A stretch of 56,499 bases of DNA, counting the filler, from Dugesia japonica (lineage: Eukaryota): assembly GCA_001938525.1 (NCBI GenBank). It is 4 parts of 4 records of this genome, joined end to end, with 100 filler letters (N's around TTAATTAATTAA, not from the genome) between each part and the next. Parts side by side here need not be neighbours in the genome. Positions count along the whole stretch, not along the records: positions 15,474 to 26,129 come from MQRL01520607.1; 3 more parts are not named here. One strand, given 5' to 3'. Each line of letters opens with the position of its first letter. Position 1 is the stretch's first letter. The notes under the pieces are model-generated. The model had not been told where the DNA came from. It did no database searches and saw nothing but the letters and a program-made list of their open reading frames with translations. Positions 1 through 56,499 of this stretch are shown here, piece after piece. The position numbers and the translations under genes were made by a program.

Positions 1-457
1 AAACAATTGCCCTATTGGTATTAATACGAATTAACTATTTAAAAAAGCACTAATTTTTTTCTGATATTAATTTTTATTAATTAATGGTTGAATTTTATAT
101 GATTTCAATATTTTAAATCATTGAACACCGTTTTCAAATATGATTTAATTTTAGGTTTAATTTTTTCTACGTTTGGAATTAGACTAACAAAATGTCTTAT
201 AGATTTAAAAATTTACTACGTTCTTATTAATTTTATGTAAATGTAAAATTAATATTGATTATCTTTTTATTTTCATTACTAATTAATATTTGGATAAAAT
301 AAATGACCTAAGCAATTATTATATTTTATAAAAGTTAAAATGAAAAGTTAGAAGAAAAATCTTTTAAATACTTTTAAAGCTCGTTTTCCATTTTTGAAAA
401 TTTAATTAGATAAGTTTCTTATTAATTTGTTTTAATATCTGTATTATTGACCTTTTC

Positions 458-944
458 ATGGCGACAATTGAAAATCTTTCTGAGGTAAATTCTTTTTAAT
501 AAGATTATATAATTATGTTTAAATATAAGTTAATTGAAGACGAAGAAGATTTGGAGCAATGTAATGATAAGAAAAGACGCACATTCAGCAAAGACTGTAA
601 TTTATTTTTAATTCAATATTTTAATTAAAATATTAGTAAAAACCATGTTATATGGATTTGGTGATGAAGAAAATTCTTGCCCGGAAACTATTCAGTTATT
701 AGAAGAATTAGTTGTTAACTACATTATTGATATGGTTGATTTTAAATTTTTTTTAAAATTTAATTTATTTTAGACCAAGCAAGCACTAGAAATAGGTAAA
801 GTGGGTAAAATAACTGTGGACGATATTTTGTATTTAGTTCAAAATGATCCCAAAAGGTACTCTAGAGTTAAGGAATTAATAACTTTGAATGAAGAACTAA
901 GGAAAGCCAAGAAAATTTTCGATTCTGTCGATATTGTTAAATAA
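458..944 (+). CDS. TAF13: TFIID subunit 13; 4 exons (458-484, 530-596, 637-734, 774-944), 120 aa
   Basis: Manual splicing with GT-AG introns of 45, 40 and 39 nt gives an open frame: MATIENLSELIEDEEDLEQCNDKKRRTFSKDLKTMLYGFGDEENSCPETIQLLEELVVNYIIDMTKQALEIGKVGKITVDDILYLVQNDPKRYSRVKELITLNEELRKAKKIFDSVDIVK*. It matches the TAF13 histone-fold motifs FSKxL-M-YGFGD and DPxKxxRVKxLLxxNEELxxAxKxFD. Confidence 0.96.
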
Positions 945-1409
945 TTTGTTGTACAACCTTATTCATTGATCTGAAATTTTATTATGGAATTTAATTTAAT
1001 AATTATTTTATACCGGTAAAGTTATATAAATTAATTGTGGCTTATTTTGTTATTGAATATTTAATCAATTAATGTTGTTACAGGGTTGTTTTTTTTTTAT
1101 TAAATTTTGTCATTTCTATAACCATTTCAATTTTTAACTATTTCTCTAGTAGGTATAGAAATATATCAAAATTATTTGGTTTATTATTATAGACAAATTT
1201 ATTTATTAGACAAAATGAAATTAATTAAATGAAACCATACTTACATATGCGCCTATATTAAATAAAATAAACATACTTCTATGGCAGACAACTACTGAAT
1301 TTGATAATATTATGAAACTCAGTAATATTATGTCTAATTTGTACGGTATGATCCCAATCATAAACTTCAAAGGAATCATAATCTGCTTCCGTAACTACCT
1401 TTGATTATC

Positions 1410-1930
1410 TATTTACAAGGTTGTCAGCACTTTTGAAACTTTTTTCCCCAATTTTTTTTTGTGAAAATAACAACCTTTTTTCTTTTACATCATTTAATTG
1501 GCTTTGTAGATGATCAGGATTTGATTTCCAGTCTGGTTGCTCTATATTAAAATTTATCGTATTGTTTTGAGATGCACTTAGTTTGTATAAAATTATCAGC
1601 CAGTTCCACCAAATTAGTAATCTATTTATTGTTTTGTAGAATTAGTATAGTTGGCAAAGCTTGTTAGAAGACAATTCGAAGCAATTGATAATTATTTGTG
1701 TAGATAACATATTTTAAGTTTTTTTTGCCACGGGGGGTAATTTTTTTTTATTTATTATTTTTTTGCCCGGGGGGATTTGATTATATTGGAATATCTGATG
1801 AAAGATTGGCGATTAAATGTAAAAACTTTCTTGCATCTCGAGTGATGTTGGAGATTTTAAAGACTCGTTCCTTTTGAACAAACCATATTGTTGCGTTGTC
1901 AAAATAAGCCGGAAATCTGAGTGACACATG
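1410..1930 (-). pseudogene. Decayed gag of a Mag-like Ty3/Gypsy element
   Basis: Minus strand reads VSLRFPAYFDNATIWFVQKERVFKISNITRDARKFLHLIANL (LPPFW..WF.Q.E..F....IT....KF type gag N-terminus). It continues with LLRIVF*QALP..LVELADNF and a frameshifted CYFHKK/LGKKVSKC*QPC knuckle. Confidence 0.7.
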
Positions 1931-3116
1931 ATTACATTCATATGAATAATTTTGTCACCTATATTATCACAATCCCCATTTTTCCCGATTCCAGCGAGAC
2001 TACGCCGTATCTCGTCTTAGTTTCAATTTCATTGAAATCCGGCTCCTTAATTATTGAGATTGTTATCATTATTTATTTATAATTTCTTTAATTACGACAA
2101 AACATGAAGCAAATTTTATTTCGATTATAACTGTTTATGAGTCGAAGTGAATCACGTCCTCATCTTTGATCGTCTCCTTTTCTGGTTTTGATATCTGTGT
2201 AAGTGCACGGACCGTTGATATGAGTACACTTTCTCTCTCGGCGTAAGCCTTGATAATATCCACCATAGCCCGAAATGTTTGCGACAAAGTCAATTTCAGA
2301 GTTCTTTTTTTTTGTAACCCGGCAATCTCATTTTGTAAAGCTAGCTGTAAGGTTGTCCATTTCTTGCGAATGTCGACAATTGATGTGTAAAAAAAACATC
2401 CACCTCTTTAAATTTTGGCATAGCTATTAAATTTAAGATAGAGCAGCCTATAAATTAATAATTATTTTATTCACAAATTCTCATTTCTTTTCATGCCTTT
2501 ATTAAATGAGTAATTTATTAAATAACTTCAAAACAATAGAATTATTGGAGCTAAAAACTATACGATTGTTTCAAGATGTTCTAAGGTCTCGTCAAAAGGT
2601 GCGAGAACTTGCTGCAGCGTTGTCTCGATCTTTAACGATTCTAAGAAACATAATACATCAATACATGCGTTATATTCATTTCATATTTATAAACTCATTT
2701 CGTATTCATATGATCATTGCATCTTCATATAATCATTTCAGGTTCATTCCTCCTTTATTGTTTACTAGTTACCCATCCTCCTCCCAATGACGATTGATCC
2801 ATTGTCCATCATATCATTAAGGACAGGATTATTATTTCATTACTATCAGTACGATCTATAATAAGAACAAATCAGTATTAATTCAATGTAATAATATTTT
2901 CATAAACATGTACATAAATTAATTAACATACACCGTTCGATAAAAAGTTACTAGACAAATCATATAGAAATTTAAAAAATTAGTTAATTTAATTTAAATT
3001 AATTTCACCACTGGATTTTTATAGATATTTTATCCATACTTCTCACTATTTTCCACAAATCTCTCTAGTTGATTTCAATAACATCTAATCGCATCTCTCA
3101 TCACTACCACCTCGTA

Positions 3117-3335
3117 ACAACTTTAATATCTTTCAACCTTAACATGTTATCTCATAATAACTTTAATATCTGTCAACTTTAACATCTTTCCTCTTGAACA
3201 TATCAACTTTAACATCTTTCAACTTTACCATAACATCTTTAGTATCTTTCAACTTTACTATAGCACTTTTAATATCCTTCAACTTTACCATCTCTAATTA
3301 TCCTTCATAATATCTCTACACTTTAACATCTTTCA
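3117..3335. repeat. Degenerate minisatellite, core AACTTTAACATCTTTC
   Basis: Repeated variants such as actttaatatctttca, actttaacatctttc and actttaccat. Confidence 0.7.
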
Positions 3336-3440
3336 TATGGACTTTCATCTACTTCGACATTTAATAATATTTCTCATATCAATATAATCATAAATGATGG
3401 GTAATCTAGTCTCTATCTCGGATTTCTGGACACTGATGTC

Positions 3441-4030
3441 CATCGTTGCCGGCGTTACCAGTCAACGATGAGCATCGTTCCAGTCTTCCGAATTATGTAA
3501 CTAAATATAAAAATTCAATAATTACTTTATATCTTTTCCAATAGTACTGATATCTTTTAACAATAAGATAATGAGACCTTTTTAAAGAAATTTTTCAAGA
3601 GATTGCGATTAATTGTCTAAAAGCATTTGCTTTTATACTAAATTTTATCGTCAAATTTGACAGCTCTAGTCGGCTGCTACTTGAAAATTATTTAGGATTC
3701 AATGAATCGAGCGGTGCTCACACGCCGATTTGTGTATGATGCCTTAATTTAGACATGTATAATTTTTCATCTCTTATATACTTGCTTAATAGTTTTGTGT
3801 GATGACCCGTGCTCAATCGGCATCATATGTTGTATTAGAAATTATTCAATGCTATTAGCGATGCCCACGCGTCACATTAAATTACATTTCTTGATATAAT
3901 GCACGTGCTCACCTGATACATCGATTGCTTCATTGTGCGGTGCTCACTCGTCACAGCTAATTTGAATAAATAATCATGTCACTACGTGCATCGGTTCCAA
4001 TATAATCTATGATTATTGGAACGGCACGAA
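3441..4030 (-). mobile_element. Possible LTR (minus strand) with downstream PBS-like motif
   Basis: The minus strand has TATAAAAGC near 3630-3638 and a ...TAGTTACA end at 3496. A TGGTAACGCCGGC PBS-like motif starts at 3460 inside a GATG..CATCGTTG / CAACGATG..CATC hairpin. It lies upstream of the minus-strand gag remnant. The right boundary is uncertain. Confidence 0.35.
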
Positions 4031-5224
4031 TGCATTTTTAAAATAATAATAATTTTCATTTTCCTGTTTGTAGCATATAAATAGGAATATTAACATCAAT
4101 AACTATAAATAATTTAATATTAATCTTAAATTATTATATAAATTTTTTTTATCTTTCCTCACATCTAAATTTCATTTTAAAATTCCACTTCTTTCTATAG
4201 AAATAATAATATTTAATAAAATGTTACTAACAAAACAAAAAATATGCACAAAAAACTATTGAACCAGAAACTTATGAAGAAATTTCTTATAAATTAAAAG
4301 AATATGATATAGAAATTACCCCAAATCTTTTAAAAACAAAATGTTTTTTTAAAAAAGTTTAATTTTTTTCACCAAAACAGTATTCAGCAGGAAAGTATTA
4401 TTTAAAAAACAAAATTGATATTTGTAACATTAATATGATAAATATAACTTTTAATTTATATATTAATAAATCTATTATATTCTTTCCCTACAAATACGGT
4501 GGGTTTTGATTTTAAAATTTCCAAGTTCATAAAGTTTTGGTTGTGAAAGTATCTGTAATAATTCCTGGGTTGATAGAGTTGTCGCCATGTTAGAAGACAA
4601 ATAAATCCTAGTAAAAATTATATTAATGACATAATTTTTCTGGTTTATATTGGTGAAATCTTGAATGATTTCATAATGGATGACCTACTCATTCATAATC
4701 ACATCATTCTAAACAAACATTAAATTTTATATTAAAATCCAAACATGCATATCAAAACCCATATGTTAAATAATTATTAACCCTTGTTTTCACATAAAAC
4801 TAATTTGTTAATATTATGTAATAAAATGGTAAATTTACTTTTAATTAATTTATTATCACAGAAAATATTAAATCACCTTCTTGTGCCCTATTTAATTGCC
4901 TACTTCTTCCAAAACGAGGATTTGACTTTTTATTATTTAAAAATACTTGTCTTTCTCCACATACTCCTGAAAATCAACATCTAATTTCTTTTTCTATTTT
5001 TAAAATTGTATCATAAGTTTCCTGATGGGAATATTTTAAATTTAATTATACTCTTGTGATATTTCTTTGTTGTTTAAGGGTATTGAAGAAATCTTATTTT
5101 GTTGGAACTTGATTTGTTTTTAATAATTCAATTACTTAATTTATATACATAATCATTAGAAAATGATAATTTCTTTGGTTCAAGATTAAAGATGTGGATA
5201 GTTAGTTAAAATGAAATATAAACT

Positions 5225-5983
5225 TCATCTGAATGCGAAATTAAATTTCTTTACTTTACTTGGATATTTTGCTAATAATTCTCTAAAAATAAGTAATTGT
5301 CATATCCAGATGTATTTTGAAAATAAAATGGAATAAATAAATTTTTTATTGTTTTTTCTTGCAAATTACAATTTTTATGAGTATAACTTCTAAATTCTAT
5401 ATTAAAATTATCATTATCTAATACTCGTTCTAATAGAATAATTTTAGGATTAGAAATGTTAAAAGGTTCAAGTTTTGTAGTTTTGTACAACAAATACATT
5501 TATTTTCCAATCATTTAATTTTTCAAATATTTTTACATTATCAATTGTAGCTGGAAATTTCATTCAACCACAAATGTGGTATATAAATTGAAATACGAAT
5601 TAGGCGATTAAAAACATATTTATGAACTAAAAATGATTAAAGAAAACAATTTTCATCATTATTTTCAATATTTGTAAATGGTAATTTATGATAGGACAAA
5701 CCGACTAAAGATTGATATATACTCAATACAATCTAGTTGGTAAATAGTGGCGCATTGCCCGCATTGATTTTTCATTAAAGCCCCCCCTGGCAAAAAAAAA
5801 TTAAAAAAAAAATTCATTTACTCCTTCAATTTCTTCTATTGTTGTGAATCTTTTATTTTCTAAATATCTCTAGAAATTTGGGGTTATAATCGATTTACTT
5901 ATCATCTGAATGTGAAATTAAATTTCTTTACTTTACTTGAAAATTTTGCTAATAATTCTCGAAAAATAAGTAATTGTCATATC
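5225..5983. repeat. 82-bp direct duplication (5225-5306 and 5902-5983)
   Basis: tcatctgaatg(c/t)gaaattaaatttctttactttacttg...aataagtaattgtcatatc occurs twice with few mismatches. Confidence 0.9.
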
Positions 5984-6289
5984 GTTTAATTGTCAAGCTC
6001 GTTAAATAATAAATTGTTTTCCAATTCTTTATAACTCTAAGAATTATAGTTTGATTTAGCGTGATTTTGATGTGAAAATTTCTTGTTACTTTCTTTTATA
6101 GGAATTTCTATGATTAAAAAAGTAATTGATTTGATATTAAAAACATGATTCCCATAAAAATGTTTTCTATATTGTTGAGAATTTTCATCAAAAATTTATT
6201 TTACACGAGGATATCTTTTTCTTTCTGGTTTTAAATTTAATTCTCCTAAATTTTTATTTAAAGCTCAACTAGTAGTTCCAATTTTTTGA

Positions 6290-6800
6290 GCAATATAAGA
6301 ATCTTCTGGGAAGTGGATATCTGTATGGCTTGGTTTTTGAATTCCAAATTCGGTAATCGCCGCATGATCGAAATGTTCCATTGAAGATGCCCATTACATA
6401 GTTGAATGATGCCTGGTTTAATCATTTATTCCTATTCCAATTTTATTTGCTTCATAATTCATGGAGCCAGTCTTCAAGCACTTTGATGAACTGGTGGGCC
6501 GTTGGTATCTACTTGCAGCACCGTTAGGAATTCAGAGTTTAAAATTTCATTACTGTGCTGTTGTTTGATTGGTGTTACACTTTATTAAAAAACTATATTG
6601 ACCATTAAAACTGTATGGGTTTGTTGTGAATCTCAGCGGTCGGTTTCATTGAGATCGGTTTCAGCGGTCTTTTCCCGAATTGAAACGGCAAGATGATGAG
6701 TATTTTCTTGTATTTCTGCCAAATTTTCTGTTGAAGTAGCATGTTTGACGATATCTTATCAATTTTTAGTCTTGGTATGGCTTCGATTGCGTTGATCTCA
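6290..6800 (-). pseudogene. Decayed Mag-like Ty3/Gypsy gag knuckle and RT N-terminus
   Basis: Minus strand gives TCYFNRKFGRNTRKYSSSC, then VDTNGPPVHQSA*RLAP..MIKPGII..GTFRSCGDYRIWNSKTKPYRYPLP (GPPV..RRL.P and CGDYR.LN..T.PDRYP motifs). Confidence 0.75.
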
Positions 6801-7361
6801 TTACGTATTCTACTAATTGTGATTTCATCGTGTTAATTTCCAAATTGCCTGGTGTCATTAGTTTCGACATTTTGATCGTCCATTTCGAAGTGATACTCTG
6901 ATAACGGTTCTAATTCATCAAAGCTTTTGTTTCTGTGCTGAACTAAATAATTTTGCATGTACTTTGGTCAGAATTCCAAGAACGTCAGAATCGAAATGTT
7001 GTAGTTTTCTGGATTTCTTTATGGTTCAATAATTTTGAAAAATTGTTTCGTTTCTGGCAGCTTTGTAAGAATCAGTACTGGGACTCATTAGATTATTCAT
7101 GGCTTTCATTGTTGACATTGTGGTTGTTAGTTGGATTTGGAACACTCGTCGTATTATCAATGTTAGGGAAGGCAGACATTGAAGTATGACAAGACACAAA
7201 TACAATAAGCAAGCATTAAAACATAACAGCATATATACACANNNNNNNNNNNNNNNNNNNNNNNNNNNNNNNNNNNNNNNNNNNNNNNNNNNNNNNNNNN
7301 NNNNNNNNNNNNNNNNNNNNNNNNAAGAAACTTAATTGATCATCAACCTTGAACTTAATTT

Positions 7362-7495
7362 TATTGTGATCAATTGTTTATTTTAAATTTATTTCATGTA
7401 TTTTGGATTGATTAATTCTATAATTGTGATCAATTGTTTATTTTAAATTTATTAACAATTTTGGATTGATTAATTTTATAATTNTGATCGATCGT
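7362..7495. repeat. ~60-bp tandem repeat, ~2.3 copies
   Basis: attgtgatcaattgtttattttaaatttatt...ttttggattgattaatt is repeated. Confidence 0.8.
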
Positions 7496-8044
7496 TTTTC
7501 AGGAATTAACAATTTTGGATTTTAATCAGGTTCGAAATATTTTGTTATTGTATGGAAAATATTTATAAAAATTTTTTTATCATGAAAAATAATGTAAATA
7601 TGTATGATAACTATAATAACCACTAGAATAAATAGTGTATTTTATTTCATATTTTAGGCCCGCTTTAGAATTCTTAAAGAAGTCTAATACCTAAGGTAAC
7701 AGACTCAGAGAACAAAATCTTAACTTGTACCTGTTAATAAATATTTTAAAAGTAAAACTTGTTTCATTTAATATAAGACGACTATATAGTCTATTTTTAA
7801 AAATATAATTCTATATATTAAACATATTAAGTTATAGGTTAACGAATATAATTAAATTTATAAGTGAAAAATTTGGATTTCGTTTCTCTAAAAAATATAA
7901 ATAATAGAGCTCACGTAAAAATCGTTGATTTGCCTTTGCGAAATCCCAAAGACATCTCAACATCAATATCAAAATCCGAATTCATAAGAAATACTTTATT
8001 AAAATCAAAACTATAACCAACATTATTCGTTTAACAAACAAAAT

Positions 8045-8470
8045 AAAATTCCGTGTTTTTAATTGGTGATCTTTTTTCTAAAATTAAAAATTGAAAGTTT
8101 TATTTATTAAGATTAATTTTTAAAAATTTGTGACAACATTTTAACTATAAAAGTTTTATTTATTAAAATTAATTGGATCCATTTATAAAATTTTTATTTA
8201 TTTTCTTAATTGTCCTTTAAAATTTTATTTATTAAAATAAATTCGATCCATTTAAAAACATTTCATTTATTTTCTTAATTGTCCTTTAAAATTTTACGAT
8301 AAAATTTTAACTACTTTAAAAGTTTATTTATTAAAAGATTAAACTTATATTCAATAATATTAATTTTTCCTTAATCCAAATATTTGTTTATTTATATTTT
8401 TCGTCCATAATTTAGATCTCTCTTTTAAAAAAAATTTTTAAAAATAAGATCACCAATCACACAAAAATTT
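8045..8470. mobile_element. Candidate MITE with imperfect TIRs and an internal ~70-bp duplication
   Basis: ATTGGTGATCTT at 8062-8073 has its inverse AAGATCACCAAT at 8446-8457, with flanking similarity. There is an internal direct repeat (ttattaaaa..aatt.gatccattta..tttattttcttaattgtcctttaaaatttta) at about 8155-8297. Confidence 0.5.
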
Positions 8471-9074
8471 CGACTTGCTTTTCAACACTGCTCACAGTGG
8501 TTTTGCGTAATATTGCAGCTTTCAATTTCTCATATGGATCCATTTCATGTGACAAGTCCACTATATTTGGTGGCAGACTGATAAGAAAGTGAAAGTATTT
8601 TGTCCTTTAATTTTGTATCTTTGATCGCTCAAAAGCTGCATCCACTTAGGCAAACCAATTTGCTAAAAAGTAATTTTGTCTTGGACGTGGTTTCCTTAGC
8701 TACTTCTGACACCATAATTGTTAGCTGTAAATTCTGATTTAGCCATAATAATAACTTTTTGAATTGGTAATGTTTATTTCAATAACAATATTTAAACAAA
8801 TCATTTTATTTGTTTATTAGTATTAAAATATTTATACTATACTATATTTTATTAATCGATCCTAACTGTGCATATTTTAGTTTTATTAATTAATTTTTTT
8901 GTAATTGACAACCACCTGTACATATTTTATTTCATAATTTCCTTTGAAAAAGCAGGTGTATTAAACATTTTGTTACTATTGAAATCAAAATTAACAATCA
9001 AAGCACTCATGCATGTCAAAATTCTATGAATGAATGATTTCAATTTACCGGATATTATAACTTCTTTATATAAA

Positions 9075-9959
9075 TTAGTCACTACATCTAACAAGAACAA
9101 AATCCTGTTCCAACAGCAGAACTGCCTTTAGAGGCAAGTTTTTCTGCATCAAATGTTTTTGTACTTCTATTACAAATTCGTCATGGAACCATTCTTTAAA
9201 AAGCACTCTTGTTTGACACGCATTTTTTGATGAACGGTAGTGCATGTTAGGTAAAGCCGCATTTTTGAAACAGCGTGGACTTTTAGAACGCCCAGTAATC
9301 ATTAACGGTAGTTTATGATGCCCAGTTGCATTGACACACCCCATTATGGTAATCAGTTCTTTGCTGATATTTCTACCTGGGACATTTCTTTCTTGATTTG
9401 TCACTAAAGTTTTTGAACTCAAATTTTTGAAAATTAATCCTGTTTCAGCTGCGTTGTATATTTGCTCAGGTCCTAATTGTCGAATATTAGTCTTAAAACG
9501 TTCAATAAATTCAGGTACAGCAGAATCATTAGCGGATAATTTTTCTCCACTTATTTTGAGAATCTGAATTGCATGCCATTTTTTAAATTTTTGAATCCAT
9601 TCCTGACTGGCTGAAAACGAAATATCAGAGTTCAAATCCCGATGGAATTCTAACGCTTTGATACTAAGCATATCATCGTTGATTATGTTAAGTTTGAGTC
9701 TCTCATTTAAAAACCACTGATAAAGGGTGTTTTCAATATCCGGAACTTTAACTGTAGAAATTCTCTTAATTCTGTTTGTAGACTGTATAGAGTTCTTTGC
9801 GAATTCTTGAATACTTTCTTTATTATTCTTGATCTTTGAAATTGTACTTTTGTTTACACCATATTGTGCTTAAATAATATTAGTTTTGGTACCATCGTTC
9901 ATTGCAGTCAAGATCTTACATTTGTCCTCAATTGTTAGTTTTTGTTTTCTTTTGCTCAT
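9075..9959 (-). pseudogene. Tigger/pogo (CENP-B/Jerky-like) transposase, one in-frame stop, 3' truncated
   Basis: ATG at 9959 begins MSKRKQKLTIEDKCKIL (HTH_psq), followed by LYQWF..R, FSASQEWIQKFKKWH, IYNAAETGL, ITIMGCVNATGHHKLPLMITGRSKSPRCF and KAVLLL (DDE_1). There is a TAA at codon 30, and similarity is lost before the second and third catalytic residues. Confidence 0.92.
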
Positions 9960-11050
9960 AATGGACCTAGCAAACGTTATTTTTGAATATCTTTGATTAA
10001 AGTGTTTAAAATTGAATTACAGAGTACTTACTATATATGTAGCTTCCTTAACAGTAAAAAACCTTAAGTATAATAAATTTAACGAAATCAAAATTTTTTT
10101 TAAAATTTAACAATTTAAACGTCTTCTGTTAGGATATAATATAATAAAAAAAACAAATATTTTCGAAGGTTCCTTTTCTTGAAGCAATTACGTCTGAACA
10201 AAAGTTCCTTCTTACGTTAGTTTATTTTTGTGACAAGTTTCTTTTTGCGAAGTTGCTTTATTTGAATCTTTACAACTAAAGGATGCATTATTTTTGCACC
10301 AATCTAAGATATATATATACATGACATTACTTGAATTTCTGTCCACTTGAACAATATTTTGTTCTTGTTAAATGTGGTGGCAAATTCATATAAAGAAGTT
10401 ATAATATTTGGTAAATTGAAATCATAGAATTTTGATATGTCATGAAATCGACTGAGTGCTTTCAGATTGTGAAGTGTTGTTATATCTGTTATGAACACAT
10501 TGTTTTCAGAAATTGGTTTAACATCAGTGCTTCATATTTCCAAACAAAGAAATTTTATATTTGATTGGGAGTATATAAATTTTCAATGGTTATTTCTTAG
10601 TTTTTTTATTATTGGCGTTTCTTAATCATTTTTCACATTTTTCCCAAGTTCCTTTTTTGATATGGAATAAAGGTATTGTCGATTATCGGCGCTCAATCAT
10701 CATTTTATCCATGTATCTTTGAAAGGTTTGAGATGCTATTTTTAAACCAAATACGATTTTTAGATATTCGTAAAACTATTTATCTAACTATCTATTTATT
10801 TCTATTTATGTTGTGAATTATGCATAAAGTAATTGTAAAGAAATTTGGATTAAGATTGGTGTATATTGAGTTTTGTTGAAATTACTATGGGTAGTGTGTC
10901 GATTTCTCACAAAAATATTTTTAATCTGAAATAATAAATCGATTTTGTGAAAGTATTATTAACTGTGGAAAATTAAATTAGCTAAACAAGGAAATTTTAT
11001 TTATTGTGTAAAGGTGTTTTGTTTTTTTTGGTTAAGGATATTTTGCATGC

Positions 11051-11086
11051 GAGTGAAATCAGTATAAATACTGACTGATTTCACTC
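11051..11086. promoter_or_regulatory. TATAAATA box enclosed in a perfect 13-bp inverted repeat, probably an LTR promoter
   Basis: GAGTGAAATCAGT-ataaatactg-ACTGATTTCACTC, followed about 20 nt later by an Inr-like TCAGTT. Confidence 0.45.
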
Positions 11087-12746
11087 AATTTTTAGTAACT
11101 TTTAATCAGTTAACATCCAACCTCTCTGGGCAGCATCGCTAACTTGATCTAAATTATTGCTAATAAGGTCTTAGGAATTTTGAATTGTATTCATATTTTT
11201 ATACATCAAAAATAAAATATTTTAAAGGGTATATCTTTCAGTTATTTATATAAGGCAAATAAAATATATCACCATATCTATATTTGGATAAAATATTATT
11301 TATATAATATCGTATAGACATACAAAGGGTAAACTCAACTCCCATATACTCGCGAACATATTATCTATCAATAGTTATAAAATAAACGAACCATAAAACA
11401 ACCATAAATACATAACATCTACGAGAATGTGAATTTATATTGTTCAATAATGAAAGTTGATTATAAGAATTAACATAAAAAACCAATTTAATAGATGATT
11501 TAGAATAGAATTACGACCAGAGATGTATAAGTTACTAACTGAAATAAGTAAAATCGGTCAAGATAAAAATGTTGTAAATAAGGAGGATAGACAAGGAAGC
11601 CGAAGCGTTCTTTACGTCAAATGATGTCATAGTTTGAAAAATTGAATTAAATACGGATTACATTGTAATAACATTAAAATAAACTGTAGGTGTGTAATTA
11701 AAATCAAGACAATTATTCAATTCTTGTAATATTATTTTACTGAGAAAATCATAAGACAAAAGTGATTTTAAAAATACTGGTTACCACGAAGACCCACATA
11801 GATCCGGGGTAAATGAACATTTTGCCAAATTTCTGCTGGCTTCAGGGTATCTACCTCTAGAGTAAAATAAAATAGATAAACTAATAACAAGTTATCAGGT
11901 GTATCGAGAAATAAAACATTGAAGCCCAACAGTATTTTTAATTACTTTTTAGTTTTCTTTATATTTATAACAAGACTTTGCACATTTAGATGTGTTTAAT
12001 AAATTATTTATTTAAAACATGACAGCTAATTTATGATCGATTGATATTTATTGAAATTCCTAATTTCTACATTATAAAACTTATTAAAATATGAGATATA
12101 TAATAACAGTAGAATTATTTATTTAGTTTAATTTAATTTTTTCCAATATTTATACAGTTTGCTATGACCAATCGGTTGATGAATGTTATTTCTTTTGTTT
12201 ATTTAACTTTTTCCTGAATTTTATGGAATCGTGCTCTTAGTGGACTGCCAGTAACAGATATTAGGCGAAATAAAAAATATTTTGGTTTAAAGTTGATAAG
12301 GAAAATTATATCTCTAATTTAAAGTAGTTTATTTGATGTCTTTATCAGCTTAACATTGAGATAATTTCTAAGCAATGATTATTTTTCTTTTCATAATTCC
12401 ATATTTACTCAGGACAGCGTTGATATATTTTTCAGCTCTTTCATAATTATTATATAATATCTATTTGGTTTTGGTAATTTTATTTATTTTGGTTATGCAG
12501 CAACTTGTTTATCAATTATTTTCTTGAATTCAATTTTAAGTTTATTTGCTACTATCTCCCATTTATTGTAAACTAATCTTCTTTCTTTTTAATTAATTTA
12601 TCATTTTCTTCATATAACTTTCATAATGTTGCTTAAGTGTTTTGTCTAAACATCTCAACACAGAACACAGGTTCTTATTCAAATAAATACACACAATGTA
12701 ATGAATAAATGCGTACTAAATTATCTATACCATGCAATTTCTAGAA

Positions 12747-13229
12747 GATTGGTGTCTAAAATGCGGCTCAACAGCATGTAAAATGCGGTCCAAACTTAAA
12801 GTATAAATTTATATTATTTGCACATTTTTGTTTGCAATAAGATTTACATATTATTGATTCGTTGACATTTGTTTTGAATTTAAATTTAAATCACTGACAA
12901 ACATCTTGAATATGCATTAGAATAGCAACTTCGTCTATTGAACCCGATATTGAATTACTTGTNNNNNNNNNNNNNNNNNNNNNNNNNNNNNNNNNNNNNN
13001 NNNCCCCATCTTTATGAAAACCAAATTAAATGAAACAAGACTTTTATTATCTTAAAACTTATATGTACGTATCTATGTATGCATTGCTCAAATTAAAGAA
13101 CTATATAAAAACCCTTTAATTTTAATTGAAATACACAAATGCTTTTTTTTCCTTATAAATTTTATATGCGACTAAGAATTTTTTTCTTTGCAATGTGGCC
13201 CACAAACAGTCAAAGTTTAGACACTCGTG
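12747..13229 (+). mobile_element. Non-autonomous hAT (Buster/Charlie-type) deletion derivative
   Basis: 8-bp TSD TTCTAGAA (12739-12746) / TTCTAGAG (13230-13237). Imperfect TIRs share GTGTCTAAA, and there are subterminal ATGCGG repeats. The interior keeps the transposase C-terminus ITDKHLE/CIRIATSSIEPDIELLV. Confidence 0.85.
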
Positions 13230-13676
13230 TTCTAGAGTAAAAAATTGTATAAAATGGTATAGTTTAAAAATGACAATTTGACTTTAAAACGTTTGAAAAG
13301 ATTAATGTCTTTTATGAATTTTAGTAACTTGTTTATGTTTTTAAAATACTTTCATTCTGTCTAATTGTAGGATAAATTAAATCGATTTTTCTATTGTGTA
13401 ATTTTACGTGTTTTACATTGAATTCAAACCATTAATAGAAAAACCTAATTATTTTATTTAAAATAAGTGAAGAATAATAAAAAATTAAACCAAAAACCAT
13501 AGCTGAATAATGAATTAATATAAATTATTTACAAGGTTTAACTGATTTTTGAAAAATTTGCAGTCACAATTCACTATAAATCTAAAAATTTTNNNNNNNN
13601 NNNNNNNNNNNNNNNNNNNNNNNNNNNNNNNNNNNNNNNNNNNNNNNNNNNNNNNNNNNATTATGTATATTTGAAA

Positions 13677-15171
13677 ATGTCTCATAATCGATATTTATCT
13701 GATGATAGTACTGAAAAAAGTAAAATTTAAGTATTCATTTTCATTTTCATTTTATTTAATGTTAAATTAAAAATGTCTAATCATTAAAAAAATTATTTTA
13801 GTTTTTCAAAAAGAAAAAGAATGGAAAGATTTGTTATTAGATCAATTGGAAAAAACGAAAATCGAACGTTTTAAAGCTGAAAATTCTTTAAGTGAATTTC
13901 AAGAAAAGTATTACCAATTAGAAATAGATTTTAAGCATAATCTGAATTTGTTAGAGGAACGCGATAAGGAAATAAATGAATTAGAACATGAAAATTCTAT
14001 TTTTCGAGAATCTGTTTATGACAATGAAGAGAAAATCAGTCTTTTTAGTGTTGAAATAGATAAATTGAAAGTTGAATTGAAAACGGTAAACGATATTAAA
14101 GAAGATTTAAGAAATAAAATAAAGCAAATTATAGATAAATCGCATAATGATATACAGATAATTAAAAATGAGAAAGTAAAAGAAATAGAACGAATGAAAG
14201 ATGAAACTGCAAGTATAGTTAAGGAGTTGGAAAGAAAAATCATTCAATTAGAATCAGAAAATAAAGAAAATCAGTATGCGTTAATGGCTGATGTTGAAGA
14301 AACTCTTCGATCAAGAGAAGGAGAAATGAAAAGAAAAACTGAGCAAGTTCATAGTGAAATGTTGAATTACGAATTAAAATATCGGCTGGCAAGTAAAGAA
14401 CTGGATTTAATAAGATCAAGTAAAGCAGAACTGTTAAGAAATTTAACGGTAAAAGAAGACACAATCAGAGAATTGGAAATGAAATTAGGAGAAATAGAAT
14501 TGATAAGTAAAAGTGAGATATCTATCGAAAAAATGAAACGAGACACAGAAGCTTTGAATTTCAAAGAAAAGGAAGCAAATTTATTGAAGGAAATCGAAAA
14601 GTTAGGCAGAAAAGTAAATGAAAAAAATGAAAAATTGAGAAATAAAGTGGATATTGCAAAACGACTTGAAGGTGAAATTAGAGCTGTTATGAATAAAGCA
14701 AAAGAAAAGGAAATAGAGAAAGATAAAGAGAAGGAAATGCTGGAAATAGAATTGGATAGAATNGAAAATAAAAATAAAGAATTGGAGAATTTAATCGAAA
14801 AGGAAAGGGGATTATTATCAGTGAAAAACACAGAAATTGCGAGATTAGTGTCGAGAATGACTGAAGAAAACTCAAAAAAAGAAGGTGAACTAAGAAATAT
14901 GAAACTGGAAATGGATAATTTGATTCAGCAATTACGAACAAAACAAGAAGAAATGTTGGAGTTGAGAAATGAATTGGAATATGCGGTTTGTAAAGATTTG
15001 GAAATGAGTAAAAAGAAGGTAGGAGAAAAAGAAAATTGGGAAACGAAAATTGAACGTGTTAGAATTGAAGAAATGGCGAAAGTTGAAGGAATGATCAAAA
15101 CTTTAACAAAATGTCGCGATGAAAATTTTGCTGAAGTTCAAGAATTACGAAAACAACTGAAAGAAAAGTAA
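13677..15171 (+). CDS. Large E/K-rich coiled-coil protein (exons 13677-13719 and 13802-~15167), probably 3' incomplete
   Basis: Uninterrupted 446-aa heptad-rich ORF. An upstream ATG exon (MSHNRYLSDDSTEK) splices in frame through an 82-nt GT-AG intron. The ORF ends at AA/GTAATT, a plausible donor just before the contig break. The family cannot be identified by eye. Confidence 0.75.
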
Positions 15172-15256
15172 TTAGATTTTAATAAAAGTTAATCAATAGA
15201 TTGATGAAATAAGTTAGAGTAGCGGTTCCAAAAATTTTCCCACATTTTTCATATTC

Positions 15257-15373
15257 ATATAACATTTTTGCGTAGTTATACAACATTTTTGCATAATTAT
15301 ACAACATTTTTGCATAATTATACAACATTTTTGCATAATTATACAACACTTTTGCATAATTATACAACATTTT
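15257..15373. repeat. 21-bp tandem repeat TGCATAATTATACAACATTTT, ~5.5 copies to contig end
   Basis: Directly visible; it generates the spurious (MLYNYAK)n ORF. Confidence 0.95.
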
Positions 15374-15473
15374 NNNNNNNNNNNNNNNNNNNNNNNNNNN
15401 NNNNNNNNNNNNNNNNNTTAATTAATTAANNNNNNNNNNNNNNNNNNNNNNNNNNNNNNNNNNNNNNNNNNNN
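15374..15473. other. Artificial contig spacer
   Basis: 44 N + TTAATTAATTAA (stops in all six frames) + 44 N = 100 bp. Confidence 0.97.
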
Positions 15474-15647
15474 GTAATCTGGTTAATAACCATACTCGGC
15501 TAGAAAACTATTAATAAAACATGCTAAACCGTCATGAGTGTTTTAACCAGTTTTATAATTTATGAGTTAGTGACAATAAGATTTTCCTTTAAAATTTAAT
15601 TGTTGATATAACAATATAAATGCAATCATAAAATATTTTGCATACTC

Positions 15648-16785
15648 TGATACTGCGCTCGTAACAAATAATAGGATGCTTAATTGATCATGAGAAGGAG
15701 GAATCGTTGGCAATTAGATTAAACTTGGGTACGATAACTTTGTTGGTAATAGAATTAATCTGACGATAATAATTCGTTGGCAATGAGAATGGTTCGTTGA
15801 ATAATAAGGATTGAATAATTTGTGCTTCTTTCCGATTCCTATATACAGTGAATCAGACTGAAAGGATTACTGAACACGCGAAATTGATCAAGTATTTGGT
15901 GAATTATCGAAGGAGATCCGAATCTGGATAGATAGACTTGGAAATTATATGAATGAAAATTGGGCAATTTGAAATTGTTCACTATCTCAAACTTGAGGTT
16001 CTGACGAGTAAATTGGATAATTATATTTCTGATCGAGCCAAATTTGGCAATTTGAAGATAGTCCTGTTTGTGTCTGATTTGTATATTCTGAGCAAACGTA
16101 ATTGACCAATTTAATTTGGACTTACGATTATGTTTTTTCTGAAAGATTAAATCGAGTAATTAAAAATTCTCTGTTGTGATTGTCGATTGCCAGAGTAATT
16201 ACGTTGTGATGAAATTCCAATTGTTCTTGATAACTTGTCGAATAAATTAATTAATATCTAAATTCTTGCTTGTTAACTTTTAAGGGGTATTACGATCGAG
16301 ATCGTGGTTCCTTTTATACCCTTTTCTGTATAGATCTTTTAGTTGATTGCTTGGTATAAGCAAAATTATTTAACTATTTTTTGATATTTTGTTTTTATAT
16401 ATTGTGAAATTATTTTTATTTGATGGTTCAATTTACTTTATTTTTTCTGAAATAATATCATTATAACAGATTTTTCTTTATTTTTTGGATAATTATAAGG
16501 TTTGTAGACAATTATTAGCATTTTTCCTACTAATTCTTTTATTTTTTAGAAAATAATTTATAAATTTTCCCATTTTCCTTTCATATCTTAATTATGCACT
16601 TTTGTAAAAGATGAGAAATAAAGATGATAAATATGGTTGGGTTCTGCCCCAAAAGATTACTCCGGGGCCCGTTAAGATTCGGTCCCCGAATCGGTATTAA
16701 TAGACATAAGTTGATTGCCGCTTTGATCGTTTTGAATTGCTTTCTCATGGGTAACATTGGATTACATATTCGAGCGCAGTAATCA
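15648..16785 (-). mobile_element. ~1.14-kb LTR-like unit with TG...CA ends
   Basis: The termini TGATACTGCGCTCG (15648) and CGAGCGCAGTAATCA (to 16785) are inverted copies. The minus strand has GGGTATAAAAGG at about 16310-16321. No TSD, PPT or PBS was seen. Confidence 0.55.
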
Positions 16786-17069
16786 AAATAAAAAAAAATT
16801 AAAATAAAATGAATGAATACGGTATACATCAATATTTACCAATAATTTTAATATAGACAAATGAGAATACATAAATATAAGATAAGATTGGTCAAGAATA
16901 AGCAAGATCGAAAAGATAATATATAAGCACATGCATATAGGTAATAATTAATATAATTAGTTATCAGCAAAATGTTAAATAGTTTGTTATTCAAATATTT
17001 TAAACAAATGTCTCTTGATAGTATTTGGATTGATCGAAGGTTGTTTGAAGGATAACTGGATTGAATTGT

Positions 17070-17900
17070 TTAGTCTAAGAAATTTTTGTATTGCTTTGAC
17101 ACATTTAGGTACTGGAAATTCTTTTATTTTTTCTGTATTCCTCGGGTTTGGTTCTCTACCCTTATCTGATATTTGATTTCCTAAGAACGCGACTTTGTTC
17201 TTGGTTCAATCGCATTTAGTAGGTTTAACTTTTAAATTCCAGTGTCGAAGTTTAACGAAAACTGTTCGAAGATCCTCTATGTGTTCTTCAAATGATGTTG
17301 AGAATGTTAATGGATTGTCTATATATACCATACAATCTGCTATGCCATGTGTGACAAAATTCATGCATCTCTGAAATGATGCTGGTGCATTAGTTAGACC
17401 GAATTGCATTCAATTAAATTGATATAAATCGCGTCCTGCTGTAAATGCAGTCTTTTCCTTATCTTCTGGTTTGATTTTTAATTGCCAATATCCGCCTTTT
17501 AGATCGAGTGTTAAATATATTATTGTTCTGTACAACAACAGTAATAATTCGTTTATTTCAGGCAAAGAATATGTGTCCTTTTTTGTTTTGGCATTCAATT
17601 GTCGGTAATCAATACAGAAACGTGTTGTTTCATCTTTCTTTTTAACCAATACTACTGGAAAATGCGAAGGTGAACAGCTAGGTTCAATTACCTTTGCGTC
17701 TAACATTTTCTTAATTTCTGCATCATTAAACTGTGCAATTCTGTATGGTTTTAATTTTACCAGGTCTTCATCGATTAACGGAATTGTATGTATTTTGACG
17801 CCACATTCTCCTAATTCATCATCCGTCCATGCAAATATATTTCTATATTCTTCCAAGAGATTTAGTAGTTGTTCTTTTTGTTCCGCTTATATGTTGTCAG
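17070..17900 (-). pseudogene. Ty3/Gypsy reverse transcriptase (RNase H and integrase missing)
   Basis: PVVLVKKKDETTRFCIDYRQLN, TLDLKGGYWQ, KTAF, MQFGLTNAPASFQR, VYIDN (YxDD variant), KPTKC, VAFLG and FPVPKCVKAIQKFL. Confidence 0.95.
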
Positions 17901-18269
17901 AATTGACTTGAAATGATCTCTCTACCTCTGTCGGTTTACTTTCTGGTATATAACTTTTATAATCCTCTTCCACGGGAGGGAATTCTACCATGCCCTTTGA
18001 TTCCGAGTCGTCTTCTGCGGTTTTCCTTCTTCTTGCTGGACGAAATTTAATACGGGAATCAATGTTCCTAATTGTGAATTTGAGTGTATTATAATATCTT
18101 TATTTGAGAAATTTACTGCATTGACCAACACTTTCTCGTTATCTTTTACTATCACGAGTTCTCCTGGTGCTGGCAATTTATATTTCTGTGAGAACTCATT
18201 ATATGGTTTTTGAGTATCGGCCTCTCCTTTTACTTTTGACTTGTAACTTTGATAATTCAATTATCCTGT

Positions 18270-18540
18270 TCTTTAATAGTTCCCAAAATACATGTTTATG
18301 TTATATCCATTACTGTCATACTGTAATACTGAATTTCCCTTGTAGGATACCTCACAGGGTAATTTTCTGATTAAATTGACTGATACGCCATCTACTGCTC
18401 TAGTTGTTTGATCGCTGATAAGTATTCCTTTTCGTTGTTCATTGGATAAGCTGGTGTTATTTATTATGGATAGTGTTGATCCCGTATTTAGAAGTGCGTT
18501 AACTTTTTGTCCATTTAATTTTATATCAATGCCGAATCTT
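18270..18540 (-). pseudogene. Retropepsin-like aspartic protease 2
   Basis: RFGIDIKLNGQKVNALLNTGSTLSII...TRAVDGVSVNLI...CILG. It is in frame with ORF 18561-19205 after a single TAG. NTG lies at 18480-18488. Confidence 0.85.
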
Positions 18541-18893
18541 GGTCCGCCAGGACCGAATGCCTAAAAAACTTTCTCTTTGATATCACTACTTGCTTGTATT
18601 TCGTTTGAATTTTCGTATTCTTCTATATGAATTTGGTTGATATCCTCGTAATCATCCAATGGATCTCCGTGTATTCTGTTGAGTGTAAAATTCTCCCATT
18701 TTCCGGCTAAATTTGATATTGGAGGTGGCATTTTGTTTATGTCATCATGATTTTGACCGCTGTCGTAAGTTGCCGTTGGTGTTTTTCTCACTCGATTTCT
18801 TTTGTTATAGTTTCGGTTTATTCGTTTATTATTGAAATTATCTCTACTAGCTTGTTCTTCCGGCCAAAGTTGACTTGGAACTGCATTTCTGAA

Positions 18894-19055
18894 ACATTCA
18901 TTTTCCTTATGACCTNNTATTCCACACTTGTAACATCGTGATGATTTTGCTATGCATATTTTTTCTATATGACCCAATTTTCCGCAGTAATGACATTCAG
19001 ATTTTGATAATTGACATTGTGACGCTTTATGTCCTTTTTCTCCGCATATTGCACA
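18894..19055 (-). pseudogene. Three CCHC zinc knuckles (nucleocapsid-like)
   Basis: CAICGEKGHKASQC, CHYCGKLGHIEKIC and CYKCGIxGHKENEC at exact 20-aa spacing. Confidence 0.95.
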
Positions 19056-19159
19056 AGGTGTAACTTGTTGAATAACTTTTGGTGATTTATTATTTTCGTT
19101 CGATTCCTTGAATATTACCAGTTGATTTAAGTTAATTATGCCATTATCTAGTACTATTG

Positions 19160-19440
19160 GCAGTAAATCCAATCCCAATATACAACCGTAAGCTAATTTA
19201 TCCATTACCGCTAATGTGTGTCAAATTTTTGGTGCTTTTTCTCGTTGAATTTAGCATTTTATCTGTCCGAGTGGGTAGAGAACTTGTCCGTTCAGACTAT
19301 TGACCCTTAATTTTGTCCCTTTCATTGGTCTGTGTGCTTGTGGTAGAAGTGCATCCGGATGTATCATCGATATACTTGCTCCTGTGTTGATCAGTGCTGT
19401 TAGTTCTATGTCGTTTATTTTTATTTTCATTAGTAAGGCA
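19160..19440 (-). pseudogene. Retropepsin-like aspartic protease 1
   Basis: LLMKIKINDIELTALINTGASISMIH...VNSLNGQVLYPLGQIKC*...VMDKLAYGCILGLDLL, all in one frame. NTG lies at 19380-19388. Confidence 0.88.
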
Positions 19441-20189
19441 TCTCCTCCCACTGCTGTTCCTGTACAGACTGTTCTTGTTTCTAAGTTTTGACTGCTCTGC
19501 ATTGTTAGTGATTGTCGGTTTCGTATCGGTGGTTGTGTATTGTCTTGTAATATCATGGAGCTTCTTGACCTCATAATGTTTTGCTGTACTATTGGTTCCA
19601 TTTGATGTGGCACTGGAGAATTTATTGGTTTCCCTATTGTTTGATCTGTTAAAACTGAATTCATTGGCATTGTCCAATTCGGATTTGGTGGTGTATTTGA
19701 AAATTCGTATAATCTAGGTACTCGTCTCAATTGTGTTGGATTTTCCATTAGATAATATAATCCGTCATTACCTATTATCCCTGTATTGGGTACTTGTAGA
19801 TTTCCTAGATTATAGGTTTGTGCATTTCTTTGATACATATCTTTGAATGATTTTTTAATTTTGCTAATTTTTGATTTCCTTTTGGCTTTTTTCTCTTGTT
19901 TTCTGTCTTTTCGCACAACCTCTTCGTAATCTGGAGCTTTTTCTCTGTAATAACTTGTTGATTGAACATTTTCTCCCGATTTATTTCTATCACTGCTGGT
20001 ACTATCTTTCCATTTTTGTCGTAGCTGATTTTGTAGAACTTTTAAATATGATTTTTTATTTTGTTCTCTAGTTTCCCCTTCGATGCATATTTTTTTGATT
20101 TGTGGTCCAATTTTTTGATCTGATCTAAGTATTTTGCTCATTTTCTTAAGGAATTTCTATATTTGATGAATATCCTTTGTGTGACTGCT

Positions 20190-22083
20190 TAGTATCATCG
20201 TCTTTGCCTAGAACGGGAATATTCCTGTCATTAATTTCTAATTTTTTTGTTTTTCTTTTCAGTATATATTAAAGAACGTGAACATCTGTGTGATGGCTAC
20301 TCTCACGATAGATATAATTACTTAATTATTTAGATATAAATTCCTGTCATTGCTTGGCCAAATATGATGAATTTTTCCCACATCTTTTTCATAAACTTGT
20401 GTATTGCATGTTTTAAGTGATCTGGTGATAATAATAGATCGTAATTAGGTCTTCCATTGAATAACGTTCTGGTAGCTATATGTACTATATTTGATAATAT
20501 TTGCATTCTTTTTACTGGGAAGAGCAATATGTTTACGAGCTCTAGCTAAATCGGCTGAGCTATAAATTCCATTTTCTGCTACTTTTAGAGATTCAAATTT
20601 TTCTCCACCGTTCAATCTGAGCAAAGAAAACTTATGAGGTTTCGGACCCCATGTGAATCTATTGGGAAAGCTGATCCATTTTGCGTTTGGAATTAGATAC
20701 ATTGGTCCTAAAATATTAGAACAGTTTATTTGATTTGGAATATAGTGAATCGGTGATATTATTTTTGCGACTGATTGTACATATCTTGTTCTATTTTATG
20801 CCAAATTTCTAGTTTGTTATAATATATTTCTCGGTCTTTCGGGCTTGGAGTCATTATGGCTGACATTTCTTTGCACTGATTAATATACATTACTTTTCCT
20901 ACGATTCTGCAAATTGTCCTTTACCAAGAGGAAGTAGTGGTGATACATTATCAGGATTCGTTATTGCCATTGATAATTTTGTTTTCAATATTTCTTCGTT
21001 TAATACACAATCATTCTGTACCAAATCGTGATACATCTTTTCCACATAGGCTTATACTTTATGATACAGGAAATCCATTTTATTATTAGCATACAGATGT
21101 AGTTTTATATCTTCGTTCCTAATGACATGCTATGCTTCTGCTAACTTTCGTTCTGAGATATGTAAGCCTTTATAATTTCTTTTATATACGATGCCTTCAC
21201 ATTTTGATATTGGTTTATCTTTTATTAGTCTGATTCCATCTTTCCCGCTGACTGACATTAATACAATTGATGTGTCTATCCACTTCATTTCCAATTTTTG
21301 TGGTCCTTCCTGGGCGGCTCTACCTGCCTTCTTACTCTCTGTGATTTTCTTTTCCTTTGGTTCCTGATAACGCCTTCCTCGATATTAGTTGAATATTACT
21401 TCCTTTGAAAAGGTAATTTTACATTCTTTTAGATCTACATCGTATACTAGTGTTGATATTTCTGAACTACACGATTTGTCTGACACTCTAAACGCTGGTT
21501 GAGTTTTCATTGTTAAGTCATCTACATCCAATAGTACTTTAAATTCTTTCAATTCCACTGTGTAACTTTCTATCACTACCACATTTTTTGCTACTACTCC
21601 ATCTATCGTATATGAACACGTTGTACATTGTCCATCTACTGCTGATATTGATCCTACTGTGATTAACTTTTGACTGGTGACAAATCCATTTTTAGCTGTT
21701 ACCGTGAAGCCTGTTTTTACGTCTATCTTTCCAAACGCAAATCTTTGCTCGAATTGTTGTCTAGTTAATAATACTGGTTTCTTTTCTAATCTCGGGTCAA
21801 TTACTGATGACTAACTTTTATATCCACAATTTAACACAAAGGTTGCTACAGTTACTATGCATTCTTTTATCATAGCTTGATAATAATCTGACTTCTGATA
21901 TATTTGATAAACCGAATTATTTTTTAAAGACACAAACTGTTTTGGGTTCGCATCAGGACACTCTTCTGTATCTACTAAGGAGTAAACTTTCTCTCCAAAA
22001 TCCATTTCATCGCAATCAAACTCTACCATTCTTCATGTTCCTAATAATATTAACAACCTTAACATGATTAAAATCGGTAACAC
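20190..22083 (-). pseudogene. Chuvirus-like (class III, gB-type) envelope fusion glycoprotein with signal and TM region
   Basis: Hydrophobic VLPILIMLRLLILLGT is followed by EFDC..YSLVDTEEC..YQIYQ..ECIV..NCGYKS*SSVI, GSISAVDGQC, LYANNKMDFLYHKV*AYVEKMYHDLVQNDC..LKTKLSMAITNPD, RIVGKVMYINQC, INCSNILGPMY, AENGIYSSADLARARKHIALP and MWEKFIIFGQAMTG plus a hydrophobic TM. The motif order matches chuvirus glycoproteins as I know them. Confidence 0.85.
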
Positions 22084-22204
22084 GGATCTTGTATTTGATC
22101 CACCTCTTGCTTCTGACACTGAACCTATAGTACTTTCTAACAAATCCTTTAACACTCTTTTTACCTTTGCTGTAAGGTCTGTTTGATTACAATTCTGTGG
22201 TGAC

Positions 22205-22605
22205 GCTGATTTAATGAAAGCTGATCATCCACCCTCTTGATGGATGTATGGTTCTATTGTTCTCTGTATGATTGCTGTCATCCGGAGCTGTCCTCCGTCT
22301 GGGAATTTCGCTGGTTTTCTTTTGACAATGTGTATATAGCCTTGTGAAGTAGAAATGCAATAGTCACTAGTGCTCTGCCTTTTGTAATTCCATCACGCAA
22401 TAACTCACATACTACGCTTTCATCTTCTACTCTCGGTTTAATAGCAAATCTCCATTTTGTTGATGGTTTTCTTATTAAAATTGGTTTAATTACTTGTGCC
22501 AAAATTTCTACTTCAGAAGGTGTTTCCGATTTGGATATTAAAGATCGTAATTCCGGACAAAGTATTTTAATAAGGTCCTTTCCAATTTTATTAGTCGATA
22601 ATGAT
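22205..22605 (-). pseudogene. Bcl-2-like domain (BH3-like, BH1, BH2)
   Basis: BH1-like VVCELLRDGITKGRALVTIAF, then after one frameshift LRMTAIIQRTIEPYIHQEGG*SAFI (BH2, W to TGA). Compare human BCL2 ELFRDGVNWGRIVAFFEF...[25 protein letters not shown], which has near-identical spacing. Upstream (RLI)KIGKDL is BH3-like. Confidence 0.75.
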
Positions 22606-22609
22606 CCGT

Positions 22610-24120
22610 TGACATATTTGTATTTTGATTGTTGACCTAACGTCTTGTGTTAGTCTATTTAGATGATTAGTTTTAGCTTCTAATTCTTTTGTTTTGAGTT
22701 GATATTCTGTCGGTTTTATTTGTATTCCGTTTTGATCATAACTGGGTTCGACACGTGGTCTGCATCGTTTTCTGCGCTCCATCAATGTTTCTGCATTGCG
22801 TAATTCTCTTACTTCGAAATTCTTTTCAAATGCGCTGCTGGTATTGATGACTTATGTTGTATTCATTGTTCCTTGTCTTAAGAAATCAAAAATAGGGTCG
22901 TCTTCTGGTAGTACTTCGGCTGTCATTACTTTTTTAGTATATAAATCTGCATCATCTATACCGTATATTAGAGTTTTTTGTCTGGTTACTTCAATTTTGC
23001 TTATTTTTGATTTTGGTTGTTCTATTTCTATGATTTCAATATCATTGTTTACACTTGGGAGTCTGGATCTCCACGCTGGATGATCAAATATAGTTTCCTC
23101 TGGTTAGATACTTTCTTAATTATCATCTAAGAGTGCTGAATCTTTTCTCCCCGTTGTATGGGTACTTGTTCTTTCTGGTGGATCAAAAGTAGCTAATAAT
23201 TGTCTAAACGATCGTATATATTTGCCAGTACTTTGTTTTTCCGTTGACTTGATTTGAGTTTTAATATTTTCTGCTTCTGNTTAATTTTATAGGGTGGAAT
23301 CTTTATCTTTAAGCTCGCTGCTTATCGATGATTGAATTGGTTTGTTTTTTATTCTAGTACTGACTCTGCTGGTACTTGGTTGATCATCTATTTCTATTAT
23401 TTCTGGATTTTCATCTTTTTTCTTTAACCAATGTTTTGGTGGTATAGGGCGTACTGTAATTGCGTTCGATCGTTTTGAGTTGAGTCCTTGCATACTAATA
23501 ATTTCATCATTTTGTATTGATCTGCCTCGTAATTGTTAAAATTTGGTTCAACCCATGGTAATCTCTGCTTTATTTTTTTCATTCTTTCGTATGCTAATAC
23601 TTCTATATTTGAAGTTGCGCTATTTGGATCTGTTTTTTTAAGTTCAAACTTTCTTGGAGTGTTTTCTTCCATTTCCATTCTACGTCATTTCTTTATTAAA
23701 TTTTCTAGATTTTCATGGAACCAATATGTTCTTTCTTTAAAATGTTGAAGCCATTCGACTACTAATCGCAATTCTTTAAGTGACACATCCTCTTTACATG
23801 CCTTTTTAGCTACTCGTATTATTTCTCTCTTAATGACTGGCTCTCTTCTCAATAATTGTACGAGTTCATCTAGAATGTTCTTTTGTACATCTGCTGCTTG
23901 GCCTGATTTTACTTCATATTCTGTTTCTAGTTCTGACAAGCTTGGGTCTGATTTTATTGAACCTGTCTTTTGAATTTTACTTTTCCAAGACTCTTCGATA
24001 TATTCGATGTTTAACTCGTCTGGTAACACTGGGTTGAGTACTTTGGCAAATTTTCGTATTATTTTCTCTGATAATTTTGAGATTCTAGATTTGGATATGT
24101 AAGGGTTTTCTTGTGGCTNA
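22610..24120 (-). pseudogene. Unidentified N-terminal part of the polyprotein (~500 codons, helical plus low complexity)
   Basis: ORFs 23685-24170 and 23424-23678 share a frame. ORFs 23287-23493 and 22591-22785 share a frame that is open between them apart from a few stops. Confidence 0.6.
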
Positions 24121-24144
24121 TCATTACTGTTTACATATAGTTTC

Positions 24145-25560
24145 AAATTCAAGCAATACTTATATGGCAAACGATTTATCGCTAGAACTGATCACAAAGC
24201 TCTGATTTTTCTGAACACAACAAAAAACCGATAAGTCCTCAATTTCAAACTTGGATGGCCAATCTTTCAGAGTATGATTTGGATCTTTAATATAGAAAAG
24301 AAAGTGAGCTTAATAATGCAGATGCTTTATCAAGAAGCTCTGATGTATTATGTTCACAGTGTGAAACGAAACACAAAGATGCCAAAAGCAGTAAGTCAAA
24401 GATTAAATACATAAATAGTCTGGACCAAACATTGAATTTTGTAGACAATATTAAAATTAATCAGAACGACGACATAAATTTCAACGAAATTAAAAGGTAC
24501 TTAATAAGTGAAATTACGTAATGCTCAGAAATCTGTAAAAATATCTACCTGTATAAAAGTATTGAAAAATTGAAAATTATTGATGATTTACTTGTTAAGG
24601 AAGACGGTAAAAATATATTAATTTTAGTACCAATAAATTTTGCTAATGAATTAGTATTAATGATTCACAAAGATTTATGCCATCTTGGAGAAAAAAAGAT
24701 TTTTAATTATCTTAAGGATCATTGTTTTTGGCCACTAATGATGAATACAATACAAGCGTGTTTAAAACAATGTATGGTTTGTGCTAAAAGGAAAATTACT
24801 CAAAGTCGTACTAAAGAAACACTGATTCCTAGACAAAGTCATTATTTACTTGAGCAAATTGTCGCAGACATTGCATATATAGACAAAACTGAGTCTAATA
24901 AAAAGTATCTTGTTATTGTAGACAGATTTAGCAAATTAGTTGGTTTTACAGCAATATCTAATTTGGATGATCAGTCTGTATTTAAAGTTATTTTGAACAA
25001 TTGAATATATCGTTACGGAAAGCCAAGCAGTATTTTGACAGACAGAGGAAAGAATTTTTAATATAATTTTATAAAAGAAAAGAGGTCAAAACTGAATATA
25101 ATACAAGAATTCAGCTCACCTTATCAACACCAATCAAATGGTTTGGTAGATCGAGTGATACGAACTGTACGAGATATAATGACGAAATCAATAAAAAATA
25201 AATGCGAAGAAAGGACTTAGTTTGAATTACTGCGAAGAATTAAATTCAGCATCAATGCAACTCAACAGAATTCGTCTAAATTTTCTCCTTTTGAAATAGT
25301 TTTTGGCCGGAAAATAAATANGCATTCTAAATATAACAATTCAGAAACCGGTTAAACAGAAATAATTGATGAAGCTAGAATAAATTTAGAAAAAGCTGCT
25401 ATAAAAATGAACGTTTTCGAAAACGAAAAAAAGAGGATCTCGGAGTTTTAAGAAGAGAGAGTAGGTTTTGGTACGAGTGGAATCAAACGTAAAGATGAAA
25501 TAAAACAACGAAGAATAGAATGGTTAAAGAAGTGGACAGTTTCTTAAAGAAGGGGAAAGT
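24145..25560 (+). mobile_element. Ty3/Gypsy fragment: RNase H C-terminus, integrase, PPT
   Basis: FKQYLYGKRFIARTDHKAL, NADALSR, HKDLCHLG..CMVC (HHCC), IVADI, VIVDRFSK, LTDRG, SPYQHQSNG and FSPFEIVFG. PPT AAGAAGGGGAAAG near 25547-25559. Confidence 0.92.
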
Positions 25561-25796
25561 TATGGTGTATCGTTAATTAAATTAATANNNNNNNNNNNNN
25601 NNNNNNNNNNNNNNNNNNNNNNNNNNNNNNNNNNNNNNNNNNNNNNNNNNNNNNNNNNNNNNNNNNNNNNNNNNNNNNNNNNNNNNNNNNNNNNNNNNNN
25701 NNNNNNNNNNNNNNNNNNNNNNNNNNNNNNNNNNNNNNNNNNNNNNNNNNNNNNNNNNNNNNNNNNNNNNNNNNNNNNNNNNNNNNNNNNNNNNNN

Positions 25797-25845
<49 letters not shown>

Positions 25846-25866
25846 GTTATTATTATTATTATTATT
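25797..25866. repeat. (TAT)n microsatellite next to a gap
   Basis: Directly visible. Confidence 0.97.
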
Positions 25867-26129
25867 AGATTTATTATCAATCATATATTTTCTGTCTCCA
25901 CTTTTTGCCATTATATTTTCATTATATTCTCTTGTTTGTGATTTACATTATTTTTATTTCGTATTGTAAAATTTATTTTTACTGTTGAATTTTTATCGAT
26001 TAATTGGTTTTTAATTTATTTTTTTTAAATATTTTTTTTCTATGTTATTTTTAAAATTTTTTGTCGACCTCTAGATAAATCTTAAAATCTTTTGGGATTT
26101 TATGCAATTTTTGAAAAATTTTCCATTGA

Positions 26130-26229
26130 NNNNNNNNNNNNNNNNNNNNNNNNNNNNNNNNNNNNNNNNNNNNTTAATTAATTAANNNNNNNNNNNNNNN
26201 NNNNNNNNNNNNNNNNNNNNNNNNNNNNN
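26130..26229. other. Artificial contig spacer
   Basis: 44 N + TTAATTAATTAA + 44 N. Confidence 0.97.
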
Positions 26230-26379
26230 TTTCCCACTACTTTAATATCATTTAATGTCTCTCTCCAGTCAACCACTTATAAAGCAATATTCTCTTCCTC
26301 AGTATTGTCAATTAGTAATGATTCATCAGATTCAATACAAAAGTCCTTGGTTTTTTAAACATCTTTTTCGATTTCAAAA

Positions 26380-27090
26380 TAGATATTCATTTCAACAACC
26401 GAATTAAACAATGGTTAAATCATATTAAAGATTCTGATAAACTGCTGTCCTTTAGAGGTAGTTTTGTATGTTTACTTTCAAACTCGGTTTTTATTTTCAA
26501 ATAGTGGAAACAATTAATGATGGTATTTTTATTGACTTTAAACCAAGAACTTTCTACTAGTTGGATTGCATATATAAGAAATATTTTAAATTCTTCACCA
26601 TTATCAGGCGTTTGTATCCTTTTAGATAATTAATGATTTTCTATAATAAATTTCGAAATTTCTTATCACTTCTTGGTCAAATGGTTGTAAAATGCTCGTT
26701 GTATTCGATGGTAAAAACAACAAATTAATTTGGGTCAACATATCGCTTATATTTGGATGAGCGGTACAATTGTCGACCAATAATATTATTTTTCTACCTC
26801 CTTTTCTTCTAAGTTATGAATTCCATTGGATCATTTCATCTTTAAAGATAATGGAAGTCATCCATGCTTTAGAATTAGCATAGTATTTATATCTCGTCAA
26901 ATTTTGATTTGTAAAACATCTCGGATTCTTACTTTTCCTAATAATTATAGGCTGTCATTTTTTCCTAGTCATGCTTTCACAAAAAGCACTGTTATTTTCT
27001 CATTTGATAGCTTTCCCCTGGTACATTTTTGCCTTTAAACTTATGATTTTTATTTGGAGTAACTTTATAAAAAATTCCAGCTTCATTTTC
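26380..27090 (-). pseudogene. Second Tigger/pogo transposase fragment (DDE_1 core)
   Basis: Minus strand: NEAGIFYK, KSKNPRCF, YYANSKAWMTSIIF, RKIILLVDNCTAHP and LLFLPSNTTSILQPFDQEVIRNFEIYYRK. Confidence 0.9.
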
Positions 27091-29023
27091 ATCGAAGCTA
27101 TCAAAAGTTTTGAGAAACCCAAATGCGTAAAGAACCTGAGAAGGTTCCTCGGAATATGCCATTATTACAGAAGATTTATTAAGAATTATTCAAAGAAATC
27201 AAGAACCCTAGAAGATTTATGTGGGAGCAAAAGCACGAAGCTAATATGGTCAGATGGATGTGAGAAAGCTTTCGCAGAAATGAAACAAGCACTGCTAGAA
27301 GCATCTATTTTAGGATTTCCTGATATAAAGAAGACATTTATTTTAGATCCTGACGCCAGCTTCGACGTAATAGGAGCGGTCTTATCACAAAATGATGATG
27401 ATGGAAGAGAAAGAGTTATTGCTTACGGCTCACACGCAAGGACATCACATGAGAAGGGTTAGTGTGCCACACGGAAAGAATTACTAGTAATCTATTACTT
27501 CTGCAACCACTTTAAACATTTTTTATATGGAAAATAATTCATAACTAGAACAGATAACAAAGCCATCGTATTCATGAAAAAGACGAACAAACCGATAACA
27601 CTTCAATTCCAGACATTGATGAATTACCTTAGCAGTTAGACATTGAACTAATATAAAGACAAGGATAAAAAATACAAACGCAGATATGCTCTCAAGAATG
27701 AAATGTGGAAAGTGCACTCAATGTCAAATGTAACATGAAGATCCAAAGATTGGGAAGATGAAAACAAGACAGATAGAGATGTAAAAGATAAAGAGATGTA
27801 AATGGCAAGAAGAAATAGAGGAAGGCAAACTAATCAAACGAGTTATTCAAGAAGAAAAGGATTCAAAGTATAGAGTCAAAAGTAATATAGTGAAAACAAG
27901 TGATGGGAAAATTTGGATTTCAAAAGAGAAAAGAATATCAAAGATCAAAGAGATACGTATATTGTTAATATATGCAGGAACAGAGAAAATGATCAGCTAT
28001 ATAATCAGAAACTACGACATGGAAAAACTAAAGAAGACAATAACAGAAGTGATAAGACAGTGTGAAGCGTGCCAAAAGAACAAAGTTAATACAGTGGCAA
28101 CAAAAGAAACAACAGTAAAATTAAGCGCAAATTGTCCATTTGAAAAGATATATATGGACATATGTGGGCTTTTTCGAGAGACTATGAACAGACTAAGATA
28201 AATATGTTGAATAATAAACCAATACAGTCGATACGTAAGCCTAACGGCAATAAGCAAGCAAGATGATGAGACAATTAAAAACGTGAAATTGGAAGTTCGC
28301 GTAGTCAGCTGTAAGACATTTGAATCGAAAAACTTCAAGAATATAGAAATACACTTTTCAAGTCCATACCATCACAATACAAATAGAATTATAGAGAGAC
28401 ATTCCGCACAATTAGAGACTGTATTAACGCAGCCGCAGATGAAGATAGAAAGAATTGGAGTAACATGATACCGGAGATTAAATACCTGATGGATGCGACA
28501 AGGCAAAATACATTGGGGATATTACCAGCAGAATTAGTATTCAGTAGGAGAATTCACAGAGAAAAATGGTTTAACAGCCATAAAGATGACAAAACGTTAA
28601 TGGAAGAAACAACTACAAAAATACAATTGTAAGTGGGAGACGAAGGATTGATTAAACTATAAACTAGAACAAAAGACAATGAAAGATACGCTGGTCCATA
28701 CAAGTTCAAGGATAAGGTACATGAGAGAAGATATCGTATATGAAATACAAAGGGAAAAGAGCTAGAAAAGAATGTAGAAAAGCTTAAAAATTCTTTTATT
28801 CGAGGGGGGTGTAAGGATTAAAAATTAAAAATCGCAATTTAAAGTTTAAAGAAAATGTTTTAAAAGATTTCAAGAATTTTTTTAAATATTTAAAATGTTT
28901 GTTTAAATATTCAGCTTTTAAAAACATAGTTTTTTGGAAGATTTTAAGATTTGAAATTTTGTGTTATAAATATAAATTTATTGAATTTAATGGACTTTTA
29001 TGAAAGTTTATAAGTAACTAACA
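27090..29023 (+). mobile_element. Ty3/Gypsy 3' half: RT connection, RNase H, integrase, PPT, 3' LTR (~28810-29023)
   Basis: LRRFLGICHYYRRFI, FILDPDASFDVIGAVLSQ, CEACQK, PFEKIYMDICG and SPYHHNTN. PPT GAGGGGGG at 28802-28809 is followed by TGTAAGG...TAACA. Confidence 0.9.
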
Positions 29024-29029
29024 ATGTAG

Positions 29030-29346
29030 ATGGAGTATCAAAAGCATTGACAATAGGTCCTCCTTTCATTTTTTTATTTATGATCTTTAGGAACACAGTA
29101 CATAGATGATGGAACTGGTTCATGACATTTAATTGTTAAAAATAAAGATTTTATTCGGTCTTCATATTTCTCTGAAATTTTAATCAATTCTTTATTAAAT
29201 TTATTCATTTCAGTAATTGGTAGTCTTTTATGGATGATGGTCTCATAATTATTCAGATGTTTAGAGAAGAAATCATCGTATATCTGTTCAGGTAAAGCTA
29301 CCAATTTATTTGTTTTGTCCGTTGAAGTGATGATGATTGATTTCAA
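29030..29346 (-). pseudogene. Penelope-like element RT N-terminal fragment
   Basis: IIITSTDKTNKLV...Y...P...MYCVPKDHK*KMKGGPIVNAFDTP. The nucleotide sequence is related to 47300-47530. Confidence 0.85.
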
Positions 29347-29736
29347 ATTCTTTTATAATTACAGTTATTATGAGAATAATTTGTTGGACTTAACCATTGA
29401 TCGCATTTGAGATTTCATTGAAATAAGAAAAATCTTCGATCGAAATAAAATTTATTTGTATAAAGGTTCAAGTTTTCGACAAAAGTCTTCTTCAGGAACA
29501 TGTTGGCTTCTTGATATATTCAATACAATATATCTTTGTTACTCAATTTTTTAAATTTTATCGAAATTTTATTGGTTTATTTTTTTTATTAATTTTTTTT
29601 TTTAAATCAACTCAAAAAATTTAAAAATATTTTTTTAATTAATACAGAAAAGTCTTTAAGATATTTTAGATGTATTATACTTATAATTTTTTAATTTTAA
29701 ATTTTTGTATTTAATTGTTTTATTACATTTTATTAA

Positions 29737-30402
29737 TTAATTATTAATTTCATTGTGGCCATAGGCCATAGTCTTTTTTTTCAATCCAAAAACGTTTGTC
29801 ATCCAGACATGATAACATGATTTTTTACTTTCCACCGTAAATAATTGATGGTTGATTGGCCGGAAACTGCTTTGATTAACTTTTATTTCTTCTTCGCCGT
29901 CTTCATTATTATATGAATCCAAGTAATTTTGATTTTGTATACCAGTTTGCTTAAAACTGATTCCTTTTGCCTACATTGATGCATCACCATCTTTTTTCTT
30001 AAGACTGTAGCATTTTGGACGAAAAACTATCCACTCAGTATAGTTTTCTCATTGCCCTTCATCCTTAAATAGACCGATCTTGTTGGCTACTTCACTTGAG
30101 TAGAGTGGATGATCCTTTTGATAATTACTAGTGTCTAGTAGACTATCTGATTTCAACTCTGATAAAAGCTGATTTTTATCCACCCCAGAGCATTCAAGAA
30201 TAAAGCTATATGTATCACCAACAACAATATAAATGGTTCACTTAATCTGCTGGCGATACTCTTCCAATCCTTCATATTGAAGCTTTTATATTCTCAGTTT
30301 GCTCAAATCCAGCACCACCTGACCAATATTGCTCGGGCGACTTAAGCATATATTGTCTTTATCCAAGAAGATCGCTTCAAATTCATCAGCAATGTCAACC
30401 GT
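29737..30402 (-). pseudogene. Polinton B protein-primed DNA polymerase B, C-terminal part
   Basis: RPSNIGQVVLDLSK, GDTYS (YxDTDS), LDTSNY, IGLFKDE, RPKCYS, AKG and TMAYGH. Confidence 0.9.
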
Positions 30403-32350
30403 AGTAGGTAGATAGAGCACACCGGCACAATTTTAAAAATCACCCCCCTCTCTTCCCCTGGGGAAGGCTTGGAAACACATTACGCTTGAGCTGCGTTTTT
30501 GAGACATGATTTTTGTGCTCGTATTTTTTCTAAGATTTTTTGGATCAAAACATTTTTGATCGGATCTGTTTTATATCCTGAAAGTGTGTGTGTGTGTGTG
30601 TGTTAGAGTGGAAAAAACGAGGAGGAGGAGCTAGAGATCTTGGAGATAATTTTTTTGTAGTTTTAAAGATTTGGTTGTGGTTGGACAAAAATTTGGTCTA
30701 TATATTGTTTAAAGGACTTATGAGTTTGGATGGATGGTTTGTGCTACAAGAGTAGTGGCACACGGGCACAGTCGTATGAGTTATCGTGGATAGTTTTTAT
30801 TGAGGCTGTAGGTTTGTATGTGGTTGATGGAATTTGTTGGTTGAAGGTTTTTTGGAGAGGTAATGTGATGGGAAAGATGTTGGTTGTCAAATGTGCTTTG
30901 ATTTTTTATTTTAGGGCTACTATTTGATTGGTTTATTTTGTAAGTAGTATAAGTGTGTTAAAAAATTTTCGTGAGGTGGAGGTTGGTATGTGTGGAAANA
31001 GAATTAATTATCGGATTTTAAAAGATTTATTTGAAATTTTTCTGTCGGGTGGTTATGACGTCATAATATTTGGAAATCTTTATTTTGGTTAAAATTGCTG
31101 TATTTTGCTTAAATTGATGAATTTAATGGAAGTAATTATATTTTTGAGTATTTGATATATTTTTGGTTATTGTTTCGTTATTTTGAACAGGGAAGGGTTG
31201 TTTTTTAATATTTTCGAACAGGGAAAAGGGAAGTCTTGATATTTTTGAAAACCGTTTTGGCGGCAAATTCAAAAAAAATATTTTTGGCGGGAAATTTAAA
31301 AAAAATATTTTTGGCGGGAAATGCAAAAAAATATTTTGTTTGGAAATTTTTCATTTCATTAGGGGGAAATCTTTTTAATATAATTAAATTAAATTTAATT
31401 TAATTTAATTTATTTAATTTATTTATGTAAGAGATGGGCAGTCTTGATTTTTTTAAGATATTATTACATGATATCGGGTAGTCTTGATATTTTTTAAAAT
31501 ATTATTACAAGAAATTAATGCATAGTATGGGTAGTCTTTATATTTTGTATGGTATGAGCAGTCTTAAAATTTTGAATGTGGAGCCGCTACATTTAACATA
31601 GGATGGGACAGACTTCATATTTGCAAGGTATGAGGCAGTCTAAAATTCAAAGTCATGTGATTTTCAGTGTATGTGTGTTGTATCTGAGTCGCCACTGAGT
31701 TGCATACCTATTGCATTTGTTTTTTAAAAAATCAAAATGGCGGCTATGTTGAGTTTTATAAACTTGCTTTTTGGTGAGAAATTTTTTTAAAAATTCTCAG
31801 ACTTGTGATTTTCCGTGTAAGTGTGTTGCATCCGAGTTGCAACTGAGTCGCATACCTATTGTATTTATTAATAAAAAAAATCCCAGGCATGTAATTTTTA
31901 TTGTATGTGTGTTGGAGCTGTAATACTTCTGAATGGCATTTATGAAAATATGTCTATCAAAAAAAAACTTCAAAGAGGGGAGTCTTTGTGATATTTGCAT
32001 GATACAATATTCAAATTGAAACTTTTCTTTACAAAATGATAAAAACTTAGAACTATTTTCTTAATAAAAAACATTAACTAGGTGATTTTCTATAAAAACA
32101 TATTAGTGATGCAATATTTAATAAAAGTATCATTAGTGTTGCAATTTTTAATAAAAATACTCATTAGTGTTGCAATATTTAAAAAAGTGTCATTAATGTT
32201 CCAAGTTTTAATAAAAATTCACATTATTGTTGCAATTTTTTAATCAAAGTCTAATTAGCGATGCAATGTTTTAGAAAAAACATGTTGATTGAGAACATTT
32301 CTGAAAACATGGAACTTTTTTCAAAAATTCATGGATTCTTTCAAGACATA
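30403..32350. repeat. Polinton A left terminal region with tandem arrays
   Basis: Collinear with 42747-45390. Contains (TG)n, TTTTGGCGGGAAA x3, GCAGTCTTGATATTTT arrays and ~31-bp CATTAGTGTTGCAAT arrays. Confidence 0.88.
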
Positions 32351-32966
32351 TTTACCTAATAAGACTATATAAAAAACTTATAAGAAAATATTTTCATTAT
32401 TGTATAGGGTTTATGAGCATATTATTTGCATAATTACACTGTATTACTATTTACATAGCAACCATGTACTATTTACATAGTGACCCTTTTTTATGTTTTA
32501 TGAGTATATTATTTACATATCAACCGTGTAATAAGATGTCACTATGCAAAATGTATGTTAATTAAATTAATTTATTTAAAATACTGTTTTTTTGTTTACT
32601 TAGTATTATACAAAAATCGTATTTATTTACTTATAAAAAAGAAAACAATTATCCGATAAAACATTTAATAATATAACATTTATTAATAAAACATGTTTTC
32701 ATGATATTCTTCAGTCATCTTAAAAATTCTTTCTTTTAAGACTTCATTTTTTTTAAGACTTTTGACTTGGAGTTGACATGGTTTGCCTGTAGGAAAGCTC
32801 ATTTTCTTTGTTACTTTTTGCGACACTTCACCTCTGTAATTAATATTGGTTATCATAATTAATGAATTAATGAGGAGCATTGGGGTTTTGACGGAGTTAA
32901 TTTAATTTATTCGTTAAAACAAATATAACCAATCTAAAAAACTATGAATAAATTAAAGAAAACAAG

Positions 32967-33562
32967 ATGGAAAAATTAAGAAATGACGCATTCTATCAAA
33001 TTGTAGGACCTAGTGGTATAGGCAAAACTTTGTTTGTATGTCAGTTATTGAAATCAAAGTTATTCAAGTCGAAATTTAAAAACATATACTGGAATAGAGG
33101 CGCAGATGAAGAGCATGTATTGATTAAATCTGAATTTTGTAATATTAAAATGAAAATTATAAATGGTTTTGTTTCTAATTGGAGCAAACGATTAAGACGA
33201 GGTGATGGTATTGTTGTTGATGATTTGTATCAGAAGGCAAACAAAGAAAGAATTTCAATATGTCATTCACAAAGATATTGAGACATCGTAATGTGACTGT
33301 GATATTTATTACTCAAAATCTATTTCATCAAGGAGGTAGACATTAAATTCTCAATTTAAACGTGCCGACTGTTGTTGATTTTCTAGCAAGACAAGCATAT
33401 CCAACTAACAGACAATTTCTTATTGAATCATTTCAAGATGCCACAGAAAAACCACATGGGTATCTATTTCTTGACTTTACACAACAATGTCTAGGTGATT
33501 GTAGAGTAAGGACAGATATAATCAATCCAAAGCGTATCACAATATATAAACAAAATAAGTAA
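32967..33562 (+). pseudogene. Polinton packaging ATPase (FtsK/HerA, A32-like)
   Basis: Walker A IVGPSGIGKT, Walker B IVVDDL, RHRNVTVIFITQNLF and LARQAYP..DATEKPHGYLFLDF. Frameshifted. Confidence 0.92.
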
Positions 33563-33841
33563 TTTTTCATAATATTTCGAAGAATGACAAAATTAAAGAA
33601 ATTTGTAGTTGATCAAGTAACTGATGGTGTTGTAAAACGTCAAAAAATATCTATTGAGAAGAAAATGTATGGAAAAAAGAAGAAACAATCGCATATGAAA
33701 CAACATGCAAATAAAATGCAACAAGTAAATAAAATGAATATGTTTTAAAAACTTGCAAAAATAAGTGGAAAAAAGCTGCAAATAATAAACAAAAAACGAT
33801 TACAAACAAATAAATGGTACGTATTATTTTAATAAATAAAG

Positions 33842-34160
33842 ATGAAATTACAAAGAAGCATTCCGTTTTTTACAGCTTTGATTAAATCATCAAAACCTTT
33901 TAGAATGAAAATTTTACAATCATGCCCACCATATGTTATAGATGATTTATTTGAAATTATTATAAATATTGTTCGTGGCAATGTAGATTTGAGTGAAGCC
34001 AAAAAGAAAACATTGAAGAAACATAAAAAAGACTTTATTAAATCTTTTAAACACAAAAAATAGAAAGTCAATGAGACGAGTAATGAACTATCAAGGTGGT
34101 GGTTTTATAGCAGCATTGCTACCAATTGCATTAGCTGCATTAGGCTTAACTCATTTCTAA
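33842..34160 (+). pseudogene. Small basic Polinton protein (putative core protein)
   Basis: LFEIIINIVRGNVDLS..KKTLKKHK, then after a frameshift YQGGGFIAALLP. This is the typical Polinton small ORF with a QxGG hydrophobic tail. Confidence 0.7.
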
Positions 34161-34399
34161 TAAACAATGGTTGAAATTGAACAATAACATTAACTCAAAT
34201 GAACAATGGGTGGATTACAACCATTATCTAATTTTGACTTGAAATTTGGAATGGAGACAAATATGAAGACAATATAGACGGATCCAAAAAACCTGGCAAG
34301 TTTTTGAAGCAAAGAAAAATTGATGAAAGAAGCTCAAAAATCGAAAAGACAGACAAAAGACTTGTTTATATATTCCTTTGTATATAATCCTTTGTATAT

Positions 34400-35351
34400 T
34401 CAGCCATGCCGATTTACAGTCAATCTAGGATTGATTATGAATTATTTACAATAATTGAGAAGNNNNNNNNNNNNNNNNNNNNNNNNNNNNNNNNNNNNNN
34501 NNNNNNNNNNNNNNNNTCTCAAGACAAATATAAAAATAACAAGGAAACAGTTATACAATTATCGAAAGAAAATGTTTTAGTTTTTACTAGCGATATTACA
34601 TACCACAGTTTATAATTTGAAAATCAGGAAACTATAAAGAGATTTTCATATTTTAGTGGTGAATATGAAAGTACGGATATTAAATTAGTTTTTGATACTA
34701 GTAAAAATTTTGGAGATAAAACAATTTTCTTGGCTTTTAACACTTTAAAAACGACGAATACATTGAAAAAAAAATTAAATATTATTATTCGATTGTAACT
34801 AAACATTCTTTTTAATTCGAATCTGAACTGTATATAAAGGATTTAAATCAACTAAATGACTATTTTAAGAAACAACTTCCTACGTTATTTAAAACATTTT
34901 CATTAAAGCAAGATGAACTATTTGAATTTGATTAGCAAATAGAACTAAAAGTGTTAAATTCGATAAAATCTTAACAAAAACATTAGTATTAAAAGAATCA
35001 CAATATACTAGAATACAATTTAATGATAAACAACTACTATATAAAAGTAATGAGAAACCTAGAATATTAAACTGTTATCATGAAATGTACATCTATTGTA
35101 GTATTGTTGAACCTATAATTGTTGGAGATGTTAATAATCCTTTATTGAAAGCAGTATGGATAGAACAACATGAGAATGATGAGGTTATGCATATAATTGT
35201 TGATCATCCCATGTATTTACCTATTTCTTCGTCATATATAAGCAATATAGAAATTAATATACGTGATGATAGTNNNNNNNNNNNNNNNNNNNNNNNNNNN
35301 NNNNNNNNNNNNNNNNNNNNNCATTTTAGAAAAATTAATAATGAACCCTGA
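34400..35351 (+). pseudogene. Polinton minor capsid (penton) remnant
   Basis: C-terminal MYIYCSIVEPIIVGDVNNPLLK..PMYLPI..ISNIEINIRDD..HFRK. The upstream part is degraded and the start is uncertain. Confidence 0.82.
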
Positions 35352-35778
35352 TATTGTATCATTGTATAGTACTAGTCAAACAGGTGGAGAATTACCTTAC
35401 TTTCTTGGAAAACACTATGGATCTGGTTGGTTACGAACAATAAGGAGCTTTGTTTTGCCTACTTTTAGACGAATTGGTTCTTTTGGTATGAAAACAGCCC
35501 AGGATGTACTAGCTCATGATGGAAAAATACTACACACATTGAAATCTAATGCATTAGCTGAGCTTGGAAATGTAGTTTCTTCCTTACTTAGTGGAGTTAC
35601 CNGCATGATTCTAAAAGTAGCAGGTATATTACCGCAAAGTATAACTAATAAAATACCGAGTGAAATAACTAATATGCTATCAAATAAAGACAAAACACCA
35701 CAAAATAGTAGAATACGAAAGAAATCTCATGTATCACGTATAAACAAACGAATGAGAGGACAAAGGAACAATATTTGA
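35341..35778 (+). pseudogene. Polinton small virion protein with QxGG/GxG motifs and an amphipathic helix
   Basis: YSTSQTGGELPYFLGKHYGSGWLRTIRSFVLPTFRRIG..AQDVL, located between the penton and the major capsid. Confidence 0.75.
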
Positions 35779-35789
35779 AAAATTATTTG

Positions 35790-36397
35790 CTGTAAAACTG
35801 AATTATGTATTTTTGATAGAACATCTTCACAAGCTGTAATTGAAAATGGTACATTCAAATATGTTTTTCCTTTGAATTCAATTTCTGAATCACAAAGCGA
35901 TGTAGAGTTTTTTATAAATAAATCTCAAACTGAATATTTAGATTTGAATGATACTTTATTGTATATTAAAGTCGAGGGGGTTGATAAGGATGATAAATAT
36001 TTGACTGATAAGTATGATTTGGTTCCTAGTAACTATATGTTGCATACACTTTTTAAGGATGTAATTCTTTCGTTTAATAATTTCAAANNNNNNNNNNNNN
36101 NNNNNNNNNNNNNNNNNNNNNNNNNNNNNNNNNNNNNNNNNNNNNNNNNNNNNNNNNNNNNNNNNNNNNNNNNNAGAAGCAGATAGAAAAAAGTCTATTG
36201 CAAAATCAAAACAATTATCACTATGTGGTTCATTGCAACTTGATTTCAGGGATCAACCGAAATACCTTATTCCTGGTGTCAATGTTCATATTTGATAGAA
36301 GCAAACACTTGCTAACATTTGTTTGGAATCTGCAGCCAATGCACCTAAATATGTATTACTAAATGCAAAATTAATGGTTAGACGTGTACGCGTTGAA
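35790..36397 (+). pseudogene. Polinton major capsid (double jelly-roll), N-terminal half
   Basis: KTELCIFD..QAVIE, VEFFI..EYLDLNDTLLYIK, NYMLHTLFKDV, GSLQLDFRDQPKYLIPGV and AKLMVRRVRV. It is cut by a deletion that runs into the right TIR. Confidence 0.88.
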
Positions 36398-36518
36398 GAG
36401 CACAAAATCATGTCTAAAAAAACGCAGCTCAAGCGCAATGATTTTCCGAGCCACCCCTCCCCCATGATAAGGGGTGGTGACTTATTAAATTGTGACCGTG
36501 TGCCATTATCTATTTACT

Positions 36519-38380
36519 AATGAATGTAACTTTGCTCGTAAAAGTTACAAACTTCTCGTTGCTACATCGCCAGAGGTTCATTCTTTTCTTCAGATTCTCC
36601 ACTGTCTTTCCGTAGAGCAAATTGTTCAACAATTTATAAAAGTCCTTTTCAAATTTTGTATGTAATGCTGCTCTTCTTGTTGAATTTGCATTGATATAAT
36701 TAGCGAAAATTTCCGTCTCCTGGAATCTGATTATTCCATGAACAGTTGTTACCTGAGCTCTCAGCTTTATTTATAATTTAAGTAATCTCAAATAGATTAC
36801 ATAATGCTACTTTGGCTCATGTGCCATTAAAAGCTTCTTTACTCTCAATCCAGGTGGACATTTATGTTCCGGCGCTAACGGTAATTGATTCAACCTGTCA
36901 TGATGTTCGATAGGTATTTCTTGATAAATTTCCAGCAAGTATCTCATATGATCATTATTTTCACTATCCAATATATTTTTATATGCTTCTTCTATATCGT
37001 CTACAAATTAAAAATCTTTATATGGTAAAGGCTGTGTTAAGGCCCAACCATATAAATTATTTACATCAATGTAAACTAGTGAGGTATTCTCATCTACCTA
37101 AATGTAATAGATATTGATAAATATTATACCCCCACAAATTCCCGTCTCAAATAATTTATGTATTTCTGGATCCTGCAGCAATTCTAACGGCCTATCCATC
37201 GTCTTGAGAGCACTTGACCAGCTCAATCCATGTAAGGAAACAAATCTAAGCGGCTGAAGTCCATGCTCCTCAAGTGTCTTTCTTCTAAATGTTTTAAACA
37301 CATCAACCAACAAATGAATGTCTAGCTTCATGTAATGTAACATATATTCCAGCAGATTATTGCTTCCAGATTTCATCCATGTCAACTTTGCAATTTTGTA
37401 TTCAGATTCTGTTATCTCTGGCCATTGCGGTGGTAGACATGTTTGATTAAGCAGCATTTCGTATGATGTTGCGAATTTATAAGGGAATATACCTTTACTC
37501 TGGTGTGCATATTGCGAAAATTGTGATGCATGCAATAAACATTTCTCAAGTGTTGCAGTTAATTACGCCAAGGAACTGCTTAGGAATTGGTATGAATCTA
37601 TAAATCGCAATGTATTATTAACACCAACATGTGCAAACATTGCAAGAAAATTTTCTGTTGTCTGTGCAATTTGCTTGAAATCCCAATGTTTGATTCAAGG
37701 GATACTTAATTAGATGGTGCGAATCATAATCCTTAAAATGATGAAATACCACTGGCAACTCTATCCTTATCTTCCGAGATAAGTTGCACCTTTTGCACGC
37801 AGCTCCAAGGTACTTGCCAGTAAAATGATAATGATCTCGAACTAGCTTTTTATTTTCCTTTTCACACACGTAATAATGTGTACTATTCATAAAAGCATCC
37901 TCTACTGATTTTTACCAATTCATTTCCATTTTCATATTCATCTTGTACCAGGGTGCAACCACATTTTTCGCAAATTGATCGATTTACTGGATAAAATCAA
38001 CCATACAATTTTCTCCAGAAAAAGAATAATATTTGTATTATTTCGTAGAATCCATTAAGTGAATTAAGAAAAGCCCTACCGCTATTGGAAAATGCTTTAC
38101 TCGAAAATCATGTTTTGGTATCAGGATCGCTTCAATATCTGCGTAAATAACAAACGCCTGTGTTATTGTTTTTCCAAAATTCTTGAACCACAATTTTTCT
38201 CTTCAGGCATTGTATAAAAGGTTGTTTTTTCTGTGATTTGTGAAAATAAAGCCACGTGTTTATTAAATGCAGACTGTGTTTTGAATCCGTGAAGACATTT
38301 AGGACGCCATATTTTTTAGACTTTCTATTCATAAGTTTTTTATAATTCAAGTCGTGATACATGGTGAAATTTTATGTGAG
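36519..38380 (-). pseudogene. Polinton B pPolB, N-terminal/central part with an endonuclease-VII-like insert
   Basis: FVIYADIEAIL, VRDHYHFTGKYLGAACKRCNL, PVVFHHFKDYDSH, FIDSYQFL, KGIFPY, YMKLDIHLLVDVF, YIDVNNLYGWAL and NNLLYGKTVEN. Confidence 0.93.
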
Positions 38381-39389
38381 TTTTTAAGTTCAGTAATTAT
38401 GATAATGATATACCCATTAAGAATATCAAAATAAAATGAAGACTTTAAAAATATTAAATTAATTAATATATAGAACTAGATAAAGTACTTTATAAATTAA
38501 ATCATTATTCATAAAAGACTAAAAAACCAATAACAATAAAAATAATAATAGTAATAATATTATTAATAATAATTATAAATAATTAATTAATAATAATAAT
38601 ATAATTATTAATACAAATATTAATAATATGAAAAAATAATAATGATAATATCAATCTATTATGTAAAAATAAAATAATTTAAATGAAATCCGTTTAATAA
38701 TTTTTTATTCTTACATTAGATATGTTTCCTTCATTATCATAATTAATTCTGTATTGATTTTAAACTCCATTCATTGACAAATTTAAGGATAATCTAAAAA
38801 TTAGGTTATAAAAATATTATAAATTAAAAAAGAATAATTCTTGTCCATTTCTTTAATTTTTCTTGGTATTATATTTATTTTTATCAAATCCGTCGATGAT
38901 AATCTAGTTATAAGATAATAAAGATAATGAATTAAAAAAGAATACTGTTTTTCAAGTGCTTTATTATTTGTGGCTATTTACATTTATTTCTTTTTCATTT
39001 GATACTAATAATCTAGATATTAAATAATTAAATATAATAATAAATCAAAATCTACTTTTTTTATGTTCATTGATTTTTCCAGATGTTTTGTCGCTCATTA
39101 TAATTAATAAATAATAAGTGAAAAATTTTATGATGTAAGTTTTATTTAAATTATTATCAAAGTGCGAGTTATTATTCGTTTGACCTTTCATAATAATATA
39201 ATACCTCATCATTAATATTGCAACGATTATATTATTTACTAAATTTATAAAAATTATTACATCATGGTCCAAAGTATTAAATTATTATGAAAACCATAAA
39301 GATTTATTATTACTAATTTATCATTTCTCATTGTTATTAGTATAATTAGTGATGAACTTATCTATAAAAACGATGAATTTGCACTTCAC

Positions 39390-39439
<50 letters not shown>
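39390..39439. repeat. (TAT)n microsatellite next to a gap
   Basis: Directly visible. Confidence 0.95.
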
Positions 39440-40040
39440 NNNNNNNNNNNNNNNNNNNNNNNNNNNNNNNNNNNNNNNNNNNNNNNNNNNNNNNNNNNNN
39501 NNNNNNNNNNNNNNNNNNNNNNNNNNNNNNNNNNNNNNNNNNNNNNNNNNNNNNNNNNNNNNNNNNNNNNNNNNNNNNNNNNNNNNNNNNNNNNNNNNNN
39601 NNNNACAACAATTTCCATAATTTATTTTTGTTATGATTTCTATTGTTACAAAATTTAAGGTAATGTTATTAATATCAAATTATATTATAAAAATAAACAT
39701 ACATAAACAACATCATTGATAATCATATATTAATTGTTTAATGTCCCACAAAAGAACCTTTTCATGGATCATTTCTTTAAAAATATTCAGAGCAATTTCA
39801 AGTCGACATTATCAATTTCGGCATTTTTTCCATTTTTCGACCAATAAATGCAGAATTGTTATTTTATGATCCGCTAAGTAAAGATTATCAAAATCCAAAC
39901 CGATAAATTCAATTTGGAAGGAATAACGGTTTACAAACCATTGGTATAAACAAAACTAGTACTTAATAAAAAATAAAACAAGAAATGAATCTGTTTTAAA
40001 AAGTTGTCTTCAAACAAAAGGAGGTGATAGTGGTGGTAAT

Positions 40041-40479
40041 TTGAGACGATTTTTCCGAAGTATTCCATACTTTAAGGCAATTTTAAGGGCTCCATCATAT
40101 TCTCGATTGCAAATTATTCACTCAATGCGGGCATTTGTAATGAATGATTTCATTAGTGTTTTGCAACAAATTGTTTTGTGCCGAGTCGATGTAGATCACA
40201 AAAGTAGAAAAATTAGACTGAAAAAGTATCAAGAAGCTCCTAAAGATATCGCTAAAGCAAATAATTTGGCAGCAAAGAAACAAATACTTGAAAGACATTT
40301 TCCTATACAACATGAAAACAAGAAGAAGGACAAAAAAAGTTTATTATGGACCAAATGGAAATAGATTTATTTGGGTTGCACTTTTACGCATTCTTTGTTT
40401 GTTAGTAAAAGTGGTTGCAACTGGTGCAGTTGGATCTGCTACAGGATATGCTACAAAGAAAATTATTGATTCTGTATAA
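40041..40479 (+). pseudogene. Polinton B small basic protein, homologous to 33842-34160
   Basis: RSIPYFKAILRA..R..I..DFISVLQQIVLCRVDV..K..LKKY, compared with RSIPFFTALIKS..DLFEIIINIVRGNVDL. It ends in a hydrophobic, Gly-rich tail after a frameshift. Confidence 0.7.
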
Positions 40480-40589
40480 AATATTTAAATTTTTATTGAT
40501 ATTGCAATATAAATGGGTGTTGCACCTTCTTCTAATATTCCAGACATTTCACTAAATATTCTTTGTTGTATTTCGCGCGATGAATGTTA

Positions 40590-41510
40590 TGGAACAACTA
40601 TGGTACAATCCAAAGGAGGCAGTTGGATACACATATATTTCAAAGCTTGCAAATGCTGCAAACTTTTCGGTAAAAGAGACAAAGAAATAGTTAGGTAACC
40701 CATTGGTATATAGTTTGAATAGACCAATTCGAAAACGGTTTCCAACAAGGAAATATATTGTTGCTGAGGTTAATAGACTATAGTAAGTAGATTTGATGGA
40801 AATGATTCCATATGCAAGCATAAATAATGATTATCGATATATTTTGACATNTGTTGATGTATTTAGTAGATATTCGAGTGCAGTTCCAGTAAAACGGAAA
40901 TTTGGTAAAGATATATTGTTGGCTTTGATGTCAGTGTTCAAAGATGTTCATCCGAAAGCTATTTAAACCGATTCGGGTAAAGAGTTTTACAATAATCAGG
41001 TCAAATCATTACTGAAACGATATAGTATACTGCATTATTCAGTATTTTCTGAGTACAAGTTGAGCGATTTAATCGAACACTACGCAGACGATTAAACCAG
41101 TTCTTTACCATACAAGGTAACAAAACATGGATACATGTTTTACCAAAAATTTTTATGCATAGAACCATTTTCAGCATAGAGGTATTGGAGGACGAAAACC
41201 TGAAGATGTTACAGATGATGATGATTATACACAGTATTTCGTCAATAAAAAACCAAAACTAAAATATAAAATTGGTCAACATGTACGGATTTCCAAAATT
41301 AGTACTACGCCATCATCACGAGACAAACCCCAGTCATGTATGTAATACGTGATAAAGATGGTAATATAATTCAAAGCAAATTTTTTGAGCAGGAATTGGA
41401 AGTGTTGCCGGAAAAAACCAAGTATTTATCGAATCAAATCAATTCTCAAAACCAAAGGTCAAGGCTAATATAAGCAATATCTAGCAATATCTAGGCTATT
41501 CAAAGCCTAC
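40590..41510 (+). pseudogene. Polinton B retroviral-like (c-)integrase
   Basis: WYNPK..GY, YSLNRPIRKRFPTRK, VDLMEM, YILTxVDVFSRY, TDSGKEF, ERFNRTL, KYKIGQHVRISK and FFEQEL. Contains stops and frameshifts. Confidence 0.92.
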
Positions 41511-41537
41511 GTGGATTCCAGCATTTCAAATCCAATA

Positions 41538-42746
41538 ATGAGTTTTTATAAAGTTTTTCCAAGCAATAGTTGTCCAAAAACTCGACCTGATAATAATGCG
41601 AGCAAGTATTTGATTGACTATGAGAATGCCAAATATTTAAAAGATGACCACTTGGAAGTTACCATGACAAAATTTGTTTTTTATTATTGTCTACAGACTA
41701 TACGGAAAAGTTCAAAATTTGAATTTAAAATAAGAGAAGTGACGGGAATTGAAGATAAATTTCAATTAAGTATTGTAAATGGTAGTCTTCAACTAAATAA
41801 TAACGTTCCTATCAATAAATATAATTTGTATATATTTTTCAATGAAAAGAAATTAATATTACAAACAGATTATCAAGTAGAAACGGAGTCTAAATAGTTA
41901 TAAAATGCAAAATAATTTTGGATCNAATTTAATCATTACCAAAANAAGAAGCCATTAGTTTAAGTTATTGAATCTGATGAGCAGTTGATTCTGGAAAATA
42001 TTCCATCAATATCTTTAAATTTAAAGTTTTATACTATTAATGAAAGAATGGCTAAAATAAAAGAAATTGAAGAAAATGTAAATGTTGAGATTGAAAATTG
42101 AAAACCTGTTGTTTCTGGATTCAAAAATAAACGAATTGCGAAATCAGTATTGATGGTGAAAAGAAAATAATTGTCAAATCTGATTTCAATATGGAATTGA
42201 AGTTTAATTTGTTGTTTGATGCTCGGTTACTGGGGTTTAATATGCAAAAGATGAAAAACAAACCGATGGATTCATTTATCGAATGAAATACTCAAATGTT
42301 GGATAATATTGCCAAAATTAAATTAAAGTTTTCTGAAATCAAAACAGAAATCAATTATTTGGAATTTGAAAGTGATTTAATGGCTACGTATTTGGATAAT
42401 CTGGTTACATCATTTATAAAATTATTCCAAAAAATATTTAAAGAATTTTTTGTAGATTCAAAATTTGGACTAGTCATATTTAAATTACTTGATAATGTTG
42501 AATATGTATCATTTGATGAGAAATTCTAAAAGTCTACAGAACAAGTAAAGGGTTTGTAAAATCCGTTATTACATGGTGGTATCAGACAACTAAATATTAA
42601 CTCATCAATAGTCAATCCAATTCTGGTTGGTGATGTACACATGCCATTTTTGAGGACTATATGGGATGATAGTAAGAAGATTCATTTAGTGATGTAGTAC
42701 AAGTAAGACTTGAAAATCCAATGTATTTACCTGTATCATCATCGTC
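41538..42746 (+). pseudogene. Polinton B minor capsid (penton), long form, cut by Polinton C
   Basis: N-terminal MSFYKVFPSNSC..PDNNASKY and C-terminal SSIVNPILVGDVHMPFLRTI..NPMYLPVSSS, interrupted at 42747. Confidence 0.85.
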
Positions 42747-45390
42747 AGTAGGTAGATAGTGGTACATGGGCACAATTTGGCAATGAGCCAAAATTCGGGC
42801 ATAATTATTTTTAAGCAGTTATCGAGCCCCCCAGGGGGGGGTCAGAAACACATTACGCTTAAGCTGCGTTTTTTAACATTGATTTTTGTGATCGATTTTT
42901 TTTCTAAGATTTTTAGGATCAAAAAACTTTTGATCGAATCAAGTTTTTTTTATCTGATTAGTTTTTTTGATCCTGAAGGTGTGTGCGTGTTTTTTTAAAT
43001 TTTAAATTTTCTTTTTGTTTGGGTTNNNNNNNNNNNNNNNNNNNNNNNNNNNNNNNNNNNNNNNNNNNNNNNNNNGAGGAGTAGCTGGAGATTTTTTTTG
43101 AATTTTGAAGTTTTATTTCTTGTCGGACAAAAATTTGGTCTATATATTGTCTATAGGACTCATTACTTTGGATGGATGGTTTTCACCACAAGGGTAGGGG
43201 CACACGGGCACAAAATATGAGTTATCGTTGGTGGTTTTTATTTTGTGTTGTTGATGGAATTTGTTGTTTGATGGCTTGTTGGAGTGGTAATGTGATGGTG
43301 AAGATGTTAATTGTCGAATGTGCTTTGATGTTTTATTTTAAGGGCTACTTTTTGATTGGTTTATTTTGTAAGTAGTAAAGATGTTTTAAAAAGTTTTTTC
43401 GTGAGGTGGAGGTTGGTATGTGTGGAAAGAGAATTAATTATCGGATATTATANNNNNNNNNNNNNNNNNNNNNNNNNNNNNNNNNNNNNNNNNNNNNNNN
43501 NNTGGAAAGAGAATTAATTATCGGATATTATAAGATTTATTTGAAATTTTTCTGTCGGGTCGTTATGACGTCATTGATTTTTGAAATAATTAATTTGGTA
43601 AAAAAATCTGTATATATGGCTTAATTTGATGAATTTAATGAAAGTAATATCATTTTTGAGTTTTTGATGTATTTTTGGTTATTTTTTCGTTTGTGTGATC
43701 GAGGAAGTGTTGTTTTGTTAGATTTTCGACTGGGAAAGAAGAGAGTCTTGATATTTTTGAAACGTTTTTGGCGGGAAATTTAAACAAAAATTATTTTTGG
43801 CAGGAAATTCAAAAATTATTATTTTGGCTGGAAATTAAAAAAAATATATTTTGGTATGAAATTGAAATAAAAGAAATCTTTTATTGCAATTAAATAAAAT
43901 AAAATTTAATTTAATTTAATTAAATTACTTTTTTATGTAAGAGATGGAGTAGACTTGATATTTTGCATGCAGAGTCTCTATATTTTGCATATTATGGGCA
44001 ATCTTGATATTTTTAAAGATATTATTACAAGGTATGNGCAGTCTTGATATTTTTAAGATAATATTACAAGACATTTATGCATGTTATGAGAAGTCTTGAT
44101 ATTTTTAAGATGTTATTACAAGGTATAAGCAATCTTGATATTTTTTAAGATAATAGTACAAGAAATTTATGCATGTTATGGGCAGTCTTGATATTTTTTA
44201 AGATATTATTACAAAATATGGACAGTCTATATATTTTTTAGATAATATTACAAGAAATCTATGCATGTTACGGGCAGTCTTGATATTTTTTAAGATATTA
44301 TTACAAGATATCAACAGTCTTGATATTATTTAAGGTAATATTTAAGATATTATTACAAGATATCGGACAGTCTTGATTGAAGCATTANNNNNNNNNNNNN
44401 NNNNNNNNNNNNNNNNNNNNNNNNNNNNNNNNNNNNNNNNNNNNNNNNNNNNNNNNNNNNNNNNNNNNNNNNNNNNNNNNNNNNNNNNNNNNNNNNNNNN
44501 NNNNNNNNNNNNNNNNNNNNNNNNNNNNNNNNNNNNNNNNNNTACGTGATTTTCAGTGTATCTGTGTTGTATCTGAATGGCATACCTATTGCATTGTTTT
44601 AAAAAAAATTCAAAACGGTGGCTACATTGAGTTTTAAACATTCTCAGACTGGTGATTTTCAGTGAATAAGTGTTGCAGCTGTAATGCTTCTCAGTTGCAT
44701 TTATGAAAATTTATCTATCAAAAAAAGACTTCAAAGAGGGAAGTCTTTGTGATATTTACATGTTAAAATATATCTATCAAAAAACTTTAAAGAGGGGAGT
44801 CTTTGTGGAAAAAAATAGATATACTACATGATAAAAATATAACTATTAAAAATAAACAAAGAGCAGAGTCTTTGTAATATTAACATGATAAAAAAATATC
44901 TATCAAAAAAACCTCAAAGAGGGGAATCGTTGCGATATTTGCATAATAAAATATAAATTTTGTTAAAATATAGAAATAAAAAAGTTCAAAGCGGGGAGTC
45001 TTTGTGATATTTCCATAATAAAATATAAAAAAGTTCATAGAGGAGAGTCTTTGTGATATATTCATGAATAAATATTCAAGTTAAAACTTTTCATTACAAA
45101 ATTATAAAAAACATAGAACCTTATTCAAAAACATATTACTAGTGCTAATTTTCTTTAAAGAAAATCTCATTACAGTGGCAATTTTTAATACAAAATCTCA
45201 TAACCGATGTAATTTTTATTAAAAATATCATTACCGATGCCATTTTTAATAAAAAAACTCATTACCAATGCAAGTTTTAATAGAAAATCTTATTAGCGAT
45301 GTAATTTTCTATTGAAAAAAAAACATTGACAATGCAATTTTCCAAAATAAAACATATTGGTAATACATTGTTCTTATAAAAATCATATTG
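42747..45390 (+). mobile_element. Polinton C left terminal region (to contig end)
   Basis: It starts AGTAGGTAGATAG and is collinear with 30403-32300, with expanded GCAGTCTTGATATTTT/AAGATATTATTACAAG, GAGGGGAGTCTTTGTGATAT and ~31-bp arrays. Confidence 0.88.
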
Positions 45391-45490
45391 NNNNNNNNNN
45401 NNNNNNNNNNNNNNNNNNNNNNNNNNNNNNNNNNTTAATTAATTAANNNNNNNNNNNNNNNNNNNNNNNNNNNNNNNNNNNNNNNNNNNN
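45391..45490. other. Artificial contig spacer
   Basis: 44 N + TTAATTAATTAA + 44 N. Confidence 0.97.
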
Positions 45491-46159
45491 TCTCTAATGA
45501 GCTGTTATTCGCGCTGTATCTAACAAACAATCAAAACTGTTCACCCTTGTTCATCACTGAAATTGAAGGTCTCGCTTGCGTTTTATCATACGAAATGTCT
45601 ACGTTCTGTTTTCCGGAAACTGGAAATGTCTCGCTTTTTATCAAATTGTAAGTTTTTTTTAAAACGTTCAAAAAACATATATTTTAATTATTTTTATAAA
45701 ATCCAATATCTAATATCCTTTTTTAACACTGAATTTAAAATGTTTTCTGATATTTTAGATTCAATGTTCACATCATCACCATAAATATTCAAATTGGATT
45801 TTCCTAGTATTTGTTTCAAATCAAAAATTTTTTTTTAAATTTTAAACAATTTCTGTCGATATATCGTTTACTTCCCTAAAATTATAACTTGTAAATTCAA
45901 AATTATTCAGTACAATATTTTCATTTTGATTTTATTCAAAACTTACCTCAGTGACTTTGTTAAAAAATTCATCTGAAAAATCCTCTTCGAATAAATTTTT
46001 TCCAAAATTATTTTCAATATCCTTTTCATTTTTAATATAAAGACCAGGTTTTTCCAACCATTTTGAATTATACTATTTTTTCAACTTTCCCAAATTTCAG
46101 TTATCCATATCATCCAATCAATTATTTTTATTGACTTTAAAAGTGTTTGAAAAGTTCAC

Positions 46160-47660
46160 TTTCTTTCTGTTTGAGATGTTCTTTAATTCTTGTACGGATG
46201 GTTCTGCATGATTCTCCAATATATGTATCCTTACATAAGGTGCATGTTATTTTGTAAGTGATCTTTTTTTATTCCATATATTTCTACCATCACAAATGCT
46301 TTTGGGACCACAGAAATACCCTAAAGTGCTTGTGTTTTGAAAATAATTCTTGGATTGTGTTTGAGTTTTGATTTTTTAATTATATTTTGCATGATTTGGC
46401 TACATTTCACATTAATAAAAATTACTGTGTTTGCCTATTGTTTGATTTTATTAAATTTTGCACTCGAGGATAAATATTTAGTTACAATTCATTTACGATA
46501 TCCATTATTTAGAAATTTATTTTTTATTATCCTGAGGAAAGTCAGTCTCATTTCTTCATTTGAAGATAGTCTTTCAGCTTTTATTCTTTCACCTTTGATT
46601 ATTCCAATTTTCAGTCTGATGGTAGTATTACTACTCCAGGGTAATATATGTCCATTGTGAAATGGTTTCATATATAACTGGGTAGTTAATAATTCACCAC
46701 GTTTTTTTGTATTAAGGTGTCCAGAAAAGGAATCTGAAAGTCAATTGACTTCTCTAAAGTGAATTTGATGTTGTCATTAATACCATAGGCCAATTCCAAA
46801 ATATTCTATAAATGAGAATTAGTAACAAAGAAAATATCGTCTATATATCTGAACCATAGATGTATCTTCTTCTTTTCGCTTTGAGAATAATTTTATTTTC
46901 AATGAAGTTCATAAAAATTATCGTTAAAATAGGAGTCAAATTTTTACCCATTGCCAGACCACTTTTTTGTTTAAAAAGTTCTTCACCACTAAAAATGCTG
47001 TCAGAGAACAGACACAAATTGATAAGAGAGTTGAAATCATTTTTGGTGATTTCTGGAATATCTATATGTTTTTTATATCTTTCAAAGAAATCACTTACAA
47101 TATAGATGACATTTTCAAATCCTTCAATGGGAATTGATCCATAAAGATTTGTTGCATCCCATCAATCAAATGGATCATCGTTATTCCAGTCATAATTTTT
47201 AATTCGTTCAACAAACTCATAATTATTTTTTAAGTGTGCTGGAATAAAACTTAATAGTGGTCTCAAATAATCTATCTTAGGTTTGCATAATAAAGTATAT
47301 GGAGTATCAGAAGAATTGACAATAGGTCTTCCTTTCATTGTTGTTTTATGATCTTTAGGAACACAGTAAATATTTCTCTGAAATTTTAATGAATTTTTTA
47401 TTAAATTTATTTTCTTCAGTAATTGGTAGTCTTTTATGGGTGATGGTCGCGTAATTATTCTTGTTTGTTTGTTTAGTCAAAGTTACCAATTTATTTGTTT
47501 ATCCGTTGGAGTGATGATAATTGATTTCAAATTCTTTATTTCTATTATAATTTTGTTCTCATTACTTTTAGATTTGACATTCTTGTTAGATTATCTAGTT
47601 TCTAAAAGTTTCTTTTTGAGTTCTTCTATATTGTTATCAATCTTAAAATCGGTTATTATT
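46160..47660 (-). mobile_element. Penelope-like retroelement: RT plus GIY-YIG endonuclease, decayed
   Basis: CVPKDHK..GRPIV, DATNLYGSIP, GLAMGKNLTP, WFRYIDD, KFTLE, PFLD, KPFHNG..FLNNGY, then YKITCTLCKDTYIGESCRTIRTRIKEH. Confidence 0.93.
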
Positions 47661-47674
47661 TAATCTATAAATAC

Positions 47675-47791
47675 GCCAAACCGGGGATGTGGATACATAC
47701 TAACAGGCTAATAAATATTTTTAATAGGGTTCCGTGAAATCGAAAAATAATTAATAGGGTTCTGTTGTGNCAAAAAGTTCGAGAAACACTG
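47675..47791. mobile_element. hAT (Charlie-type) terminal remnant
   Basis: It ends AAAAGTTCGAGAAACACTG (reverse complement CAGTGTTTCTCGAACT) with subterminal AATAGGGTTC repeats. The next 8 bp, ATGTAAAC, have a central TA. The left end is unclear. Confidence 0.5.
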
Positions 47792-48475
47792 ATGTAAACG
47801 ATAATTAATAGTAAATATTGTGTAATAGATGGAAATTTATTAATAATTCGATATTCATTTATATATTTCAATGTATTTTACGGTTATTTAGATTCTTGTT
47901 GAGTTATATTTTTGTGGAATTCACATCAAATGATGAATTTTAAAGAAAAAAGTGAAGACAAATATGAAATCCCTTACCACTTTGATGGTTAATGAATATT
48001 GACTCTAAATTAAGTTTTATTAATGTCGAACTTTCGATTGTTACACTTGGAATGTTCGAATTTCATTGCCGGTATTCAAGGAAAAGTTATAACAGCATTA
48101 AATCTTGAAGAATTGGAGTTTTAATAAATGTAGAAAAGTGTTTAAATACATAATAAATGCAGATTCTTTTAATATTAAAGGTAAAGTTATTTTAATTATT
48201 GTTGTTTTAATCAGATTGTTTTTGTTTAAAAATTTAAACAGTTACTTTTCCAATTTGAAAGTGACTATATTCAACTTAAAACTGAAATGATTTAGAATTA
48301 AGAATTGAACTACATTTTACAATTTCACAAAATAATTTAACTTGACTGTAAATATAAATAAATAAATGTAAATAATATAATTATTTATTATTAACATCTA
48401 TAACCACAAAAAAAGAACTTTAAAAAATATCACAAAACAAAATTAAGAATTTAATAATTACTAATTTGGAAACTT

Positions 48476-48808
48476 TTACATTTTCACAACAACTGAGCAA
48501 ACAATAGCTCTTTCTAAATACGGTTTGTTTTTTTCTACAGTGGTCCATGTTTTGTTGCTTATATCAAATCGGTACATATTGGCCGATATGGGATTGAGAG
48601 ATGAATCTATAGAACGTTTGTAACCTCCGACAATTAAAAGAGAATTGATATTGCTTAAATAACATAAACCACAATGAATTCTTGCTGTCTTTAAATCGGG
48701 ACAATCTGGCAGGAAATGTAACGAATTGGTTTTGATATTTAACTGAGCTAGTTTACCACTATTTTCCCAATAGATGTACAGAACATTGCTATCCTGATTA
48801 TAAATCAA
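48476..48808 (-). pseudogene. Kelch-repeat (beta-propeller) coding fragment; exon or pseudogene
   Basis: PDLKTARIHCGLCYLSNINSLLIVGGYKR..NMYRFDISNKTWTTV fits the Kelch pattern (R..h..hhhGG..hD....W). The flanking splice model does not stay open. Confidence 0.6.
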
Positions 48809-49199
48809 AAAAATATATTATCTAACAAATCTGAGAAAATATTTTTCTAAAATTTAAAATTACATAATTTCCATTAGTTTGTTTAAATATTTTTTACGGT
48901 TTTTTATGTAAAGAATGAAAAAATATCAACATGGTTTAGGTTTCAAATTCGATGAAAATTATAAAGAAAAATTAAAAAATTACAACCAATAGATATTGTT
49001 GAAATTAAATTAAATGATTTTTTAGTTTTTTTTTCAGAAAAATTTATACTACTTATGGATTTACAATTGCAATTATTGCGAGAATAATTGTTGGACATAA
49101 CCATTGAGTTTTTCAGAATTCATTTAAAATAAAAGCTTCCATCAAAATTTGCTTTTTTGGTTTTTGATAAAATTGAAGAAAAACAGAGATCAAGTTGAT

Positions 49200-52100
49200 G
49201 CAGTTAGAAGTTACGCGAGAGTTACAAGTCGGAATTATCAGAAAGCTATAAATTATACAGTGAGTAGACATGTAGAATCAAGAAACAAAAATCGAAATAT
49301 TGAATGTTGGCTAAGCCACAGGTTTGGTCAACAAAGAAAGAAAAAATTGTCCAACAAAGAAAGTAAAAAAAAGTCGAGGTTGCCCAGATATAAAAACCAA
49401 CAAAATTTTTTGGTTGTGGAAAGGTGGGCTACCTTAGAAGATTATGCCAAGAGGTGACGTGTAAAAGATATGTAAATGGTAGACATAGGACAGAAACGTG
49501 TTATAAAAATTTGAAAATGAAAAAAACAACCGAGAAATTTGTGAATANNNNNNNNNNNNNNNNNNNNNNNNNNNNNNNNNNNNNNNNNNNNNNNNNNNNN
49601 NNNNNNNNNNNNNNNNNNNNNNNNNNNNNNNNNNNAAGTGATTCCGAAAGGCAGTACCTAAAAGGCAGGGCTCCACGAGTAGATGAGTTGGTTGCAGCCA
49701 TCCATTGTTAAATTGTTAGATATAATATTTAAACATATTTGTTTAAATATTATTGATTTATTATAATTTTAATAAACTTTGAANNNNNNNNNNNNNNNNN
49801 NNNNNNNNNNNNNNNNNNNNNNNNNNNNNNNNNAGATATAATATTTAAACATATTTGTTTAAATATTATTGATTTATTATAATTTTAATAAACTTTGAAA
49901 ATGTTTTCTTTTGAATTACTAAATCTAAGTGGCGACCATGTAGAAGTTAGTGCCATTACTAGGCAAAAGAAAGAAGAGCGACAAAAGATTTTTAAAAATC
50001 TTCCAAAAGCTACGCAAGAAATGCTGATTCCAAAGCCTACATTCTTTGATGGCTCTTCAGATACTGCAGAAGATTGGATGCCAGCCACTAAGGAATTTGC
50101 CATATTTAATCAAATGGGGATTTCTTTTGCATTTGACATGCTATTACGAGGCGATTCCAAGGAATTGTGGCAAGAAACGAACGCAAACGAGGATTTCAAT
50201 TCAAAAGAATAGTGCGAAACTTGGTTTCGATCAACATTTATTAATGATAAATCTTTGGTTGACAAAATTACAGATCTATCATCAGTTAAACAAAGAATTG
50301 ATGGAAAATATCGNAATTTCGAAATAAGAGTAAAAAAGCTTGTTCACGATATATTTGAAAGTAAAAGATCACCAGAGGAAATATCAAGAGTTTTTATTCT
50401 GAATGGTTTAAGAAGTGGGAAACTTAAAGAATCCTTTGCACTCCAACCAGAATTAAATGACGAAAACGTCGAGAATCAGCTGAAAACCTTGATAAATTTG
50501 TAGCGAAAAGTAATGTAAATGTTGTCAACGAAAGCTGTGCAAGTGAAATTAAGAGATCAGGTTTTGAACCAAAATTTAATAAAATGGGAAATAATTACAG
50601 AGGACAGTATTTTCATCTCGCAGAAAATACTCCAAAATATTCTACAATTTCTAGAAAACCGACAAACGATTCAAAAATTGGAGATAATATGCAACAATTA
50701 AAAGATATGAATGTAGAACAAAAAAGAGAATTTCCAAAACATTCTCTGAAATATGTAGCAACAAAAATTTATATTAGATGTCATTGTAAAGCTTCTCCAA
50801 GAGTAGAATTCCTAAAGCATGGTGCTTGTTTCTACTGTGGAGAAACAAACCATAGAAGTATAAATTGCCCTTTCAAAAATAGGTGTTTAATATGCGGTAA
50901 AGAAGGCCATGCTTTCAGAAATTGTGCATTATTACAAAGAGGGCACAATAACCAAAGAATATTATGTATAGCGGAACAAGAAAGGGAAAATCCTTAAATG
51001 AATGTGACTCCTTAATTTATTTTGAACATGATGCAATAAATATCTTAGAAAATAATGAAAAAAATGTCCAGCAACCCGCTGTGTCCATCTCGTCAGTGAG
51101 GTTGCATTAAAGAATTTTAAAGAGAAAAATCGAGATATTGATAGGAGACCTGATGCTAAACTGATGTATCAAAAACGTAATGGTAGAAATTGGAGCAGTG
51201 TAAATTGTAATGGAATTAATGTAGAGACGTTATGGAATTCTGAAGCGTCTGTCTCAGTGATGAGTGAGGAAATTGGGAAGAAAATTGGTTCACCTAAAAT
51301 TCAATTTTCAAATATAATGCTAGCTGGAGTATTTTCTGAGAAAAGTGAAAAATGCATAAGAAAAGCNAGAATTAAATTATTTTGAAATAAAAAGCATATT
51401 GAGAAAGAAATAATTATTGTTAAAGACATTTGTCCAAATCTTATTGGTGGTATCTATATAATGGAAGCGTTTGGAATGGGAATAAAAGAGATCAATTTCA
51501 TAGATTCAAAAGATGTTATATGCAAAAATNNNNNNNNNNNNNNNNNNNNNNNNNNNNNNNNNNNNNNNNNNNNNNNNNNNNNNNNNNNNNNNNNNNNNNN
51601 NNNNNNNNNNNNNNNNNNNNNNNNNNNNNNNNNNNNNNNNNNNNNNNNNNNNNNNNNNNNNNNNNNNNNNNNNNNNNNNNNNNNNNNNNNNNNNNNNNNN
51701 NNNNNNNNNNNNNNNAAGATAGAAGAATTAATACAAAATCTATTATCAGCAAATGTTATAAAACCTTGTCGAAGTCCATGGAATTCTCCGTTAGTGATTG
51801 TTCCAAAAAAAGATGGTTCTCTAAGAATGTGCCTTGATTTTAGTAAATTGAATTAAGTTACTGAAAAATATTCATTTCCTGATCTAGATATAAATATGTT
51901 ATTGGATACATTAAATGGCTCTATGTTTTTCTCATCAATTGATCTAGGACAGGCATATTATCAAATTGAATTAACNNNNNNNNNNNNNNNNNNNNNNNNN
52001 NNNNNNNNNNNNNNNNNNNNNNNNNNNNNNNNNNNNNNNNNNNNNNNNNNNNNNNNNNCTCCTGCAACATTTCAAGAATTAATGCATAAAATTTTCCACA

Positions 52101-55100
52101 AGATGTTATTTACTGGAGTGCTCGTTTATCTTAATGACATTTTAATTTTTGGTCAGACACAAGAAATTCATGATAAACATTTAGAAAATTTGTTGGAATT
52201 AATTGAAAAATCTGGTTTAAAAATTAATCCTGAAAAATGTATATTTAGTATTTCAAAACTCAGATTTCTTGGTCATACAATCAGTTCTAAAGGTGTTGAA
52301 ACAAATGATGACATTATTAATAAAGTAAAAGAAGCTGTCATTTCAAATTGTGCAACTCAGATTCGAACCTTCTTGGGATTGACAAATTATTATCGTAGAT
52401 TTATTAAAGATTACGCAACAATTGCCAGTCCATTATATGCAGCAATAACTGGATCAAAAGAATTCGTAGAGTGGACTGAAGAATGTGACAGCAGTTTTAA
52501 ACTAAAAGAAAAATTATGTAGTTCTCCAATCTTGGCATTTCCGAATCTTGAAAGTAAAATGATGTTAGATACAGACGCGAGTTTCAATGCAATTGATGCT
52601 GTTTTGAGTCAATTGTCGAGAGATGGTGCGGAAACTGTTATTGCTTATACATCTCGTAATTTGAATGATCATGAAAAGTGTTATTGTGTAACCAGAAAAG
52701 AATTATTGGCACTACACGAATTTATGATTCATTTCAAGCATTATCTCTATGGGAAAAAGTTCATCGCCCAAACTGATCATAAGGCATTAGTGTTTATGAA
52801 AAAAACAAGTAAACCAATTAGTTCACAGTTCCAGACGTGGATTACAAACCAAGTAGAATTTGATTTTAATCTTCAATTTNGTTAAGGAATTGATCATGGT
52901 ANTGCGGATGGATTATCAAGAATAGNAGAAATTTTATGTGCTCAATGTTTGACGACTCATCACGATGCAAANGGTGAAAAATCTAGAGTTAGAAGAATTA
53001 ATATTGTAGAAAGGTCAAGTTATGATAAAGAAAGTATCAGAAAAATTTCAAGTAATGATCAAATTACCAAAGAGATAATTAAATATATTAAAGATCAAAN
53101 NNNNNNNNNNNNNNNNNNNNNNNNNNNNNNNNNNNNNNNNNNNNNNNNNCAAGTAAACCAATTAGTTCACAGTTCCAGACGTGGATTACAAACCAAGTAG
53201 AATTTGATTTTAATCTTCAATTTAGTTAAGGAATTGATCATGGTAATGCGGATGGATTATCAAGAATAGAAGAAATTTTATGTGCTCAATGTTTGACGAC
53301 TCATCACGATGCAAAAGGTGAAAAATCTAGAGTTAGAAGAATTAATATTGTAGAAAGGTCAAGTTATGATAAAGAAAGTATCAGAAAAATTTCAAGTAAT
53401 GATCAAATTACCAAAGAGATAATTAAATATATTAAAGATCAAANNTTCCAAGTTAGTAAAAATTTAAATAAAAGTAAATACTTCAGAGATATTGATAAAT
53501 TCGTTATGGAAGAAGATATATTGCTGTTTCTTGAAAAAAATTCGAAGAGGATTGTTTTAGCAGGTAAATCAGTGGTTGATTTAATAAATTACATTCATGA
53601 AGAATTATGCCACTTGGGAACGATAAAATTAACTGAATATATTCAAACAACTTATTTTTGACCTGATATGTTCAGAACAATTGAATAGGAGTTAAAAAAA
53701 TGCTTAATTTGCAATCAAAGGAAAACATATACAGGCAAAACAAAAGAATGTTTATTACCTCGAACCGAATTTGGAGCACTAGAACAGATTGTCATTGATA
53801 TAGCTTATTTTGATAAATCAAAGTTAATGAAGAAGTATGTTTTAGTCATTATAGATTGATACAGCNAACTTGTTAGCCTGTCAGCCATGGCAAAACAAGA
53901 CGAAATATCTGTAGTTGAATCAATAAAAGAGAATTGGATATATAGATTCGGCAAGCCCAAATCCACACTGACAGATAGAGGCAAGATATTTGAAGGAAAA
54001 TTAATGAAAGGAATGACTCATAAATTTGGAATTACCAAAAAGAATTTTCGTTTCCATACCAACATCAATCAAACGGATTGGCAGAAAGAACGATCAGGAT
54101 CTACGTGATATGATTGTCACTACAATAAAAAGTGGATGTGAAGAAGTTAGTTGGGATAAGCTATTACCTCGAANNNNNNNNNNNNNNNNNNNNNNNNNNN
54201 NNNNNNNNNNNNNNNNNNNNNNNNNNNNNNNNNNNNNNNNNNNNNNNNNNNNNNNNNNNNNNNNNNNNNNNNNNNNNNNNNNNNNNNNNNNNNNNNNNNN
54301 NNNNNNNNNNNNNNNNNNNNNNNNNNNNNNNNNNNNAAATGAATATGAATCAGATAAAAGAGTACACCGGAATTTTGTTGAAGGGGAAGAAGTTCTAGTA
54401 AAGGTAGAACGTCACAACTTGAAGAAAAATGGAAAAGATATGAAGGTCCTTTTGAAATATTATAATTTCTAAGCCCACATCAAGTGCTTTCAAATTATTC
54501 TGGAATCCCTAAACCACGAAGGATCGAGTGACTAAAAAAAATAGATGTTCAAAAAGATTAAAAAGGAGGGATATTAGATATAATATTTAAACATATTTGT
54601 TTAAATATTATTGATTTATTATAATTTTAATAAACTTTGAAAATGTCTACTTTTGAATTACAAAATCTAACTTAAATAAGGTGAGTGATTATTCTCAAGG
54701 AGTCGAAAAGTGGGATGATATCAAGAAAGTTACATAAAAAGTATACAGGGTTTTAAAGAGGGGAAATGTTGCGGATGATAGAAAAGTAGAACAGGTTGGA
54801 ACAATTTAAGCAGAACAGAAAACAAATATTTGGTACCATTGCAAGGCAAACCAAGTGTTACGGTATAAATTCAAGGAAATAAAGTCGAATGTCTATTATA
54901 TGTAGGGGCTAGAATTAACTTTATGAGTTTGAGTTGCTTAAATAAATTACGAGATCTGCATTTAGAAATGAGCAATGAAAGATTGCAATGTGAAAACGAT
55001 AGTACACTTGAAATTGTTTGGNATGTTAGAACTGGAATGACAATTGATGACGTTCTTAGTTGCAGAAAGATTGACACCAGATCTGATTGGAGGAGTAGAT

Positions 55101-56165
55101 ATTCAGAAGACCTATGGATACCAGCTTGTACGAAAAGTGAACAGTAAAACTAATTTAAAAGTCGAAAATTACATTTGTAATATTGAAGCATAATTTGGGA
55201 GACAAAAATAAAATGGGAGAGTGATTGACAAGAGCTTTAAGTATTCTGAAGATTAAAGACGATGATCGGTTATTGAAGATATTTGGAAATAAAGAAGATG
55301 TTTTCATGGCAGATAAATGAGATGTAGGACGCACACATCTGATAAAACACAAACTACAAGTGGTGAACTGATTAACGTTAAACCGTTTAGACAATCAATG
55401 AACTTAGAAGCTATAATTCAAGAAGCTATTTAGAACCTGTTTGAGAATAATATTATCCGGAAATGCAACTCTCCATGGAATACTCCACTGATTTGTGTGT
55501 TGGATAAAAGAAAAGAAACACATAAGAATATGCTTGAATGCGGTAACGAAAAGACCAACCTTTCCGATGCCTAACGTTGATTAAATGCTGTACAAGTTAG
55601 ATGGAGCAAAATATTTCAGTTCAATAGATTTGAGAAATGCATATCTCAAGAAAAAACGGTATTTTCAACAAAGCCGGACAATATTGTTTTAATAGAATGC
55701 TTTTCGGGATTGCAGCGGCACCAGGAACATTTCAGGAGAAAAGTGGTTCGTAGAATCAAAGGAGCCATGGTATATCTTGATGACATACTGATATTTACGA
55801 ACAATAAGGACCAACACTATGAAGTAATTGAAAGAGTATTGACGGAAATAACGAAGGCAGGTTTAAGAATCAATCCAGAAAAGTGTCAGTTTCTACAAAG
55901 CGAAATCAAATTTCTTGGGCACTTAATCAGAAGAGATGGTGTTAGAGCTGATCCGTCTAAAACAGAAGTTGCGAAGCTTCCTAGGAATTTGTAATTACTA
56001 CAGGAAGTCTATAGAAAACTACGAAAGAAAATCAAGGATCTTAGAACAGTTATGTAGCGGACTAAGCAACAAGAAGTTGAAATGAATAGATGAAATAAAC
56101 AATACTTTTGAGGGTTTGAAGAAAGCTCTAATGACTGCGCCAATATTGTGTATTCCTATATTCTG
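49200..56165 (+). mobile_element. Older Ty3/Gypsy element split by the 49714-54672 insertion
   Basis: Gag-like remains lie left of the insertion (weak). Right of it: KVECLLYVGARINFMS (PR), DVGRTHLIKH, SPWNTPL, YFSSIDL, AMVYLDDILIF, INPEKC, FLGH and LMTAPIL. Confidence 0.75.
49714..54672 (+). mobile_element. Structurally complete but decayed Ty3/Gypsy LTR retrotransposon with ~101-bp LTRs
   Basis: The 5' LTR starts TGTTAGAT at 49714 (duplicated across the N gap) and ends near 49928. PBS TGGCGACCA at 49930. Then gag with CFYCGETNHRSINC/CLICGKEGHAFRNC, PR, RT (YLND), RNase H (DTDAS) and IN. PPT AAAAGGAGGGA, 3' LTR 54572-54672, TSD TAAAT (49709-49713 / 54673-54677). Confidence 0.93.
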
Positions 56166-56399
56166 CAACTTACTATTTCCAGAATTTAAAGTAACAAAAG
56201 AAATATGTAAAGAATTCTTCATTTTACAAAAATATTTATTATTTACTATATATTTTATACTTTTCATTAGTATTTCACACATTTTATTGATTTTTTTAAA
56301 CATAATCATGGATGATGATTAATAATTTCAAAATATTTTCTTTAGAAAAGAAATTTAAAACAATCATTAAAATTAACGATAATTAATAATTCATCTAGT

Positions 56400-56499
56400 T
56401 TAATAAATAATTTTAAATAAATAAATAATAAATAAATTAATAAATAAATTAATAAATAAATTAATAAATAAATTAATAAATAAATTAATAAATAAATTA
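56400..56499. repeat. AT-only tandem repeat (TAAATAAATTAA)n
   Basis: Directly visible at the window end. Confidence 0.9.

Follow-up and report, generated by a model that had tools for sequence, protein, structure and literature searches.

A single protease is generally assumed to process the polyproteins of retroviruses and LTR retrotransposons, and retropepsins normally occur as one domain per element, act as homodimers, and cut themselves out of the polyproteins in which they are made. A 56,499-nucleotide stretch of Dugesia japonica DNA (assembly GCA_001938525.1; four parts of four records, joined with filler, and here called the window) raises the question of why the minus-strand retroelement within it carries two retropepsin-like segments, termed PR1 and PR2, on either side of three zinc knuckles, and whether the Asn that replaces the catalytic Asp in both of them has any meaning.

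The minus-strand retroelement is a decayed Ty3/gypsy copy with a fusion-type envelope inside its Pol polyprotein (the Burro or GAG-ENV-POL type), a dead member of a multi-copy family that is broken throughout. It lies in an AT-rich, gapped draft sequence (19 to 35% GC across 2-kb bins, with many N runs) and is itself interrupted upstream by an N at position 24119, which marks a contig break, and ends near 17060, ahead of RNase H. Its modules begin with an envelope ectodomain, followed by the membrane anchor and the cytoplasmic tail of the envelope, and continue with PR1, the three knuckles, PR2, a linker, and reverse transcriptase (RT), as collected in Table 1. The PR-RT order is present in this copy, with no RNase H or integrase downstream on the minus strand; the RT, which contains stops and reads YIDN at its motif (17325-17314), is gypsy-type and clusters with gypsy-order polyproteins in a tree. 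No direct repeats flank the element among the 20 of 40 repeat families listed. Just past the single N, on the strand opposite to the element (24120-25560, plus), are an RNase H end and an integrase start that are 23 to 27% identical to the RNase H-integrase region of the relatives described below, and which belong either to another element or to a mis-oriented contig.

Table 1. Features of the minus-strand retroelement, in window coordinates, from the upstream end of the element to its RT
Feature	Position	Strand	Basis
Candidate Bcl-2-like domain (weak), split across two frames, just upstream of envelope	22177..22427	-	
Envelope, viral fusion glycoprotein PF24664	20145..22083	-	Pfam E 1e-29 and 2.9e-9; tblastn to P0157, P0027
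Tail after anchor: basic, then Pro/Gln-rich	19440..20156	-	PR1 frame; tblastn frame -2 from envelope end on
PR1, extra retropepsin	19125..19440	-	Pfam; clade profile E 2e-19
Three CCHC zinc knuckles, nucleocapsid-like	18894..19055	-	Pattern match 3/3; Pfam zf-CCHC E 1.5e-7
Stop codon private to this copy	18561..18563	-	Absent in 98.5% and 99.8% of other-copy depth
PR2, Pol protease	18281..18545	-	Clade profile E 2.5e-12; 38.6% identity to P0157 protease
PR-to-RT linker, conserved	18027..18206	-	Profile from 7 relatives' linkers, E 1.1e-7
RT	17065..17943	-	Pfam RVT_1 E 6.6e-28; 50% identical to P0157

The remainder of the window holds several features in their own right. Three further decayed gypsy-type Pol fragments occur on the plus strand (27091-28429, 51716-54129, and 54851-56262), and a Tc5/pogo-like DDE transposase fragment (9075-9869, minus) sits inside 77-nt inverted repeats (9034-9110 and 10349-10425), the whole spanning 9034-10425. 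Two related repeat blocks with internal tandem units (30649-32270 and 43091-45308) are about 12.5 kb apart and 73 to 86% alike. An open frame of 466 codons (13771-15171, plus) has weak coiled-coil matches only, and a fragment (37098-37562, minus) that weakly resembles type B DNA polymerases of viruses or organelles (E 5.5e-5, below cut-off) is possibly a Polinton-like remnant.

Within the element, the envelope match to PF24664 (22200-20250) shares the strand of PR and RT, precedes both, and is disrupted in this copy by stops and frame changes; hydropathy reveals a signal-like hydrophobic stretch at 22083-22027 and an anchor-like one at 20321-20265. The candidate Bcl-2-like segment resembles the pre-envelope part of P0017, one of the relatives (E 0.0009 and 0.002 by phmmer among 11 sequences), which itself matches Pfam Bcl-2 at E 0.00096, below cut-off, and Bcl-xL structures at E 0.01; the segment has no Pfam or PDB matches of its own. 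Still farther upstream, about 500 decayed, coding-like codons (22600-24118, minus) match no family. The original prediction had remarked that no recognisable capsid domain sits directly upstream of PR1, and this holds: capsid families are found neither in the 235 residues preceding PR1 nor in three frames of 22300-24119, and no capsid or knuckle matches fall within 22000-24118, the sequence past 24119 being missing. That remark had been set against the standard CA-NC-PR gypsy order, a comparison that overlooks elements with an envelope in the polyprotein, a published architecture. Because this element is of that architecture, a capsid adjoining the protease is not expected.

Both protease segments are retropepsins and the three knuckles between them are genuine, as had been proposed from the sequence. 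PR1 gives full-length Pfam matches to gag-asp_proteas (E 3.2e-6, with 28.1 bits just short of the 28.2 cut-off) and to RVP (22.0 bits, above the cut-off of 20.7), and its best match in a PDB sequence search is retroviral-like aspartic protease 1, at E 0.25. For PR2, Pfam RVP is below cut-off and covers the first 37 residues only (E 0.0015, 19.2 bits), and the assignment comes from the profile built on relatives, which is matched over positions 2 to 70 of about 103 at the E value in Table 1. The likeness is to Pfam families RVP (PF00077), gag-asp_proteas (PF13975), and Asp_protease_2 (PF13650): domains of some 100 residues with D-T-G and a C-terminal hydrophobic-hydrophobic-G motif. The knuckles follow C-X2-C-X4-H-X4-C at 19055-19014, 18995-18954, and 18935-18894, the third with two unknown bases (18916-18917), and PR1 and PR2 are separated by about 210 residues, knuckles included. 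With Gag lying past the contig break at 24119, these three knuckles may be either additional or relocated ones. The prediction had further placed both proteases in one frame. Their catalytic codons do share a minus-strand frame, but in this copy that frame is closed by three stops (19251-19253 and 19221-19223, both inside PR1, and the stop at 18561), and the CILG of PR2 (18292-18281) is out of frame with its own catalytic motif.

The catalytic codons read Asn in the window copy, at 19386-19388 in PR1 (ALINTGASIS) and at 18486-18488 in PR2 (ALLNTGSTLS), and this is ordinary decay of the copy. We compared four sequencing runs over 18230-19520, among them two DNA runs (X1 and X5) and two RNA runs, of which X14 yielded 45 reads, from diverged copies and too few to gauge expression, and X13 none; differences are those among the 40 of 157 rows listed. 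At 19388, 448,561 of 450,241 depth units from other copies are unlike the window in X1 (99.6%), as are 76,918 of 76,927 in X5 (99.99%); at 18488, the corresponding figures are 283,504 of 283,570 and 74,743 of 74,792. The X14 reads at the two codons are likewise unlike the window (4/4 and 9/9). D-T-G is thus what both proteases carry family-wide, at >99.5% of depth in the two DNA runs, which bears out the suggestion of post-insertion decay and contradicts any extension of the Asn pair beyond this copy. That both domains might be Asn pseudo-proteases across the whole family would have drawn on the rarity of two such hits at a random pair of sites (about a 1% event) and on a third Asp-to-Asn change in the RT; other copies oppose it directly at both codons, and this copy differs from the others at 112 of 1,291 places, with transitions of this kind the commonest (27/112), such that the reading is virtually untenable. 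The context of these transitions is weak (5/12 CpG-type, p 0.024; 8/12 TC-type, p 0.06; 14 of 27 sites visible), and we claim no mutator.

Two of the stops in the PR1-PR2 frame were also traced in other copies. Beside the one at 18561, a run of T and a stretch resembling a hairpin had made programmed read-through or frameshifting a candidate, which we reject because other copies have no stop at this position. The stop at 19221-19223 is absent from >99% of depth in both DNA runs; at 19223, 0 of 4 RNA reads carry the base that the DNA runs show.

The order PR1-knuckles-PR2 is a family trait, without a junction. Contigs matching 18230-19520 number 5,533 and 2,066 in the two DNA runs, they cover 30 of 30 bins in both X1 and X5, and the share that runs on into unlike sequence is 0 in each; absence of the tandem arrangement from other copies, which had been named in advance as the outcome that would tell against it, is therefore not what these overlapping contigs show, since they tile the stretch. 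Loose contig ends cluster at about 18279, where the window copy departs from the others and the end of PR2 is disrupted. No single listed contig spans the entire PR1-PR2 stretch, and colinearity consequently rests on overlapping pieces. This last fact, together with the gapped state of the window and the absence of PR1 and knuckles from the nearest relative, P0157, is what could be said for an artefact or a one-off chimera, in which a nested fragment of another element or a misassembly had brought the pieces together. Against it are thousands of contigs from two studies, which overlap along the stretch without entering unlike sequence, and the single frame that contains the envelope tail, PR1, the knuckles, and PR2, and we regard it as highly improbable.

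P0157 (4,099 aa, JGI/IMG) is the nearest intact relative. A single frame in it encodes the envelope with anchor and tail, then protease, linker, and RT, and finally RNase H and integrase, with one protease and no CCHC knuckles. In an RT tree of 39 sequences (the window, 8 envelope-bearing proteins, and the 30 best-scoring controls), its RT is sister to that of the window (50% identical; FastTree support of 0.997), and in a protease tree, its protease is sister to PR2 (support of 0.912), to which it is 38.6% identical, compared with about 26% for PR1. These placements show PR2 to be, by its sequence relationships, the ordinary Pol protease. Because P0157 has a single protease that groups with PR2, and no knuckles, PR1 and the knuckles appear to be a lineage-specific addition. 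PR1 itself is unplaced in the protease tree, where its support is 0.10. A recent duplication linking PR1 and PR2 is rejected for lack of DNA similarity: the alignment score of 30 is matched by 2 of 200 shuffles, and the proteins are 33% identical over 40 residues and 19% over the aligned part. The two are probably related through an old duplication or a capture, with the catalytic motif retained by both in the family. An accessory-protease clade that appeared in one protease tree (support of 0.972) was lost once P0157 was added and is not counted as evidence.

Relatives were sought by searching 1.84 billion protein representatives with a query consisting of the envelope end, the tail, and PR1, which returned 19 matches, of which 10 contain both envelope and protease, 7 are fragments of an envelope, and 2 have protease only. 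Once cluster members are added, along with two proteins with an envelope that came from the RT search, there are 11 assessable clusters, the count excluding P0010 and P0015, both of which end soon after one protease. By the retropepsin clade profile, 6 of the 11 envelope-bearing clusters contain two to seven proteases, a fraction to be read as an upper estimate, since the query itself contained a protease and summed scores favor multi-protease proteins. These are P0027 and P0018 (two each), P0009 (three, the last cut short), P0014 (three), P0011 (four), and P0029 (seven); P0012, P0019, P0044, P0082, and P0157 have one. All 21 protease domains of the six multi-protease clusters carry D-T-G, as detected with a profile that was seeded on D-T-G domains and may miss degenerate proteases, and proteases within one relative protein share 14 to 51% identity. 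As a control, among the 120 listed of 193 long RT-bearing proteins, 110 have one protease, 9 have none, and 1 has two; two proteases occur in only 1 of 118 envelope-less long RT proteins, and that one is a fused gene model with three RTs.

The arrangement of the added proteases differs among these relatives. P0029 (4,844 aa, ENA) combines an envelope, a C2H2 finger, and ankyrin repeats with five proteases before RT and two past integrase, and lone proteases also follow the integrase of P0014, in both cases among accessory regions. Close pairs, 32 to 57 residues apart, are present in P0016/P0029, P0027, P0018, and P0011, and gaps before RT reach 423 residues. In P0014 and P0029, proteases are separated by C2H2 fingers, and in P0029 by ankyrin repeats as well; CCHC knuckles are found between proteases in none of these relatives, and a PR1-knuckles-PR2 query in word-index protein searches returned no match, hence no outside relative with this exact order. 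The order PR-RT-RNase H-integrase is present in P0157, P0027, P0014, P0029, and P0012, and Gag is present upstream of the envelope in P0011, P0012, P0018, P0044, and P0082. P0157 (residues 2432 to 4099), P0014, and P0027 have a long unannotated extension past integrase, with hydrophobic stretches in the latter two. P0012 (HBK71150.1), an envelope-bearing gypsy polyprotein, is labeled as a Flavobacteriaceae MAG, and probably represents eukaryotic contamination of the bin.

In the RT tree, P0027, P0014, and P0029 form a separate clade (support of 0.974), which excludes P0012 and P0019, each with a single protease. Most simply, this topology would reflect at least two independent gains of proteases; repeated loss from a multi-protease ancestor is a possible alternative.

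What, then, would the second protease do? Through the signal-like stretch and the anchor, the envelope would enter the secretory pathway, with everything downstream forming its cytoplasmic tail, separate from Gag. Since Pol would be the tail of a membrane-anchored envelope and would not follow Gag, it should need cuts of its own and its own route into the particle. We propose that PR1 is a putative second processing enzyme that dimerizes separately and cleaves at its own flanks, thereby freeing the envelope tail from a knuckle-PR2-RT piece, which could bind the element's RNA through the knuckles, for packaging or priming; PR2 would carry out the customary maturation of RT, RNase H, and integrase. 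In the relatives, extra proteases might likewise separate accessory modules such as C2H2 fingers and ankyrin repeats. We assign this reading a probability of roughly 55%. The idea that an extra protease releases the envelope tail was part of the original prediction, and it is plausible in that the predicted topology fits, with the anchor at 20321-20265 and the tail in the PR1 frame. In 5 of 11 relatives, P0157 included, an intact polyprotein from envelope to RT contains just one protease, which implies that a second protease is not required for the envelope-in-polyprotein design.

The same variation in number, from one to seven among relatives with the single-protease ones intact, along with the repeated gains apparent in the RT tree, could be taken to mean that the extra proteases are redundant, arising by easy duplication and keeping activity for self-excision or local concentration while acquiring no new job. 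A dispensable copy, however, should decay or be deleted more often, and the retention of D-T-G by all domains at 14 to 34% identity within one protein needs long selection, and we judge redundancy rather unlikely. The prediction had also raised an intramolecular pseudo-dimer, in which neighboring proteases would be tethered in a single chain and let the polyprotein cut itself without particle assembly, an idea that echoes a model for the origin of two-lobed pepsin. The catalytic motif is kept in both domains across the family, as this would need, and the close pairs of several relatives make it more plausible there than in the window element, in which three knuckles and the full interval of about 210 residues intervene; odd numbers of proteases (three and seven), the widest pre-RT gaps, and lone post-integrase domains also argue against it, leaving it unlikely. 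Finally, proteases might be released against host proteins, such as defense or apoptosis factors, in the manner of other Burro-type accessory domains. Apoptosis- and ubiquitin-related domains are described for Burro elements in the accessible part of PMC6431247, and the proteases of P0014 and P0029 that lie past integrase are in fitting surroundings; PR1, lying between the envelope tail and the knuckles, is well placed for processing of the polyprotein, and a host-directed role seems very unlikely.

The reading that PR1 is a second processing enzyme can be generalized, tentatively and with less than even confidence: envelope-in-polyprotein LTR elements may on several occasions have assembled arrays of two to seven intact-motif retropepsins. 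Each would have a specificity or timing of its own and would serve as a self-excising spacer between envelope, RNA-binding, Pol, and accessory modules, and close pairs may be single-chain pseudo-dimers, surviving intermediates on the way from retroviral proteases to two-lobed pepsins. Several diverged proteases with intact motifs in one chain suggest a different processing logic tied to an envelope inside the polyprotein. Such elements offer natural test material for the release and packaging of a Pol that is tethered to a membrane-anchored envelope and for whether tandem retropepsins can work as single-chain enzymes. The Asn pair, the original point of interest, is of no import, being decay.

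Compared with the usual retropepsin, present as one domain per element, there are two per polyprotein here and up to seven in relatives. We found no description of multi-protease LTR polyproteins in the literature searched, noting that Grohme et al. 2018, Sacco et al. 2022, and Repbase reports may already show several protease boxes; the accessible part of PMC8532177 holds nothing on domain structure. GAG-ENV-POL errantiviruses with an HSV/gB-type envelope are reported from Nematoda, Bryozoa, and Platyhelminthes (Chary and Hayashi, PMC13524379), and the window element, likewise of Ty3/gypsy type, resembles them in that its fusion-type envelope precedes Pol. The main text of that paper uses "protease" once, in a standard Pol scheme, and no multi-protease or post-envelope knuckle arrangement appears in the parts consulted; the term was unmatched in the supplement, by a text search that is unreliable in that it also missed element names present there.

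The closest described system is Burro (GYPSM1), giant planarian gypsy-like elements of >30 kb with an ORF of about 4,900 aa, which, in the available portion of PMC6431247, encode an N-terminal Gag with the knuckles, MATH, BIR, and ankyrin domains, and BCL2-like, in-frame envelope, PR (one), dUTPase-like, and RT domains. The window element shares with Burro, as so described, a mononegavirus fusion-type envelope in frame before PR-RT and a conserved PR-to-RT linker, and has a weak, indirect candidate for the BCL2-like motif that precedes the Burro envelope; the linker occupies the slot called dUTPase-like in Burro, a match by position that leaves its identity putative (PMC6431247). The size, LTRs, Gag, BIR, MATH, and ankyrin domains of Burro are not visible in the window, where the copy is truncated on both sides. 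P0157 is similar in running from envelope to integrase in one reading frame and differs in its one protease and lack of CCHC knuckles. Relative to the portion of PMC6431247 that describes Burro, the window element has a second protease and three knuckles after the envelope. The element itself is of a known kind. Its two proteases with knuckles between them are real and shared across the family, and point to a probable repeated multiplication of proteases in envelope-in-polyprotein gypsy elements.
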